A DNA stretch of 64,000 bases from a virus (Duplodnaviria > Caudoviricetes), in the IMG/VR virus record IMGVR_UViG_3300029288_000134, positions 1 to 64,000 of that record; one strand, 5' to 3'. Below the pieces are notes generated by a model that saw nothing but the letters and a program-made list of their open reading frames with translations, was not told where the DNA came from and ran no database searches. The position numbers were made by a program, and so were the translations under genes. Shown piece after piece: positions 1 to 64,000 of this stretch; within the stretch, counting starts at the first letter, position 1, and each line of letters starts with the position of its first letter.

Positions 1-1582
1 GAGCAATACCTTCGCAAGCATACACTTTGGCTGGCAACGGAGTAGTATTTGATATTTCGATAGTCAAAATGCCACGCCACATCGGCTCGCTAGGCGTGAT
101 ATTTACTATCATGCCACAATTCGATACAAATACACCAGACGCAAGGGCGAAATTCCCCGATTCTGGTACGGTTAAACAAAATGTATCATGCATTCCAGGT
201 AACTCTCTTACGGAGACTACTTTATGATTATTGGGTTGATTTTTCTTGAAATTATCGACTATTGTTGGGAATCTACGGAAGACGGAGCGATCACATCCTA
301 TTTCCTTTGCAGCGCCACGGATAGATCCTGTCTTGTTGAGCGCTTCTATAACTACCGACTCTGTAATTTCATGCCTTGTTCTTACTCGTCGGGCCACTTC
401 GGCCTGATTTGTCCTTCTATCCTGATCACCATCCCATGCCTTTTTCATCAATACTGACCATTCTACGTGCAAATCATCGTTATCTTTCCAACGAGATTGT
501 TGTGATATACTCATCGCTTGTCTCGTTTCGTAACTGATATGCTTCCTACTTTCAAGCAATGTTCTTCTTTGATCCGCGTATTTATCATCATTCCAGAAAG
601 ATAGTGCCAATCCACGCTGTCTTTCTTTGAATTCGTCATATTTCTTCTGATCGTTTCTGAGTCGTCGATAATATGCCTTTTTTCCAACAGAGTATATCAT
701 AGGGTCAATTTGAGCATTATGGAAACGTATATGATCACCGATGTCAACGCGAGTAATGTTTGTTGGTACGTTGTTTAGCTTGTTACCATCAATATGATGA
801 CGATGTTGCTTGTCTCTTGCGCTGTAAACATCATGTCTAATGTTCCAGTGATCGGATAGACTATGAGTCGCACGAAGCATTCCGGCACTTGGACTATAGG
901 GGTCGAGTAACATCTCGTATCCCCTAGAATAATATTTGTACAGAGGCATCAACGAATCACCTGAACATAACTCGCTAGCAGCGGTATACGTTCCATTGCG
1001 TAACATAAATTTGTGATCCGGTGTACATCTAACTGATTCTCCATTGTCCAATATCACTTCAACTATATTGTCGGTTGCGACAAATCTAGGTTGCTCAAAT
1101 TTCGTGACAGCAATATGGCCATCTAGTATTGTGTATCCCCAATAGTCAGAGTGTGGATCACTCGCCATTTCTTCTAGGGTTGGGCATGTACCATCAACTA
1201 ATGCTACCCTTGTATCACCCGTAAAGCATCTTGCATACGTTGACTTCCCAACACACAATGCGAGAATATCTCTTGGAATATTAAACGTTTCCATCGACTG
1301 AGCTAGGGCGAACGAGTTTGGTGGTATGATTATAGCATCATGCGGATTCACTTCAACGTCAACAAAACATCTCTGGTCAAAATTCTTTGGGTCAACGATT
1401 GGCATGAAAGTAGGCGTAAACACCTTGAACATTGTATCTACCCTAATATCATAGCCGTAGCTAGACAATCCGTATGATACAACGCCCTGTCCGTTTACTT
1501 CTTTTACTTGGTGTTCAATAAATGGTGTAATCATACCATATTCTAGGGCGCGTTCTTTAATTAAGCGATCACTTAATGGCAT
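1..1582 (-). CDS. dcd: dCTP deaminase with intein (3' end runs off the window)
   Basis: Not in the ORF track; translated by hand from ATG 1582. N-extein [21 protein letters not shown]...[13 protein letters not shown]...CVGKSTYAR; C-extein [39 protein letters not shown]. Together these give the classic Dcd GKSTYARCG motif. Confidence 0.93.
119..1228 (-). mobile_element. Intein (370 aa) with HNH-type endonuclease, inside dcd
   Basis: Starts [13 protein letters not shown], has block [10 protein letters not shown] and HNH-like [16 protein letters not shown], ends FCLTV...[12 protein letters not shown] followed by +1 Cys. Confidence 0.9.
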
Positions 1583-1593
1583 TTTATCTCCTT

Positions 1594-2373
1594 TTACCTT
1601 ACTACTCTTTCATTCATGAGTGGCTTTCTATTTGTGTCGATTTGATAACCATCAGTCTCGGGCCACTTATTCCATACTGGTTCTTCGCACTTCAGGTAAC
1701 GCCCATCTACCTTTCCTGGCTTAACATACTTAGCCAGGAAATCTACCTTTCTTGTAACGATACCATTTTTAGTGTAGTCTCTTTCAACCCTCCATACTGC
1801 GCCCTCAACTGGATCAATCGCGCCGTGATGACCATACGTGCCAAGTATATCCATTGCATATTGAATACTTATGGGATCTCCAAAGTGCAATAGGGTGGGT
1901 GTGGCAAAACAGCCACAAGCAACTCTGGGTATAAAATCTCGTACCGGCAACCGCTCTTGCCCTCTCATAATGTCAAATGCCACGAACGGTTCATGTTTAA
2001 GATCGTAGCGCGTACCGTGCGCCAAGATTAGCCATTCACCAACAAGGCGCTCTCCCTCGTTTAGTACATCAAAAAACCGATCCTGATTCCAGTTTACCCA
2101 CTCGGCGAACAGGTTGTGTTGAACAAATGACGAACTAGCTGCTGGCCAACCACGTCTCGTTACAGGGACTATTGCACCATTTAGTCTAATACATCCAACG
2201 TTAGCGCCGTCTAGCTTTTCTTGCACATAGATTGTGTCGTGTTTATCTCTAGCTTTCTCTGTGCAGATCGCTACTTGTCCCGGATGGCAAGTGCGATCCA
2301 TATATCCAGTTCTGGATCCTGTCAGGTGAGGTATTGATCCATAGTTTTTTGAGTTAATCGGTTTTGGTTGCAT
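1594..2373 (-). CDS. ATP-dependent RNA ligase family protein (Rnl2-like nucleotidyltransferase)
   Basis: Motif I EKLDGAN, III GEWL, IIIa [19 protein letters not shown]. Confidence 0.8.
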
Positions 2374-2572
2374 TTCTTTCCTCAGCTATCCGTCTTGCTT
2401 CTACTGGATCAGGATGACATATATCACAGATATATCCACCCGTAGGTCTTTTTCTCCACGCAACTCTTTTACAGGCCCAACACTGGTTCGTCGGCATCGG
2501 ACCCCACGTTGGTATCTGGTATACTATCTCCCAAGCTTGTTCCTTCTGCTTTCTCTGCTTCTTTTTTTGCAC
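2354..2572 (-). CDS. Small Zn-ribbon protein
   Basis: CWAC...CDICHP; the true start may be the downstream MPTNQ. Confidence 0.45.
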   Translation of the reverse strand: MQKKKQRKQKEQAWEIVYQIPTWGPMPTNQCWACKRVAWRKRPTGGYICDICHPDPVEARRIAEERNATKTD

Positions 2573-3038
2573 GTCTTTCTATCGCTTTCTTCAGATCCTG
2601 GTCTGCCAGCGGTCTAAAACAAGTCCCGAACTGTTCTGCACATGCCTTAAAGCAATCAGTCTTAGTAGCTTTCTCAGCAGTCTCCCATGTATCAGCAGAA
2701 ACATCATCCAGGGTTGTTCCATTTTTAGGTATACGCACAGGCCATATTCCAATATCCTCGCGTACCGATACACTGCCATCTGCAAACGTAATGGTTAGTC
2801 TTCCAATTGCTCTAACGTAAGCAAGTTTTGGTGAGCGCTCTTCTATCTCGAATCGTTGAAGCTCAAATGACCACTTGTCAGGCCCTATAATCCTATTCAA
2901 CTGCCATGTTGCGTAATCCCCCGACGTAAAGTCTCCCTTCACCCCCGACACATTCTTCACTGCCCATGTATGAGGTAGTCTCCGTAGCTCCGCTATCTGC
3001 CACTCTAATTTCTCTTCCGTCGTCTTTGGTTGCCCCAT
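2469..3038 (-). CDS. Rad52/Rad22 (Sak-like) ssDNA annealing protein, copy 1
   Basis: WQLNRIIGPDKWSFE...RAIGRLTI...REDIG...AEKATKTDCFKACAEQFG; SD AGGAG upstream. Confidence 0.75.
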   Translation of the reverse strand: MGQPKTTEEKLEWQIAELRRLPHTWAVKNVSGVKGDFTSGDYATWQLNRIIGPDKWSFELQRFEIEERSPKLAYVRAIGRLTITFADGSVSVREDIGIWPVRIPKNGTTLDDVSADTWETAEKATKTDCFKACAEQFGTCFRPLADQDLKKAIERRAKKEAEKAEGTSLGDSIPDTNVGSDADEPVLGL

Positions 3039-3453
3039 AGCCTTCTCCTATTAGTTGTTCTGCCAGTTTCATTCTGCGATTGTGAAGATCCTTGAAATAC
3101 TTAGCCGCGCCTTTATCTGACCTTCGAAATGCAGCAGCATTAGTTTCCAGTCTTACATGATAGTCTTTTATCTTATCTTTCTCTTCAACAACTTCACCTA
3201 GAGCTAGTTTTTCCTTGGCAGTATTCAGTTTTATAGTACCATCTTTTACTTGTTCGATCACGTTACACGGAACAGACCATACCCATCCAGTTTTGCTATA
3301 CACATATTCAATCTTTACTGCATTAACTTTGCCGCTCTTGCAAAAATGACTTGCTTGATGCTTACTTAAACCACAGAGCCTTGCGAACTCGCCTGTTCCA
3401 ATGTATCCTTGTGGATGTTCGGGACTTGGGATATTCGACTTGCCCGTTCCCAT
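2893..3453 (-). CDS. HTH (excisionase/MerR-like) DNA-binding protein
   Basis: YIGTGEFARLCGLSKHQASHFCKSGKVNAVK; the C-terminus overlaps the next gene. Confidence 0.5.
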   Translation of the reverse strand: MGTGKSNIPSPEHPQGYIGTGEFARLCGLSKHQASHFCKSGKVNAVKIEYVYSKTGWVWSVPCNVIEQVKDGTIKLNTAKEKLALGEVVEEKDKIKDYHVRLETNAAAFRRSDKGAAKYFKDLHNRRMKLAEQLIGEGYGATKDDGREIRVADSGATETTSYMGSEECVGGEGRLYVGGLRNMAVE

Positions 3454-4070
3454 CTCTTGCTACCCCTTTCTATTCTTTTGTCGTCTGGATCAACAGTAAT
3501 GAAGTGTCTATCACTGCGACTACAAGCTACCGCAACCATTCCTCTATCAGTAAATGGATTTAGTATCAATTCCTTCGGTTTCGAAAACGCCTTAATGAGA
3601 TTTACTGTTGCTCTGAATGATGAGTAAGGTCGTTGTCCATCGGCCACTTGCATACCCTTGCGCCATTTCTTGTCTACCAACGGACCCCATAAATCATGAA
3701 TGTAATGCTCTCGGAACAACTCTCTTACCATTGGACCCTTAGAATACCATAGCCATACCACATAATGTCGTATTAATTTCTTGGCTTCATTCTTTATATA
3801 GTTAGGTATCAGTTGGATCAACGGCCACTGAAAGTAGACTTCTGAGCTAGCCAGGTTCTTAGTAGCTACTGGTATAGCACCAGGATTACATCTGACAAGC
3901 AATGTTCCGTATTCTCCGAGTACGCAACTTGCAGTAAGCGCGAGAGTTTGATAATCTTTTGGTGCAAGGTTAGTCCTATCGCTCATGACCAAGTGTACGC
4001 TATTCTCGGGGACCAACTTAGTCATCTCGAAAACATCGCCGCACCAAAATTTATCAACGTAGTTTTGCAT
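3366..4070 (-). CDS. Beta-class N4/N6 DNA methyltransferase homologue with degenerate motifs
   Basis: CGDVFEMTKLVPENSVHLVMSDRTN (DPPY position) and ELILNPFTDRG...RHFITVD (DPFxGSG position); likely ATG at 4070. Confidence 0.65.
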   Translation of the reverse strand: MQNYVDKFWCGDVFEMTKLVPENSVHLVMSDRTNLAPKDYQTLALTASCVLGEYGTLLVRCNPGAIPVATKNLASSEVYFQWPLIQLIPNYIKNEAKKLIRHYVVWLWYSKGPMVRELFREHYIHDLWGPLVDKKWRKGMQVADGQRPYSSFRATVNLIKAFSKPKELILNPFTDRGMVAVACSRSDRHFITVDPDDKRIERGSKRWERASRISQVPNIHKDTLEQASSQGSVV

Positions 4071-4401
4071 CCAGTTTATCCAATGCGTGAAAAATATCAT
4101 TAACCAAACCATACTCTTCTGCTATCCGGTTCAGGGTTAGAGCTATCATTGCTCGTGTAGTCTTACTGCTCCCAATTCTTATATTCTTAATACCTGAATA
4201 CGCATTTTCATCTTCGTATTCGGCAAGAATAGCAACCAAGATCATAGATATGTCGTACATATTTGACATTAGTCTGGACACTTCGGTAATGATTTGACCA
4301 AGTACCTCAGCTTGTCCATCTGGCATACTGTCAAAGACTTCCTTACTTCTTTTTATTGCGTCGCCCTCATTCAAAATTGCGTCCAGTAACGGGTTACTCA
4401 T
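4054..4401 (-). CDS. Hypothetical protein
   Basis: SD GGAGAGG before ATG 4401; coupled to its neighbours. Confidence 0.6.
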   Translation of the reverse strand: MSNPLLDAILNEGDAIKRSKEVFDSMPDGQAEVLGQIITEVSRLMSNMYDISMILVAILAEYEDENAYSGIKNIRIGSSKTTRAMIALTLNRIAEEYGLVNDIFHALDKLDAKLR

Positions 4402-4735
4402 TGACCTCTCCTTTTTGATCGAATGGATTTTGGGTTGCATCAATTAATTCTGCGAGTGTATTCATAAACGACTCGCGTTCCGTGCTACTGATTGGAACCT
4501 CTGTATCAATTGACCTACCAAGTATAGCGGCTATGGTACGGGTCAACATGATTAATCCAGCATTAGCTCGTAGCACATCAATGATCCCCTGTCTGATGGC
4601 AGGGTGTGCTAAAAACTCTGGATGATTAATGTCACGGATCACTTCTTCGCTATCTTGGTTTCTCATCTCTTCTACCTTTTCTAAAAGTAAATCGAAATCA
4701 ATTGACCCATCCGGTAGTGGTCCTAAATCATTCAT
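4394..4735 (-). CDS. Hypothetical protein
   Basis: ATGA overlap with the rep gene stop. Confidence 0.6.
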   Translation of the reverse strand: MNDLGPLPDGSIDFDLLLEKVEEMRNQDSEEVIRDINHPEFLAHPAIRQGIIDVLRANAGLIMLTRTIAAILGRSIDTEVPISSTERESFMNTLAELIDATQNPFDQKGEVNE

Positions 4736-6147
4736 TTGTTTTCCTTTCGTTGATATTTTTTGTTGATTAGTTCCTCGTTGTATGCGAGCAATTCTGCTTC
4801 TTCCTGTAGTTTCCTGTTTCGTTCACACCCCTCTCTAATTTTTACCCATGCATCATTAAGCATAAGATTCCTGAATATATATATCTTTTGATCTTTGAAA
4901 TTGTTATTCTGGAAAGCATAATGCACAATTTCCATCAGTTGTTCTTGCGTGGGCTTATCCCCTTTAAGAATATTCATAAACTCATCAATAGCTTTTTGTG
5001 CATGTTTAAGGTAGGGACTCTTATTTGACTTGACCGTATCATACTGAGGGTTTGCTTTCAAGTAATACCACGCAGCTAATTCAGCGGGCTTACCTGGAAT
5101 AGACGGATCGGACACCGCAGCGTTACCAACGCCATCATACTCCCTCAAAGCAGTCTTAATTCTATCCTTATGCTGTGCTGATATACTAGGATCAGTGTGT
5201 TTTTTTATGTCAAGCCCCGGAACATTATTGGTTCCCCTGTTTGGTTCAACTTTCTGTTGTTTACTTCCATTGTTACTTTTTCCAGTTTCACCATGCTCGG
5301 AAAGGGTGTCTATCTCATGGTCATCACTTGCATAGCTCATGCTGTCTTTTTCATTGTCATTGTGCTCTGAATGAATGTCATTAGGTGATTCTATTGCATC
5401 CCATAATTCTTTTTCTAGTTGATTATTTTCATCCGCGTAAGCGGAATTACTGTCACTTGTGGCATAGCTTGAATTTGGGAAATTTTCGAAAGTTTGTTTA
5501 ATGTTTGTTTTAAGTTTGTTTTGTGTGTCAGTCCGACTGACCACCTGCGGTAAGTCCGACTGACCACCTGCGGTCAGTCCGACTGACCACCTAGTTATTT
5601 CTGTAGGTGGTAAGTCCGACTGACCACCTACATTGTTGAGTATATTACGCGCCTTAGTCGTTCTTTTTTTATCAGATTTCTTTGATTCTGATTTACGTTG
5701 GACAAGACCATGTATGTCTATTGACTCTTTGTCGATGTTTAATTCGTATTCTTGACCATCATTTGTTGGGTCTCCTATCTTGGATATGATATTGAATTTG
5801 TTAAGCGAGTTTAGTGCATTGATCACGGCGGGACGCGATAAACCAGTTCCTCTACTGAGTAAGCGTCCATCTTTCTTGGATCGAATTCCATTACATATTT
5901 GAGATATACTTACTCGATCTCTTTTAGATACGCGATTTGATTCAAACCCCAAGATGCGTCTGATTACAAAGTCTAATACTACGTATTCTTCTGTGGTAAG
6001 CCAATAGCATAGCTCGTCTGAGTAAAAGTTTGGTTTCTGGTATGAATTAGGTATTATTGTATTGCTTGTTTCGTGAAGTAGTTCCATCTTGTATTTCTGC
6101 CTAGATCTGTCTCTGCTTTTTTCCGCCAAGAGATCTAGTCGTCCCAA
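4732..6147 (-). CDS. Phage replication initiator (N-terminal wHTH, lambda O-like layout); likely start 6087
   Basis: PNSYQKPNFYSDEL...EYVVLDFVIRRILGF...ISQICNG...GTGLSRPAVINALNSL; direct repeats lie mid-gene. Confidence 0.7.
   Translation of the reverse strand: MGRLDLLAEKSRDRSRQKYKMELLHETSNTIIPNSYQKPNFYSDELCYWLTTEEYVVLDFVIRRILGFESNRVSKRDRVSISQICNGIRSKKDGRLLSRGTGLSRPAVINALNSLNKFNIISKIGDPTNDGQEYELNIDKESIDIHGLVQRKSESKKSDKKRTTKARNILNNVGGQSDLPPTEITRWSVGLTAGGQSDLPQVVSRTDTQNKLKTNIKQTFENFPNSSYATSDSNSAYADENNQLEKELWDAIESPNDIHSEHNDNEKDSMSYASDDHEIDTLSEHGETGKSNNGSKQQKVEPNRGTNNVPGLDIKKHTDPSISAQHKDRIKTALREYDGVGNAAVSDPSIPGKPAELAAWYYLKANPQYDTVKSNKSPYLKHAQKAIDEFMNILKGDKPTQEQLMEIVHYAFQNNNFKDQKIYIFRNLMLNDAWVKIREGCERNRKLQEEAELLAYNEELINKKYQRKENK
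5530..5629. repeat. Four copies of AGTCCGACTGACCACCT (iteron-like; putative origin)
   Basis: Copies start at 5530, 5553, 5576 and 5613 (spacing 23, 23, 37); an A/T-rich tract lies immediately to the left. Confidence 0.8.
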
Positions 6148-6165
6148 TTGAAATTGTATCCATCA

Positions 6166-6336
6166 TTATACACGTCCTTTTTCTAGCATTTCCTTTTCCC
6201 ATTTATCAATTTGCTCTTGCATGACACGTTCCATCTCTTTCTTGCCGCTCGATCCAATCTTGAGACTCCATCCCCGAAACGTATTCCATAGTTCTCGATC
6301 AAGTACAATTGATGCTTTCAAATCCGTGGTTTTCAT
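6166..6336 (-). CDS. Small ribbon-helix-helix-like DNA-binding protein (56 aa)
   Basis: MKTTDLKASIVLDRELWNTFRGWSLKIGSSGKKEMERVMQEQIDKWEKEMLEKGRV; SD and promoter directly upstream. Confidence 0.6.
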   Translation of the reverse strand: MKTTDLKASIVLDRELWNTFRGWSLKIGSSGKKEMERVMQEQIDKWEKEMLEKGRV

Positions 6337-6359
6337 AATTTTTTTTTCTCCTTAATAGA

Positions 6360-6388
6360 ATTATACAGCATTTTGCTGTTTAAGTCAA
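6360..6388 (-). promoter_or_regulatory. Sigma70-type promoter
   Basis: TTGACT-17-TATAAT. Confidence 0.8.
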
Positions 6389-6401
6389 GTGAACCGCAAA
6401 G

Positions 6402-6432
6402 AAAAATCCCTCAACCTTTTACAGTTGAGGGA
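6402..6432 (-). terminator. Intrinsic terminator
   Basis: 9-bp stem TCCCTCAAC/GTTGAGGGA followed by a T-run on the minus strand. Confidence 0.7.
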
Positions 6433-6453
6433 ATGTTATCAAGTATTCAATTG

Positions 6454-6834
6454 TTAATCTAGATCCCCGTTTGTCTTACTGATAAGCGCGGTTTCGAGTC
6501 TAGCTTGGATTTTCATTACAGAAAACTGGCTAGACAGGAACGTCTCTTCAATGAGAGCTTTTGACAGTTGAGATTTATAACTATCAATACCCTCTTGCTT
6601 CTTGCAATACGTTTCATTGTCTAAGATTAATTCCCTGAGCAATGTTGCCCTACCCTTATCGTTTTTACCCTCATCGTTGGCACGCTTTTCCATAGGCAAG
6701 CTGATAATATCTAGCTCTTGTTCCTCGCGATAGATAGTCTCTTTGAGAAACGATACAGCGAGTTGGGCTTTCTTGATCTTCTCGGGCATAACCTTCATTT
6801 CTTCGAGCATTGCGGCGATCTGATTTTTGTCCAT
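6454..6834 (-). CDS. Hypothetical coiled-coil protein
   Basis: SD GGAGATCAATC-ATG; helical, charged sequence. Confidence 0.65.
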   Translation of the reverse strand: MDKNQIAAMLEEMKVMPEKIKKAQLAVSFLKETIYREEQELDIISLPMEKRANDEGKNDKGRATLLRELILDNETYCKKQEGIDSYKSQLSKALIEETFLSSQFSVMKIQARLETALISKTNGDLD

Positions 6835-6852
6835 GATTGATCTCCTTGTATT

Positions 6853-6939
6853 TTATAGACTAGCAATTATTGCGCCGACTATGACCCCTGCTAGGAATGT
6901 GACTAGATACTGTATCATGGTCAAAGCTATTGTATCCAT
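6853..6939 (-). CDS. Small single-TM peptide (28 aa)
   Basis: MDTIALTMIQYLVTFLAGVIVGAIIASL; same GGAGATCAATCATGGA start context as the next gene. Confidence 0.55.
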   Translation of the reverse strand: MDTIALTMIQYLVTFLAGVIVGAIIASL

Positions 6940-6950
6940 GATTGATCTCC

Positions 6951-7052
6951 CTAACCAAAAAGTTCTCTGATGATCATCATTGCAATGGTTCCGACTGTAA
7001 ACCCTGCACAAAGTCCAAACAACGCCATGAAAATAACGGAATCACTCACCAT
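6951..7052 (-). CDS. Small single-TM peptide (33 aa)
   Basis: MVSDSVIFMALFGLCAGFTVGTIAMMIIRELFG; SD AGGAGG. Confidence 0.55.
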   Translation of the reverse strand: MVSDSVIFMALFGLCAGFTVGTIAMMIIRELFG

Positions 7053-7084
7053 GTTACCCTCCTTTTGAGCAAAAGACTTATGAA

Positions 7085-7335
7085 TCCCTAATCACTAGGC
7101 AGCACCTTTATATTCTTTTGTAGGTGTCGTATTTAGTTGTATACATAGCTTCGCAATCCCGCAGATTTCAAGCCTGACGCTTAAAATATTTGGATAAGCA
7201 GGGTGCTGCCTAGTGATTAGGGAGTGATCCGCTATAGATAGAGTCTGCTTCCGAAAACAGAAAAGGATAAACAGAAAAGGAGATTACCATGACATACGCA
7301 AAACGGAACGCAGACCCTAGCCATAGCGGATCACT
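7085..7335. repeat. Two adjacent long inverted repeats
   Basis: 22-bp perfect IR TCCCTAATCACTAGGCAGCACC at 7085-7106 / 7202-7223. Second IR GTGATCCGCTAT near 7224-7235 / 7323-7334, extended inward by GTCTGC and TTCCG pairings. Confidence 0.8.
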
Positions 7336-7346
7336 GATATTAAGTT

Positions 7347-8096
7347 TTAGTTCTTCTTCATCCAGGCGAGCAAGGCGTCTCGCGCTTCTTTTACAGTGCC
7401 TTGATACAGTGCAAGATCGTTTACCTTCAGTGCTTCGAGCATACGTTCCTTAGTAAGCTCCTGTCCCTTAGCGGTATATTGACGCTTTCGCCAATCTTCC
7501 AACTTCGTTCCATCAGGACCGTCACTCCAATGTTCGTGAATCTTGACCTTAACTTCTTGTCCGGTAACTTGTTCTACCATAGACTGAAGATTCTCTAGAG
7601 ATTCGGCCTCGGTTCGTGGCGCATCATATAAGTCCAGGGCAATGCCCAGTAAGGACGCGCATTTGCGAAGTGCGTCACTGGCCGCGCTCTTAAAGGTATC
7701 ACCCATGCCCATGTCTGACTTGATAGCCTGTGACCCGAATTGTTCCTTGGTGATAATGGTGCTAGTTGTGTTGTTGATGACAACACGTAACCTGCCGAGC
7801 ACGACAACCTCACTTGGTAGATTTTGATCATGATGGTCAACAATTTCGTGAGACGCAATCTCAAATGACCAATGCAGTCCCAATATTTGATTTAGTTTCT
7901 GTGTGATATAGGAATGTGGTACATATGACAACTCTACACCGCTATGGGTTTTGCGTTTCTTGATCGACTCCTGTGGAGTTGGCTGAGACAGCATCTCCAT
8001 TAACGATGTCTCCATTTCGCTTAGGAGACTCGAATAGGTTTGCGACGGCGACGAGGAATTCTGATTCGTCGTCTCGGGATTGTTTTCTGTTTCCAT
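7347..8096 (-). CDS. Rad52/Rad22 (Sak-like) ssDNA annealing protein, copy 2
   Basis: IKKRKTHSGVELSYVPHSYITQKLNQILGLHWSFEI...VVVLGRL...KEQFG...KSAASDALRKCASLLGIALDLY. Confidence 0.85.
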   Translation of the reverse strand: METENNPETTNQNSSSPSQTYSSLLSEMETSLMEMLSQPTPQESIKKRKTHSGVELSYVPHSYITQKLNQILGLHWSFEIASHEIVDHHDQNLPSEVVVLGRLRVVINNTTSTIITKEQFGSQAIKSDMGMGDTFKSAASDALRKCASLLGIALDLYDAPRTEAESLENLQSMVEQVTGQEVKVKIHEHWSDGPDGTKLEDWRKRQYTAKGQELTKERMLEALKVNDLALYQGTVKEARDALLAWMKKN

Positions 8097-8319
8097 CCGG
8101 TAATCCTTTCTTTCTTATACTGTGTCGATACAATCTTTGCGCCGCTCGTTCTCGCCTGAGATCGTCCCAGTCTTTTTCCAGCGATACAGTTAGAGCGGCA
8201 ATCATATTGCTTTTATGCTCCGATACACCGGGAGTATTGTACCATTTGAATCTTTCGTTTGCTCTTTTGTTTATTCTTTCGAGTAGCATTTTACTATTTG
8301 GAGGATTTTCTTTTGCCAT
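7942..8319 (-). CDS. Hypothetical protein (first gene after promoter 8341)
   Basis: SD AAGGA and promoter upstream; long overlap with the next gene. Confidence 0.4.
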   Translation of the reverse strand: MAKENPPNSKMLLERINKRANERFKWYNTPGVSEHKSNMIAALTVSLEKDWDDLRRERAAQRLYRHSIRKKGLPDGNRKQSRDDESEFLVAVANLFESPKRNGDIVNGDAVSANSTGVDQETQNP

Positions 8320-8340
8320 ACGTTGTCCTTATCTTATAGT

Positions 8341-8369
8341 ATTATACCATACTTATTAAGATAAGTCAA
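8341..8369 (-). promoter_or_regulatory. Sigma70-type promoter (leftward of a divergent pair)
   Basis: TTGACT-17-TATAAT with extended -10 TGG. Confidence 0.85.
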
Positions 8370-8380
8370 GCGCGGTTCAC

Positions 8381-8409
8381 TTGACAAATTTAATACAGTG
8401 TAGTATACT
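8381..8409 (+). promoter_or_regulatory. Sigma70-type promoter (rightward)
   Basis: TTGACA-17-TATACT. Confidence 0.8.
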
Positions 8410-8452
8410 ACTTAGTATTATTAATAATAATTGAAGGGAGTATACAATAATA

Positions 8453-8650
8453 ATGTCTCGTCCACGCAATAACTCTATTACCGTTACCACTGTTCGCATC
8501 GGAAAAGATGCGCGTGACATGGTACTTTTCATGGTAAGCGCTCTTGGGTTTAGCACTAGCCAGGAGTATCTAGACGATCTAGTGTCACGTGACTTCAAGG
8601 AACGTACAGGAAAAGACACCGTAGGTGCCTTGGTGAATAAACTAGAGTAA
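8453..8650 (+). CDS. Small RHH-like regulator
   Basis: Alternating beta-strand TVTTVRI followed by two helices; own promoter and SD GGGAG. Confidence 0.55.
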   Translation: MSRPRNNSITVTTVRIGKDARDMVLFMVSALGFSTSQEYLDDLVSRDFKERTGKDTVGALVNKLE

Positions 8651-8694
8651 CAGAATGTACCATGTGTACATATTGATCACATGGTACATTCTGT
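8650..8694. terminator. Perfect 17-bp inverted repeat between convergent genes
   Basis: ACAGAATGTACCATGTG-11nt-CACATGGTACATTCTGT. Confidence 0.7.
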
Positions 8695-8706
8695 ACAATT
8701 ATATAG

Positions 8707-9050
8707 TTACAAGGCTAGTGCCTCGTCTAGGGTGAGATCGCGGGCGATTCCCGCTATACGGCCAAGTGACTCGAACGCGCCGCCTACATCGAGATCAGTG
8801 TCGTTTACTCGGTGTAGCTCGTAAGAGTCAGTTTCGCCTTGCCATTTTGACCACTCTTCAACGTGAACAATGTATGATCCGTCTGTCACGCGGTATAACG
8901 TCTCTGTAACGCCGCGTGTATCATCGCTTCCGTAAAAGGTTATGTCGTCGCAGATAAATCTCCGACGAATGTTACTGGGCGTCTTCCATCTTGCGCTGCG
9001 CCATTGCGCATCCTATTGAATGTTCCAATATCTACAGTGATCTCTTTCAT
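8707..9050 (-). pseudogene. Hypothetical gene split by a -1 frameshift
   Basis: ATG 9050 overlaps the upstream TGA, but that frame stops at 8940. The -1 frame continues ICDDITFYGSDDTRGVTETLYRVTDGSY...WSKWQGE to 8707. Confidence 0.55.
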
Positions 9051-9406
9051 TTCCTTTTTCCTTTCTTTTGTGGAAGATTTCGCGGTATTTGTAGACTAAA
9101 AGCCATTTCCTCTAGCTCTAACGGGAACTCTTCTAGCCACGAATCGCTGTTGACATGAATCCAAGCTATCAGTGCTTGGATGACTTTGCCTTGTTTATTG
9201 ACAATACCTCGTAATTCGATAATACTTTCTGCGAGATCCACTTGCTGTATATCATATGCAACGGATGGCATCTCTTCTAGGTATGTCTCAAACTTACTTT
9301 TATCATATTTACTACGCCTATTTACAAGTTCTCCAAACAAGAATCGCGCAAGACCGCCTTCTTGATCTTGTTCTATGCCATAGGATTCACGCGACCTTGT
9401 TAGCAT
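9047..9406 (-). CDS. Hypothetical protein
   Basis: ORF overlapping both neighbours. Confidence 0.55.
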   Translation of the reverse strand: MLTRSRESYGIEQDQEGGLARFLFGELVNRRSKYDKSKFETYLEEMPSVAYDIQQVDLAESIIELRGIVNKQGKVIQALIAWIHVNSDSWLEEFPLELEEMAFSLQIPRNLPQKKGKRK

Positions 9407-9660
9407 AACGCTTTCACCGAGCTAGTAATACAGTCTCGAAATCTCTTCGGATCCTGCTCGTCAATTGACTCCGATGTTCCTGGTAATCCATCTTCAACGA
9501 GTTCGCACACTAGATCAAACGCGAACAGAGAGAAAGTTGTTTGATGTGCAGGTTCTTTTCCAAATAGCATCAGTGAGCAGTTCTCAATCCTGTCTTTAAG
9601 CGCTCGCGGCATAATAGTATTGTGCTGGCGCTCATTCAATTTATTCATTATGGTTGACAT
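9400..9660 (-). CDS. Hypothetical protein, RHH-like
   Basis: QHNTIMPRALKDRIE pattern; SD AAGGA. Confidence 0.45.
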   Translation of the reverse strand: MSTIMNKLNERQHNTIMPRALKDRIENCSLMLFGKEPAHQTTFSLFAFDLVCELVEDGLPGTSESIDEQDPKRFRDCITSSVKALC

Positions 9661-9694
9661 TGCATTTCTTATCCTTTCATGATATTATTGTTAT

Positions 9695-10123
9695 ATGGCT
9701 AACGATTTAGTTGCGTCTAATGTAATGTCTGGTCGTATCATACGTTCTGGTAGCTCATTCCGAGAGCTACTTCGTCTTCGCTCGAAAGAGATTCTAGATA
9801 TAAATGGTCGATCTCTTTCTGCCGAAGAGTATGTCGTAGAGAAAATACTTGAAGCTATAATCTACGGCAAGGTACAATTCCCTGGCGATGCCAAAGAGCG
9901 CATGATTGATATGAAAGACTGGCGCAACTGGGTTACTGAATTTATCAATATTGTAGATCCACCTAGTCTGGCACTGACTAACTCTGGTGGCCTAAGTCCG
10001 GTAGGCGCTGGCGATGAGGTCAAGACGATGTTAGCCGAACGCATTGACAAGCTCATCGCCATCGAACCCGCCTTCCGAGAAAGAGTGATGTCTCTCTTGC
10101 CAGAGCAAGACAGTAGCGAGTGA
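9695..10123 (+). CDS. Hypothetical protein; possible displaced terminase small subunit
   Basis: Lone plus-strand helical protein; the function is inferred only. Confidence 0.35.
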   Translation: MANDLVASNVMSGRIIRSGSSFRELLRLRSKEILDINGRSLSAEEYVVEKILEAIIYGKVQFPGDAKERMIDMKDWRNWVTEFINIVDPPSLALTNSGGLSPVGAGDEVKTMLAERIDKLIAIEPAFRERVMSLLPEQDSSE

Positions 10124-10564
10124 TTAGTATGTCTCTACCTCGCATCCATCTTCGTCTATTTCAAGTTCGAACTCTTCCTCGACTTCCTCGACTTCATCGT
10201 CGTCATCTTCGTCAGATGGAACATCAGACAAATCCATTCTCATCTTAACGTATTCCTCAACAACTGCTCTTACAAGTAAGCTAACTAGCTGGTCGTGCGA
10301 GCCTACATCAGGTGCACCGTGAAAGCTAGAAATCAGGTCTAGAATATTCCTGTTACCGTAGTTATCTTGCATATCGTCAAGAATGTCCCAGATGGCATCC
10401 TGATGCTTCTCGTACCATTCGTTTGTATCGTGATAATATACGAACTCGCCAACGTCCCATGCCGCACCATCGCGGATAGTTTCTAGATCTTCGCGCCCGA
10501 GCGCTTTCAGGGCGTCTTCAAATTCTCGCAAGTTTCTATTTCTTGAATTGTAGGAGTAGTCCAT
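10124..10564 (-). CDS. Highly acidic protein (Ocr-like DNA-mimic candidate)
   Basis: 44/146 residues are D/E by hand count; FVYYHDT motif; poly-D/E tail. Confidence 0.5.
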   Translation of the reverse strand: MDYSYNSRNRNLREFEDALKALGREDLETIRDGAAWDVGEFVYYHDTNEWYEKHQDAIWDILDDMQDNYGNRNILDLISSFHGAPDVGSHDQLVSLLVRAVVEEYVKMRMDLSDVPSDEDDDDEVEEVEEEFELEIDEDGCEVETY

Positions 10565-10565
10565 G

Positions 10566-11135
10566 TTATTTCATTATCCTTTCGTAGATTCTACTTGGTG
10601 ATGGAGTTCCATAAACTTCGCTGCGCATTGTTATCCAATGCATGTGCTCTTGGATAGCACGCTTTAGATCGTCTTCTGTTGGATGATCCCCATATTCGTT
10701 GATGTACGATCCACAGTATAGAAAATCATCTACGGTATCAAACTCGAACATGCCGTACCCATTTATAATATCTACCGTGTTTCGTACTGCGTTGAGCCAG
10801 TCCTTGTTTCGCTCGGGAACAATCTTGAACCTGCCAGCGTAATCGCCTTCGGTTATCTTGTGAGTTATTAGTCCGGCTTCTCCTAATACTTCGTCTGCCG
10901 TTTGCTCTACTGCATGTGCCCAATTGGAAAAGAATTCATCATTTTCCTCTTGTTCCCGAGCTAGTGCATATTCTTCGGCTTCTTCCTCTGAGTATTCAAG
11001 TTCATTGATTGCATACTCGTAGGCGTTGTGGTATGCATATCCACCGCTGTCGAACATGCTCTCAAGAACTTCGTCTTCTTCAGGAACGCCGAGCCACTTA
11101 GCCAACTGATCTATTGACACTTTGTCGATGTCCAT
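10566..11135 (-). CDS. Acidic hypothetical protein
   Basis: 43/189 residues are D/E; SD GAAAGGAG. Confidence 0.6.
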   Translation of the reverse strand: MDIDKVSIDQLAKWLGVPEEDEVLESMFDSGGYAYHNAYEYAINELEYSEEEAEEYALAREQEENDEFFSNWAHAVEQTADEVLGEAGLITHKITEGDYAGRFKIVPERNKDWLNAVRNTVDIINGYGMFEFDTVDDFLYCGSYINEYGDHPTEDDLKRAIQEHMHWITMRSEVYGTPSPSRIYERIMK

Positions 11136-11167
11136 TTCGTTCTCCTTTCTATTTTAGTTACCCTGCA

Positions 11168-11221
11168 CTCAGAAGTTGTACGATTACAACCCCTGAGAGC
11201 AAGGGGGGAGACTAGCTCCCC
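11168..11221 (-). ncRNA. Intergenic tandem-hairpin element A, copy 1
   Basis: GGGGAG-CTAGT-CTCCCC hairpin plus CTCAGGGGTTGTA-ATCG-TACAACTTCTGAG hairpin (G.U pairs on the minus strand). Confidence 0.55.
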
Positions 11222-11228
11222 GCCCTAG

Positions 11229-12041
11229 CTACCAGTCCATTTTTAACAACTCTTCTATGGCATTACGTTGCATGTCGCGGCGCTCTTTTTCTGCTCGATT
11301 GCTACTATGCCGACCATCGACAAGTCTTACACGCAAATACTTTTTCAATGCACGTTTTATGGCATTGCGTAACCATGGCGAACTTGGCAACTTGTTTGCG
11401 CTATCTATGATAAAACCTGGGTGGTGGTATCCTTTTTCTTTTACCGCATTCAAGATAAGAGCGCCTGGGTAATACTTCTCTTTCATGTGACTAATTAGAT
11501 GTTCCGTATCTTCTGCTGCATCTCCTAGAGGTTCTTTCGTGTCAATAACGCGCATCGAGCAATACCAACAATCACCTGGCCCTGGCAATGGGATATTCTC
11601 TGGAAGACCATCAACGAACTTATCTATCTTTTTCTCGATCCTTTCGATACGTTTTGCATCTCGGGACTTCTGGAAATTGTATACTTGGCCATCTTCGTAT
11701 ATCTTGATCTCATCATCGAAGGGCCAATCCTTGGTTCCGGGCCAAAACTCATGCCCGATATGCACGTACCATTTATTCTTTTCTTGATACACATAGCAAT
11801 TCAAGGTGCTTGGCAGGTAACGCTCGATTGCCTTATTTAACCACTTTTTAGTAGTGATTGTTCTCCAGCCACCAGAATTCAATGTCAACGAATGCTCGTT
11901 CATCTGATACTCAGCGATGACGGTCTGGTGTAGCTGTATTCCAATTTTCCAGCTATCTTTCAGTTTTATCTCGGCAACAGTTGGCCCGAGACGTTCAATG
12001 ACATCGCCTTGAAATTCAGAATTCTTGATATAGGTAGCCAT
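11229..12041 (-). CDS. Hypothetical phage protein (two-domain)
   Basis: LHQT...LNSGGWRTITTKKWLN domain plus GDCWYCSM domain; N-terminal part resembles the 17526 gene. Confidence 0.65.
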   Translation of the reverse strand: MATYIKNSEFQGDVIERLGPTVAEIKLKDSWKIGIQLHQTVIAEYQMNEHSLTLNSGGWRTITTKKWLNKAIERYLPSTLNCYVYQEKNKWYVHIGHEFWPGTKDWPFDDEIKIYEDGQVYNFQKSRDAKRIERIEKKIDKFVDGLPENIPLPGPGDCWYCSMRVIDTKEPLGDAAEDTEHLISHMKEKYYPGALILNAVKEKGYHHPGFIIDSANKLPSSPWLRNAIKRALKKYLRVRLVDGRHSSNRAEKERRDMQRNAIEELLKMDW

Positions 12042-12091
12042 CTCGCTCTCCTTTTCTGATTTGTAAATTTCTTGTAAATTCTTACTCTTCC

Positions 12092-12145
12092 CTAAGAGAT
12101 CGTATCGCTACGATCCCTTAGAGTAGAGGGGGAGACTAGCTCCCC
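12092..12145 (-). ncRNA. Intergenic tandem-hairpin element A, copy 2
   Basis: Identical GGGGAGCTAGTCTCCCC plus CTAAGGGATCGTA-GCGA-TACGATCTCTTAG (covarying stem, GNRA loop). Confidence 0.55.
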
Positions 12146-12153
12146 AGTCTACA

Positions 12154-13590
12154 TTATGCTAGTTCTACTTGCCGAATAGCCTTTCTCCAATCCTTGCCCC
12201 ATACTCTTTTGAGTATCCGATACTTTTCGTTATCAAAGTCCTGGCTATGACCACTCCAACTTAGATGTGCCATTTCGTGGGTTACGGTATCCATAATTTG
12301 CAATGGATTATCTAGGTCTGTATTCACTGGATTTATGAACAGAAATGTGAACCCACTTATATTGGTCAGACAGCCCTCGATCTTCATCTTGTCTTTTCTA
12401 GAACCAAACCATAGTCCTAGTCTAATACCATCCGATTCACCAGTCATCTTCTGCACTTTTCTTACCTTGTCTAGCAACTTGCTAAACTCGGGCAGCAATT
12501 TTCCATTTTGGTCCAGTAACAGCTCGCGGCATTCTTCTGGATTCTTTTTATTCTTTGGAAGACCACGTATTGCAATTGGCTCAGTGTAAATGGCTTCATC
12601 GGAAACGGTAAATGGTATCTGCATCTTTTTGTATAAACCGCTGCGACTATACAGATTTAAACTATTACTTACAACCTCACCGAATATATCATGGCTCCAG
12701 TTCGGATCGTATATGACGACGCTTTCCGTAGACATATCAACAGTCTTTTCGTGTCTTACTGCGTCCGCTACCATGTCGTTGATCACGTCGTCAATCTTAC
12801 AGGAGTATTCGTATCGCAATCCGTCACGATTCTCTGTGAGTAGTTCGGTTGCGGGTTTAGTAAGTTCGAGATACATACACTTTGTAAGATACGACCTATA
12901 GAAATTCGTAGTGAGAAGTCCACTTGTTCTCACATACACATTACCCTCAGACTCATTTCTGGCATTGTTGGGTTTTACTGCGTACAGTATCCCGAAATCA
13001 AATTCAGCTACGATTTGTTTCTTGGTAAGTTTTCGCCCTTGTGGTACAAGTTCGTCGTTCAGGTATACTTTACATGGAATGTTACAGAAGTTTACCAGGT
13101 CTAATACAAAACTATCGACTACTGATTTGCGCAAGCACCTGTCAGTATCCGCGCAAGTTACCTTAAATCCATTCCGATCATTTGGTAACGGACTTGCATA
13201 ATTCCCACCCGATCCCTTAACTACGAAATCAGACGATGCGATCTCCCACCACTCCCAGGAGAAGGAAATCAATTCTTTCGCTGCTCCGAATGATCCGATT
13301 GGCCTATTGGTTCTCTTTTCGCTGCCGCCGATGGTAAGGAACGCTGTTTTAAATCTTTCCCAACTTATCCCGTGTCCATCATCCTCAGCAGAGATAAAGT
13401 GATTGCCGTTGTCGTCAATACCTGTTTTGATATAGATGTTTCTTGCGCCTGCATCGACGCTATTTTGTATCAGTTCACGAACTAATGGTTTACTCAATTC
13501 GCCGTTGTACTGGTTACTTGCACGACGCTTGAATTCCTTGGCATTCGTGGGTAATGTTACAGTATATTGATAATCTTGTGTGTCCATCAT
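12154..13590 (-). CDS. GHKL (MORC/Hsp90-like) ATPase with C-terminal HExxH zincin-like motif
   Basis: RELIQNSVDA (N box), DDGHGI (G1), IGSFGAAK (G2); C-terminal VTHEMAHLSWSGHSQDF. Confidence 0.8.
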   Translation of the reverse strand: MMDTQDYQYTVTLPTNAKEFKRRASNQYNGELSKPLVRELIQNSVDAGARNIYIKTGIDDNGNHFISAEDDGHGISWERFKTAFLTIGGSEKRTNRPIGSFGAAKELISFSWEWWEIASSDFVVKGSGGNYASPLPNDRNGFKVTCADTDRCLRKSVVDSFVLDLVNFCNIPCKVYLNDELVPQGRKLTKKQIVAEFDFGILYAVKPNNARNESEGNVYVRTSGLLTTNFYRSYLTKCMYLELTKPATELLTENRDGLRYEYSCKIDDVINDMVADAVRHEKTVDMSTESVVIYDPNWSHDIFGEVVSNSLNLYSRSGLYKKMQIPFTVSDEAIYTEPIAIRGLPKNKKNPEECRELLLDQNGKLLPEFSKLLDKVRKVQKMTGESDGIRLGLWFGSRKDKMKIEGCLTNISGFTFLFINPVNTDLDNPLQIMDTVTHEMAHLSWSGHSQDFDNEKYRILKRVWGKDWRKAIRQVELA

Positions 13591-13620
13591 ATTCTCCTTT
13601 TCTGTTTTCTTATTATATAT

Positions 13621-13649
13621 ATTATATCATATAATAGGTTATAAGTCAA
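13621..13649 (-). promoter_or_regulatory. Sigma70-type promoter
   Basis: TTGACT-17-TATAAT, TGA extended -10. Confidence 0.85.
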
Positions 13650-13736
13650 CCTAGAATATATATCCTGACATCTAAATATAATTACTAGGTTATACTCAGA
13701 TGCCAGGACCGGAGACTATCTCCGATCCCGAGATTA

Positions 13737-14237
13737 CTACCACCTATATCGCCTAAATTTCTCGTATGTACTATATGCAATTGGCCTTGCATAGTACCAT
13801 TCTTTGCCTACTGGCGAGTCGTGATGAAAGTTATTGATTTTCAGCCCATTGCCATCATGGTATATATAGAATGTGCAATCGGTATTTGGAAGAATCTGTC
13901 GCAGAAAATTCTTCCCGTCATCCGCAAAAAGATATTGTTCTACATTTATGCCTCTCCACCCGAAGTTTGCGACTTCTACTTTCCAGCAACCAGACGGACT
14001 TTTCTTGTTAATAATTTCTGTCAAGTATTCGATTAGATAGTCCCACTCTATAGTAAGAAGATAGGAATCCTCGTATACATATTCCCATATCTTATCCTCG
14101 TCTGGCTTACCATCTTCACCAACAAGGTGATCATATGGGTGATCTGGGTCGTTTTCAATGCACTCTATTAGATACTTGACCTGGTTGTTCATAATCTCAC
14201 ACGTATCCCAGGACATTATCGGCTTCTTTTGTCTCAT
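13737..14237 (-). CDS. Hypothetical phage protein
   Basis: GWRG and HHDSPVG motifs; acidic and aromatic. Confidence 0.65.
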   Translation of the reverse strand: MRQKKPIMSWDTCEIMNNQVKYLIECIENDPDHPYDHLVGEDGKPDEDKIWEYVYEDSYLLTIEWDYLIEYLTEIINKKSPSGCWKVEVANFGWRGINVEQYLFADDGKNFLRQILPNTDCTFYIYHDGNGLKINNFHHDSPVGKEWYYARPIAYSTYEKFRRYRW

Positions 14238-14557
14238 TAGTATCCCAACCTTTCTACTTTCTGTGCGGCAATGGTTGTATCTTCAAGCAATCGCCTATTG
14301 CCATCTCTGCTGTTAGGATAGTGGCCATAATAGTCAAGGCCAGTTCTTGTAAAAATAGCTAGTGGATACTTGTTGTTATCCTCAGCGGAATAGATAATCT
14401 TCTCAAGCAGGGTACACCTAGCCTCTTTGTGATCAAAGTAAGGTCCTCGCAGTATCTTGTAGTGTGGATGCGGTAATCCATTTTCCTGAATTGGCCTATG
14501 GCAAATATACCATCTTGGAGAGTTACGTTTTTTCTTTTCCATTGCACTCCCTCTCAA
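14237..14557 (-). CDS. Hypothetical protein
   Basis: TAATG coupling to the next gene. Confidence 0.55.
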   Translation of the reverse strand: MRGSAMEKKKRNSPRWYICHRPIQENGLPHPHYKILRGPYFDHKEARCTLLEKIIYSAEDNNKYPLAIFTRTGLDYYGHYPNSRDGNRRLLEDTTIAAQKVERLGY

Positions 14558-14837
14558 ATGTCCAATTGCGCGGATCGCTTTTGCCCATATAGACGAAATT
14601 CTTGTTCATGTAGTTTTCGCTGCATGTACCGACGCATCCATTATGCGGAAGATAATCTGCCCAAAGTACACCGTAGTATTCTAGCCACGACATATTAAAG
14701 AACTCAACGGTGTGTCTATATTTACACTCAAGACAGTTTGTTGAGTAGTTATCTACGGCATGGCCAAATACGTCAAGATATTCTTGTGTCATGACGAATT
14801 CCTTTCTGTTGTTTGTTATATACCGACTACTGGCCAA
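14523..14837 (-). CDS. Hypothetical Cys-rich protein (likely start MTQEY)
   Basis: CLEC...CVGTC; SD GAAAGGA. Confidence 0.5.
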   Translation of the reverse strand: MASSRYITNNRKEFVMTQEYLDVFGHAVDNYSTNCLECKYRHTVEFFNMSWLEYYGVLWADYLPHNGCVGTCSENYMNKNFVYMGKSDPRNWTFERECNGKEKT

Positions 14838-14871
14838 GACTCATATCCTGGCCAGGATGTCGAGATACAAC
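14815..14871 (-). ncRNA. 57-nt intergenic structured element B, copy 1
   Basis: GTTGTATCTCGAC...CCAGGA...GTCGGTATATAAC; the ends pair with each other. Confidence 0.5.
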
Positions 14872-15158
14872 TATAGTTCTGAAAATACTTCAAGTCCCTC
14901 GTTAGGAAAGATTAAATCTCTCGACATAGTAAGCAGTAAGTCATCTTGCATATAGTTATCGAGAGCGGCGGGCTTGTTATAGAACTTGAAATTGCTCTTG
15001 GAATCCACAATATACATATACAGACCAACAATCAGATCGTTCTTTGCCTTACCTACCTCTTTCTTTGTTGGAACGTAAACTCCACGGATATGATGATAAT
15101 GGCCTCGTAGTGTGTCGTTGTACTCGCGCCACAATTGCATCAATTTGTCCTTTGTCAT
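14871..15158 (-). CDS. Hypothetical protein
   Basis: ORF directly after the SNF2 gene. Confidence 0.55.
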   Translation of the reverse strand: MTKDKLMQLWREYNDTLRGHYHHIRGVYVPTKKEVGKAKNDLIVGLYMYIVDSKSNFKFYNKPAALDNYMQDDLLLTMSRDLIFPNEGLEVFSEL

Positions 15159-15160
15159 GA

Positions 15161-17218
15161 CTAATCACCCTTTCTGAGCAATCTGTCGATCACTCCGTTC
15201 ATTACGCTTTCATCGTCTTCCTGGCTCAACGATCCATCTGTAGCAGCATCAACAACTTCCCGCTTTTTAGCTATCAGGTCAACGATGTCATTGTCGATTG
15301 TACCATCCGCTATAAGCCACCACGCTGTTACTTTGTGCTCCTGGCCTATTCGATGTGCCCGATCCTTGGCCTGATCCATTGTTCCTGGATTCCAGCCGAA
15401 CTCAACAAAGGCAACATTTGAAGCAGCAGTTAAGGTGACTCCAATTCCACCAGCAATCAAGCTACATACGATAATGCGACAGCTTGGATTGTTCTGGAAC
15501 CTGTCTATATTCTGTTGTCTGATTACAGGAGAATCTTCCCCGAACAATCTAGCGGATCCAGGAAACTCTTTTAGCAATGATTTCTGAATCTCGATATGAT
15601 GAGCAAAGATGATTAACTTCTGATCAGACTCCATGAAATCAGATACCCATGATTTTACAGATTCGATCTTTCCTTTGGCAGCTATCTGTTTCAGTGCGCC
15701 GATACGTACAAACGTTTCGCCGCGCATAGCCTTCCATACTGCGTATTCCACTGTCTGCTCTAAAATCTCCTGGCGTTTCTGCTTGGACATCCCAGGGTTT
15801 TCTTCGGCTATTTTAGCAACGATCTTGAGGACTTTCTCATCGCAACGCTTTTTCTCATGCAGCCATGATACGAGATCATTCTCGGCACCGTTATACTCTT
15901 CCCAGTTATCAATTGTCATTGGAATTGTGGCGTGTTGAACAGGTGGTAGCTCTTTCAGTACCTCTGACTTGATTCTGCGAATATAGCATATTGATCTCAG
16001 CTTGTCGTTTAGCTCCCCGAGATTACTAGAGCCTGACATATCCCATCCCCATTGCCCTCTTTTAGCATCGCAATATCTCTTGGCGAATGTCCAGAATCCA
16101 CCCATATCATCTAGTCGATCAAGGATTTCTAATTGGCTAATCAATTCCTGTGGACGATTTAGGATAGGGGTTCCGGTAAGAGCGAGTATTACTGTGATAG
16201 TTTTAGACAATTCCTTGACAGTTTTTGCTCTGATTGTTTTTGGGTTTTTACAATAGGTCGACTCATCCATTATCAAGGCTTTGAAATGTCGCCTCTTCAG
16301 AGATTCACAATGCTTTGTCAAGATGTCGTAGTTAATGATTACAATATCATGAGAAGTATCAAATGTTCCATTGCTGCCATTCAATACAACAACGCTCTTT
16401 CCAGGCAGCCACTTCTCTACTTCACGCGCCCAGTTTAGCTTTACACTTGCTGGAACGATAATCAATGCAGGGAAGGAATCAAGATGTTGCAACGTTGCAA
16501 GCGCCTGGATTGTCTTTCCTAAACCCATTTCATCTGCAATGAAACATCGCTTTTGTCTACTGGCATACGCGACTCCTGCTTTTTGAAATGGCCTAAGCGT
16601 ACCGCCGAGTCCACGCACTTCTATTTCTGCATCCGTAGCTCGCGATGCTTCTTTGGCCCACTCAGCGGTTCTTGAAAGCTCCCTGGCGTGGCTATCAATC
16701 TCTTCTAGTTTATTACCTGATGCCTTGTCAATGGAGAATCCATTATCTTTGGCAAAGCTAGACAATGCTTGCACCATATCTTGTTTTGGCGATACGGTCC
16801 AGCACTTTTTTACCGAATCCCATCGCCTACCAGGGATTTCTTTTACTTTTGCAACGAGCGCAGAGTCATACTCGAATTTGATGACAAAATTTCTGCCATC
16901 AAATTCGATTGTATTAGGCACTTTTGGTCTTGCTGGTTTATCGTCAGTGACTCGCCAATCTATTGCTGGAAGTGTAGCAGGGTCAGGCGGCTCGGGAATC
17001 TCGTTGTAATTTATTCCCAAACTAGCAAGCTGTGCATGATACTTCTTAACCATCTTCCAGGCAGCGCGGGCTTGCTTTGGCGACCAGCGATCTTGCGCGG
17101 CTAGACTGTGGCCAAATACTGTGTCTGCCGCATTAAACCCTTGTGCATCGTGACTATTAGCATAATCACAACGATTAGCCAACTTCACGACTGCCTCTTT
17201 TAGCAGATCGCGTTCCAT
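15161..17218 (-). CDS. SNF2-family (SMARCAL1/HARP-like) helicase/translocase
   Basis: DEMGLGKT, LIMDEST (variant Walker B), LTGTPILNRP, QAKDRAHRIGQ. Confidence 0.9.
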   Translation of the reverse strand: MERDLLKEAVVKLANRCDYANSHDAQGFNAADTVFGHSLAAQDRWSPKQARAAWKMVKKYHAQLASLGINYNEIPEPPDPATLPAIDWRVTDDKPARPKVPNTIEFDGRNFVIKFEYDSALVAKVKEIPGRRWDSVKKCWTVSPKQDMVQALSSFAKDNGFSIDKASGNKLEEIDSHARELSRTAEWAKEASRATDAEIEVRGLGGTLRPFQKAGVAYASRQKRCFIADEMGLGKTIQALATLQHLDSFPALIIVPASVKLNWAREVEKWLPGKSVVVLNGSNGTFDTSHDIVIINYDILTKHCESLKRRHFKALIMDESTYCKNPKTIRAKTVKELSKTITVILALTGTPILNRPQELISQLEILDRLDDMGGFWTFAKRYCDAKRGQWGWDMSGSSNLGELNDKLRSICYIRRIKSEVLKELPPVQHATIPMTIDNWEEYNGAENDLVSWLHEKKRCDEKVLKIVAKIAEENPGMSKQKRQEILEQTVEYAVWKAMRGETFVRIGALKQIAAKGKIESVKSWVSDFMESDQKLIIFAHHIEIQKSLLKEFPGSARLFGEDSPVIRQQNIDRFQNNPSCRIIVCSLIAGGIGVTLTAASNVAFVEFGWNPGTMDQAKDRAHRIGQEHKVTAWWLIADGTIDNDIVDLIAKKREVVDAATDGSLSQEDDESVMNGVIDRLLRKGD

Positions 17219-17236
17219 GATGTTCTCCTTTCTTTA

Positions 17237-17293
17237 GTTATACACCGACAACTAACCAGGACCGATGTCCTGGCTAGATGGTCGAGATACAAC
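17237..17293 (-). ncRNA. 57-nt intergenic structured element B, copy 2
   Basis: GTTGTATCTCGAC...CCAGGAC-ATCG-GTCCTGG...GTCGGTGTATAAC, directly before the SNF2 RBS. Confidence 0.5.
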
Positions 17294-17344
17294 ACTCATG
17301 TAATAATTATTGCGATTGGTCCCCTGTATATCCGTGGATCTTTG

Positions 17345-17554
17345 CTAAATAGTCTGATCTATTGTTTTCTCCAATATATGCCGCGTTGGCTTCGCATACA
17401 TTTCGATGCTTAGGCTCGTGTCTGTATCAACATACACGGCCTGATCAAAACCAGTGTCGAGGTCTAGCAGGGTGACTTCTATAGTATCCGAGAAGTCGAA
17501 CCCCGCCACGTCGTATAACGAACCATTATGAATTGTAACTAGCAATCTTTGCAT
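17345..17554 (-). CDS. Hypothetical protein
   Basis: SD AAGGAG. Confidence 0.5.
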   Translation of the reverse strand: MQRLLVTIHNGSLYDVAGFDFSDTIEVTLLDLDTGFDQAVYVDTDTSLSIEMYAKPTRHILEKTIDQTI

Positions 17555-17852
17555 TCCAACTCCTTACTGGGATACGCATATTCTCTATAAACGAAACGAC
17601 TATACCGTCGTATTCTATATACTGCTCACCGTCTTTTTGAAACACCCCTGCCTCTATATCGAATCCAAGCATTTTTATTCCCTTGTTTATCCATTTGCGT
17701 GTAAGCAGGGTGGGATAATCACCCATGCGCAAGATTAGTTCCTCTCCATCTCTTTCTACTACATCTGTCCAGTGGCAGCGTATTGCCAGGTTTCCATTAT
17801 CTAGCTTTATCATGCTTGTTGTTGATGATAGTTTTTGGATTAATTCTGACAT
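17526..17852 (-). CDS. Hypothetical protein, paralogue of the 11229 N-terminal domain
   Basis: RCHWTDV...LRMGDYPTLLTRKWINK...VFQKDGEQY. Confidence 0.55.
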   Translation of the reverse strand: MSELIQKLSSTTSMIKLDNGNLAIRCHWTDVVERDGEELILRMGDYPTLLTRKWINKGIKMLGFDIEAGVFQKDGEQYIEYDGIVVSFIENMRIPVRSWNAKIASYNS

Positions 17853-17879
17853 TTTTGTACTCCAGTTGTATCGTTACAA

Positions 17880-18074
17880 TCACATTCTGCTCAGAAGAGC
17901 CTCAATGTTATTGTCCGACAATTCTATCCATTCGCCATCAAGTAGCTCTGGCGAATTGGTCAATGCGTAAATCTCATTTGATCCATCTGGCGTGTAAATA
18001 TCCAAGTGGACAAGAATCATATTACGTGCTCGCACAGCATCCTCGATATTCTCGAAATACCTCAAGAATTCCAT
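17880..18074 (-). CDS. Hypothetical protein
   Basis: SD GAAAGGA. Confidence 0.55.
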   Translation of the reverse strand: MEFLRYFENIEDAVRARNMILVHLDIYTPDGSNEIYALTNSPELLDGEWIELSDNNIEALLSRM

Positions 18075-18086
18075 GATATTTCCTTT

Positions 18087-18293
18087 CTATCGCCAATCAT
18101 CATGATCGTTACGGATTGTTATAAGGACTTCTCGATACTCTGTCACAATAACGTTATCTATACAGTTGGCCATAGATGCGGCCTCGATGTATAGACGCGC
18201 TACCTCATCTTCTTTATCTGTTTCCGCGAACATATCCCACTTGTCACCATCTGGGATATACCAAATGATGTACTTCTTGCGTTTCTTTGTCAC
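18087..18293 (-). CDS. Hypothetical protein
   Basis: First gene after promoter 18353; SD GAAAGGAG. Confidence 0.55.
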   Translation of the reverse strand: MTKKRKKYIIWYIPDGDKWDMFAETDKEDEVARLYIEAASMANCIDNVIVTEYREVLITIRNDHDDWR

Positions 18294-18352
18294 GTTACGC
18301 TCCTTTCTTTATGCGAGTACCTAATAGTAAATAATAATATTCTATTATATAT

Positions 18353-18381
18353 ATTATACCATACAATCATAGATAAGTCAA
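18353..18381 (-). promoter_or_regulatory. Sigma70-type promoter
   Basis: TTGACT-17-TATAAT, TGG extended -10. Confidence 0.85.
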
Positions 18382-18406
18382 ATAGAATATAGATTGATAG
18401 ATAACA

Positions 18407-18440
18407 AAAAAAGAGAGGGCTTTTATACCCTCTCTTTCCT
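18407..18440 (-). terminator. Intrinsic terminator
   Basis: AAAGAGAGGG/CCCTCTCTTT stem with a T-run on the minus strand. Confidence 0.7.
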
Positions 18441-18443
18441 TTC

Positions 18444-18863
18444 TTACCTATATGGATTGATTCTTTTTGTACAATTCATCCAGTCGAGTGTATCGTCAAA
18501 CAAATTGACGACAGCATGCATCTCACCAGGATAACCATCTTCGTAATCATCGGCGATCCCTAGACCATAGTCACTCGCAACGTCTACGAGCGCGTTATAT
18601 GCAATCTCCCATTCATCGACGTATGGAGTAATGATACAAAGAGAACCTATAAACGTCCATCCTAGATAGTGACCATAATAATCTCTCTGATAACAAGCCT
18701 CGTTGAAAGCGAGTTGATATACTCTTTTCCAGTCAACTCTTTCTCTCGCGGCTTGTGCAAAGATTACGCGCAGTTCGTCGTCCGACTTTATTTCCCGATC
18801 CAGAGTGTCCCTATAATCATCCACCCAATGATAAGGCATTGTTATTCTCCTTAATATGGCCAT
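18444..18863 (-). CDS. Hypothetical protein
   Basis: ORF in the early array; internal SD AAGGAG suggests the start MPYHW. Confidence 0.55.
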   Translation of the reverse strand: MAILRRITMPYHWVDDYRDTLDREIKSDDELRVIFAQAARERVDWKRVYQLAFNEACYQRDYYGHYLGWTFIGSLCIITPYVDEWEIAYNALVDVASDYGLGIADDYEDGYPGEMHAVVNLFDDTLDWMNCTKRINPYR

Positions 18864-19161
18864 TCATCGCCGTACAATAATCGTAGTTTATCAACCATTA
18901 GCTCGACAACATCAGTGGTTTCGTAGATCAAATTTCGCATTTCGGTGAGGTTTTTGTTAAGACTTTCGATCTTTTTATTAAGATCGCGGATCATTTCCCG
19001 TGTTTCCTTGGTCATCGGATCCATCATTGCAAATCTCCTTTCATTGATTATCGACTCAGCTTAACCCATGAAAGCTCATGGGCTAAGTGAAACGAGAATC
19101 TACTTTCGCACTTGGCCTTGACCATCAGAGACGATCAGGCCAGAATCTAGGGTTTTGTCCA

Positions 19162-19395
19162 TCAACATTCCTTATCACGTCCTTTCTGCAAAGTTACGTC
19201 GATGTTGAAGTGAATGTGCATTGGTTGCACAACAAGGATACTGGATAAACGATACTCGTTCAGCAATAGATTAGCAACACAATCCATTGCATCATCCACT
19301 TTATCAAACTCGCTATGCACATCGTATGAGTATTGTCGCTCATCATTACCAACGAGCACCATGTAGTTTTTCTGTGTAGATTGACTGTATTCCAT
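19162..19395 (-). CDS. Hypothetical protein
   Basis: SD GGGAGAGG. Confidence 0.55.
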   Translation of the reverse strand: MEYSQSTQKNYMVLVGNDERQYSYDVHSEFDKVDDAMDCVANLLLNEYRLSSILVVQPMHIHFNIDVTLQKGRDKEC

Positions 19396-19567
19396 TATTT
19401 GCCTCTCCCTACGACAAGATAATCGCGAGAGTGGTTATCTTGTCGTTGCAGTTGTTTATACTGGCTTTTTAGGTTGTCGTAGTCATTCTGCCCAGAGTTC
19501 ACGCAAGCGATATGTGCAGCGACAAGCATCATGATCCCGAGCAAAAAGCAGACATAGTGTTTCATTT

Positions 19568-19807
19568 TTAATTTCCTTTCAGGTCAAGGCGAATCGTATT
19601 TAATCTATCCTCAACGTCCTCTGGGAACATCATCCACAGATTTTCGTCATCGAATAAGGATTGCTGGTCATCATCACTATCCCCGCACATAAAGGATATT
19701 TCATCGTTGTCTGCGAAGATAAATGGATGACGTAATGGATTTCCGATGGGTTGATGATTTACAGAGAACATACAAGCGTCTTTGATGTTACGGAATTTGT
19801 GAATCAT
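19568..19807 (-). CDS. Hypothetical protein
   Basis: SD GAAAGGA. Confidence 0.55.
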   Translation of the reverse strand: MIHKFRNIKDACMFSVNHQPIGNPLRHPFIFADNDEISFMCGDSDDDQQSLFDDENLWMMFPEDVEDRLNTIRLDLKGN

Positions 19808-19822
19808 ATTTAGTTGTCCTTT

Positions 19823-20110
19823 CTATGAATACATATAAGGCACGTTGGCCTTATAATGCATCCCTAGTAGGTCGGCGGCATACTCTTGCCTAATAGCAAT
19901 TTCTACCATAGGATCGAATTGCCTTGCATTAGCAAGAATATACTTTCCATCTCTATCCCAATCCAGCATCATTTTTACGGCCTCGACTTGTATTTGCAAT
20001 GGTGCGTTGGGCATAAGATATTTCACAAACTTTACCGCATACATCCATTCTCTGTTTGGTGGCTCTATTTTGTTAATATACAGTGATCTCTCAAGTTTGA
20101 TTGTGTTCAT
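19823..20110 (-). CDS. Hypothetical protein
   Basis: SD AAGGAG. Confidence 0.55.
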   Translation of the reverse strand: MNTIKLERSLYINKIEPPNREWMYAVKFVKYLMPNAPLQIQVEAVKMMLDWDRDGKYILANARQFDPMVEIAIRQEYAADLLGMHYKANVPYMYS

Positions 20111-20305
20111 GACAATCTCCTTCTCCCTCTTCGGCTCGCCTCGCGGCAGGGCCGGTTATCTGCATTGTAACGCCACACTGAAAATCTCTAATCTTGGCTC
20201 AGGACAATCTGGCCGCGACACCCCTGACGCATGAAATTGTCCTGAGCTAAAATCAGAGAGCGACGACACAGCGATTCCCCAAACGCCTACGTCGCTTTCT
20301 GGTTA

Positions 20306-20533
20306 TTATTCCTTGATCGTGATAATTATATATTCCGATGAGTCGAACATTCTTACACCGACGAACTTGTCGTCGGTGTATTGTGGCCTAATTCGACAGG
20401 AAATGGCAGAAGCCATTTCCGACATTCTGCTCCAATATATCGGAGCCATCGGATGACTGATTGCTCGCGTCTCGCAGTATTTTCCTAAAAGCACCCCAAA
20501 TCTTTTCTTGAACGAATCGGTTAGCCATTCCAT
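20306..20533 (-). CDS. Hypothetical protein
   Basis: Follows promoter 20620; SD GAAAGGA. Confidence 0.5.
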   Translation of the reverse strand: MEWLTDSFKKRFGVLLGKYCETRAISHPMAPIYWSRMSEMASAISCRIRPQYTDDKFVGVRMFDSSEYIIITIKE

Positions 20534-20619
20534 GATTAAATTGTCCTTTCTCGCGTGTCACGTTACAGCTACGCGACGCACGCTATTAAATTATCTTTCT
20601 CTCTCAACCTTATACTCTA

Positions 20620-20648
20620 ATTATAACATAGAATATAGATTAAGTCAA
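20620..20648 (-). promoter_or_regulatory. Sigma70-type promoter
   Basis: TTGACT-17-TATAAT, TGT extended -10. Confidence 0.85.
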
Positions 20649-20751
20649 TAGCCATAGGATGATCAAATCCTTAATCATCCATGCAATTGTGCCTACAGCT
20701 ACGGTAACGATACAGACAAAAAGCATCGTTACCGTGTTGCTTGTTTCTGGC

Positions 20752-20889
20752 AAATTGTCCATATGAAATTGTCCTTCGCTACGTGCCTATATCGGAAATA
20801 AAATGTAACGTTACAATAGAAATTGTCCCACGCGAGCGACCTGTATTGAAATATGAAATTGTCCCACGCAACGTGCCTATAAATTGTGC
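20752..20889. repeat. Cluster of AAATTGTCC boxes
   Basis: Exact copies at 20752, 20766, 20820 and 20856 (also 20234 and 20538); variant at 20881. Confidence 0.7.
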
Positions 20890-20952
20890 ATACGATTGTG
20901 CCTATATGTAACGTGGTATAACTAGTGGCAAACGTGACTGCCCTAGTCGTGT

Positions 20953-21045
20953 TATGGTGTATGGTGTATGGTGTATGGTGTATGGTGTATGGTGTATGGT
21001 GTATGGTGTATGGTGTATGGTGTATGGTGTATGGTGTATGGTGTA
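20953..21045. repeat. Tandem heptamer (TATGGTG)13
   Basis: 13 perfect units at 20953-21043. Confidence 0.95.
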
Positions 21046-21093
21046 ACGTGAAATTCAGTTTACTATATAGGATCATTCTAATCCTATAATCTA

Positions 21094-21122
21094 ATTATAC
21101 CACATCTAGTCCTATAAGTCAA
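21094..21122 (-). promoter_or_regulatory. Sigma70-type promoter
   Basis: TTGACT-17-TATAAT, TGG extended -10. Confidence 0.85.
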
Positions 21123-21211
21123 ACTTGCCATAATAAAATGTAACGTTACACTTTTTTACGTCAATTGACAGTATAGCGCTATTCTACCATTATACTTTGA
21201 CGTATTGGCAC

Positions 21212-21240
21212 TTGACATTGCGTTGATTCTATGGTATAAT
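21212..21240 (+). promoter_or_regulatory. Perfect consensus sigma70 promoter
   Basis: TTGACA-17-TATAAT with TGG. Confidence 0.9.
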
Positions 21241-21297
21241 ATTGGTGTGTTAGAGATTAAAACACGCAAACGGTAAAATAGAAAAGGATGATATACG

Positions 21298-22272
21298 ATG
21301 GAACAGAAAGACTATTCCAAGGTGCCAGGATATAATACTAAGTCTGATGCTAAACCGATTACTGACAAGAAGTTTACTATGGGTGATTGGAATTGGATTA
21401 GCAAGTCTAGCAGCGTTGGTAATTTCATAGAAGGCGAAATAGAACGCATTCAAGCCAAAGAGGAAGTCGAACGCGAAAAGGCCGAAAAGCTTTTGGCCGA
21501 AAAGCTACTGGCCGAGAGTAATGCCAAGCTATTGGAACAGTACACGGCCGAAATAGATGCTTTTATGACGGCCATAGACAATTCGCTTATGAGCGCTGGC
21601 ATTCTTCTGGTTAAAATCGAAAAGGATAAGCTTTTCAAACCGACCTACGTTACTTTCACTTCTTGGCTAGAATCAAATGACATTGCCAAGAAGTGGAGTA
21701 GCAACAGTATCCAGCTAGCCATGCGCTTAGCGTCCAATTCGCTTTGCGTTGAGTTTAAGGATTTGGGTAGTGGGATACTCAAGGCTTTAGATACGTTCGA
21801 GAGCTATGTCAAGCAAAATCCGGATAAGAAAACGGTTGTTGACACTATAGCTGAGTTTGGTGAGGGCAAGGCATTGTACCAGCTAGCCAAGGATAAATCG
21901 CTTAGTGTCAAAGCCGTACGTTCTATCTTAGATAAGGCTAAAGGGAAGGCCGAAAGACCGAACCGAAGCCCGAAGAACGCCCCTTCTTCCGACACCGGCG
22001 ATTTGACCGACGGTGAGCCGGAACCCCAGGCGGGAATAATCCCAAACACGGGAGTTAGCGCCGAGTGGCGATCACGGGCGATTATGGCGCTTGCAGCGAA
22101 TCCTGGCCAGGAAGAGTTGGCAAGGGCGCTTGCTATGTTGGACGTTACGGTGCAATACTGTAAGGAAATACGAAACAAAATTATCGCAATGCAATCTAGC
22201 GCACCGGCTAGCGCACCGGCTAGCGCGCCTAAGGTTTTATCACCAAGGGAGCGACAGCAAGTAGCAGCATAA
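21298..22272 (+). CDS. Hypothetical helical protein with own promoter and terminator
   Basis: 324 aa; coiled coil; LLVKIEKDKLFKPTYVTFTSWLE motif; low-complexity SAPA tail. Confidence 0.7.
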   Translation: MEQKDYSKVPGYNTKSDAKPITDKKFTMGDWNWISKSSSVGNFIEGEIERIQAKEEVEREKAEKLLAEKLLAESNAKLLEQYTAEIDAFMTAIDNSLMSAGILLVKIEKDKLFKPTYVTFTSWLESNDIAKKWSSNSIQLAMRLASNSLCVEFKDLGSGILKALDTFESYVKQNPDKKTVVDTIAEFGEGKALYQLAKDKSLSVKAVRSILDKAKGKAERPNRSPKNAPSSDTGDLTDGEPEPQAGIIPNTGVSAEWRSRAIMALAANPGQEELARALAMLDVTVQYCKEIRNKIIAMQSSAPASAPASAPKVLSPRERQQVAA

Positions 22273-22293
22273 CAACCAAATAGCACGTTTGTT

Positions 22294-22335
22294 CTATAGC
22301 GCATGGTATATAGTGTATCATGCGCTATAGTTTTG
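22294..22335 (+). terminator. Terminator-like hairpin
   Basis: CTATAGCGCATG...CATGCGCTATAG followed by TTTT. Confidence 0.65.
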
Positions 22336-22491
22336 TCTGTCGCTATTGTATGTAATATTACAATGACTAGTATGTAATATATACTACAATAGGCGTATTG
22401 TACGACGCGGTGCGATACAACGGGCACGGGGTGAAACAAGACAGGGAGGGGTATGATTTGTAACGGCTAGGGGGACTAGTGGGGTAACGAC

Positions 22492-22810
22492 CATCATCTC
22501 CCATAGTTTTTCTCGTTTCAGTATTCCACTTGACATATCATGTATTCCTGATCAAGCCAAGTATGCTACTATATACTACTACTAAACAAGTACCATCATC
22601 TTTCCTCATAGTTTTTTCTACTCCCATATCTCACTTGACATAGTGTTGTTTCCATTCCCTTTCCCGATCTTGAAATATTACACTATCTGATAGTCAGGTA
22701 TATCCATCCATACCAAGCATCATCTCCCATAGTTTTTCTCATTTCCACATCTAACTTGACATATCATTGCTTCCATACCCTTTCCCGATCTTAATATATT
22801 ATACTATCTA
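22492..22810. repeat. Three degenerate ~100-125 bp direct repeats
   Basis: Units start at 22492, 22594 and 22718: CATCATCT..CATAGTTTTT..ACTTGACATA. Units 2 and 3 also share CCCTTTCCCGATCTT..ATATTA.ACTATCT. Confidence 0.7.
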
Positions 22811-23060
22811 GCGATCAAGTCTATCTATTCCAACGATTCTTATTGACGGGTGGGGTATCTTGGTGTACAAGCACGGATTAGCCACAAATAGCTAAATACT
22901 GAATTTTTTTGCATTATTCTTGAATTATACAAGTATATTGTTACAAATTACAGTGTAGGCACATCAAAACACGGGCTTAGGCAAGGATATAGCTTATTCT
23001 GTACAATTATCTTGGTACGTCCTAGTGCCTAATATCATTGGCACGTCCTAGTGTCTAATA

Positions 23061-23525
23061 TCATTGTGTTTTAAGGCTATCTAGGAGTTTTATGCATCGT
23101 TTAGTGGCTGATTTGTGATAGCTACGCTTTTTAAGTGGTGCAGGTTTAGTGTAATGGATACAGAATGTTCTAAACCAATCAGAGGTGTTATCGAGAGGGG
23201 TTCTATCAAGGATGACGATATTTCTATCGGAAGCGTGATGTACATTGGGTCTAGGGCATATTCCATCGAGTGCTATCCTGCCCATAGCTTCTAGATAATG
23301 CAAGTAGTCATGCAGGGAAGAATATCTAGTTTGGCCTGTACATATAGTCGTTAGCTCCGAGTATGTAGGAGTTACACCAAATCGTTCTTCGAACAGCTTG
23401 ATTGCTTCAAAGGCAACGATAAGGCGGTTGGGGTCAGGGAGCAACCCCTTAACCCCAACCTTCTTATTAATGAGCTTACTCCTTAGCTCAGTCTGTAAGT
23501 GTTTACGTTTTACGTATTTGGACAT
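23061..23525 (-). CDS. LexA-like winged-HTH DNA-binding protein (no peptidase domain)
   Basis: AIKLFEERFGVTPTYSEL...SSLHDYLHYLEAMGRI. Confidence 0.6.
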   Translation of the reverse strand: MSKYVKRKHLQTELRSKLINKKVGVKGLLPDPNRLIVAFEAIKLFEERFGVTPTYSELTTICTGQTRYSSLHDYLHYLEAMGRIALDGICPRPNVHHASDRNIVILDRTPLDNTSDWFRTFCIHYTKPAPLKKRSYHKSATKRCIKLLDSLKTQ

Positions 23526-23539
23526 CTATTCTTAGTTTG

Positions 23540-23977
23540 TTACTTCTCCATAGGTTTGAACAGATCTGATAATACGCGGCACATATGCCTCGACAACTCT
23601 TCATTATCAAGGACTTTATCTTGCAGGGCTTCTGGATTAGCAACAGATCCTTCTTCTGAGCATTTACCCATCTTACAAGCATCTGCGATACCAGGTGGAA
23701 TCCCTTGAAAAGTAATTTTGGCTTCCTCTCTGGTATAGAAATAGGCTATACTCTCGAACATATCTGTTAGATTATCGAAGTGCTCTGTCCATTCATCGTC
23801 GTCTCTAAGTGACTCAAAGTTGACTAGCCACCCATTGATGGTTTCTGCTATTGCAACGGTGAACGGCATTGACTTGCTTAGGTCCATATTTATTGGCATT
23901 TCTTTTCCTTGTCTTTGATTTTCTTTAGTATGTCTATGGCCATTGTGCATACCATGTACCCGAGTGATGTTCCGCAT
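23540..23977 (-). CDS. Hypothetical protein
   Basis: ORF in the leftward array. Confidence 0.5.
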   Translation of the reverse strand: MRNITRVHGMHNGHRHTKENQRQGKEMPINMDLSKSMPFTVAIAETINGWLVNFESLRDDDEWTEHFDNLTDMFESIAYFYTREEAKITFQGIPPGIADACKMGKCSEEGSVANPEALQDKVLDNEELSRHMCRVLSDLFKPMEK

Positions 23978-24489
23978 GTTTTTGATACTTCGTCCCTAAA
24001 ACCACCTATCCCACTCCAGAGCGAAACCGTGTAGTATGGAAGATGCTCGCCCTTCTCGCCCTTCTCGCAATTACCTAGTTTTTCACGATATGGTTCCTGT
24101 AGTATGCTTACCGTGATCTTTCTTGTTGCCAGTGCCTCAATTACATACATCATGTGTGTCGGGTTTGTTGTGTACGATTTGCCGTATGGAAGATCTAGCG
24201 CAATGGCGACTTGGGTATTTAGAGAACGATCATTTTTACCTATCTCAACCGGCGCGTCCTTGAAACTATCGTTAATGCTCCCCGCAAATGTTATGGTGTA
24301 ATCCGTGGAGTCTTCTAGGCGACGAATCCATTTTATTGCATCATTGAGATCTTGAAACACCGCTTTCGTTTGTTCGTATGGTTTTCCTTTTTTGTGCAGA
24401 GTTGCAATATATCCGCCTTCTACGCCCTCGATAGTTACTATGATGCCCATGATTTTCTCCTTATTCTTCTTGTGATAGAGTATCGTCAA
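23890..24489 (-). CDS. Hypothetical protein (likely start MGIIV)
   Basis: SD AAGGAG before ATCATG. Confidence 0.55.
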   Translation of the reverse strand: MTILYHKKNKEKIMGIIVTIEGVEGGYIATLHKKGKPYEQTKAVFQDLNDAIKWIRRLEDSTDYTITFAGSINDSFKDAPVEIGKNDRSLNTQVAIALDLPYGKSYTTNPTHMMYVIEALATRKITVSILQEPYREKLGNCEKGEKGEHLPYYTVSLWSGIGGFRDEVSKTCGTSLGYMVCTMAIDILKKIKDKEKKCQ

Positions 24490-24703
24490 TTATACTCCAT
24501 TTGTTCCAAAACTCGCCATTTGTACCCGAGTAATACGCCGCACCATCTTCCATGATGTATGCACACTCAACACTCTTTTTACTATCTTCTACAGTGGTCC
24601 AGGTTGCACCTGATACGATTACTTTCTCTTCGTTTGTGAATCTATTACGTATGTTGATTGGCGTTATGTATTTGTAATGATAAGCGTGCTCTGGTATATC
24701 CAT
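24461..24703 (-). CDS. Hypothetical protein
   Basis: SD GAAAAGGA. Confidence 0.5.
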   Translation of the reverse strand: MDIPEHAYHYKYITPINIRNRFTNEEKVIVSGATWTTVEDSKKSVECAYIMEDGAAYYSGTNGEFWNKWSIIDDTLSQEE

Positions 24704-24846
24704 TAGTTATCCTTTTCTACAATGACGATAGTTGCTCTTTTTATATCTTTGTCAGTTATGTGTCTGGCATCTCTGATTATTTCGAGTTTGCCTCGGACAT
24801 CCTGCTCATTGTCTACCGCTGTTGCTATCCTGACCATCTTCTTTTC

Positions 24847-25086
24847 CTATTCTATTGCGTATACATGAATATCGTAGGTAAAGTATAGCTTTCTTCCACA
24901 GATAGGGCATATCGAGAATAGGCCATTATCTCCTATTGGTATCTCGAAATCTTCTTCATCTGCTTTCCAGAGTACTCCCTTGCACACGCACGTATACAGA
25001 GGCAGAACTTCCCATCCATGTATGATTCTTGGTTTGCCAAACTTGACTTTGCTTGTGATTTCTACGGGTTTGGCTTTAGATTTCAT
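24847..25086 (-). CDS. Small Zn-ribbon protein
   Basis: CVC...CPICG. Confidence 0.55.
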   Translation of the reverse strand: MKSKAKPVEITSKVKFGKPRIIHGWEVLPLYTCVCKGVLWKADEEDFEIPIGDNGLFSICPICGRKLYFTYDIHVYAIE

Positions 25087-25292
25087 CAGATTGCGCCTCC
25101 TGGACTTGCCTCCGACAGTGTGATTTTTGCGTAGGGTCGTTGGTAATACTTCCCATCAGTAACCTTGAATTCAATGTCTGTTACGTACAGTAATGTGTCT
25201 TTTTCTGGCACACTCTCGCCAGTGTCGTCTTTTTTTAGAAATACTAACATTTCGTATGTCATGACCAAGAACTCCTTTCGTAATTTATCCAC
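25086..25292 (-). CDS. Hypothetical protein
   Basis: TGATG coupling. Confidence 0.5.
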   Translation of the reverse strand: MDKLRKEFLVMTYEMLVFLKKDDTGESVPEKDTLLYVTDIEFKVTDGKYYQRPYAKITLSEASPGGAI

Positions 25293-25313
25293 AATAGGAT
25301 TCTAGAAATCAAT

Positions 25314-25381
25314 ACATCATGTAAGATACTAGAAGCCACCCGGGTTCACATCATGTAAGATACTAGAAGCCACCCGGGTTC
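25314..25381. repeat. Perfect 34-bp tandem duplication
   Basis: ACATCATGTAAGATACTAGAAGCCACCCGGGTTC x2. Confidence 0.9.
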
Positions 25382-25816
25382 ACTGTGCTTAATTCCAAAT
25401 CCTTCACAGAATTCTAGCAAGGATTGTTTTTCTTCGAGAAGGTAGTCCATGTTGCCAGGGTATATTCTAGTTGCCTCGCCATCGTATGCTTTTATAACGG
25501 TACCCGGTATGGCCAGGATAGGATAATTATCGTCGCCTTGATAGATTGGATCTACCGGGAGCTTGGGTTCGGTTTTCCTGAAGTCGAACAACTCTTTGTA
25601 GTACGCCTCTATTATATCTGGCGGTGGCTCTATGCCATCAATATAATTATGGTTATGGTATATTTCGAAAGAGTGTTTGAATCCCTGGATTTCGTAAGTC
25701 CACCAATGGTCAATGTCTCCTCCATTTTCTTCTGTATTCCACGGCAATACTAACTCGTCTTCGTCTTCGATTGGTATTACTCCGTAACATAGTGTCGCGA
25801 CAGTTGACATTCCCAT
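25346..25816 (-). CDS. Hypothetical acidic protein
   Basis: SD AGGAGG. Confidence 0.65.
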   Translation of the reverse strand: MGMSTVATLCYGVIPIEDEDELVLPWNTEENGGDIDHWWTYEIQGFKHSFEIYHNHNYIDGIEPPPDIIEAYYKELFDFRKTEPKLPVDPIYQGDDNYPILAIPGTVIKAYDGEATRIYPGNMDYLLEEKQSLLEFCEGFGIKHSEPGWLLVSYMM

Positions 25817-25917
25817 TTTATCCTCCTATTTCATTCCTGGCATTGGCATACCCATACTTAGTGACATGATCCAGATTATAACGATTGCTATCACGATCCA
25901 CCGAATGTTGTCTTCTA

Positions 25918-26223
25918 TCATTTTGATTCTTGTTTCCTTGCTATTATAGCGCCCGCTTCTTTTAACAATTCTGCGCAATACGAAGCTACTTCGCCTTCTT
26001 GTGTGTATATGTAGTCACCGTATTTCGAGAGCGTTATTTCGTCTTCTGGATCGTTATTCTCCTTGTACATATTGATCATGAATTTCATATTGTCTCGGGT
26101 ATTCTTTAGTGTAAAATCTCCGCATACCATATCCCATAGATTCTCTGCTAGAATCTCTAGTACATTGCCAGCAAGAATGTATTTATTGCTCATCTGATTC
26201 TCCTTGTTGTTTCTCGAAAGCAC
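25918..26223 (-). CDS. Hypothetical protein
   Basis: Internal SD AAGGAG suggests the start MSNKY. Confidence 0.55.
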   Translation of the reverse strand: MLSRNNKENQMSNKYILAGNVLEILAENLWDMVCGDFTLKNTRDNMKFMINMYKENNDPEDEITLSKYGDYIYTQEGEVASYCAELLKEAGAIIARKQESK

Positions 26224-26527
26224 GAAACTCGTAATCTATTTGTTGCGCAAGCACTTTTACGTATTCTTGCATACTAGATGTTCTTGTGCTATGTATCAGA
26301 ATTATTGGTACGAGCTTGTTTAGATGAGCTATTTCTTTTAATTCTATACTGTATCTTTCTATTGTTATGGATATATAAGGATCGCTGTACATTTCTAGTA
26401 TTTTCCATACGAGATGGTCGTTTAGCATTAATTTGCCTAATGGTGTATTTAGATACAACGTGTACTCTTGATCTATCACGTACAACTCGTCTCGTAGGAT
26501 ACTTACGAATCTATAGACATCTAGCAT
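26183..26527 (-). CDS. Hypothetical protein
   Basis: SD AAGGAG. Confidence 0.55.
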   Translation of the reverse strand: MLDVYRFVSILRDELYVIDQEYTLYLNTPLGKLMLNDHLVWKILEMYSDPYISITIERYSIELKEIAHLNKLVPIILIHSTRTSSMQEYVKVLAQQIDYEFRAFEKQQGESDEQ

Positions 26528-26756
26528 TCCATATCTCCTTGAGTAGATCCCATACTATGTTTATTATTAGTACGGATACTCCTAATGCCAATATGTCCTC
26601 TGCCGATAATGGTCGTTGGTAGATTGTTTTAGATACAAGCGCCAATCCAATTTGGCTTCCAAATACATTGAATGTGCATTTCATTGAAAGAGCCTTCCCC
26701 TGCATGGCGAAAAATAATACTCTAGGTTTATTTTGTATATATTTGTATGTCCCCAA
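26511..26756 (-). CDS. Small membrane protein
   Basis: Hydrophobic C-terminal segment. Confidence 0.4.
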   Translation of the reverse strand: MGTYKYIQNKPRVLFFAMQGKALSMKCTFNVFGSQIGLALVSKTIYQRPLSAEDILALGVSVLIINIVWDLLKEIWNARCL

Positions 26757-27178
26757 TCAGATTCTTTCCCGCATACCTTGAAATTGCTAGGAACAAGAAT
26801 ATTTATCGCGTCTGCGCCGTACAATTTAGCAGGATACGATAGATTATCTGTAGCAATATACCATTCCATTGAGCAAAAGCTGTTTTTGAACTTGTATGGC
26901 CCTTCCAAGAATGGGGCAACGTATTTCAAGAAATCTTTTGTTCCGTCTATCACATCCTTGTCCATGCACTCATGCCAGCGATCATAACTAAGTGAGTTTT
27001 CCCATCTCTTGGTATCAATATGTGTATTGCAATGTTCGCGTAAGGTATTTTTGCGCATGGTTGGCTCAAGCACTCTTTCGAGTTGTTTTATTTTATCATT
27101 GGTACCATCTAAAGCTATCGCAGTGGCAATTATACTAATAGCTACTATTGCGATTGTCACCCACCAAATGCTTTCCAT
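26681..27178 (-). CDS. Membrane-anchored hypothetical protein
   Basis: N-terminal TM helix WWVTIAIVAISIIATAIAL; SD AAGGAG. Confidence 0.6.
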   Translation of the reverse strand: MESIWWVTIAIVAISIIATAIALDGTNDKIKQLERVLEPTMRKNTLREHCNTHIDTKRWENSLSYDRWHECMDKDVIDGTKDFLKYVAPFLEGPYKFKNSFCSMEWYIATDNLSYPAKLYGADAINILVPSNFKVCGKESDWGHTNIYKINLEYYFSPCRGRLFQ

Positions 27179-27190
27179 TTTTATCTCCTT

Positions 27191-30100
27191 TTAGCATTCC
27201 GTGTATCCACAGCCACTATTCATACATCGCCGACATCCTTCTGCTCGGACAAGGGTCGCTTGGCCGCATTGAGGGCAAATATCCCTGTTGCTATGATATT
27301 CAGAGATACTTACTCCTTGCGACATTATACTTTTAGCAAACTCATCAAATTCTTTTGCGTTAAGTTGTTTGTCTCTGCCCTTTATCTTTACCCAAGAATC
27401 ATTCTCTGTATATCGCTTTATATATTCACCAAACGACTCTCCGTTCAATTCTTCTGCTGGTTCATCTATCCACGTAATGGTTGGTCCATCATCTTCGTCT
27501 GGGTATTCGTAGCGCCTAAGTGCTTGGCTTATTGCATCTGGCACTGAGCCTACTTTGTCTGATCCAAAACCAAACGATGTTCTACCACCTATATCCCTCA
27601 ACTGGTCTATTACCTTAACAACCTTTTCCGAGCTATCTCCTGGTACTAGTCTGAAGATAAGGCTTATAAGTCTACCAATCGCTTCCGCCATTGCCGAAAT
27701 ATCACTACCGCCCTTGCCCACGTTTACAAATACTTCATAAGGTTCTCCTTCTAGATCGTTGATTGTTACAAAGACAGTGCCTAGCGCAGTTTCTACTCGA
27801 TGCGTTTCACCATCAAGAACTGGTATACGCGAGCGCTTTGGAGTCTGATTACCTGCGATAGATGCATCATTGATTGATGGCCCAACTTCGCCAGAGAATA
27901 TTGGATACTCATTCATTGGCATTCCTCTCAGTTTGTCTTCTTCCGGCAAGATACCTACATTTAACTTTGTGCCGTTATCGAATGCAATCTCGAATTTCTT
28001 ATCCACTAAGTCGATACTGAATGGTATAACAGTTTCCTTTTCTTGTTCTGTTTTCTTGGTTTCTAGAACTACTTTGTCCCGAGATCCTTGACGATACACC
28101 GTAAGTCCCTTACACTCGCTTTTCCAGGCTTGCATAAACCCATTGTAAATATCTTGCTCTGTTGCAGAATTAGGGAAATTGATTGTTTTGCTAATAGCAC
28201 CGTCTACGTTTGATTGCAGGACTGCTTGCATCTTAATGTGATCTTCTGCGCTGATGTCGCTTGCCACTACGAAAACTTCTTTGATTTTGTCAGGTAATTC
28301 TGGTATATCTTGACAACTTCCAGTTTCCGCAACTTGTTTTAGTATTCGACTTCGTATTGGATCATATATTCCCGCCTCTGTCAATGCTTGTTCGAACAAA
28401 GGACTACCGACCACCATTTCGATTTCTTTGTCACCGTCCACCATCTTTCGAGTATATGCGAGCGCAAACACGGGTTCACATCCATATCCTTCACACCCAG
28501 ATACCGTTGCGATTGACCCGGTAGGTGCTATGCTTAACCGACATGAATTTCGTATTCCTTCTACACTGTCCTCGTAGGTGCTGCCAATGAACGCAGGGAA
28601 CGAGCCTCGTGCTATTGCAAGTTTTACACTTTCTACATACGCTACGTTATCAATATGTCCCATTACCGTATCTACAATGTTCCTAGCTTCATGAGTATCG
28701 TACCCTAGCCTCAGCATATATAGCATATCAGCCAATCCCATTATTCCTAGTCCAACACGCCTAGTTTTCTTGGCAGCTTCCTCAAGCTCGGGAAGAACGT
28801 ATCCGTTGGCATCTATGACATTATCCAGAAAGTGTATACCCGATTTTACAACTTCACTTAAATGCTGCCAGTCGATTCTATTGAATGGTTCTTCATCGTG
28901 ATCTGGATCCGGTAGTACAAACTTGCTTAGATTGATGGAGCCTAGACAGCATGATTCTTTGGGTCCGAGTGGCTGTTCTCCACAATTTCGGTGTATTATA
29001 CCAGTCATTCTTGGTTTATTAGTATATCTCGTGGCGCGAGAGTTAATTATACATGCATAGTTGTGATAATCGTCTACGGTTATATTGTACACATCTTCTT
29101 GCCCACATGATTTAACTGATACTACTCTAAGGCACGAGCACTCGACCTCGATAAAATTATCGCGCTTGTTACTAAATGACAACAATTCGTTTCCTGATAC
29201 TAGTTCTGAAACGGGTTCGTATGACCCATAATATGTCATTACTTTGTGATCGGGTGTTGCTCTGAAAGATGATCCATCGTCTAGCGTTACTTTGTATACT
29301 TCTACGTTCGTCCTGGTCTTACGCGGGTTCCTGCCTGTGCGAATCGTCATTCCACCTGGGCCGTAACAGTATACCGGGACATCGTTTCCCTCTTCGGCTA
29401 GTTGCTTTATTGATACGGCTGAACGGCCATCCGCTGTTGCTATTAGCGTGTCGCCTGTGATGCATGGGTTAGTTGCCACGATGTCGTACAAATGCGGTAC
29501 TGGATTGTACCTATTTATTGCATCTAGGAATATTACCCCAGGCTCCCCGTTTTTCCAGGCGCGTGACACGATCTCGTCATATAACTCTCTTGCCCGGATC
29601 GTTTTGTTCGTATCTCCCGTGCGAGGATTTATTAGATCCCAATCAAGGTTATTTTGTACTGCACTCATAAATTCGTCAGTGATTCCAACAGATAGATTGA
29701 AGTTCGTGATCGACCCTTCTTTTTCTTTCAACCTAATGAACTCAAAAATGTCTGGGTGGTCGCACCTGAGTAGGCCCATGCACGCTCCACGCCTAGAATT
29801 ATGCACTACCATTCCATTCGCTGTATAGCTATGTGTATTTTCTACTTCTAGATCTAGCGTGAGTTGTTTTCCACTATCGGTTATATTATTTACCTGTGTG
29901 AACCATAGATTGTTTACGGGCTTCGCATATGCCTTGAATATATCATATTCACTATGCAGATTGTTGTATGCTGATAAAGTCAGGTTCCTGTCTCCGCGTG
30001 TGTAACGCAATAATTTTTTACGTAGCACGGGGTCGGTTGTGTTATTTAGAACATCGCTTACCCAGTATTCTGCGTTTGGTAGATTGTATACCGATTCTCT

Positions 30101-31579
30101 ATTTGTGTCTGGCGTAAACTCTCTACATTTCATAAACCTTGATCTGTAGTCGCAAAATACCTGGCTATTCCACGCATCGAGTCCGATACTAGATACTACC
30201 TTGACTTCGTACATTTGCGCGTTTCCATGTTTGTTGCCGCTTGCCTCAACTTCTCGTAGGTTTATAGGGCACCCAATACTGATCAATATTATTGCTATCT
30301 CGTTCGCTAGTGTTTTAGATGCTGTTGATAGTGCAGGGTATCCATGCCTTACTGCCCCATCCGCTTCAAATAGTCCACATAGATACGGTGCGATCATGTA
30401 GGGTGTTTGCCGTATCAATTTTGGAACGCTGGCATTTATACTAGTGGATTTTCCAAGTCCATTCATTAACAAGAACTCTTTAACGGCACGATTATGGATT
30501 ACAAGCGTTATTGATTTATCGTCCTTCTTTTGCTGTACCAGTGATGTTACCCCAAACAGTCGCTCTATAATCAATGGCATTTCTGTTATCAAATACGATT
30601 TGTGTGGTATGGATACGCCAACTCGATAATCTGTATCTCGTGATGCCACGAAGCCGTTTCCGGTAAGATACCCTAAAAAGAATGCAAATTCTGCGGTAAT
30701 ACGTTCTGGGAACGTTGGCCACTTTTGGTTGCCATGATAAGGTTGTGGATAAGCAAGTTGATAATCTGGATATTCGGACTGCATTCCACCCAACTTCATA
30801 ACTACCCAATCTCCAGACTCAAGTTTGTCTATCCTTCTCCATATCATGCCATCGTCGGTCATGCACAGAATCTTGTGCTCGGGCGTACCACAAATGGATA
30901 GACCGCACTCTGTTGTTACTTTGAGCGTGCCACTTATTCCATTGTTGTATCCTTGAGGCGATGACTGTATTTCGTCTTGTGTGCTTACATAGAGCAGGCT
31001 AATATCTTGCCAGCCAGAAGTTTCGGCATCTACTATTTCGTCAATGTATAGCAACCCACTGCTGGTAGCAACGAGTGAATCGGTCGAGACACAACCTCCC
31101 TGGGAAATCTCCCCAAACGCTTTATCGTACACTTTGATAAAGCCACATGGACCCGTTGACTTTCCCATGCTCGAATTTACTAGATCGTCTTTTGGTCGTA
31201 GACTAGAAAAGTCGAATCCTACACCGCCGCCAGTCTGCTGAATCAGCGCTGCATTTCTGAGCGTTCCAAAGATACTGTCTTTCCCCTTTCCAAGATCGTC
31301 TGAGATCGGCAAAACGAAACAAGCTGATAGATTGCCTAATGGCGTGCCCGCGCCAGTAAACGTAGGTGAGTTTGGTAAGAATTCTAGACTCGTCATGATG
31401 TCATAGAATTCTTGGATTGCTGGTTCTGGATCTTCTCCATAATTCTTGTCTACTTCGCCTACGGTACGAGCTACTCTCCAAAACATTCCGTCGATTGTCT
31501 CGATTGGTTTGCCATCTTCTCCGCGACGAAGATAACGTTTGGTTATAACGGTCTTGGCATTATCGGTTAGATTTAACAT
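27191..31579 (-). CDS. nrdJ: Class II (B12-dependent) ribonucleotide reductase with two inteins
   Basis: NSPT...ACFVL, GGGVG.DFS.LRP, QGG|SRRGA, GEPG, TNP|CGEQ, APTGS; C-terminal TSCPD-like and Zn-finger region. Confidence 0.95.
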   Translation of the reverse strand: MLNLTDNAKTVITKRYLRRGEDGKPIETIDGMFWRVARTVGEVDKNYGEDPEPAIQEFYDIMTSLEFLPNSPTFTGAGTPLGNLSACFVLPISDDLGKGKDSIFGTLRNAALIQQTGGGVGFDFSSLRPKDDLVNSSMGKSTGPCGFIKVYDKAFGEISQGGCVSTDSLVATSSGLLYIDEIVDAETSGWQDISLLYVSTQDEIQSSPQGYNNGISGTLKVTTECGLSICGTPEHKILCMTDDGMIWRRIDKLESGDWVVMKLGGMQSEYPDYQLAYPQPYHGNQKWPTFPERITAEFAFFLGYLTGNGFVASRDTDYRVGVSIPHKSYLITEMPLIIERLFGVTSLVQQKKDDKSITLVIHNRAVKEFLLMNGLGKSTSINASVPKLIRQTPYMIAPYLCGLFEADGAVRHGYPALSTASKTLANEIAIILISIGCPINLREVEASGNKHGNAQMYEVKVVSSIGLDAWNSQVFCDYRSRFMKCREFTPDTNRESVYNLPNAEYWVSDVLNNTTDPVLRKKLLRYTRGDRNLTLSAYNNLHSEYDIFKAYAKPVNNLWFTQVNNITDSGKQLTLDLEVENTHSYTANGMVVHNSRRGACMGLLRCDHPDIFEFIRLKEKEGSITNFNLSVGITDEFMSAVQNNLDWDLINPRTGDTNKTIRARELYDEIVSRAWKNGEPGVIFLDAINRYNPVPHLYDIVATNPCITGDTLIATADGRSAVSIKQLAEEGNDVPVYCYGPGGMTIRTGRNPRKTRTNVEVYKVTLDDGSSFRATPDHKVMTYYGSYEPVSELVSGNELLSFSNKRDNFIEVECSCLRVVSVKSCGQEDVYNITVDDYHNYACIINSRATRYTNKPRMTGIIHRNCGEQPLGPKESCCLGSINLSKFVLPDPDHDEEPFNRIDWQHLSEVVKSGIHFLDNVIDANGYVLPELEEAAKKTRRVGLGIMGLADMLYMLRLGYDTHEARNIVDTVMGHIDNVAYVESVKLAIARGSFPAFIGSTYEDSVEGIRNSCRLSIAPTGSIATVSGCEGYGCEPVFALAYTRKMVDGDKEIEMVVGSPLFEQALTEAGIYDPIRSRILKQVAETGSCQDIPELPDKIKEVFVVASDISAEDHIKMQAVLQSNVDGAISKTINFPNSATEQDIYNGFMQAWKSECKGLTVYRQGSRDKVVLETKKTEQEKETVIPFSIDLVDKKFEIAFDNGTKLNVGILPEEDKLRGMPMNEYPIFSGEVGPSINDASIAGNQTPKRSRIPVLDGETHRVETALGTVFVTINDLEGEPYEVFVNVGKGGSDISAMAEAIGRLISLIFRLVPGDSSEKVVKVIDQLRDIGGRTSFGFGSDKVGSVPDAISQALRRYEYPDEDDGPTITWIDEPAEELNGESFGEYIKRYTENDSWVKIKGRDKQLNAKEFDEFAKSIMSQGVSISEYHSNRDICPQCGQATLVRAEGCRRCMNSGCGYTEC
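28985..29464 (-). mobile_element. Mini-intein (160 aa) at the catalytic TNP|CGEQ site
   Basis: CITGDTLIAT...RATPDHKV...DVYNITVDDYHNY...IIHRN|C; no endonuclease motif. Confidence 0.9.
29798..31093 (-). mobile_element. Intein (432 aa) with LAGLIDADG endonuclease at QGG|SRRGA
   Basis: CVSTDSLVAT...TPEH; AFFLGYLTGNG and YLCGLFEADG; ends VVHN|S. Confidence 0.92.
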
Positions 31580-31723
31580 TACTTACCCTTCCTATCATTT
31601 CGTTCTTCTCTTGACTTGTCTAGCTCGTGTTGTATTTCCTGGCGAGATTCTTCTACTCGCCGTTGTGTTTCCTCGCGAGTTTCCTTAACGCGCTTTTGCA
31701 GTTCTTCTTCGAACTCCGTATTT

Positions 31724-31924
31724 TTATTCTGGCTCATTTTCTTCCTCTTTTATAGCTACTAGCCGTGAATGTGGCACTATAATCTTGTGCAACATAACAT
31801 TTCCAGTAAGCCTTATCTGATACTTCTTGTTAGACAGTATTCTTGATATTGTTCCAGACATATTGCTGTATAGACTACCGTCGTCTTTTACTTTTACCTT
31901 GTCGCCTACATTGAAATTTGCCAT
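31724..31924 (-). CDS. Small KOW/SH3-like protein
   Basis: FNVGDKVKVK...GTISRI. Confidence 0.5.
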   Translation of the reverse strand: MANFNVGDKVKVKDDGSLYSNMSGTISRILSNKKYQIRLTGNVMLHKIIVPHSRLVAIKEEENEPE

Positions 31925-32679
31925 TACTCTGCATACTCCACATTATCCCAATCGTTTTCTAGGACATAGTATGTTCTTACAGATAGAGTTGGGACTTTTT
32001 CTGCCAGTTGATAATAATACTTCTTCCCTGCACCTGCATTATATACCTGTTCGTTTCCTGTCGGGATATACCCATCTTCGATTATTCTTTTTAGCAATGC
32101 CGCGCTTGGATTGACAAAAAGACATCTTGAGTCAATGCCGAGTGTCAGCATTTTATAGTTTATCGCAATGCTATCTTTTGTCTTGGCCTTTACCTTTTCC
32201 CTGAACCAGTCCATATTAATCCCTTCAGGGAAAACCGGATCATGTCGTCTAGATGGGTCAATCTCTCCGTGTCCTACAACGTTATCTACATTTATCCCGA
32301 GCCTAATACATGCCTCCGCTACTCGCTCGATACCGATATTTATTACGTCTCCAGGAACAACACTGTTACTTTCTTGATAAAGCTCAATCCCCCAAGTTGA
32401 TTCATTGGCGTCAACTGGATCAATCCCTGGCAAGTTTACTGTTGCTGATTCGCAATGATGTGCTGCGAGTTCGTCACGCACCATACGATATACTTTTCTT
32501 CCCGGAAGAACTAGCTCGTGTACGCTTACCTTTGGGCTGTTTGGCCCCGCAAGGTATTTCGCTGTATCGTATGGGTTACCATCAGGTGCGGATGCGGTAG
32601 AATGCACTACTATGTATTTTATTTTTCTACCGCGCCTGGGACTGTTGTGAGAACTCCAAAAATCAATTATTTCCGTCAT
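31924..32679 (-). CDS. N-acetylmuramoyl-L-alanine amidase (Amidase_2; putative endolysin)
   Basis: YIVVHSTA, AHH, GIEL, VVGHGEIDPSRRHDP; SD AAGGAG before ATG 32679. Confidence 0.85.
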   Translation of the reverse strand: MTEIIDFWSSHNSPRRGRKIKYIVVHSTASAPDGNPYDTAKYLAGPNSPKVSVHELVLPGRKVYRMVRDELAAHHCESATVNLPGIDPVDANESTWGIELYQESNSVVPGDVINIGIERVAEACIRLGINVDNVVGHGEIDPSRRHDPVFPEGINMDWFREKVKAKTKDSIAINYKMLTLGIDSRCLFVNPSAALLKRIIEDGYIPTGNEQVYNAGAGKKYYYQLAEKVPTLSVRTYYVLENDWDNVEYAE

Positions 32680-33080
32680 TTCGTCTCCTTTTCTCGCATG
32701 AGCCAGTATGCAACATAGTTTTGATCTAATTCGTCTATGCCAATAAATCTCCACCCATCAGATCCAACTTCGTTCAATGCACGTTCTCGATTTCCAAAGG
32801 GATTATCTTTCCTGGATATATAGTACGTGTATTCGTATTCCTTTAGACCATTTTCAGAGCAACAAATCCCAGTTGTTACTGGGCCTATGCTTGATTCGTC
32901 TTCGTCGCGATAACGGCGTTCTATATTATCGGCTTCTAGTCTCTTTGCAATTTGTTCAATGAGTTCTGGTTTGTTATGGGCAACTGAGCTAGACATGTGA
33001 GTTATGCCTACCAACGATACGATAGATTCTGAAATGATATACCCATTATCCACTTCTTCTACCGTGAATGTTGTCTTCAT
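32676..33080 (-). CDS. Hypothetical protein
   Basis: ATGA overlaps. Confidence 0.6.
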   Translation of the reverse strand: MKTTFTVEEVDNGYIISESIVSLVGITHMSSSVAHNKPELIEQIAKRLEADNIERRYRDEDESSIGPVTTGICCSENGLKEYEYTYYISRKDNPFGNRERALNEVGSDGWRFIGIDELDQNYVAYWLMREKETK

Positions 33081-33478
33081 TTTGTCTCCTTTTCTTGCAC
33101 AGATTCATTAGGAAACCAATTTGGCATCGTGTCTTTTGCACCAGTAAGTCTCCATTTATCAGACTCAAGTGTATTTAGCGCGTTCAGTAATTCATGAAAA
33201 GATTTCTCTGTTATTGGAAGGAAATACGTGTGATCGTATTCGTGTTTCTTTGACAATGATGCTGTCGCGACAACAATAAACTCGTCATCATTGTTTTCAA
33301 CGTCAGAATCAATATCTATATTTTTTCCTTCAAGATACTTGATAAGTGCCGTTACAAGCTCTTGATCTGTTTCGAATCTCTCTCTATTATTGATAGTAGT
33401 GTCCCATGCCTGACCTAACGTAGTTTCATATAAGGTATACCTGCCTTTTGCTTTGTCTATTACAAACGCTGTTTTCAT
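33077..33478 (-). CDS. Hypothetical protein
   Basis: ATGA overlap with the tmk stop. Confidence 0.6.
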   Translation of the reverse strand: MKTAFVIDKAKGRYTLYETTLGQAWDTTINNRERFETDQELVTALIKYLEGKNIDIDSDVENNDDEFIVVATASLSKKHEYDHTYFLPITEKSFHELLNALNTLESDKWRLTGAKDTMPNWFPNESVQEKETK

Positions 33479-34197
33479 TTTGTCTCCTTTGGCAAAAGCC
33501 ATTCTGGTCCAAATTTGTGTAAGTAAGATAGAATATACTCAACTGCGTTATCTACCGTAATGTTGTGACTAGGATCTACCGTAAATATATCCTCTCCTTT
33601 TCCGATGAGAAATTCGAGTGCTTTCCTGTACCTAATTATCATATCATCATAATGAAACGATGACTCAAGGCGATCCTCTAGTAAAATCCCAAAAGTGAGC
33701 ATGTGCTTTTTTCGCTTGTCTATGGCCTCATTTATTTGCTCGCGGGTACGATACAAGACAAAGGTCATATTCGGTTGTATTGCATCCTGATTCATTTCAT
33801 AGATTTCTTCCATTGATAGGTTCTCGCCACTCTGGTAAGCCAGTGATGACATGATGTAGCGGTCACATATAACAATTGATGTTCTGTTTCTATTGGCGTC
33901 ATGTCCCAAACTCGGCATAATCATTTCTGTGCAATGCACAAGTCTATTTGTCGCAAATATCACGGCTTGTGTATGACCTGATACAACTAACTTGCCTTCT
34001 CGTATTAATTGTATTAGATTGTACGAGCCATCAATCTCAAACTCACGCCCATCATAAGGTTCTTTGGTAAGATATACGCGATTTCTATGCTTCCTTTCTA
34101 ATTTTTTCCATAATGCTCGGGATACTTCTGTTTTTCCTACACCATCCATTCCCTCTATTACTATGAAAAATGCCTTGTTTGGATCTACCGTTTCCAT
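33475..34197 (-). CDS. tmk: Thymidylate kinase
   Basis: FIVIEGMDGVGKT, TKEP, ICDRYIMSSLAYQ, QPNMTFVL. Confidence 0.9.
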   Translation of the reverse strand: METVDPNKAFFIVIEGMDGVGKTEVSRALWKKLERKHRNRVYLTKEPYDGREFEIDGSYNLIQLIREGKLVVSGHTQAVIFATNRLVHCTEMIMPSLGHDANRNRTSIVICDRYIMSSLAYQSGENLSMEEIYEMNQDAIQPNMTFVLYRTREQINEAIDKRKKHMLTFGILLEDRLESSFHYDDMIIRYRKALEFLIGKGEDIFTVDPSHNITVDNAVEYILSYLHKFGPEWLLPKETK

Positions 34198-34727
34198 TAT
34201 GCAATCATCCCTTCGTTGCTTTTTGTAACAGTTACGTTTCCATACTCATCAACGGTTATAGCTATAAAATTATCACGCTTTGACCAATAATACAAAATGT
34301 ATAACAACAAGCCAATCCCGCTGATGGTAAGTATACTTGCCCATATACAAGAAAATCTGCGCTCCCTTTTCATGAATAACGTGAAATCATCCACCTGACT
34401 AGTAACTTCGTACCCCTGGTCGATATACGCAAGCATACAGTCAATTAGAATATCCATTCGCTCCCTTGCTTGTAACGGCACACTCAATTTCGAGCCAGTG
34501 CGCATTTCTGATTGCCGAAGATACTTCCCGGAAATGACATCGTGCGCGTATGCACTTAATATACATATTACTGCGGCTGCGCAAGTAATATAGACTAACA
34601 AACTAGCAGGAACGTATAATGATTCGACAATACACGCTCCTAACAATGCGAATCCGATTGTGTACATCAATCTACTACCATAGAGATACTTCTTGAGGTA
34701 ATTCCAGACCATGCGAGGTTCAATCAT
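34197..34727 (-). CDS. Multi-pass membrane protein
   Basis: Three hydrophobic segments; SD AGGGAG before ATG 34727. Confidence 0.6.
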   Translation of the reverse strand: MIEPRMVWNYLKKYLYGSRLMYTIGFALLGACIVESLYVPASLLVYITCAAAVICILSAYAHDVISGKYLRQSEMRTGSKLSVPLQARERMDILIDCMLAYIDQGYEVTSQVDDFTLFMKRERRFSCIWASILTISGIGLLLYILYYWSKRDNFIAITVDEYGNVTVTKSNEGMIA

Positions 34728-34839
34728 TATGCTCTCCCTTGCTATCAATGAAATAAGAATGCAAACATGAGGAAACTGGGCCGCCAGTTTATGAATTGCA
34801 TTCTTATTTCAAGGTGCATTATTTGATTTGATTGTGCTC

Positions 34840-34868
34840 ATTATACCAGATTCACGGAGATAAGTCAA
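34840..34868 (-). promoter_or_regulatory. Sigma70-type promoter (leftward of a divergent pair)
   Basis: TTGACT-17-TATAAT, TGG. Confidence 0.85.
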
Positions 34869-34872
34869 GTGT

Positions 34873-34901
34873 TTGACGTTTTCTATGTAACAGTATAGAA
34901 T
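34873..34901 (+). promoter_or_regulatory. Promoter for the terminase/structural operon
   Basis: TTGACG-17-TAGAAT. Confidence 0.7.
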
Positions 34902-34928
34902 GCTATCATCACATAATAAGAAGAATAG

Positions 34929-36524
34929 ATGCCATCACCGTTTAGTCTATCTATTGTTGATTCATTTTCAGAGCAAGAAGTAACCCGTTTAGCAGCTATG
35001 CTAAAGGTAGTTGACGACCCCTGGCATGGTGATGGCTGGTTGCCCCGAGATGATGGTTGGAAATATAACCCCTCTGCCCCTGTACTTGAGTTTTTAGAAA
35101 GCCCTGCTCGCTATACTCTTATTGCCGGTGCTCGTGGTTCTGGAAAAACTGCTGGCGGTGCGCAAAAGGCATTCAAGCGTATACGCAAGGGACTGGACGG
35201 AATCGTGCTTTCCCCTTCTATCCCTCACTTCAATACATCCACGCGAGAAGAATTTTGGAAATGGATTCCTTGGGACCACGTTGATCATCATTATAAAACA
35301 GATAAGATGATCGAGTTTGATACAGGTTCAAAAGTTTACTATGGTGGTATTGAGGACGAGGATAGATGGCGCGGTCCTAACGTCAATTGGCTATGGTTTG
35401 ACGAGGCTGCACGCAAGCCAGACAACAAGGCGTGGCTAGTCGCTATCGGTGGCGTGCGTGTTGGCGAAAATCCCGCTGCTTGGATTACCACTACTCCCAG
35501 AGGAAAGAACCACTGGATTTACAATATGTTCATCAAGCAAGAGGTTGATGAGGTTACGCGATCTCTTCTTGACGAGATAGGATTCAGTGGAAAACTTTAC
35601 GAGCATTTCTTTGTATCTATCTTTGACAATAAAGCTAATCTTGACCCCATGTTCCTTGCCTCAATGCTTAGTTCGTATACGGGCAAATTCAGAGAACAAG
35701 AAATCATGGGCAAGTTTGTTGACTTCAATGGCGAGATTATTAGCCGAGATGCATTTGGCGAGATTGATGCTAAAGAGATGCCTCCAGTAACTAGCAGGGT
35801 TAGATTCTGGGACTTGGCGGCAACAGAGAAAAAACAAGGTGGTTCAGAGGATCCTGACTGGCTCGCTGGCGGGAAAGTATCACGCACGGCCAACGGGGTA
35901 TTTTATATTGAGCATATTGAACATGCCCGACTTGATCCCGCTGATGTGGAAACTCGAATAAGGGGAATTGCCCTGAAGGATGGTATCAATACCGAGATAG
36001 GTTTCGAGCAAGAACCTGGTGCGTCTGGCAAGTCGATGGTAAGCGTATATGTTAGAATGCTTGCGGGATTATCAAAGAAAATCAGGGGATATAGATTGTC
36101 AGGAGATAGACTTGCGGCTGCAATGCCCTGGTTCAGTCAGGCTATGGCAGGGAATGTGAAAGTTGTTAAGGGTAAGTGGAATGAGCCGTTCTATGAAGAA
36201 TTAGAAAGTTTCCCTGCCGGAGCACACGACGACATGGTAACTTCTCTAAACGGTGCGTTCATGATGCTTTTCCCGAAATACCGTGAAGAGTTAAGGAAGT
36301 ATCAGGCAACGGGTGGCACAAGGACATTTATTGATAATCAGGGCGAAGATAGCCCGTATAAGCCCAGAATAAGACAACGAGGTTCTGTTCAGTCATCGGA
36401 GAGGATGGGTGCGCCCAGAGTCGCAGTTGACCGTACTGAAACTGATTGGCGGTTTTTTGTATCACGAAGAGCAAAGTTGCCGTTTGATCGCCTGTTTAAT
36501 AAGGGAGGCGAAAGGAATATATAA
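34929..36524 (+). CDS. terL: Terminase large subunit
   Basis: GARGSGKT, RGPNVNWLWFDEA, WITTTPRG, RFWDLA, HDDMVTS. Confidence 0.93.
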   Translation: MPSPFSLSIVDSFSEQEVTRLAAMLKVVDDPWHGDGWLPRDDGWKYNPSAPVLEFLESPARYTLIAGARGSGKTAGGAQKAFKRIRKGLDGIVLSPSIPHFNTSTREEFWKWIPWDHVDHHYKTDKMIEFDTGSKVYYGGIEDEDRWRGPNVNWLWFDEAARKPDNKAWLVAIGGVRVGENPAAWITTTPRGKNHWIYNMFIKQEVDEVTRSLLDEIGFSGKLYEHFFVSIFDNKANLDPMFLASMLSSYTGKFREQEIMGKFVDFNGEIISRDAFGEIDAKEMPPVTSRVRFWDLAATEKKQGGSEDPDWLAGGKVSRTANGVFYIEHIEHARLDPADVETRIRGIALKDGINTEIGFEQEPGASGKSMVSVYVRMLAGLSKKIRGYRLSGDRLAAAMPWFSQAMAGNVKVVKGKWNEPFYEELESFPAGAHDDMVTSLNGAFMMLFPKYREELRKYQATGGTRTFIDNQGEDSPYKPRIRQRGSVQSSERMGAPRVAVDRTETDWRFFVSRRAKLPFDRLFNKGGERNI

Positions 36525-38194
36525 TGGATTTAATGCCTAAGTTCTTATCTACATATCTAGAAGAGCGTGTAGACAAGTCAGTTGCGCTTGCTATCAAGCA
36601 AGAAGCAGATATTGTGCAGCTAGCAAATAAGGTCAAGTTCTCGCGGCCTGCTCCTAGTTTTATCGAGAAGACAGAGCTAGGTCTAGATATATCATCGCCA
36701 AGAGCTTCTCTAGGTAAATTAGGCGAGTACAAACCAGATGACATTTCTTCTGAGCAGATTGAGGCTATGCGCAAGAATGGCATGGTTAAATTCGCGATGG
36801 GTATCATTAAATCTCCTGTCATGGGCATTGCTCGCTCTAACCCTGGCGAGGAATGGAGCATGGAGTGTGATAGCGAGAGACTAAAGAAACTTGCGACGCG
36901 CAACTTCAAGTCTATCCGTATGAGTCTTGTGCCACATCAGCTTACCAGCTTGGATTACGGCTTTGCAGTAGGCGAAAAGGTGTGGAAGTACGAGAGTGGC
37001 TCTAAGTTTGGCTCAGATAACAAGAAGTATGTATCGCTAAAGCAGATTAAGCCTAATCACCCAAACACTATTGAGATACTCCGCTTAGAGGAAAATGATA
37101 AGGCCACTGGAAGGTTCAAGGGTGATTTTGATGGGTATCTTCAGAAGTTGCCAACCAGCAGAGATACAGTACACGTAAAATATAACGATGCGTTTATCCA
37201 GACACATGACAAGGGAAATGTATTTGGGAATCTATACGGAAGTAGTGTTTTGGTATCCGTGTTCCCATTTTGGTATTGGTACGAGGTTGTAACGCGGGCG
37301 CTTCTTCGTTATCTTGAGCGCAGGGGAACGCCTGTAGTTGTTGTATACGCTCCGTCCAGTGGAACATTATATAACTCGGAAGACACTGAAATTGCTACGA
37401 TGGATTATGCGCTTCAGATAGCAATGGATATTGCTCGAACAACTGCCGTCGCATTGCCATCTGACGTTGACCCCGAGACAAAACAACCTCTTTGGCGAGT
37501 TGAGTATCTTCTTGATGATCAACGAGCAGATCAATTCATGGAGGTGATAAAGTGGCTCGGAGAGAAGATCCTAGAGTCTATTGGTGTTCCCGTGCGTGTA
37601 GTGTCTGAACAATCTGGTGGAAGTGCTGCTTATACAGCATATCAGACCAACCTAGACGTGTTTTTGCAGACCGTAGAGGATATTCTTGATGAGGTTGTTC
37701 GACATATCAACTCTTACATTTTGCCAGATTTGGCACGTTACAATTTTGGACAGAATACACCAGAGGTCAATCTGCGTACCACTGGTATTGACCGCTCTAA
37801 ATTCAAGCGATTCATCGAGTTAATTGACAGAATGGTTGCAGCAGGAATTGATGTAGGCGTGGATGGCAGGGAAATGGCTAAGAGTTTGGGGATTCCGGTT
37901 TTGCCAGAGGGCGAATCTATGTTGCCGCCCGTACCTACGGCTCCCGCTGCTGCTTCGCCAAGCGCTCCAACTGTTGGTCATGCTCCTGGTACTGGCAAGG
38001 GCGTGAAACAAGGTCCGGTAAGTCAGCGTAAGGGACCGCCAAGGAAGAGTACTACTAAAATGTCTATGGAAATGGATACTGAGGAATTGATTAGATTCAT
38101 AGAAATGCGTGAAAAGGAAGGTAAGCCAATACCGTTTTCGATTGATGATATAGAAAGGGCGGAAAATGCAAGAGTTCAAGATAGTAATTCATGA
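36524..38194 (+). CDS. Portal protein (Mu gp29/DUF935-like)
   Basis: Follows TerL; SLDYGFAVGEKVW, NLYGSSVL, YLERRGTP; Pro/Ala/Ser/Thr-rich C-tail. Confidence 0.85.
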   Translation: MDLMPKFLSTYLEERVDKSVALAIKQEADIVQLANKVKFSRPAPSFIEKTELGLDISSPRASLGKLGEYKPDDISSEQIEAMRKNGMVKFAMGIIKSPVMGIARSNPGEEWSMECDSERLKKLATRNFKSIRMSLVPHQLTSLDYGFAVGEKVWKYESGSKFGSDNKKYVSLKQIKPNHPNTIEILRLEENDKATGRFKGDFDGYLQKLPTSRDTVHVKYNDAFIQTHDKGNVFGNLYGSSVLVSVFPFWYWYEVVTRALLRYLERRGTPVVVVYAPSSGTLYNSEDTEIATMDYALQIAMDIARTTAVALPSDVDPETKQPLWRVEYLLDDQRADQFMEVIKWLGEKILESIGVPVRVVSEQSGGSAAYTAYQTNLDVFLQTVEDILDEVVRHINSYILPDLARYNFGQNTPEVNLRTTGIDRSKFKRFIELIDRMVAAGIDVGVDGREMAKSLGIPVLPEGESMLPPVPTAPAAASPSAPTVGHAPGTGKGVKQGPVSQRKGPPRKSTTKMSMEMDTEELIRFIEMREKEGKPIPFSIDDIERAENARVQDSNS

Positions 38195-38381
38195 TGATGG
38201 CAAGATAGAATTTGCAGTCCCAGAAGACGTGCTTGGATTTATCTCTTATATAATTAGTGCCCTGGCTTTAAGTGATAGCTTCTTGAAACAAGAAGGTTTG
38301 CCAAGCGAGACAAATAACAACGTAATGGAGGTTTTGCAATGTGTGCGCAGCGCTATGCAGTCAAAAGCAAGTCAAACGTAG
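38166..38381 (+). CDS. Hypothetical protein
   Basis: ORF in the operon. Confidence 0.45.
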   Translation: MQEFKIVIHDDGKIEFAVPEDVLGFISYIISALALSDSFLKQEGLPSETNNNVMEVLQCVRSAMQSKASQT

Positions 38382-38574
38382 GTCCGAGAGCTAATACGAA
38401 TGTCGAGGAAGCTATTGCAGTAAATCTACGCAAGCTAGTTTCGCGTCAATATGGTGATATATCGTTGCGTTCTATTGAAGCTACCGAAATTGCCATATTG
38501 AAAGCAACGCGACAGATTATCAGCGACTTGAATACACTTGCTACACAGCAAGTTTCCGAAAAGGAGAATACGAA

Positions 38575-38825
38575 TGGCAAGAGGGGAACGATTCGCAAAA
38601 ACACTGACGAAGCAACTGAGTAAAGAGTGGGTTGTGGAATATCGCACAATGTCTACTCCTGAGATTTATACTGTTGAACACCACCATAAAGACGGAAAAA
38701 TATATCGTGCGATGCCACAGGCGGTACCTGAGATTGGTGGCAGGATACTTACTTCTTATGACTGTCCGTCATGTGGTTGTTACGTATTTGTTGACTGGAT
38801 TCAAAATCAACTGAAAGGAGGATAG
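38575..38825 (+). CDS. Small protein with CxxC
   Basis: SD AAGGAG before MARGERF; CPSCGC. Confidence 0.55.
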
Positions 38826-38942
38826 GGTAATGTGGTTTAATCCTACGCCAGAGCCGCCGCGCCCGACAGAGGGCACCGGCAAAGGCAATGGCGACAGTAG
38901 CAGTCAACCAAAGTAGTTCGACAGATCAAAAGGGAGGGTATT

Positions 38943-39182
38943 ATGGCTAAAGTTAATTCTGGTTCGTGGTTCAATTTGTTTAGTGCAAAAAGTGACCAAG
39001 GTCCATCTCAACAAGTTCTTGACCGCAGTCGTATGAAGGCCAAGAAAGTAGAACGTAACCGAGCGCAACGCAAGGCAACCACATTGCATCACAATTATCT
39101 TCATGCTCACGGAAGAGCATCTAATTCATATCACAAGGGAAGTAGTGGAACCGTACATGCTGGACAATCTCGGTGGAAATAG
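38943..39182 (+). CDS. Small basic His/Arg/Lys-rich protein
   Basis: SD GGGAGGG. Confidence 0.5.
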   Translation: MAKVNSGSWFNLFSAKSDQGPSQQVLDRSRMKAKKVERNRAQRKATTLHHNYLHAHGRASNSYHKGSSGTVHAGQSRWK

Positions 39183-39497
39183 TTGATGTCTGAGTCCGAA
39201 TTCGGCTATATGGAATGGCGCTGCATATTCTGTGGCTCAATAAATCAAGTGCAACCTCTAGAATGTTGCACTCCATGTAGCGGATGCGGATGTGACTGGC
39301 AAGATGGTGGAGTATGGACACATGGTGCAGTATACTCTAGACCAAATACGATGGCGGCCTATACTCCGCGTCTTGCCGGTCCAGTATCTACTACAAGAGC
39401 AGAACAAGAACAAGATCCATACTTTGAAATGGAGGGATTTGAAATGGCTAAATGCGGCAGTAAGAGTAAGGGAAAAAAGAAGGGCAAGAAAAAGTGA
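39183..39497 (+). CDS. Zn-ribbon protein with Lys-rich tail (possible internal start 39444)
   Basis: CIFC...CSGCGC; MAKCGSKSKGKKKGKKK preceded by GGAGGG. Confidence 0.5.
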   Translation: MMSESEFGYMEWRCIFCGSINQVQPLECCTPCSGCGCDWQDGGVWTHGAVYSRPNTMAAYTPRLAGPVSTTRAEQEQDPYFEMEGFEMAKCGSKSKGKKKGKKK

Positions 39498-40180
39498 ATA
39501 TTGTATTAGGGTCAATCTTTCGCAACAGTACATCTTATCTTAATACTTGCTTCGAGCAATTGGCAATGTTAAACGATGAACTTGTTTCTCGTGGTCATTC
39601 ATTTCGGATGGTTTTTGCCGAAGGTGATAGTGTAGATACTACGCGATACGAGCTAGATAAGTTTGCTAAGGGACGCAGCATTACCATTATTGACAGATCT
39701 CACGGTGGTCCATATTGGTGCAGTGCTGATATTCCCGAGAGGTGGGAATCTCTAGCATGGGTGTGCAATGGAGTATTAGAGCAGATTCGAATAGACGACA
39801 ATGCTTTTATCTATGTCGAATCTGATCTTGTCTGGGATACTAATACAATGCTCGCATTGCTGGATGATTTACAAGAGAAACCAGCAGTAAGTCCATTAGT
39901 ATTACATGCAGATGGCTGGTTCTGGGATGGAAATGGTTTTCGCATTGATGGACAGGGTTTCGGTGTTTACCCACCATATCATCCCAAATATGTAGAGAAT
40001 GGGTTTACTCAGATGGGAAGCGTTGGGTCGTGTTGTGTAATGTGGTCAGATATTGGACGATTGTGTAGATTTGCAGGACCGATAAATCACTGGGTTGCCT
40101 TCTGTGATGCAATATATCAAAAAGGGTTCTCGGTGTGGTTGGATTCAACTCAAAAGATTATTCATCCTATAAGGAAGTAA
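39494..40180 (+). CDS. GT-A fold glycosyltransferase
   Basis: FAEGDSVD, YVESD (DxD-like), SVGSC. Confidence 0.75.
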   Translation: MNIVLGSIFRNSTSYLNTCFEQLAMLNDELVSRGHSFRMVFAEGDSVDTTRYELDKFAKGRSITIIDRSHGGPYWCSADIPERWESLAWVCNGVLEQIRIDDNAFIYVESDLVWDTNTMLALLDDLQEKPAVSPLVLHADGWFWDGNGFRIDGQGFGVYPPYHPKYVENGFTQMGSVGSCCVMWSDIGRLCRFAGPINHWVAFCDAIYQKGFSVWLDSTQKIIHPIRK

Positions 40181-40181
40181 T

Positions 40182-40880
40182 ATGAGACACGTAATCACAA
40201 TGACTCACTTTAGGCGACCAGAATACAGCAAGCAAGTTCTAGATGCTTTGCGTAATTGTGTCGGGATTGAGAAATATACGATTGTGGCGCATGTTGAACC
40301 GGGCGGGCCAGCAGAAGTATGGGATACAGTAAAAAGCATTGATTTTGCAGAATGTGTCCCTGTTCTAAATACCAGTGTGCTCGGAATAAATATGAATACC
40401 TTCGAGGCATTGCGGCATGGATTCAGTCTTTCGGATGTTGATTTTGTTATTCATATTGAAGACGATACTCTCCCATCAAAAGACGCACTTGCTTATTTCG
40501 AATGGGGAGCAGAAACATATAAAGCTGATCCCGAGATATTAAATATTTCAGGATTTGTGAGAACTACACAACATCAAGAAAATCCATACCTAGTACATCG
40601 AATACCTTATTTTTCGAGTTGGGGATGGGGTACATGGCGTGATCGTTGGGAAGAGCCGGGTGGAATGCTCGAAACCTGGAATGACTATGCGCGGGATGTT
40701 CATATTCATCAGGCTATACGCCGTGACAGAAAAGAAATCTCGGCATATCAGTCAAGAATCCAAAATATTGGAAGACTGGGAGGTGCAAATATGGGCGCTG
40801 ATATTTGGGAGCAATGGGCAAATGTTCCTGCTTTTATTGCAGATCTTGAACCAGGACTATACGAAGAGATTTTAACATGA
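40182..40880 (+). CDS. GT-A fold glycosyltransferase
   Basis: FRRPEY, HIEDD, SWGWGTWRDRW, SRIQNIG. Confidence 0.8.
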   Translation: MRHVITMTHFRRPEYSKQVLDALRNCVGIEKYTIVAHVEPGGPAEVWDTVKSIDFAECVPVLNTSVLGINMNTFEALRHGFSLSDVDFVIHIEDDTLPSKDALAYFEWGAETYKADPEILNISGFVRTTQHQENPYLVHRIPYFSSWGWGTWRDRWEEPGGMLETWNDYARDVHIHQAIRRDRKEISAYQSRIQNIGRLGGANMGADIWEQWANVPAFIADLEPGLYEEILT

Positions 40881-41539
40881 TTAATGTATTAGTTGCAATT
40901 CCAATAAATCCAAATATGAGTAGCTACCTTGCTGGAATGGCCAAGGGAAATGTTACAAAATTTACTGATTTTAATCCAGGCATGAAGTTTGAATATGCTT
41001 TTAACGAACGATTCTATACTGGTGACAACCTTCATGGTTCAAGTCGCCATGCGCAAGCAAGAAATGGCATCCTTGATATAGTTCTTTGTCCCGAGCATGA
41101 TTATATTCTATGGATAGACGCGGATATTATTCTATATCCTGCCGACCTACCAAGTCTTTTATATGGCACAGACAACAATGCAGTTGTTGCTCCGCTTGTT
41201 TTACGTGAAGGCACAGATGCTTTTTATGACTTCAATGGGTTTATAGAAGCTGGAAATAAACGCATGGCCCGAGTATGCCCACCTTATTTTGAGCAGAAAG
41301 GACCGATAGTCGAGTTAGACTCTGTTGGATGTGTTTATATGATGCCAGCACTTCCATTTCATAATGGCGTTCGTTACAAGACAGTAGATGGGCATACTGA
41401 GCATTGGTCGGTAATGGAAGAATATCGCAAACAAGGCCATCGCGTAATTTGTAATAAAGACATTGTAGTTATTCATGCTGATCTTCAAAAATATGGCGAA
41501 GATTGGCACGATAACAAATCACTGGGAGGGAGTAGATGA
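40877..41539 (+). CDS. GT-A fold glycosyltransferase (Anp1-like)
   Basis: ARNGIL, WIDAD, ELDSVGC, TEH. Confidence 0.8.
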   Translation: MINVLVAIPINPNMSSYLAGMAKGNVTKFTDFNPGMKFEYAFNERFYTGDNLHGSSRHAQARNGILDIVLCPEHDYILWIDADIILYPADLPSLLYGTDNNAVVAPLVLREGTDAFYDFNGFIEAGNKRMARVCPPYFEQKGPIVELDSVGCVYMMPALPFHNGVRYKTVDGHTEHWSVMEEYRKQGHRVICNKDIVVIHADLQKYGEDWHDNKSLGGSR

Positions 41540-42045
41540 AAATAGAAATTGGCTCAGGGGAAAATCCTGATCTTGGCTATGATATTCACACAGATATGCT
41601 AGCGCTGCCTCACGTTGAGTGTATTTGCCCTATGGACAAGATACCATATCCAGATGCTACATTTGATGGACTTAGAGCAAATGATGTACTGGAGCACCAA
41701 TCCTGGGAGTTGATTAAGCCGACTCTACTAGAATGGAATCGCATACTCAAACCAGGGGCAGATGTTTTCATTCAGGTTCCTAATGGCAGACATATTATCC
41801 TGATGTATGCAGGTGGAATGTTTACAATCGAACTTGCTAATTACTATCTCATGGGAGGTCACACTGAGCGACCTGCATATCGTGGCGTTGACAAGAATAA
41901 TGTTCCTCTCTGGATATGGAATGCACATCATACATTTTTTGATGATGCTTGGCTTAAAAAGAACCTAGAGGAAACAGGGTTTACTAATATTCAGATTACC
42001 GCTAATGAAATCGGCAATCTTGAGTGTAGGTGTAATAAGTCATGA
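41536..42045 (+). CDS. Class I SAM-dependent methyltransferase
   Basis: KIEIGSG, DVLEH, EWNRILKPG. Confidence 0.8.
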   Translation: MKIEIGSGENPDLGYDIHTDMLALPHVECICPMDKIPYPDATFDGLRANDVLEHQSWELIKPTLLEWNRILKPGADVFIQVPNGRHIILMYAGGMFTIELANYYLMGGHTERPAYRGVDKNNVPLWIWNAHHTFFDDAWLKKNLEETGFTNIQITANEIGNLECRCNKS

Positions 42046-42815
42046 TAGATCAGGCATATCCCAATGGAAGCCTTACTGTTGAACCTGCAATTTGGGAATC
42101 AGACGTTCTTGAAGTTAGGGCTGTAAAGATCAAGGATTTTATAGCACCTTCATACAAGGACGCGCTAGAATTACTGAAACCCATTATTTCGAGGGGTTCG
42201 TTTGATTTTATAAGTATTGATTGTTCTAATTTGTCATCGTACTATCTTGTAGCGCTTGAAGATGCCGGATTCCACATTGGATCTCATTACACAGATTATC
42301 TTATCGAGATAAATGACAATGCTCTAAAGTTGATGGAGTCATATAGAGGTAGGTATAATATACGCCAAATGCGGCCATCTGATTCCAGCAGCGTTTCCAA
42401 GATAGCATCTGATGCATTCGATACTGGCAGATTTATGGCTGATCCACATTTCCCAGATGGATGGGGAGAGAAATTGTATGGTGCATGGGGCGAAAACTCC
42501 TGCAAGGGCTATGCCAGCGCCGGGGTTGTATGCTTGTCGCAGGACAAGATAATTGGTTTTATGACAGCAAGGGAACATGATTCTGCTCGGGCAGATATGG
42601 ACCTAATCGCGGTATCCAAAGAGTTTGTTGGAATGGGAGTCGGGGCATCTTTATTGGCAGAGATGATATACAGGCTAGATGAAAGGTTTATTGATAGTGC
42701 AATTGCCAGGACAGAGAGATGTAATCAAGAAATCAACGGCATGTATGAGTTTTTCAGATTCCCAATTATCAATACTGGAATAGTTATGCATTGGGTTAAG
42801 AAAGGATTAAGCTAG
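42042..42815 (+). CDS. GNAT acyltransferase (WecD/RffC-like)
   Basis: GRFMADPHF, LIAV...GMGVG, TERCN...YE. Confidence 0.8.
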   Translation: MIDQAYPNGSLTVEPAIWESDVLEVRAVKIKDFIAPSYKDALELLKPIISRGSFDFISIDCSNLSSYYLVALEDAGFHIGSHYTDYLIEINDNALKLMESYRGRYNIRQMRPSDSSSVSKIASDAFDTGRFMADPHFPDGWGEKLYGAWGENSCKGYASAGVVCLSQDKIIGFMTAREHDSARADMDLIAVSKEFVGMGVGASLLAEMIYRLDERFIDSAIARTERCNQEINGMYEFFRFPIINTGIVMHWVKKGLS

Positions 42816-42816
42816 A

Positions 42817-43089
42817 ATGAACAAACAAGAAGCACTAGGTATTATTTACAAAGTAATTGACAGTAGCGAGTGGCCGCTAGAAAAGAAAGAGGACTCTGTT
42901 ATATTCGGAAAGAACGCAACACTAGATTCACTTGGCGTTGTATCGTTCATTATTGACGTAGAGATAGAGTTAAGAGCAGCAGGGTCGCCGCTGATATTGG
43001 CAAACGATAAGGCTATGTCGCGTTACACGAGTCCATTCAGAAATGTTGGCGTACTTGCTGATTATATCGTGGAGTTGACCAATGATTGA
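42817..43089 (+). CDS. Acyl carrier protein
   Basis: LDSLG phosphopantetheine Ser motif; 90 aa. Confidence 0.85.
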   Translation: MNKQEALGIIYKVIDSSEWPLEKKEDSVIFGKNATLDSLGVVSFIIDVEIELRAAGSPLILANDKAMSRYTSPFRNVGVLADYIVELTND

Positions 43090-43783
43090 TACCCCTGTTA
43101 TGCTTATTACGGGTGCAACTAGCGGAATAGGAAAGTTTCTTGCTGAAGGTTATTCTTTCACAGAGAGATACAAGGTAATTGGTTGTGGCAGAAGAGATCC
43201 TATTGATCTTGGAAGTGTTCGCTACTATCAGCTAGATGTTTCTGATGAGCAAGCTGTGGTGGATATGCTTAGTGACGCATATTCGTTGTACGGCAGACTA
43301 GATATTGTAATTAACAACGCTGGCGTTGCTTCCATGAACCACTTTCTAACTACGCCGATCAGTAGTTTCGACAAGGTGTTTGAGACTAACGTCAAGGGAA
43401 CGTTTCTGGTGAGCCGAGAGGCTGCGAAGCTGATGAAATCACATGGCGGCAGGATAGTCAACTTCACATCAATAGCAGTCCCTTTTTCCCTAACAGGAGA
43501 GTCTGTTTATACAGCATCCAAGACAGCGATTGAGTCTCTCACAAAAGTAATGGCCCGAGAGCTTGCACCGTTAGGAATTACCGTAAATGCCGTTGGTCCA
43601 TGCCCTATAGCAACCGACTTACTAAAGAATGTACCGGAAGACAAGATTGATACCATTCTGAGCAGCCTTGCAATTCATGAGTATGGCATGGAAGCAGATG
43701 TACTTAACGTTATAGATTTCTTTATCAATCCAAAAAGCAATATGATTACTGGTCAAGTCATCTATTTAGGTGGTGCATTTTGA
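43082..43783 (+). CDS. SDR oxidoreductase (FabG-like)
   Basis: TGATSGIG, NNAG, YTASK, ITGQVI. Confidence 0.9.
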   Translation: MIDTPVMLITGATSGIGKFLAEGYSFTERYKVIGCGRRDPIDLGSVRYYQLDVSDEQAVVDMLSDAYSLYGRLDIVINNAGVASMNHFLTTPISSFDKVFETNVKGTFLVSREAAKLMKSHGGRIVNFTSIAVPFSLTGESVYTASKTAIESLTKVMARELAPLGITVNAVGPCPIATDLLKNVPEDKIDTILSSLAIHEYGMEADVLNVIDFFINPKSNMITGQVIYLGGAF

Positions 43784-45039
43784 GTATAGAATGGTTTCTT
43801 GATCGTATGCGCACTTTTGGCAACCGTGATGCGATTATTCTACAGGACCGAGATTGTGTTGCTACTTATAATGACCTGCTCGACGAAATAGATAGACAAA
43901 AACCTGCCCCGTTATCAAGTTTTGCTATGGATGACCCCGTATCTGACATTGCACTCATGCTGTCTGCAATAAACAAGGGCTATGTAGTTGTTCCGTTGCC
44001 TAAGTTTGACACGAGGCGCGATAGAAAAATAGAACTTGTTGCAGGCTCTCTTGATTTTATTGATGAGGTAGTGCTGCCAGGAAAACCTGCGCTTGTAGTG
44101 TTCACAAGTGGGTCAACGGGCGATGAAAAGGCGATTCTGTTTGCAGCAGAACAAATGATGGAACGTTATAGACAACTGTATCCACCGAGGACTAGGTTGT
44201 CATTTTTGCAATTGGATCATCTCGGCGGGATTCATACTGTATTATACACCTTGTCTAACGGCGGAACCATTGTTGTTCCAAGGGATAGAAATCCACAAAC
44301 TATTTGCGAGGCAATAGAGAAGTATAAAATAGAGGCGCTTCCTGTAACACCGACATTTCTAAATATACTTCTTGCGTCTGAGGCATATAAGGAATACGAT
44401 CTTTCTTCTTTAAGAGTTGTTACATATGGAACTGAGGTTATGCCCGAGTCTGTACTGAAAAGAATAAGCAGGGAATTGCCATACGTTAAGTTTAAGCAAA
44501 CTTATGGATTATCAGAGCTAGGTGTAATGCACGTAAAGTCCAGGGACTCAGTTTCTACTTGGATCAAGATTACAGATGATAAATACGAAGCAAAAATACA
44601 GGATGGGACATTATGGGTGCGTACAGAATTTGCTATGAAGGCGTATCTTAATGCACCTAATCCATTTGATCACGAGGGTTGGTTTAATACACACGATAAA
44701 GTTGAGTTTGATGGCGAGTGGATGAGGATACTTGGCAGAGACACGGACATCATTAACGTTGGTGGATTAAAAGTGTACCCAGTCGAGGTCGAGAACGTGT
44801 TATTAGATATGCCTGGAGTTATTGATGCATTGGTTGATGGTATATCAAATCCATTCACTGGAAACGCCGTTGCCGTAACATTGCAAATAGAAGAGCGATT
44901 TGACGCAACTATTATCAAGAAAAGAGTCAGGGATTTTTGCAAAGGGAAACTAGAGTCATACAAAATCCCGGTATTAGTAGATGTTACAACTGTGCCACTT
45001 ACTGGACCTAGATGTAAAAAGATAAGGACTGTTGTGTAG
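43780..45039 (+). CDS. ANL-family acyl-adenylate ligase
   Basis: FTSGSTG, YGLSE, GWFNTHD, GRDTDIINVGGLKVYPVEVE. Confidence 0.9.
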   Translation: MSIEWFLDRMRTFGNRDAIILQDRDCVATYNDLLDEIDRQKPAPLSSFAMDDPVSDIALMLSAINKGYVVVPLPKFDTRRDRKIELVAGSLDFIDEVVLPGKPALVVFTSGSTGDEKAILFAAEQMMERYRQLYPPRTRLSFLQLDHLGGIHTVLYTLSNGGTIVVPRDRNPQTICEAIEKYKIEALPVTPTFLNILLASEAYKEYDLSSLRVVTYGTEVMPESVLKRISRELPYVKFKQTYGLSELGVMHVKSRDSVSTWIKITDDKYEAKIQDGTLWVRTEFAMKAYLNAPNPFDHEGWFNTHDKVEFDGEWMRILGRDTDIINVGGLKVYPVEVENVLLDMPGVIDALVDGISNPFTGNAVAVTLQIEERFDATIIKKRVRDFCKGKLESYKIPVLVDVTTVPLTGPRCKKIRTVV

Positions 45040-45746
45040 TGCAAACACTAGGAGCAGTAATAGTAAGCGAACATGCAGATTTACTAGAATCTGTATTGCT
45101 ATGGATGAGAGATACCGAGTTATTTGATCAGATAGTAGCAGTTGCAGATGTTAAGGGAGGGCCTGATACTGAACGTGTTGCGCATGAACTTGCTGATATA
45201 TCTACCGTGATGAACGTTCCTCATCAGGGCGCGGTATTGGATGCTGCTTTTCTACTCTGTAACACAGACTGGGTTTTTCGCATGGATGATGACGAAAGAA
45301 TGGGAACGCTTTTTGTGGAAGGTGTGCGCAATCTTATAGAGCGAGATATGCATGACGTATATCATTTTCCGCGCTATTGGCTTTGGCCAGACACAACACA
45401 TTATATTAGTAATGGATGTTGGGTATATAACGAGGATAGACAAACTAGACTTTGGAAGAGAGGTTGTGTAGGATCGCAAGGTTCAATTGACCCAGGGGCC
45501 GTTCACGTTGACCTGGTTCCGAAGCCAAATTCAAGAACTGCTGTAAATGCACTAGACTGGCATATCTTTCATTATGTCCTGCTTACTCCTTATGAAGAAA
45601 GATTGAAAAAGGTGGCTCGATATGCACAAATAGAAAATGTCCCGCTAGGGGATTATAGAAAAAGAATAGGCCAGTTCTACTTACCTGAAGATTCTAATAA
45701 CGTTGAGGTTGGCCATTGTACCGAATGGCCTTGGGGTATATTATGA
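45039..45746 (+). CDS. GT2 glycosyltransferase
   Basis: GTG start overlapping TAG; DWVFRMDDDE; IFHY. Confidence 0.8.
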   Translation: MQTLGAVIVSEHADLLESVLLWMRDTELFDQIVAVADVKGGPDTERVAHELADISTVMNVPHQGAVLDAAFLLCNTDWVFRMDDDERMGTLFVEGVRNLIERDMHDVYHFPRYWLWPDTTHYISNGCWVYNEDRQTRLWKRGCVGSQGSIDPGAVHVDLVPKPNSRTAVNALDWHIFHYVLLTPYEERLKKVARYAQIENVPLGDYRKRIGQFYLPEDSNNVEVGHCTEWPWGIL

Positions 45747-46258
45747 TAGATACAAGCAATGCACTAAAAATAGATGGGTGGATGTTTGACGATGAACTAG
45801 AGTGGTTAGCGCAACAAGCACAAAAGCATCAGAATATTCTAGAAATAGGTTCGTGGAAGGGTCGTTCTACTCGCGCATTAGGAGACAATACCCCTGGAAG
45901 AGTTTGGGCGGTTGATTATTGGCTAGAACATGATTGCGAAATGAGACAGTTCCTTGAGAATTTGTCGGATCTGATTATTGCCGAAAGGGTAATAGTGATG
46001 CGCACAACCAGTAATAACGTAACTACTATGTTGCACAATACGCACCGCTCCTTCTTTGATATGATATTTTTAGATGGCGACCACTGTTACGAATCTGTAA
46101 AATCCGACATCTCAAATTGTATTCCGTTATTATCCCCTGGAGGCATATTGTGTGGACATGATTATTCTGTTGCATGGGAGGGGGTGATGCGGGCAGTTGA
46201 AGAGATTCTGCCGAACTTCTATTTACACAATACTATCTGGTACAAGGAGATCAAATGA
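45743..46258 (+). CDS. Class I SAM methyltransferase (Methyltransf_24-like)
   Basis: ILEIGSWKGRST, DMIFLDGDH, GGILCGHDY. Confidence 0.85.
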   Translation: MIDTSNALKIDGWMFDDELEWLAQQAQKHQNILEIGSWKGRSTRALGDNTPGRVWAVDYWLEHDCEMRQFLENLSDLIIAERVIVMRTTSNNVTTMLHNTHRSFFDMIFLDGDHCYESVKSDISNCIPLLSPGGILCGHDYSVAWEGVMRAVEEILPNFYLHNTIWYKEIK

Positions 46259-47238
46259 GGGTATTAGTTACTGGAAATCTTGGTTATCTAGGTAGCGTTG
46301 CAACGAGTATGCTGCACGAGAACAATCACGATGTTCTAGGAATTGATATGGATATATGTGCTATTTATCCCGAACACGAATATGATATTCGCGTTATTGA
46401 TTGGGACAAATATCTGCCATATGTCGATGCTGTTGTTCATCTAGCGGGTGTATCTAATGATCCCGCTTGTGAACTTGATGACTCGCTTACTTACGATATA
46501 AATAATGCGGCAACGATTGTGTTGATAGAGGCGGTAAATAGATGCCCCAATATCAAGAAGTTCGTGTTTGCTAGTTCTGCAAGCGTGTACGGCTCTAGTG
46601 AGGAAGTATCAACAGAGTCATCAAGGCTATCCCCAATTTCTGCTTATGCACTTAGCAAGCGTATGGGGGAACAACGGATACTTGGCTATCTAGACGGGCG
46701 CATTCGACCAACCATACTAAGACTCGGGACATTATTTGGGAAGTCTATCTATAGGCAAAGGTTCGATCTAGCAATTAACTTAATGGTCAAGGATGCCGTT
46801 CTTAACAATGAGATTAAGGTATATGGTGGCGATCAATGGAGGCCGTTTCTTCACGTTAATGATGCCGCGAGTGCAATTTTATTTGCATTAACAGATAACA
46901 GGATAGTAGATTCAAGTATATATAATGTGGCAATATCCAATATCAAAATAAGCGATCTTGCCGTACTTATTAAAAACAGACTAGATTCTATGGGCTATCA
47001 CGGCATTAATATAAATACATTTTCGCTTGATGATCAGCGTAATTATCGCCTTGATTGTTCACTAATAAAGAGTATTGGATTTGATCCTTTGCACACTATT
47101 GATATGGGGATATGGGAAATGTCTTTACTAATAAAAGATATGGTTACAGGTGGGTACAATCTGGAAGATTCACGATACTACACAATAAAACTATGGAAAA
47201 AGTGGGTGGAGAAATATGGAACGAATCCCGTTCTCTAA
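46255..47238 (+). CDS. NAD-dependent sugar epimerase/dehydratase
   Basis: VTGNLGYLGS, FASSASVYG, YALSK, WRPFLHV. Confidence 0.9.
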   Translation: MRVLVTGNLGYLGSVATSMLHENNHDVLGIDMDICAIYPEHEYDIRVIDWDKYLPYVDAVVHLAGVSNDPACELDDSLTYDINNAATIVLIEAVNRCPNIKKFVFASSASVYGSSEEVSTESSRLSPISAYALSKRMGEQRILGYLDGRIRPTILRLGTLFGKSIYRQRFDLAINLMVKDAVLNNEIKVYGGDQWRPFLHVNDAASAILFALTDNRIVDSSIYNVAISNIKISDLAVLIKNRLDSMGYHGININTFSLDDQRNYRLDCSLIKSIGFDPLHTIDMGIWEMSLLIKDMVTGGYNLEDSRYYTIKLWKKWVEKYGTNPVL

Positions 47239-48328
47239 ACCATCTATAAATCAAGATGACATAGACGCCGTATCTGATGTCATGCGCTCGGGATGGCTGA
47301 CAATAGGTAACGAAGTAGCTTCTTTCGAGCAAGAGCTTGCAGAACGACTTGGTGTCGAGTATGTGATATGCGTAGACTCATGTACGTCTGCCCTGACCCT
47401 AGCTATAGAATCATACATGCCATTTTCTGGTAAGATATGTATTCCAGCATTGTCATTTATAGCAACAGCAAACACTGTAGTAAAAGCTGGCGGCGAGAAT
47501 AACTTAGTGTTTTGTGATGTTGGTTGTGATGGCAATATTAACCCTAACAAAATACCAAAAGATGCGGAGATTGTTATTCCGGTTCACTATGCTGGCCAAC
47601 CATGTAATATGGATGATATTGTTTTTGGAAGAACAGTGATAGAGGATGCCGCACATGCATTCGGCGCAACGTACAACAACGCCATAGTTGGCGCTGCTAG
47701 TTACCGTGATTATCAAACTACATGCTGTTTTTCATTTTACCCCACCAAGCCAATGACTACAGGGGAAGGCGGGTGTATTACTACTAATTATGAACGAATA
47801 GCTAATTATGCAAGAAGCATGTCGTTGCACGGACTAAGTGCTGGTCATGCGAATAGGTACGAGAGATCAAGCAGAAATCATCCAGTCGTTGAGCAACGTC
47901 CTGGTTACAAAATGAATATGACTAACATCGCAGCGGCCCTTGGGAGACAACAGCTTAAACGACTCGATTACATGCTTGCGGCGCGTAGAAAAATAGTTGC
48001 ACGTTACCAGGACGAATTATGGAGCACGGTAGAGTGTCTGCCATTTGCTGACTTCACAGGTCACGCATGGCATATCTTTGTAATCCTAGTAGATAACCGA
48101 GATGATGTTGCACAGAAACTTGACAGTCTCGGGATTGGAACTGGTGTGCATTATAATCCACCGTTACATCTTCATCCTTGGTATCAGAAAAAATATGGGC
48201 ACGTTACAGGAGATTTTCCTGTTGCGGAAAGGATTGCAAAACGATGTCTTAGCTTGCCACTATTCCCAGATATGACAGATCAACAAGTAGAACGAGTAAT
48301 TAAAGCAGTAAAATCAATTGTTGGCTAA
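47216..48328 (+). CDS. DegT/DnrJ/EryC1/StrS sugar aminotransferase
   Basis: SCTSAL, EDAAHAFGA, SFYPTKPMTTGEGG (PLP Lys), LSLPLFP. Confidence 0.93.
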   Translation: MERIPFSKPSINQDDIDAVSDVMRSGWLTIGNEVASFEQELAERLGVEYVICVDSCTSALTLAIESYMPFSGKICIPALSFIATANTVVKAGGENNLVFCDVGCDGNINPNKIPKDAEIVIPVHYAGQPCNMDDIVFGRTVIEDAAHAFGATYNNAIVGAASYRDYQTTCCFSFYPTKPMTTGEGGCITTNYERIANYARSMSLHGLSAGHANRYERSSRNHPVVEQRPGYKMNMTNIAAALGRQQLKRLDYMLAARRKIVARYQDELWSTVECLPFADFTGHAWHIFVILVDNRDDVAQKLDSLGIGTGVHYNPPLHLHPWYQKKYGHVTGDFPVAERIAKRCLSLPLFPDMTDQQVERVIKAVKSIVG

Positions 48329-48389
48329 GTATAATTGTTCTGACAACGATTATACTTTCAATGCAAAAAGTATAATTTAGGGAGGACAC

Positions 48390-49259
48390 ATGAAGGTATA
48401 TGCCGAGATAGAAGAAGTATTAGGCATTGGATTACATCGTGTACAGTATGAAATCAAGCATCACGCACCGCCTGGAATTGAGTTTGTTGACAACATAGAA
48501 GAAGCAGACTTGCAGATTGTTCCCGTAATAGGGCTTGGTAGCCTTGAGTTCATCAAGCATCCAAGTCATGTACTGTTACAGTATTGTTACATGACCGCCG
48601 AGAGACAGGATCCCGAGTTCTGGTTGCCCATCTTCCAAGAAGCGAAAATGGTATTCAGCTATTACGATCTTCCGAGCTATGTAGGATCTAGCGATTTCAA
48701 CTTCTTGCACTCTCCGCTCGGAGTTGATATGGAAGTGTTTCAAGATCGCAAGTTGTCAATAGTTCCAAGGGACTTTATTGTTGCAACTTCTGGATACGAG
48801 CCATTTGGCGAGGCTATTAAGGAATGCTATCAAGCTGCGCGTATCTTAAAGAAAAAGATATTTCACCTTGGTCCAGGTCTAGATCATGATAGATTCCAGC
48901 CGTGGGTAGGCGCTGGCTTTGTTGCGCACAGCGGTATTAGTGACACTGATCTTGCTCGGATGTATAGTAGATCTAAGTATGTTTCTGGCCTACGATTCGG
49001 AGAGGGTTTTGAGTTGCCTGTAATTGAGGGATTTGCTTGTGGTGCTCGACCTATTTGTTTTGACTTGCCCGTATATCGTCAGTGGTTTAATGACTTCGCT
49101 GTATTCGTTCCTCATATAAGAGACGATGATCTGATGTATGCATTGGTAGAGATATTTAATACAGATAGACCAGTAACGGCGGAAGAGTTGCAAATATGCA
49201 AAGAGCGTTTTAGTTGGGATGTGGTAATACAAAAATTCTGGGAGAGGGCGCTAGAATAA
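48390..49259 (+). CDS. GT-B (GT4-like) glycosyltransferase
   Basis: EGFELPVIEGFACGARPI. Confidence 0.8.
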   Translation: MKVYAEIEEVLGIGLHRVQYEIKHHAPPGIEFVDNIEEADLQIVPVIGLGSLEFIKHPSHVLLQYCYMTAERQDPEFWLPIFQEAKMVFSYYDLPSYVGSSDFNFLHSPLGVDMEVFQDRKLSIVPRDFIVATSGYEPFGEAIKECYQAARILKKKIFHLGPGLDHDRFQPWVGAGFVAHSGISDTDLARMYSRSKYVSGLRFGEGFELPVIEGFACGARPICFDLPVYRQWFNDFAVFVPHIRDDDLMYALVEIFNTDRPVTAEELQICKERFSWDVVIQKFWERALE

Positions 49260-50578
49260 TGTCTAAGAAAATCAAAGTATTGTGTTGGTCTGACAGTCCC
49301 GCTGTCACAACAGGGTTTGGTGTTGTGGCAAAAGAATTATATAAAGGTTTTCATGACGCGGGAATGGAAGTTGTTGCAATGGGTACCCTTGCTACGCCGC
49401 TAGTTGACAACAGTAATTTGCCATATCGCGTGATCAATGCCTGTCAACATGATCCAGAGATGTATGAACTTGCTCCTGCGATTGTTAGCATGGAGAAGCC
49501 TGACGTTGTATTTATTCTTGCAGATCCAGGTACGGCATATAACCGAATAGGAAAGTTGTTTTCCGATACACCTGTTGTGGCATACTTTCCCATTGAGGGA
49601 TCGCCCGTATCTACACGTTATCTAGATTTCATTCGAGATGTAATACATCGTGGTGGATCAGCGGTAACATATACGAAATGGGGAGCGGATACAATATCGC
49701 TGTTCTCAGGTGGAATACTCAAGATTCCGTACATCTACCACGGAGTAGATCATGCTGGCTGGAAACCCATAGAGCCTGAATTACGTAAACATATGCGTAA
49801 AGTTGTGGGATGGGACGACAAGTTTGTGGTTACTTTTCGTGGTCGTAACAAGGGCGTAAAAATGCAGTTGTCTCTGATGCACGCAATGCACCAGCTAGTT
49901 CACGTTAAGAAACGAGATGACATCTTGCTATATCTGCATTGTAAGCCGTTCGAAGAATATCTAATGCAGGGCTGGAATTTACTAGAGTGGAAAAAGAATC
50001 TTGGTCTATCAGAGAATCTCTTATTTCCACAGGATATGTATAATCAGCTTGATGGTGTTCCGTTCGACAGTAACAAGATTACCGATTGGAATAATGTTAA
50101 AGTAAGTGATGATCCCAAGGTGCGCGGATTGAATTTCATTGATATGGATTTATGTGAGAGAACAGCACTTGCTGATCTATTTATTGACCCTGCTTCAATA
50201 GAGGGATTTGGATTGCCCGCGCTTGAAGCTGCTGCGTGTGGTGTACCAGTAGCTACAGTAAATGACTCGGGAGTGAGAAGCGAGATATTTGGCGATAATG
50301 CATACTTCATGGAACCCATTACTGAAACTCGCTGGCACACGGGTGCTGCTTTGAAGATTGTGGCTGAGGATACTATCGGTAGCACGATTGAGCTTTTCTC
50401 TAAAAACGAGAAGTTGTGCAAGGAGTATGGTGAGCTTGGCCTAGAAAGAAGCAAGGATTTCAGATGGGATAACGCACGAGAATCCATGACTAAGTTAGTA
50501 GAGCAAGCGTCAGGGAAGAATACCGGACAGGCAATGTGGTTTAATAACCTATTGGGAGGGATGAGTGGGAATCAATAG
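49259..50578 (+). CDS. GT4 glycosyltransferase
   Basis: TGFGVV, YHGVD, EGFGLPALEAAACGVPV; TAATG start. Confidence 0.88.
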   Translation: MSKKIKVLCWSDSPAVTTGFGVVAKELYKGFHDAGMEVVAMGTLATPLVDNSNLPYRVINACQHDPEMYELAPAIVSMEKPDVVFILADPGTAYNRIGKLFSDTPVVAYFPIEGSPVSTRYLDFIRDVIHRGGSAVTYTKWGADTISLFSGGILKIPYIYHGVDHAGWKPIEPELRKHMRKVVGWDDKFVVTFRGRNKGVKMQLSLMHAMHQLVHVKKRDDILLYLHCKPFEEYLMQGWNLLEWKKNLGLSENLLFPQDMYNQLDGVPFDSNKITDWNNVKVSDDPKVRGLNFIDMDLCERTALADLFIDPASIEGFGLPALEAAACGVPVATVNDSGVRSEIFGDNAYFMEPITETRWHTGAALKIVAEDTIGSTIELFSKNEKLCKEYGELGLERSKDFRWDNARESMTKLVEQASGKNTGQAMWFNNLLGGMSGNQ

Positions 50579-50629
50579 TGATGTAAAAGTGTTTGTTGTT
50601 ATTGCTCTTCTATTTATCTTTTTATCTTC

Positions 50630-50863
50630 GTGCTCGTGCATGGTTGCACCAATCACAAGGGGTATGTAGTGGATAATTTCGAGTTCGCTGTACAAGTGGA
50701 AAGTATAATGAAGCTGCTTTTATCTAATGACGTGCAGCGACAACTTGGCACCATGCGTAAAGGTAGAATAGAAATCGTTATTAAGGACGGGATAGCTCAG
50801 TCTATATCCGTAACATCTATGCATCTTTTAGAGAATCTACGCGATTCACTTGACAATTCTTAA
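50630..50863 (+). CDS. Small hypothetical protein
   Basis: RKGRIEIVIKDG pattern; start uncertain. Confidence 0.4.
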   Translation: MLVHGCTNHKGYVVDNFEFAVQVESIMKLLLSNDVQRQLGTMRKGRIEIVIKDGIAQSISVTSMHLLENLRDSLDNS

Positions 50864-50952
50864 ATATAGTATATAGTTGCATTAACAAGTTAATAATGTC
50901 GATCTGACGTATGTCAACGGTCTGGTTCTTTCTCTTGTCTGCCGTGGTGATG

Positions 50953-51001
50953 CGCGGGGTCGTTTACTCTTAATAGAGTAATCGGCCCCGCGTTTTTTTT
51001 T
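50953..51001 (+). terminator. Terminator-like hairpin with T9 in the head-operon leader
   Basis: CGCGGGGTCGTTTACTCT-TAAT-AGAGTAATCGGCCCCGCG-T9. Confidence 0.75.
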
Positions 51002-51018
51002 GTTTCCTGGAGGTATGT

Positions 51019-52488
51019 ATGCCAGAAGTAACTGAGAACTATGTGCATATACCAGTTCGTGGAGATGATCAATTTGTAGAAGGTTCAATTAGAACAATAG
51101 TCATCTCGGCCAGTCAGGGAATAAGGGCCCTGATCGGAAAGTTGAAATCGGATCCACAAGGTTCCACTAAGATCAAAACATACTTGTTCTCAACTGCGAA
51201 GTGGAACATGGAAAAAGCTAAAGCCTGGGTATCCAAGCACAAGCTAGAGGACGTGAATATGGATCAAAACATAGAAGATATTGTAGTTATGGAAGATGTT
51301 TCATACGATGAACTTCAAAATGAAATAATCGCAGCCTGGGAAGAGGGTCAATATACAAGTAATCCTGTTCCCCAAATGAGAGGCGCATATGTAAGTAAAG
51401 TATATAAGGATTATATTATAACTCACCTTGAAGGCAAGCTATACAAGGTTGCCTATAGTAAAAAGGGAGACAAGATAGAATTCAGCGAACCAGAAGAAGT
51501 GGAGATGAAAGTGGAGTATGTTAAGGCGGATATGCCCTTTGATTATGTTGCCTTGATCGAGCTAGAGGAAGATGGTTCCCCTGTTCAGTGGATACAAATG
51601 CACGAAGAGGGGGAATGGGAGCATCCAGAATATGGAACGCTTTCCATGACCAAGAGCAAGATCAATGCAATGATCAAGAACTTCAACGAAAAACTACTTG
51701 GATATGAACCTTCAGGGAACTTGCATCATGACAAGAGTCCTGCTCAGGGATGGGTGAAGGAGCTTGCTTATAAGAACAAGAAACTGATGGGAAAAGTCGA
51801 GTGGACAAAGGAGGGGATTGCAAATATCCGCGATAAACTATACCGATACATTTCCCCAGAATACAAGGAAGATCACGAGGGGAAAGGGGCCTTGTTTGTA
51901 GGATTCGCACTCACCAACAAGCCATTCCTTCCAGGCCAAAAGCCACTGGTATGTTCAATGGATGTACAAACTCAGTTGTTTGAATCAAGATTAGCTACTA
52001 AGAAGGAGTTACAAATGCCCGAGAAAAATACTGTCGTAGAAGATCCGAAGATTACTACGCCGGATCCAGTTGTGCCTGTTGTACCAGTTGTTACTCTTAG
52101 CGCCGAAGACATTGCGGTTTTAAAGATGGAAGCTGCAAAGGTCAAGGTTCTCGAAGAGCAACTTGTCAAGATGGAGTCTGATGCAAAGAAAGCAGAGATC
52201 GCTGCAATGTGCGATAAGGCTGCTAGTCGTGGCGTTGATCCGTTCACGATTAACAGCGTCAGCGCAATGCTTGTGGCTCTGCAACGTAACGGTGAAGATG
52301 TGGTCATGCTCGAAGAGGGCGCTGCTCCCGTTAATATGTATCGTGCTCTATCTCAATTTTTGCAGAACGTTACTGGGCCAATCAAAACCGAAGAGCAGAC
52401 TCAGATCGACAACGAGAAGCCGAATCTGAATCTTAGCGACGAGGCTGATTACACCCAAGAAGACGTTGATTCGTTCATGAAGGTTTAA
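51019..52488 (+). CDS. Prohead protease/scaffold (Mu gpI-like)
   Basis: GEWEHPEYG, AQGW, VEWT, YRYISPEY, ALTNKPF; coiled-coil C-terminal third. Confidence 0.85.
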   Translation: MPEVTENYVHIPVRGDDQFVEGSIRTIVISASQGIRALIGKLKSDPQGSTKIKTYLFSTAKWNMEKAKAWVSKHKLEDVNMDQNIEDIVVMEDVSYDELQNEIIAAWEEGQYTSNPVPQMRGAYVSKVYKDYIITHLEGKLYKVAYSKKGDKIEFSEPEEVEMKVEYVKADMPFDYVALIELEEDGSPVQWIQMHEEGEWEHPEYGTLSMTKSKINAMIKNFNEKLLGYEPSGNLHHDKSPAQGWVKELAYKNKKLMGKVEWTKEGIANIRDKLYRYISPEYKEDHEGKGALFVGFALTNKPFLPGQKPLVCSMDVQTQLFESRLATKKELQMPEKNTVVEDPKITTPDPVVPVVPVVTLSAEDIAVLKMEAAKVKVLEEQLVKMESDAKKAEIAAMCDKAASRGVDPFTINSVSAMLVALQRNGEDVVMLEEGAAPVNMYRALSQFLQNVTGPIKTEEQTQIDNEKPNLNLSDEADYTQEDVDSFMKV

Positions 52489-52501
52489 GGAGGATATAAC
52501 A

Positions 52502-52891
52502 ATGCCGTACCTGAAAAGTGGGCCAAGCACGCGACGACGTGCATGGTTGGATAGTCTAGCGGCTGTCCGTAGTGATAGTGACACTCTCAGTGGAGACATC
52601 GGCCTTACCGCTGATGCATTTGGAGATAAGTGGGTATACCCCGGTGTAGTTTTGGACTATGTTGATGCTGGTACGTACACTGGCAAATTGATGGTTCGCG
52701 CTTCTGGGTCAACTTATACCGCCAAGGGCATTATGATGGGAACCGAGCCAGTAAACATGAAGCTCGGGGACAAGTTGGTTGGTTACTATACCCATGCCCG
52801 AGTACGAGAAGATCTTGTTGAATGCGAGGGGTCACTTGGTAGCGTTGCTGCTGGTGTAAAGACTTCGCTCGCTAATATCGAGTGGATATAA
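52502..52891 (+). CDS. Head decoration protein (putative)
   Basis: 129 aa between scaffold and capsid (lambda gpD position). Confidence 0.6.
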   Translation: MPYLKSGPSTRRRAWLDSLAAVRSDSDTLSGDIGLTADAFGDKWVYPGVVLDYVDAGTYTGKLMVRASGSTYTAKGIMMGTEPVNMKLGDKLVGYYTHARVREDLVECEGSLGSVAAGVKTSLANIEWI

Positions 52892-52901
52892 GGAGTAGAA
52901 A

Positions 52902-54035
52902 ATGGCATACGATACGTTAGGACTGCGTTTCCTACTGGATGTAGTCAAGAAACTAGATTACAACCGAAGTTATATGGGAACCAACTTTGGTGATCTTGGC
53001 TTACCAGATAATGCAATGCGACAGGGTGGCCCAGGTCTTTTCCCTGTTAAAGATGTAATGTTTGATGAGCTTACGTGGGATGTTATCAGTGCAGAGAATC
53101 AATTGGCAGGTGTATACGCCGTTGATGGTGAGATTAAACCAGGGGATGACCCGAACTACGAAACCCTGTTTGCTGATATTGTTCGCATCGGTTCATCAAG
53201 GATAGTTCCAGAGTCAGCAGTTCGTACCTTGCGTGATCCTGGTATGATTGGGACAGAGAGTGGAATGGTTGCCTCTTTCCGCAAGACTGCTGAACGCAAA
53301 GTTCGAGAACGTCTTGAGTGGTGTAATTCAGAGGTCAATAGTACTATCGAGTACCTATGCATGAACGCCCTTCAGGGCAGCTTGACTTGGCCAGCTACAG
53401 GGCCATCTAACCCACCGGGATATGCTCAGTCAAACTTTACTCTTACCTGGAGCGATGTTACGACTGGTAATATTTCTGATCTTACTGGTGGAACTGCGGT
53501 TGCGTGGAGTACCGTTGCTACTGCTAACGCCATCAACGATCTTGAAGTTATCGCTCAGGCTTTCGCCGATAAAGGCATCCCGGTTGATGGCAATCGTCTA
53601 ACGATGATCTGCTCTAGCAAGGTGTTGTCTTATTTGCGCAAGAGCACTCTTCTTCAAGGCGTGTTGCAGTATACGAATCCGGGGTTCCTGGATATTACCC
53701 AGACCAAGACATTCATTGAGCGCGAGTTTGGCCACACTATTATTCCGTATGATGCTCTTTGGAGTTATCGCACGTATAGTTCTGCTGGCGCGATTACTGA
53801 GAATTGGACTCGGTTCTTGGACGAGAACAAGGTTATCATCTTCCCGAGCTATCTTGCCAATGATCTTGGTGATTTGGCCACGTCACCTTCTATGGCGAAT
53901 GATTGGAATACGGGCAAGTTCACTTTCCGTAAGGAAAACCAGAATCCTTGGAACGTTGAGATTGGCGTTGGTATCAACGCTTTCCCGCGATTCAAGCGCC
54001 CGAATGCAGTTTGTTGCTATACCGTTAATGCATAA
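52902..54035 (+). CDS. Major capsid protein (lambda gpE-like)
   Basis: 377 aa; LFPV, EYLCMNAL, LDENKVII, FPRFKRPNA; followed by a terminator. Confidence 0.85.
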   Translation: MAYDTLGLRFLLDVVKKLDYNRSYMGTNFGDLGLPDNAMRQGGPGLFPVKDVMFDELTWDVISAENQLAGVYAVDGEIKPGDDPNYETLFADIVRIGSSRIVPESAVRTLRDPGMIGTESGMVASFRKTAERKVRERLEWCNSEVNSTIEYLCMNALQGSLTWPATGPSNPPGYAQSNFTLTWSDVTTGNISDLTGGTAVAWSTVATANAINDLEVIAQAFADKGIPVDGNRLTMICSSKVLSYLRKSTLLQGVLQYTNPGFLDITQTKTFIEREFGHTIIPYDALWSYRTYSSAGAITENWTRFLDENKVIIFPSYLANDLGDLATSPSMANDWNTGKFTFRKENQNPWNVEIGVGINAFPRFKRPNAVCCYTVNA

Positions 54036-54038
54036 ATA

Positions 54039-54075
54039 AGCTGCTGGTCGGTATCCAGCGAGAGGACCAGCAGCT
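54039..54075 (+). terminator. Hairpin after capsid gene
   Basis: AGCTGCTGGTC...GACCAGCAGCT. Confidence 0.65.
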
Positions 54076-54088
54076 AGGATTTTTCATT

Positions 54089-54697
54089 ATGGCCTATTGC
54101 ACAAGTTTACAGGTTAGTTACATCCTGCGTGGAATGTTTCCTAACACTGTTGGTTCGCCAACTGGTTTTACTGAATTAACGACTCCTACTCTTACTCAGG
54201 TAGAGAGTTGGATTACACTTGTAGACTCGGAACTAGACATGGCGCTAGCAGAGGCAGGCTACATGCTTCCGCTAGTTGCTATTACTGGCGAGACAATTCC
54301 TGCACAGCAAACAAATCTACTTACTCTAGCATCAATAATGGGCGTTGCGGGAATGGTTATTGATGCACTAAAACCGGCACCAGCCGTAGGCTCAGGATCA
54401 CGTTCTGGCTTTCCTACAGGTACGCGATATTTTAGGGATCGCTTTCTAGAAATTCTAAACAAAATCAGGCGTACTGCCGGGATGGGTATACGTGCAAAGA
54501 CTTATCCTGGAACTCCTGCAAACATTAAGCTCAAGTCTCACCGTGGCCCTATGTCTAGCTTCCGAGAAGGACTAGAGGGAGCTTCAGACAATATGACTCT
54601 TCGAGAGTTCACAGATCTTGTTCAGTTATGGAATTCTGATGTAAAAGATTGGGAGTCTTGGGAATATGACGTGCTTAATGGATGGCAAAATTTCTAA
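54089..54697 (+). CDS. Head-tail adaptor (putative)
   Basis: MAYCT...IDSELD-like motif; position after MCP. Confidence 0.6.
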   Translation: MAYCTSLQVSYILRGMFPNTVGSPTGFTELTTPTLTQVESWITLVDSELDMALAEAGYMLPLVAITGETIPAQQTNLLTLASIMGVAGMVIDALKPAPAVGSGSRSGFPTGTRYFRDRFLEILNKIRRTAGMGIRAKTYPGTPANIKLKSHRGPMSSFREGLEGASDNMTLREFTDLVQLWNSDVKDWESWEYDVLNGWQNF

Positions 54698-54709
54698 TGG
54701 AGACAACTT

Positions 54710-55258
54710 ATGCCGACACCACCTATTAGTGTAGGAATATATGGAAATACAATCAAGGATGGTAGCGGAGATGCACATCTTGTATTAATAGACGCAGACG
54801 GACATGTCCAAGTTGACTTGCTGTCGTCATCTTCAGATCAACTCCCTGCCGCACTTACTGGCAGTGGGAATCTCAAGGTTGCGGTTCAAGAAGCATTGCC
54901 GAGTGGCACTAATACCATCGGCGCAACTAAGGACGCGGGCGTGTCACAGACCGTCACGCGAACATACACCACGGGCGCTGATATGACCACCGCCGCCGCC
55001 ATCACCGCCGCCCCCACTTCCGGACAAAAAATCGTGGCAATGGACATCCTAATATCCACCGATACCGCTATGTCCTTCACCATCCAGGAGGAAACCAGCG
55101 CGACCGTATTCGCCAAGGTTTACCTACCCGCTAACGGTTCGGCGCAGATTACCTTGCGTGGGTATCTGAAGGCGGCTGTGGCTGATAAGAAGCTGATGGG
55201 GAAAGCGTCAGTAGCTGGCAATGTTGCGATTACCGCTGTGTATTTCAGTGAGGCATAA
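54710..55258 (+). CDS. Virion structural/decoration protein
   Basis: Ala/Thr/Gly-rich, beta-strand-like. Confidence 0.55.
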   Translation: MPTPPISVGIYGNTIKDGSGDAHLVLIDADGHVQVDLLSSSSDQLPAALTGSGNLKVAVQEALPSGTNTIGATKDAGVSQTVTRTYTTGADMTTAAAITAAPTSGQKIVAMDILISTDTAMSFTIQEETSATVFAKVYLPANGSAQITLRGYLKAAVADKKLMGKASVAGNVAITAVYFSEA

Positions 55259-55900
55259 ATGCCGACTCTAACCCTGCGCCCAAGCTCCGTAGACGGAATA
55301 GATACTTTTCTATACCAATTTGCCCCAGACGGTGCACATGGGACAGAAACTGGACTACAGCTTTGCTCAAAGGCAAGTGGCAAGGGGCGTTATCCGCTAC
55401 TTAAATTCAATCTCGCGTCACTTGTCGGCGCCACGGTGTTGTCTGCAACGTTGACGCTTACAGAGTCCGGGGCCGGCGTGGCTAGTGACTACAATTTTAG
55501 CGTTCACGCGATTTTAGCCGCTAACGCCGGCTGGGACGAACTGTCCACCTGGAACTACAAGACGCCCTCAACTGTGCGATGGGCCGGTGATGCGGGCGCA
55601 GACGGTGGCGATGACGCGGGCTGCTCGGTAAGTGGCGTTGACTATAACGCTGTACCGATGGGGACGCTTGCGGCAGTCGTGCCACACACGACAGACGAAA
55701 AATACAATATCGCGCTGAACGTGGCACAGTTTCAGGCGATGATAGCGGCGAATTATGGCATGGTACTGGTGATAGCGGAAGATGTGCTAGAGGCGCTTTA
55801 CTCTTCGAATCACGCCACAGAGGCACGGCGGCCATTATTGACCGTGGAATATGTCGCAGCGCACAACATGGTACGCACCCCGTTCTGGGGGAGGTTCTAA
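55259..55900 (+). CDS. DNRLRE-like (carbohydrate-binding-type) domain protein
   Basis: TLTLRP...DTFL...LLKFNLASL.GATVLSATLTL...YSS...RRPLLTVEY. Confidence 0.7.
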   Translation: MPTLTLRPSSVDGIDTFLYQFAPDGAHGTETGLQLCSKASGKGRYPLLKFNLASLVGATVLSATLTLTESGAGVASDYNFSVHAILAANAGWDELSTWNYKTPSTVRWAGDAGADGGDDAGCSVSGVDYNAVPMGTLAAVVPHTTDEKYNIALNVAQFQAMIAANYGMVLVIAEDVLEALYSSNHATEARRPLLTVEYVAAHNMVRTPFWGRF

Positions 55901-55912
55901 TAGGAGAAAGAT

Positions 55913-57343
55913 ATGCCAAATGTAATTGCAATCGTACCGCTCAACGCGGATAATTTTGATAGTGGCGCGGCAAGTAACGGGCAAGTTCTGACCGCTGACG
56001 GTGCGGGCAACTCAGCATGGCAGGATGCATCAGGCGGGGGCGGGGCAATTGACATCACCTATGCCGACCTCGTGACGGCGATTGGCGCAAGCACGTTGAC
56101 GGTCGGAGGATTCTACCGGATCACAGATTTTGCTACGAAGCATTACATTGTCGATGCTAACAAGGTGCAATACACGACGGGTGATGGAATTATCACCGGC
56201 GCAGTTGAACCGCTGGTTGTACAGGCAATAGCAACTAATGCCATCGGATCACAAGCGTTTAGCGCATTGTATCCACAGGATATTATCTACTACGACTGGA
56301 ATCCGGCTCACTGGCTAACAGACCTGTCGTTTGCGAAGGCGGGGGCTATTGTCTCTGGATTTACCGGAGTTATTACCTTTCGGCGCGATACGATTTACGA
56401 TAATTACGCGCCAGGAGACTGGCGGAACTGTAAGACGCGGAGATGGAAAACGAATGCAACGGCGTGGTCCAGTTCTAGTAGCTATGTTGCAGGAAACATC
56501 GTGTCCCATGATGATGGATATGTATACAAGGCATTGCAGCCGAGCCTAAACCAGGAGCCTGTCGGCGGAGACAATGAATACTGGGTCATAATGCTTAACC
56601 TGAATACTTATGAGTATTGGAATGCGGCATCAACAAATTGGCGGTCCATTACCAGCGGCGCTGAGTATGCGGATTTTACGCTGTTTGGCAGCGGACAAGC
56701 TAGATCGGTCCACTTTGAGCCAATGTTGGACAATGCTGTGTACAACAAATATTTTAGAACGATTTTGCCTAATAATGCATTACTTGATGCTGCAACATGC
56801 TACGGCTGCTCAATCGGGTCAGGGAGCTTCTTTAATACGATTGACGGATACTTCATTAACAACACAATCGGCGCATCGTTCTACGGCAATCTAATTGCGG
56901 TGTATTACGATAACAATACAGTGGGAGCGTTATTCTACAATAACGTAGTCGGTGATGCATTCGAGAAAAACACGGTTGGTGCAGGATTTTATAATAACAC
57001 TATTGGCGGGTACTTTTCCTCTAACACGGTCGATACTGACTTTGCGTCTAATATAATCGGCATTAACTTTGCCAACAACGCCATCAACTCAGGGTTCTTC
57101 ACAAACAAAGTTAGTACAGATTTTAGCTATAACACTATTGGTGCAAGTTTCCAGCGAAACGTATTGGGGCAGTATTTCCGAAATAACAACGTAGGTAACA
57201 GTGTATTAGTCAATATTGATCTTGCCGACGCGTCGCATGTTTACGCCGACTACAATTGCAATGTGTACCATGACAAAACACTGGGCGACAGGCTGTCTTA
57301 TATGGACAATGATACGGTGGTATACGTGGCGGTGACGGCATAA
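55913..57343 (+). CDS. Fibre/beta-helix protein
   Basis: GQVLTADGAG..W fibre motif; C-terminal repeated NxxGxxFxx units. Confidence 0.65.
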   Translation: MPNVIAIVPLNADNFDSGAASNGQVLTADGAGNSAWQDASGGGGAIDITYADLVTAIGASTLTVGGFYRITDFATKHYIVDANKVQYTTGDGIITGAVEPLVVQAIATNAIGSQAFSALYPQDIIYYDWNPAHWLTDLSFAKAGAIVSGFTGVITFRRDTIYDNYAPGDWRNCKTRRWKTNATAWSSSSSYVAGNIVSHDDGYVYKALQPSLNQEPVGGDNEYWVIMLNLNTYEYWNAASTNWRSITSGAEYADFTLFGSGQARSVHFEPMLDNAVYNKYFRTILPNNALLDAATCYGCSIGSGSFFNTIDGYFINNTIGASFYGNLIAVYYDNNTVGALFYNNVVGDAFEKNTVGAGFYNNTIGGYFSSNTVDTDFASNIIGINFANNAINSGFFTNKVSTDFSYNTIGASFQRNVLGQYFRNNNVGNSVLVNIDLADASHVYADYNCNVYHDKTLGDRLSYMDNDTVVYVAVTA

Positions 57344-57345
57344 GT

Positions 57346-57909
57346 ATGAAACTGATCGGCTATTACACCGTCGGCGCAACCTTATACGCGGTCTTGCTGG
57401 ACAACAACGGACAAGCCTGGAACGGCACGGCGTTTGAGGCGCTTAATCCGGCAAACTGGACGACGTATAACATTGCTATGACCGAGGGCGCGGGTGGCTT
57501 GTATACCGGGATCGTACCCGCGCTATCTGCTGACAACTATACCTACATTTGTTACAACCAAGCCGGTGTTAATCCTGCAATAATGGATGATAAGGTGAGT
57601 TTCGGCGCATTCTCTTGGGATGGCACCGACGAGGCACTACTTTCCAATCCGGTTACAGTTGGGACGAACAATGACAAAACGGGCTACAAGCTGGCAAGCG
57701 ATGGACTAGATAGCGTTAGCATTGTGGCTCCGACTGGCGTGGCGTCTAACTTCCGTGAAATGGTCGTGGCAACGTGGAGGCGCTTCTATAAGAAAGCCAC
57801 AATGACCGCGACTGATTTAAAAACTTATGCAGACGATGGAGCGACAGTAGTTACTTCTCAACCGATTACAGATGACAATGTTACCCAATCCCAAGGAGCG
57901 GCAACATGA
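57346..57909 (+). CDS. Virion structural protein
   Basis: Thr/Ala-rich; GTNNDKTGY.L motif. Confidence 0.55.
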   Translation: MKLIGYYTVGATLYAVLLDNNGQAWNGTAFEALNPANWTTYNIAMTEGAGGLYTGIVPALSADNYTYICYNQAGVNPAIMDDKVSFGAFSWDGTDEALLSNPVTVGTNNDKTGYKLASDGLDSVSIVAPTGVASNFREMVVATWRRFYKKATMTATDLKTYADDGATVVTSQPITDDNVTQSQGAAT

Positions 57910-58175
57910 GACTTGTAGCAACTCCAAATAACTCAGTGAACAGTGTTGATAGGGCGATATGGCTTACTATTCCATTTGATAAAAGTGCAAAAGTAGCTAC
58001 TACTCCCAGTTGTCGTATTTATGTTGTAGGTCATGATGATCGTATATTTGATGTTCCTGTGGAGAGTCGCACTGTAAATATTCCATGTGATGATCGTACA
58101 TATAACGCGCAATACGAGAATCGCACAGTTGAAATTGGATATGATAATCGTACACATAAGGTTACTTGCGAATGA
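57906..58175 (+). CDS. Small repeat protein
   Basis: Repeated [D/E]xRT units. Confidence 0.5.
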   Translation: MRLVATPNNSVNSVDRAIWLTIPFDKSAKVATTPSCRIYVVGHDDRIFDVPVESRTVNIPCDDRTYNAQYENRTVEIGYDNRTHKVTCE

Positions 58176-58450
58176 ATGGACCATTGCTACCAGCGAAAGA
58201 TCCATTAGAAATACTGGATTATACAATTGATTGGACAGATTGGCTTGTTGCTGGAGACGAAATAAGCACCAGCGAATGGACGATGCCAACTGGACTTACC
58301 AATGCAGACGATACTAAAACCACCACGACAACTACGTTGTGGGCAAGCGGTGGCACGGCTGATTCTATTTATGGCCCATCAAATACAATTGTTACCAAGA
58401 ATGGTCGTACCGCAAAGCGTAGCATAAACATTCCGGTTCAGGTGTTGTGA
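58172..58450 (+). CDS. Fibre-tail adaptor-like protein
   Basis: KDPLEILDYTIDWTDWL..GDEISTSEW; ATGA overlap start. Confidence 0.6.
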   Translation: MNGPLLPAKDPLEILDYTIDWTDWLVAGDEISTSEWTMPTGLTNADDTKTTTTTTLWASGGTADSIYGPSNTIVTKNGRTAKRSINIPVQVL

Positions 58451-58998
58451 TGGCTGGTGTAAAAAAAGAGATCGACAATATCCCTTGGCTGAAAGGGCAA
58501 CTGAATAAAGCAAGTGCAGCATTTATTACAAGAGCAATGTTGCCAAGAGTACAATCCGACGTTGTTCCCGTGGTTCAGAAAGCCTTTAGGTCGGAGGCTC
58601 CAAAGGGGGATTACATCCATCCGGGCATGTCCACTCAGCCAGGACACAAGAAATTACAAGATTCCATTACTGCCAAGGCTACTGTGTCTGGTAGTCGTGT
58701 CGTCGTATCCGTGGACGCACCGAAACATGCCAAGTGGATCACTAAAGGTACGCAGCCGCACATGATCCCGACAGATTATTGGCAATCATTCTTTGCCGGT
58801 GGTCACAGGCTACATTTCTGGTGGCACAAGGAAGGCAGATACTCTAATCCATATCTTGTGTCACATCCAGGAATAGTAAACCCGAGTGATTTTAATATTC
58901 GTGCTGCCAATAAAGCAAGAGCAGATGTCAATAGGCTTCTTATTGTGGCATTGCGAACGCAAATCAGTAGCCAAATGAACTTTACAGGTAAACCATAA
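58447..58998 (+). CDS. Tail completion/neck protein (HK97 gp10-like position)
   Basis: Basic; GTQPHMI, VSHPG. Confidence 0.55.
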   Translation: MMAGVKKEIDNIPWLKGQLNKASAAFITRAMLPRVQSDVVPVVQKAFRSEAPKGDYIHPGMSTQPGHKKLQDSITAKATVSGSRVVVSVDAPKHAKWITKGTQPHMIPTDYWQSFFAGGHRLHFWWHKEGRYSNPYLVSHPGIVNPSDFNIRAANKARADVNRLLIVALRTQISSQMNFTGKP

Positions 58999-59543
58999 TG
59001 CTAGAGAGTCAAGTAAAAAACGCACTATACAATCTAATACATGACAACAAGTTGACTCTTGTATCTGGGCTATCTACTCAGGGTAATAATCGCAATCTTA
59101 ACCAAATTGTTACAGAGCGCTTGGCAATGCCAGAAGAGTATTATTTCGTATCAATTTGGGCGGATCTATCTGCTTTATACGAAGAAAGGGGTGGGAATGG
59201 TGGAAAAACAATTGGCAGCGAATACGACTGCTTGATAGAAGTAGTAGACTTTGCTATCCCTCAGAGTGGAGAGAACGAGCTTTACGGAAAGATGGGTGGA
59301 GACTTTGCACTTCTCACTGACAGGATGGCAGCGTTGTTGGTAGATACTTCTGTATATACTAGCGACGATGATATTAAGTTCAAACTGTCCGAATCACAAG
59401 ATCCAGCATTCAACAGACGTGTAACCAAGCGTCGTCTAGACACTGTTGCCGGGATGGGTGATGGACAGAGTGGGCCGTTCTTATATGCTGTACTGGAATT
59501 CACATTGGTAAATCAATGCACAGATACCAGTGTGCTTTACTAA
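58998..59543 (+). CDS. Tail terminator (putative)
   Basis: Acidic protein just before the tail tube gene. Confidence 0.5.
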   Translation: MLESQVKNALYNLIHDNKLTLVSGLSTQGNNRNLNQIVTERLAMPEEYYFVSIWADLSALYEERGGNGGKTIGSEYDCLIEVVDFAIPQSGENELYGKMGGDFALLTDRMAALLVDTSVYTSDDDIKFKLSESQDPAFNRRVTKRRLDTVAGMGDGQSGPFLYAVLEFTLVNQCTDTSVLY

Positions 59544-59558
59544 TAAGGAGGAATTAAA

Positions 59559-60194
59559 ATGGGTGCTGCAAGTTATGGAACTGTAGGTGCGCCTACTACG
59601 GTAAGAGGCTTTTTCGTTAAGCCCGAGTCTCGGGTAAGATGGAAGGGCACTCTAGAAACCACAAGTCATTTGTATGTTTCGTATGGCACAGGTGCCAGTA
59701 TTGGGTTTACTGCCGGGACTGGAATTGATCTTGGGTATTTGACAAAGATTCAGTTTACGCACAATCCTGATATTCAGTTGGTAGATTCTGGGAATACCCT
59801 AGCTACGCTGTACGAGCTTCGTGGAGAGAAGACGGAAGTAACTGTTGGGATCAAGCAATTCAGGCCAGAGGTTCTCAAGGAAGCGTTCGGCTCTGGGCAG
59901 CTATACAACCTAAGCACTAACGAGCAGTTGATCACGTTTGGGCAGGGTTGTACTCTTGCTACTTGGCCATTGGTTATTGAGTTCTCGAATGTGGACTGTG
60001 GTGCTCCGTCTATCAACAACATTGTAAACGGCGTGTCTGGCGGGTTTCTTACTCTATACGCCACATATCTTACATCAGGAATCGACTGGGACATGGCGTA
60101 TTCACAATCCAACTCGATTGACCTGAAGTTTACGGCGGTAGTAGATACGACCAAGGCACTTGGCAATAGATTGGGAAATTTATATCTTTTTTAG
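59559..60194 (+). CDS. Major tail tube protein (putative)
   Basis: SD AAGGAGG; 211 aa, Gly/Thr-rich; position before chaperone and TMP. Confidence 0.7.
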   Translation: MGAASYGTVGAPTTVRGFFVKPESRVRWKGTLETTSHLYVSYGTGASIGFTAGTGIDLGYLTKIQFTHNPDIQLVDSGNTLATLYELRGEKTEVTVGIKQFRPEVLKEAFGSGQLYNLSTNEQLITFGQGCTLATWPLVIEFSNVDCGAPSINNIVNGVSGGFLTLYATYLTSGIDWDMAYSQSNSIDLKFTAVVDTTKALGNRLGNLYLF

Positions 60195-60312
60195 ACCAGA
60201 ACGATTAATTATAATGATATACCAATATACCAATATACCAATATTGATACATGTTGCGCATTAATGCAAGCTGTGGTATCTTTCTATGATCTTATAGGGA
60301 GGATACTACAAA

Positions 60313-61047
60313 ATGCAAAGAGCTAGTAAGTATGATACAAAAAGAGAGTGCGTTGCAGAAAGGCTTAATTTGGGCCAGGCAGTTACGCAGATTTCCAGAG
60401 AATTAAATATACCACTAGGATCAATGACGTACCTATTGGAAAGATGGAACTTGCTAGATCAACAGTTACATCAAAAAGGTATTCATTTCACAAAAGATGG
60501 TAGCAACTCTGTATCGCGCCAACTCAAAGCTAGGCACGCTGAAACCGGATACATGCTTGGCGACAAACATTGGTCGCATGGAAAACTTAAATTGTATGGC
60601 GAGTGGGTGTCGCACAATGAGGCAAGACTAGCGCTAGCCGAACTTGTTGAACAAGATATGACCATAGCACAAATTGCTGAAGAGTGCGGCACTGATCACA
60701 AAACCATCACAAACTGGCTAACTCGTTTTGATATGCACAAAGGCATTCGGAGTGGCCCTAGATGTTCATGGTTTAAGGGTGGTCATCAGAAGTATCGTGG
60801 ACCAGGATGGCTAACATTACGCAAAGATATACTTGAGCGGGATGGATATAAGTGCAGAGTATGTAACGAGACTCAGGACGAGGCTAGGGAAAAGGGTCAT
60901 CCATTGAACGTTCATCACATTGTTCCCTGGGAAGTCTCACAAGATAATTCACCTGATAACTTGATTACACTCTGTCAACCCTGTCACATGCGCGAAGAGT
61001 GGTCTAATGGGCGTCATAGCAATGGTAATAACTATCTAACACAATAA
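60313..61047 (+). CDS. Free-standing HNH endonuclease with N-terminal HTH domains
   Basis: WLTLRKDILERDGYKCRVC...VHHIVP...NLITLCQPCH. Confidence 0.88.
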   Translation: MQRASKYDTKRECVAERLNLGQAVTQISRELNIPLGSMTYLLERWNLLDQQLHQKGIHFTKDGSNSVSRQLKARHAETGYMLGDKHWSHGKLKLYGEWVSHNEARLALAELVEQDMTIAQIAEECGTDHKTITNWLTRFDMHKGIRSGPRCSWFKGGHQKYRGPGWLTLRKDILERDGYKCRVCNETQDEAREKGHPLNVHHIVPWEVSQDNSPDNLITLCQPCHMREEWSNGRHSNGNNYLTQ

Positions 61048-61048
61048 A

Positions 61049-61567
61049 GTGGAGGGCAATATGTCTGAGAACGAAGAAGTACAAAAACTAGAAAGTAATG
61101 AGATCGTATTGTTCGGCAAGACTAAGCAGCTTCAGCCCTACAAGGGCAAGAGAGCGCGTTTAGTCTTGCCGAAGGTTGTAACACTTGCATCTGGTTTGAT
61201 GGAAGTTTCCAATAAGGCGGGCTTCAATCTAGCTGATTTTCTATCCAACAAGACCACTGCCGAACAATGGCTTGCAGAGAACAAAGACTCTGTGTTTCGG
61301 CTTATTGTATTCATATCAACATACTGGCAAGACCGCGCAGATGATATAGAAAGACTCCTGCCATTCCTGTTGCAAGTAGACGCCAAAGAGCTTGAGAATG
61401 ATGGAGATCCCATCGAAGTTTATTGGGCAATGTTCAAGGCGCTGAAGTATATGTTCGTAGAAAACATTACTCCAGAAGCAAAGATTGCAATTGATAGGAT
61501 CTTCAGGGTAAACCCTACGCAGTCCGGCGAGGATCAGGAGACGACGATCCAGGAAAAACTGGATTAA
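61049..61567 (+). CDS. Tail assembly chaperone (G)
   Basis: Position before TMP; ends in the slippery G GAA AAA. Confidence 0.7.
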   Translation: MEGNMSENEEVQKLESNEIVLFGKTKQLQPYKGKRARLVLPKVVTLASGLMEVSNKAGFNLADFLSNKTTAEQWLAENKDSVFRLIVFISTYWQDRADDIERLLPFLLQVDAKELENDGDPIEVYWAMFKALKYMFVENITPEAKIAIDRIFRVNPTQSGEDQETTIQEKLD

Positions 61568-61983
61568 TTGATTACGAGCACACTCGTCTAGTCTGCAATC
61601 ACTTCAATGTCACTTTTGATTATGCCAACAATGAAATGGCATGGCGTGATTGGTGGCCGTGTTTACTCACAGCATTGATTACTGAAGAGCGACAGGCGAA
61701 AGAGCGCTACCTACTTGCCGGAGGCGAACTGAATAAGTGGAAGGCAGTATTTGATATAGATGACTCAGAGATGTCGCCTGAGGATATTGCTAAAGCTATT
61801 ACTAGCTTTGCCGGACAAACCGATAAACTTTCTGGCGCTGCCGGGAATATGGATATATTGTTTGAGACTGGTAGGGCAGAAATGATTGATGTAGTTATAG
61901 ATGAGCAAGGTAATTACTTTGATGTTCATGGTAATAAGTTGGACATAGAAAAGCTAGGGTACTTTGTCCCGGAGAAAACATAA
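61552..61983 (+). CDS. Tail chaperone -1 frameshift extension (T)
   Basis: -1 frame open from 61498 to 61983; GGAAAAA at 61552-61558. Confidence 0.7.
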   Translation, partial: GKTGLIDYEHTRLVCNHFNVTFDYANNEMAWRDWWPCLLTALITEERQAKERYLLAGGELNKWKAVFDIDDSEMSPEDIAKAITSFAGQTDKLSGAAGNMDILFETGRAEMIDVVIDEQGNYFDVHGNKLDIEKLGYFVPEKT

Positions 61984-64000
61984 ATGACAAGAGCGACTGA
62001 AGCAACTCAACAGCAACTCTTAAAGTACGTTATTCAGTTTGATTCTAATGCAAAGCTCATGGTTCAAGAGCTTAATCAAATTAATAACGAAGCTGCAAAG
62101 ACTGCTACCGCGCTTAACAATGTTACTACTCAAGCAACGAGTATGAATACTGCGCTTCAGTCGTCTCTCCAATCATCCGTAGCAAGTCTTCAAAAAATCA
62201 GTACACAGATGGGGACCCTGACCTCTTCAATGAATAAGGGTTTCAATACTGTTAATCAAAGCCTGAAGAGCATGGGTACTACCACTGCTCAAACAGCAGC
62301 AAGAACAACAAGCTCCATTCACGGCATTACTAGTGCGGTTACACCTCTTGGCATAGCTACCAACACGGCTAGAACTGCCATGAATGGATTCTTGGGCACA
62401 CTAAGTAGAATGCCTATTCTTGGAGCAGTAGTAACTGCCACATTCGCAATAGGGATGTACGAGGCATTACGCAAGGTTGTCGATGTAATTCTGCAAACCG
62501 TATCCGCCTTCGGGACAATGGGCGCATTGTTCCAAAGAATAGACGCTCAGTTTACTGTGTTGTTTGGTACTGTCGAAAAAGCCGTAGAGATTATCGACTA
62601 CGCAAGAGTACAAGCATTAAAAACCCCGTTCGATTTCGCCGGACTGCTCGAAGGTATCCGAGTAATGAAGGCTTTTGGGCTTGAAACAAAGTTCTTCTTT
62701 GGAAGGATTGCTGATACTGCCGCTGGCACAGGAAAGTCATTCGATCAAGTAACCCGTGCATTGGGTCTTATTGCTAGTGGTGCAACTGGTCGTGGTATTT
62801 ACTATTTGCGACTTCTTGGTTTCAACATGGAAGAAATGGGAATCAAGACAGACTCGGCAGGTAGGGCCATTGGTTCCACCCAAGAAATTATGACCAAGTT
62901 GGTCAAGTTCATTGACACAAAGTACAAGGGTATGTCAGAGGTAATGGCCCGCACGTTCCCTGGTGCCGTACAGAATATGAAGGACGTGTTCGAGCAATTT
63001 GCCGGAGCGGTTGGTAAACCCGTACTAGATGAACTTGGATTCCAGTTGAACCGCTTGGTTGACGCTGCTACAAATCACTTGCCGCAAATACTAGCAGTTG
63101 GCAATGCTATTGGTAACGGTATTGCTAATGCTATTTCATGGATAGATCCTCTAATCAGTGGATTGTTGTACGTAGGCAGAGTTGCTGTTTCTGTAGCTAA
63201 TAGTATAGGCGCAGCATTTCAGTCAATCGGCAATTATATTGGATCAATGATCAATAGCATTGTTCCAGGTGCAACTGGTATGATAGCCAGTGTTGTTCAG
63301 CGTATTTTTCCAGGCGCAAAAAGTACAGACATTAAAGCCAAAGAGGGCCAGGAACTTACACCAATCGCAGAGGAACTTCTTGCAGAAGAAGCTGCCGGAG
63401 CAGGTGGTGGTGGTGGTGGTGGTAGCAAGAAGAAAGGCCCTACCGAGACTGAGAGAATAACGGAGGCAATATACGAAGAGGCAAAGAGCGCAGTAGACGA
63501 AGCTCAAGATGCATTAAGTGCAATGCGCAGGGCGCACGAAGCCGAAACCGACTCAATGAAATCTGCTATAGAGGCTGCTCAGAGTGCGCGACAGGACGAG
63601 ATTGACGCTGCCAAGGATCTTCAAGATAGCCTGGAGGAAGCTGCTGATTTAGAGAAGGAAAAGCTAGAAGAGCTTAAACTTCTGCAAGAAAAAGAAATAG
63701 ATATTAGACTTGCTCAGATTGGGATAAATCAAGAGCAGTTAGAAGTTGAGTCTGCTCGGGCCGAAGAGAATACTGCCCGCGCTCAAATTAAGCTAGACAA
63801 GATTGGTGACACATCAAAGCGCTACGGTAATAATATTCTTGTCTTTGCAGAACTCAATGCCAATGCAATGATGCGATTGGCAAAAGAGCAAGAGGATCAG
63901 GTAAGGCTAAAAGAGGCTGCCGCCAAAAGGGTTGAGGCTCAAGTAAAAGCAGAGTTTACATCTGTCCTTGAAGCACAAGAAGAAAAGATTAGACTTGCCG
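61984..64000 (+). CDS. Tape measure protein (truncated by the window edge)
   Basis: Not in the ORF track; open from ATG 61984; Ala/Thr/Ser helical N-terminus, KTPFDF motif, charged coiled-coil later. Confidence 0.9.
   Translation, partial: MTRATEATQQQLLKYVIQFDSNAKLMVQELNQINNEAAKTATALNNVTTQATSMNTALQSSLQSSVASLQKISTQMGTLTSSMNKGFNTVNQSLKSMGTTTAQTAARTTSSIHGITSAVTPLGIATNTARTAMNGFLGTLSRMPILGAVVTATFAIGMYEALRKVVDVILQTVSAFGTMGALFQRIDAQFTVLFGTVEKAVEIIDYARVQALKTPFDFAGLLEGIRVMKAFGLETKFFFGRIADTAAGTGKSFDQVTRALGLIASGATGRGIYYLRLLGFNMEEMGIKTDSAGRAIGSTQEIMTKLVKFIDTKYKGMSEVMARTFPGAVQNMKDVFEQFAGAVGKPVLDELGFQLNRLVDAATNHLPQILAVGNAIGNGIANAISWIDPLISGLLYVGRVAVSVANSIGAAFQSIGNYIGSMINSIVPGATGMIASVVQRIFPGAKSTDIKAKEGQELTPIAEELLAEEAAGAGGGGGGGSKKKGPTETERITEAIYEEAKSAVDEAQDALSAMRRAHEAETDSMKSAIEAAQSARQDEIDAAKDLQDSLEEAADLEKEKLEELKLLQEKEIDIRLAQIGINQEQLEVESARAEENTARAQIKLDKIGDTSKRYGNNILVFAELNANAMMRLAKEQEDQVRLKEAAAKRVEAQVKAEFTSVLEAQEEKIRLA

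Follow-up and report, generated by a model that had tools for sequence, protein, structure and literature searches.

The late operon of this phage holds a cassette of 14 plus-strand ORFs, at 39494–50578 of the window (the whole 64,000-nucleotide stretch analysed, part of an 86-kb IMG/VR phage contig), that forms a sugar-tailoring and transfer set native to the phage. With moderate confidence, we take glycosylation of the virion by these phage-borne, cytoplasmic enzymes, co-transcribed with the head genes, as the best reading of its function.

A glycan cassette among the head genes

Genes for a Mu-type portal and a protease/scaffold, likewise of Mu type, flank the cassette (Table 1). Six of its products are glycosyltransferases (four GT-A, two GT-B) and two are methyltransferases; the rest comprise two SDRs (one extended, the other a FabG-like reductase), a DegT aminotransferase, a GNAT resembling WecD, a carrier protein and an ANL ligase. 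Most junctions between its ORFs measure -4, -8, -1 or +1 nt, the sole internal gap is 61 nt ahead of g13, and no strong terminator-like site occurs within it; from TerL to the tail, genes run on one strand throughout without a terminator. The first-pass annotation had described a largely coupled, 14-gene glycan cluster in the head module, and its ORFs, overlaps and families were borne out, apart from the corrections given below. Running the profile searches it had proposed for each ORF gave matches for most, with no Pfam match for g01. The small ORF immediately before the cassette has a Lys-rich tail and adjoins g01. The portal has only 7 relatives in a search of 5.8 billion proteins, and the major capsid protein (MCP) is ~25% identical to Gordonia phage capsid proteins. 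The phage genome has 42% GC, derives from landfill and wastewater samples and is 72% complete (28% missing).

Table 1 Coordinates of the cassette genes and flanking head genes in the window.
Feature	Position	Strand	Evidence
Terminase large subunit (TerL), start of co-directional late block	34929..36524	+	Pfam Terminase_6N/6C
Mu-type portal protein	36524..38194	+	Pfam Portal_Mu, E 1.4e-18
Several small ORFs, function not assigned, portal to cassette	38166..39497	+	
g01, GT-A-type glycosyltransferase, ESD motif	39494..40180	+	Atlas neighbours and weak g03 match
g02, GNT-I-like GT-A glycosyltransferase, EDD motif	40182..40880	+	Pfam GNT-I, 26.5 bits (cut-off 25.4)
g03, Anp1-like GT-A glycosyltransferase, DAD motif	40877..41539	+	Pfam Anp1, E 2.2e-10
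g04, SAM-dependent methyltransferase	41536..42045	+	Pfam Methyltransf_11/23
g05, WecD-like GNAT, putative N-acyltransferase for NDP-4-amino sugar	42042..42815	+	Pfam Acetyltransf_1
g06, acyl/aminoacyl carrier protein, Ser38 in DSL motif	42817..43089	+	Six-member family profile
g07, FabG-like 3-oxoacyl-carrier-protein reductase	43082..43783	+	Pfam adh_short, E 1.4e-43
g08, ANL adenylating ligase, short N-terminal part	43780..45039	+	Pfam AMP-binding and AMP-binding_C
g09, probable GT-A (GT2-like), DDD motif	45039..45746	+	Pfam Glycos_transf_2, E 3.6e-4, below cut-off
g10, class I SAM methyltransferase (Methyltransf_24)	45716..46258	+	Pfam, E 1.7e-17
g11, extended SDR, putative NDP-sugar C4-oxidase feeding g12	46255..47238	+	SSASVYG and YxxxK motifs
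g12, DegT-family PLP aminotransferase, closest to UDP-4-keto-sugar 4-aminotransferases PseC and ArnB	47216..48328	+	Pfam, E 8e-93
g13, compact GT-B glycosyltransferase, virus-dominated family, E-x7-E motif	48390..49259	+	phrog_2170, E 3e-6
g14, GT4 (GT-B) glycosyltransferase	49214..50578	+	Pfam Glycos_transf_1, E 8e-11
Mu gpI-like prohead protease/scaffold	51019..52488	+	Pfam Mu-like_Pro, E 1.7e-17
Major capsid protein, candidate acceptor	52902..54035	+	Pfam Phage_cap_E, E 6.9e-11

Codon usage in the cassette, like its GC content, matches the rest of the phage genome, and contigs from three other studies (landfill, an unspecified metagenome and groundwater) cover both the structural and the cassette stretches at similar depth, which together support its being native to the phage. 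Its left edge is bridged by one independent contig (39323–39586) and its right edge by others (50664–51561). The cassette is also modular and recurs in other phages, as became clear from the synteny comparison that the first-pass annotation had suggested. In an unrelated phage contig (G001), which has only the cassette in common with this phage, 10 of the 14 genes stand immediately upstream of the terminase gene, and a GT4 lies among the structural genes. Similarly, the g13/g14 GT-B pair recurs within the structural modules of other phages; for example, g13 is fused to a GT4 in a single ORF in L165 and L168, the latter with the order portal–protease–MCP–...–GT2–fused g13::GT4–...–tape measure, and L167 reads TerL–portal–MCP–...–g13-like–GT4–GT4. 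The cultured Pontimonas phage phiPsal1 has the order MCP–GT4–MT–GT2–neck. A precursor pathway in a head operon had been considered unusual, which holds, but it is not unique: Tetrasphaera phage TJE1 carries nucleotidyltransferase, kinase, epimerase, methyltransferase and glycosyltransferase genes ~2.6 kb (a few genes) upstream of TerL.

Predicted sugar, acyl and transfer chemistry

In the proposed pathway, g11 would oxidise a host-made NDP-sugar, probably with UDP as its nucleotide, at C4, and g12 would convert the 4-keto product to a 4-amino sugar by transamination. The g11 protein has S108-A109-S110, invariant across its family, where RmlB has T-D-E, and it lacks the dehydratase acid/base residues. 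The best PDB match of the g11 family profile is 6vo6 (E 1.7e-40), ten orders of magnitude ahead of epimerases and ~17 ahead of dehydratases; we take this structure to be the C4-dehydrogenase Cj1427. We therefore do not assign g11 as a TDE-type 4,6-dehydratase: SSASVYG replaces TDE, and 6vo6 is the nearest solved relative. The same two observations leave unsupported the first-pass proposal of a dehydratase step towards a 4,6-dideoxyhexose (Fuc4NAc or viosamine), and on sequence grounds a C4-oxidase/aminotransferase pair is more likely. The g12 protein scored 290.7 bits against the NCBIfam model for PseC and 252.3 bits against that for ArnB, both under their cut-offs, and matched ArnB in the PDB at E 3e-54. 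The broader keto-to-amino-to-N-acyl logic fared better, as a DegT gene follows the g11-family SDR in 44 of 80 cellular loci from many phyla, with a GNAT upstream in 14 of the 44; SDR and DegT domains also occur together in one partial protein (P0046), and one locus (L121) encodes an SDR::GT2 fusion. The absence of a sugar nucleotidyltransferase, first noticed for the window, extends to the whole 86-kb record.

In parallel, g08 would adenylate a short carboxylic acid and load it onto the carrier g06, g07 would reduce the 3-oxo group of the carrier-bound acid, and g05 would then acylate the sugar amine with the (3-hydroxy)acyl product. The cassette contains a dedicated acyl line, since five further viral contigs (G001 and L172–L175) have the GNAT–carrier–FabG–ANL genes as a unit in unchanged order, although among cassette proteins only the carrier, FabG and ANL have matches in L172–L174. 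In L175, the module lies next to NeuB-like and CMP-transferase genes, which represent another amino-sugar pathway. The g05 protein is a full-length match to the 4-amine acyltransferase WecD, matches the NCBIfam dTDP-Fuc4N acyltransferase model over residues 12–216 (E 1.6e-11, far under its cut-off) and PDB 2fs5 (E 0.0034), and has homologues upstream of SDR-DegT in L094 and L150. The DSL-motif Ser of g06 is conserved, and its six-member family profile matches carrier proteins only, the best being DltC (E 0.004); a homologue in L002 gives a PP-binding match (E 0.001). DltC is loaded directly by an ANL ligase, DltA. The TSGSxGxxK, YG..E, GRxxD and C-terminal Lys residues of g08 are common to its G001 homologue, and g07 scored 147.7 bits against the NCBIfam 3-oxoacyl-ACP reductase model, under the equivalog cut-off. 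No ketosynthase is present, so that the ANL ligase would have to load acetoacetate or a similar acid to account for a 3-oxoacyl group, and no phosphopantetheinyl transferase is encoded, so the host's enzyme would be needed. As all enzyme matches fall under NCBIfam equivalog cut-offs, substrates are not defined.

The methyltransferases g04 and g10 would act on the sugar or the glycan, and six soluble glycosyltransferases (g01, g02, g03, g09 and the g13/g14 pair) would assemble an oligosaccharide on a soluble acceptor. Homologues of g04 (37% identical) and g10 (46%) occur in G001, the latter in unchanged position relative to g11. The g01 protein has a weak BLASTP match to g03 (E 2.5e-4), and its neighbours by Atlas features, with scores of 0.97–0.99, are viral GT2/GT25/Anp1/CAP59 clusters; a 35% identical homologue adjoins the fused g13::GT4 of L165, and a 31% match to g09 lies next to the fused glycosyltransferase of L168. 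The Atlas model of g13 aligns with GT4 enzymes over residues 1–289 (TM 0.79–0.88), and g14 matches phrog_2170 over its full length (E 3.7e-18); its start is more likely the ATG at 49259 than the TTG at 49214, given the AGAGGG upstream of that ATG. Among 50,697 GenBank phage records, g13 and g03 had no tblastn match and g14 had only weak matches, to unvalidated glycosyltransferases; homology thus gives no connection to virion glycosyltransferases that have been validated by experiment.

Candidate acceptors

The acceptor would most likely be capsid and/or tail proteins, modified during assembly. Virion proteins are plausible but unproven in this role, given where the genes lie in six phage genomes that differ in lineage and the published actinophage precedent. 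No transmembrane segment was found in any of the 14 cassette proteins, nor any match to Bac_transf or PMT_2 in the 86 kb, arguing against a lipid-linked route. The first-pass annotation had pointed to an S/T/P-rich portal tail, but this was not evident, and the structural proteins lack C-terminal tails rich in Ser/Thr such as those reported for mycobacteriophage glycosylation. A further point against a virion acceptor is that GT2/GT4 enzymes, when soluble, are also able to act on host glycans linked to a lipid or polymer at the inner membrane face.

A rather unlikely alternative, though one with some backing, is that during infection the enzymes act from the cytoplasm on a glycopolymer of the host envelope (wall teichoic acid, LPS core, S-layer or another glycoconjugate). 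This might, for example, exclude superinfecting phages or prevent progeny from being lost by re-adsorption to debris. The TarM/TarS/TarP and Waa types of soluble GT2/GT4 enzyme modify envelope polymers in this way, the SDR-DegT-GNAT trio of cellular genomes neighbours genes for ArnC-like GT2 and ArnT-like PMT_2 envelope-modifying enzymes, and the virion proteins have no visible acceptor motif. However, the cassette and the 86 kb lack an initiating phosphoglycosyltransferase, GT-C, flippase or any membrane protein, no integrase was found among the ORFs scanned, and in the six phage genomes the genes occupy a late head/tail operon rather than an early or lysogeny-conversion position.

Hypermodification of phage DNA bases with an oligosaccharide, as protection against restriction, is improbable. 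Phage glycosyltransferases acting on 5-hydroxymethylpyrimidines are diverse (Pyle 2024, as cited in PMC12619734), thymidine in the DNA of Yersinia phage YerA41 bears a substitution of ~1 kDa (PMC9023294), and this genome, 28% of which is missing, encodes dCTP-deaminase-like and thymidylate-kinase genes. Yet no thymidylate-synthase-family hydroxymethylase occurs in the 86 kb, the cassette belongs to the morphogenesis block whereas replication and nucleotide genes lie on the other strand, and in other phages the glycosyltransferase pair stands between capsid and tail genes. We give slightly less credence to another soluble acceptor (a non-virion phage or host protein, small molecule or lipid) yielding a free glycoconjugate: the synthesis of glycosylated natural products also draws on ANL, carrier, ketoreductase, GNAT, methyltransferases and glycosyltransferases, the g11 SDR family is present in many actinomycetes, and the acyl module occurs in L172–L174, where no cassette protein beyond the carrier, FabG and ANL has a match, but the record encodes no PKS, NRPS or terpene synthase that could form a scaffold, and the cassette recurs together with structural genes. 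Misassembly of host O-antigen DNA onto phage DNA, conceivable for a metagenomic contig with no isolate, is very improbable in view of the phage-like composition, single strand and overlapping stop/start junctions of the block, its independently bridged edges, the same cassette abutting the terminase of an unrelated phage, and the lack of Wzx, Wzy or PGT-type genes.

Relation to known systems

Virion glycosylation is known from Cluster O and F mycobacteriophages (Freeman et al. 2023, as cited in PMC11600133 and PMC12619734). In these actinobacteriophages, as those citing papers present them, phage-encoded soluble glycosyltransferases and a methyltransferase similarly place glycans on capsid and tail-tube subunits, but with 3–4 genes rather than 14 and without the amino-sugar synthesis and carrier-based N-acyl line found here; g13 and g03 also have no detectable similarity to cultured-phage glycosyltransferases, and Ser/Thr-rich tails are lacking. 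The phiPsal1 set between capsid and neck genes is comparable.

The closest biochemical analogue is the flagellin viosamine island of Pseudomonas syringae (vioA, vioB, vioR, acp, vioS, vioM and vioT), which places N-(3-hydroxybutanoyl)-2-O-methyl-viosamine on flagellin, a self-assembling protein glycosylated in the cytoplasm (PMC3927599). Likened by function, both sets contain a DegT aminotransferase, N-acyltransferase, 3-oxoacyl-ACP reductase, ACP, methyltransferase and glycosyltransferase, and in the island, too, the enzymes are soluble and the 4-amino sugar, with its N-(3-hydroxybutanoyl) and O-methyl groups, is attached to a structural protein that self-assembles. In contrast, the phage has an ANL ligase in place of the KAS III ketosynthase VioS, its nucleotide is probably UDP rather than dTDP, its acceptor would be a virion protein, and its keto-sugar would come from the cassette's non-dehydratase SDR rather than host RmlB, which makes viosamine an improbable product.

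The keto, 4-amino, N-acyl order is also that of the enterobacterial common antigen (ECA) Fuc4NAc branch (RffG/WecE/WecD) and the Arn (Ara4N) pathway, g05 resembling WecD and g12 resembling ArnB/PseC. However, the phage lacks their polyprenyl-phosphate and GT-C steps, and g11 has neither the T-D-E triad of RffG/RmlB nor, presumably, the T-S-E of ArnA/UXS. Cj1427 is an extended SDR, the GDP-heptose C4-dehydrogenase of Campylobacter jejuni, and releases a 4-keto NDP-sugar with no dehydration step (PMC10680097). Its similarity to g11 is distant (phmmer E 4.1e-20 over ~300 residues), with TNS in the active-site stretch where g11 has SAS, and its partners are epimerases and reductases rather than an aminotransferase.

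Giant viruses and chloroviruses decorate their own capsids, including with virus-made amino sugars, using virus-encoded sugar-nucleotide tailoring enzymes and glycosyltransferases, but they are eukaryotic viruses whose genome organisation is unrelated to that of this phage, and we know of no carrier-protein acyl line in them. If the cassette does glycosylate the virion, it would extend to a far larger scale the sugar coats that a few phages are known to have on their capsids.

Genome setting of the cassette

The 86,176-bp linear record is estimated to be 72% complete, and its left arm, devoted to nucleotide and DNA metabolism, also encodes an RNA ligase, an SNF2 helicase, an amidase and a thymidylate kinase. 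From 34.9 to ~77.7 kb the plus strand carries nearly every sizeable ORF, in the order TerL, Mu-type portal, a handful of short ORFs, the cassette of 14 genes (g01-g14), Mu gpI-like protease/scaffold and lambda-E-type major capsid protein, followed by head-tail and tail genes that include ORFs of 1343, 1400 and 1104 aa. An HNH endonuclease gene lies midway along the tail genes. When ten head-tail ORFs (52502-60194) were compared with PHROGs, nine had no match, so the tail sheath and tube were not identified. Among cultured phages, TerL is most similar to proteins of Rhizobium phages and of Methanothermobacter phage psiM100 (27-28% identity), and the capsid protein to proteins of Gordonia phages (25% identity). 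Within IMG/VR, no relatives of the major capsid protein were found; those of the portal, sought among 5.8 billion proteins, numbered only 7, all on short contigs.

ORF positions bore out the coordinates that the first-pass annotation had given for the 14 cassette genes, and its list of their contents was supported by Pfam, NCBIfam, PHROGs and the protein Atlas. Most junctions within the block are overlaps of 1-8 nt or 1-nt gaps, and no convincing terminator was found inside it. All 14 proteins lack membrane-spanning segments (no segment of mean hydropathy > 1.6); the only stretch of the region at a TM-like hydropathy score is a PVVPVVPVV repeat near residue 350 of the protease/scaffold protein. 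In a contig from an independent metagenome (run X3), 272 bases at 50998-51271, comprising the intergenic region and the initial ~250 nt of the ORF annotated as protease/scaffold, are replaced by 35 other letters, so the true start of this protein may lie further downstream or its N-terminus may vary between strains.

Coordinates of features in the window and in the viral and cellular loci compared (L-numbers)
Feature	Location	Strand
Left arm, nucleotide and DNA metabolism genes	1-34.7 kb	-
dCTP-deaminase-like gene with intein	2-1582	-
Rad52/22-family genes, two separate, replication arm	7347-8096 and 2469-3038	-
Ribonucleotide reductase (barrel and TSCPD domains) with LAGLIDADG-bearing intein	27191-31579	-
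14-gene cassette	39494-50578	+
Protease/scaffold gene	51019-52488	
HNH endonuclease gene	60313-61047	+
g13-like and GT4 fused in one ORF (742 aa)	L165:2323-4551	
g13-like and GT4 fused in one ORF (724 aa)	L168:7328-9502	
NeuB-like, CMP-cytidylyltransferase, GNAT, carrier, FabG and ANL genes	L175:4786-10726	
TerL of G001 (858 aa) with LAGLIDADG insert	L082:793-3369	
SDR-DegT example loci	L089:364-3458; L121:9974-11860; L117:8080-9903	

A predicted amino sugar and its acyl supply

The aminotransferase g12 matches PF01041 (DegT/DnrJ/EryC1) over its full length (residues 10-365; 311.9 bits against a gathering score of 19.8) and has PseC and ArnB, two C4 aminotransferases of UDP-4-keto sugars, as its closest relatives. 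It was not assigned as an orthologue of either, as its scores fall under the NCBIfam equivalog cut-offs (PseC 290.7 versus 423.5; ArnB 252.3 versus 631). The first-pass annotation had proposed that the cassette makes a 4-acylamido-4,6-dideoxyhexose, a reading that is not supported because it requires a 4,6-dehydratase and g11, an extended SDR, has SSAS in place of STDE. In the HMMER alignment the g11 motif SSASVYG stands against the catalytic STDEVYG of 6bi4, the Bacillus anthracis dTDP-glucose 4,6-dehydratase, and S107-S108-A109-S110 is invariant across 14 family members; YxxxK is present. Lacking Thr-Asp-Glu before VYG and scoring 68.1 bits against the 4,6-dehydratase equivalog TIGR01181 (cut-off 365.1), g11 was rejected as an RmlB/RffG-type enzyme. 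Judged on its residues, canonical dehydratase chemistry is absent, and the sequence argues neither for nor against deoxygenation or loss of C6.

A profile of the g11 family matched 6vo6, which we take to be Cj1427, at E 1.7e-40, compared with ~1e-29 to 1e-31 for 4-epimerases and ~1e-21 to 1e-23 for dehydratases. In Cj1427, the bound NADH is reoxidised with 2-oxoglutarate as co-substrate. The enzyme is a C4-dehydrogenase whose released product is a 4-keto NDP-sugar (PMC10680097). The GNAT g05 aligns weakly with the profile of the 4-amine acyltransferase WecD (44.5 bits versus a cut-off of 219; residues 12-216 of 257, profile positions 6-196 of 232) and with PDB entry 2fs5 (E 0.0034). The pathway would thus run from C4 oxidation by g11 through transamination by g12 to N-acylation by g05.

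A search for g11 relatives across 185,579 species genomes returned 80 cellular loci (L084-L163), in 44 of which a DegT gene lies beside the SDR gene, mostly directly downstream, while 14 have a GNAT of ~270-300 aa upstream. Recurrent neighbours of the pair are genes for GT2, ArnT-like PMT_2, GT4 and a nucleotidyltransferase, and in L121 the GT2 is fused to the SDR. The pair is spread across Omnitrophota, CPR bacteria, DPANN archaea, Chloroflexota, actinomycetes and Myxococcota. This adjacency, together with the GT2 and PMT_2 neighbours, indicates a conserved two-step unit that in cells is wired to a lipid-linked, Arn-like route, apparently an uncharacterised pathway of envelope or protein modification. 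Among viruses, IMG/VR holds 447 relatives of the SDR, and DegT is seldom seen in GenBank phages, with 11 of 50,697 records matching at E < 1e-20.

The acyl group would be supplied by the genes that follow the GNAT. The 90-aa g06 has no Pfam match; its Ser38, within a DSL motif, is invariant in 6 homologues, and all 15 PDB matches to a profile of the six-member family are carrier proteins, with DltC the best (E 0.0041), weak but consistent indications that g06 is a carrier protein of the PP-binding type. The next-but-one gene product, g08, scores over the cut-off for both AMP-binding (103.2 bits) and AMP-binding_C (31.3 bits) and retains an intact core (TSGSxGxxK, YG..E, GRxxD and a conserved C-terminal Lys), features that identify it by sequence as an ANL adenylating enzyme. 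By analogy with DltA/DltC, g08 would load an acid directly on g06, and the FabG homologue g07 would carry out the step from 3-oxo to 3-hydroxy. Across the 86 kb, no ketosynthase gene was found (no ACP_syn_III_C match) and no phosphopantetheinyl transferase is encoded; we assume that acetoacetate or a similar acid is loaded and that g06 is activated by a host enzyme.

The order GNAT-carrier-ketoreductase-ANL (g05-g06-g07-g08) is identical in G001, a second, unrelated viral contig, and the same four genes also occur in the viral loci L172 and L175, while in L173 and L174 the carrier-FabG-ANL triad stands behind an unannotated ORF of ~188 aa. In L175 the module adjoins NeuB-like and CMP-cytidylyltransferase genes, that is, a nonulosonic-acid pathway, so that this locus may encode a phage route to an N-acylated nonulosonic acid; its ANL gene is followed by the gene for a single protein of DUF4910/DUF2172 plus aminoglycoside-N-acetyltransferase-like type. 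Because it recurs beside different pathways, the four-gene module appears to be a transferable unit by which amino sugars receive a special N-acyl group.

The predicted chemistry finds its best match in the Pseudomonas syringae viosamine island, which encodes aminotransferase, acyltransferase, 3-oxoacyl-ACP reductase, ACP, KAS III, methyltransferase and GT proteins, and whose product, N-(3-hydroxybutanoyl)-2-O-methyl-viosamine, is used for O-glycosylation of flagellin (PMC3927599). The cassette counterparts are g12, g05, g07, g06, g04 or g10 (its two SAM methyltransferases) and the glycosyltransferases. However, where the island has the KAS III VioS as its acetoacetyl source the phage cassette has an ANL ligase, and the phage cassette also brings its own keto-sugar source. 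Genes for ACP, FabG, a CoA-ligase, an aminotransferase and a methyltransferase are similarly grouped in flagellin glycosylation islands of enterobacteria (PMC4875605).

Glycosyltransferases and recurrence in other phages

Four of the transferases are of GT-A type (g01, g02, g03 and g09). All four contain a DxD-like motif, and g09 is the weakest assignment (E 3.6e-4). The remaining two are adjoining GT-B genes: g14, a GT4 with only weak GT4 matches in the PDB, and g13, whose Atlas model is a compact but complete GT-B (residues 1-289; TM 0.79-0.88 to GT4 enzymes) and whose profile had no match in the PDB. The g13 family is nearly all viral in the protein Atlas. The two genes are likewise separate neighbours in the viral locus L167, but are fused in single ORFs in L165 and L168, which indicates a functional link between them, and the pair looks like a virus-specific two-part transferase. 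Among GenBank phages, neither g13 nor g03 had a tblastn match and the cassette had no megablast match.

G001 (46 kb) shares ten genes with the window (23-48% identity), all of them cassette genes. Nine of these abut its intein-bearing TerL-portal-capsid block, while the tenth, a GT4, lies among structural genes. Related arrangements were found in L168 (portal-protease-capsid-...-GT2-[g13::GT4 fused]-...-tape measure) and L167 (TerL-portal-capsid-...-g13-like-GT4-GT4), and the GC content of these comparison contigs ranges from 33 to 66%. In cultured phages, Pontimonas phage phiPsal1 has the order capsid-GT4-MT-GT2-neck, and in Tetrasphaera phage TJE1 genes of nucleotidyltransferase, kinase, epimerase, methyltransferase and GT type precede TerL by a few genes. 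Two other comparators were set aside, Aphanizomenon 'phage' Yong-DA as it looks plasmid-like and Pseudomonas phage Y5 as only DegT is in common. The Pfam models Terminase_6N and HK97-capsid had no match in the further comparison sequences G002-G005, loci that PHROGs annotated. Three pattern-based probes of limited sensitivity placed the cassette in only one other IMG/VR contig.

Candidate acceptor and implications

Virion glycosylation by phage GTs is already known, as are amino-sugar genes in many viral contigs. To our knowledge, phage sugar coats have so far been documented in a few actinophages and involve three or four genes. There, as in the present cassette, phage GTs and a methyltransferase are placed with virion genes; the actinophage glycans have been demonstrated on capsid or tail subunits. 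Gene content and position make virion proteins the candidate acceptor here: neither the cassette nor the 86 kb encodes lipid-linked machinery, the cassette sits inside the head operon, and the pattern recurs in phages that otherwise share nothing with the window phage. Und-P-dependent O-antigen and capsule loci, in contrast, have an initiating phosphoglycosyltransferase, a flippase/polymerase or ABC exporter, and membrane proteins, all lacking from the cassette, and neither Bac_transf nor PMT_2 had a match across the 86 kb.

Three points argue against a virion acceptor. Acceptor C-termini in actinophages are reported to be Ser/Thr-rich. The acceptor sites there are the C-termini of capsid and tail-tube subunits (PMC12619734). 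Such tails did not emerge here: none of 20 structural-region proteins has a C-terminal S/T tract (maximum S+T = 10 per 25-residue window). In addition, g13 and g03 lack detectable homology to the GTs of cultured phages, and soluble transferases can also act on host polymers. Glycosylation of phage DNA bases is a weaker rival: PF00303, the model for a thymidylate-synthase-type hydroxymethylase, had no match across the 86 kb (the control was positive in 10 of 14 genomes) and the cassette is located away from the replication genes, although 28% of the genome is unseen, so a hydroxymethylase could lie there.

Metagenomes from landfill, groundwater and wastewater in several studies contain near-identical sequence; none of the runs listed for the stretch is of RNA. 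Contigs from other runs are short and have holes in coverage; small ones nevertheless bridge 39323-39586 and 50664-51561, and head-gene and cassette pieces occur at similar depth in contigs of three other studies (landfill, unspecified metagenome and groundwater). The block has a GC of 0.42, and in codon usage and GC it is no further from the structural genes than these are from the replication arm. Given this compositional match and the bridging contigs, misassembly of host O-antigen DNA onto the phage is very unlikely.

Returning to the virion acceptor, all the predictions can be joined in one reading, which we hold only tentatively and think rather doubtful as a whole. A particle glycan would contain a so far undescribed sugar, either a 4-(3-hydroxyacyl)amino-4-deoxy sugar with its C6 oxygen retained or, should g11 decarboxylate, a pentose. 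Its source would be a C4-oxidase/aminotransferase pair that is widespread but uncharacterised. The GNAT would deliver the acyl group from a phage-encoded carrier protein, and the GNAT-carrier-FabG-ANL module, combined with different sugar pathways such as that for nonulosonic acids in L175, would diversify virion surfaces. Placed in a head operon, the cassette appears to be a large, modular and self-sufficient system for making glycans, whose product and target are both predicted.

Phage sugar coats alter antibody recognition and probably also sticking to hosts and surfaces. Three enzyme sets emerge for characterisation, all of which could be useful in glycoengineering: the predicted C4-oxidase/aminotransferase pair, which is conserved in Omnitrophota, CPR bacteria and DPANN archaea as well as Chloroflexota and actinomycetes, a putative carrier-protein-dependent sugar N-acyltransferase and a putative virus-specific two-part GT-B transferase. 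The cassette suggests that phages beyond a few actinophages can carry a complete and self-contained glycan workshop, which covers amino-sugar synthesis and methylation and has an acyl-carrier line of its own and six transferases, parts of which travel between unrelated phages as modules.
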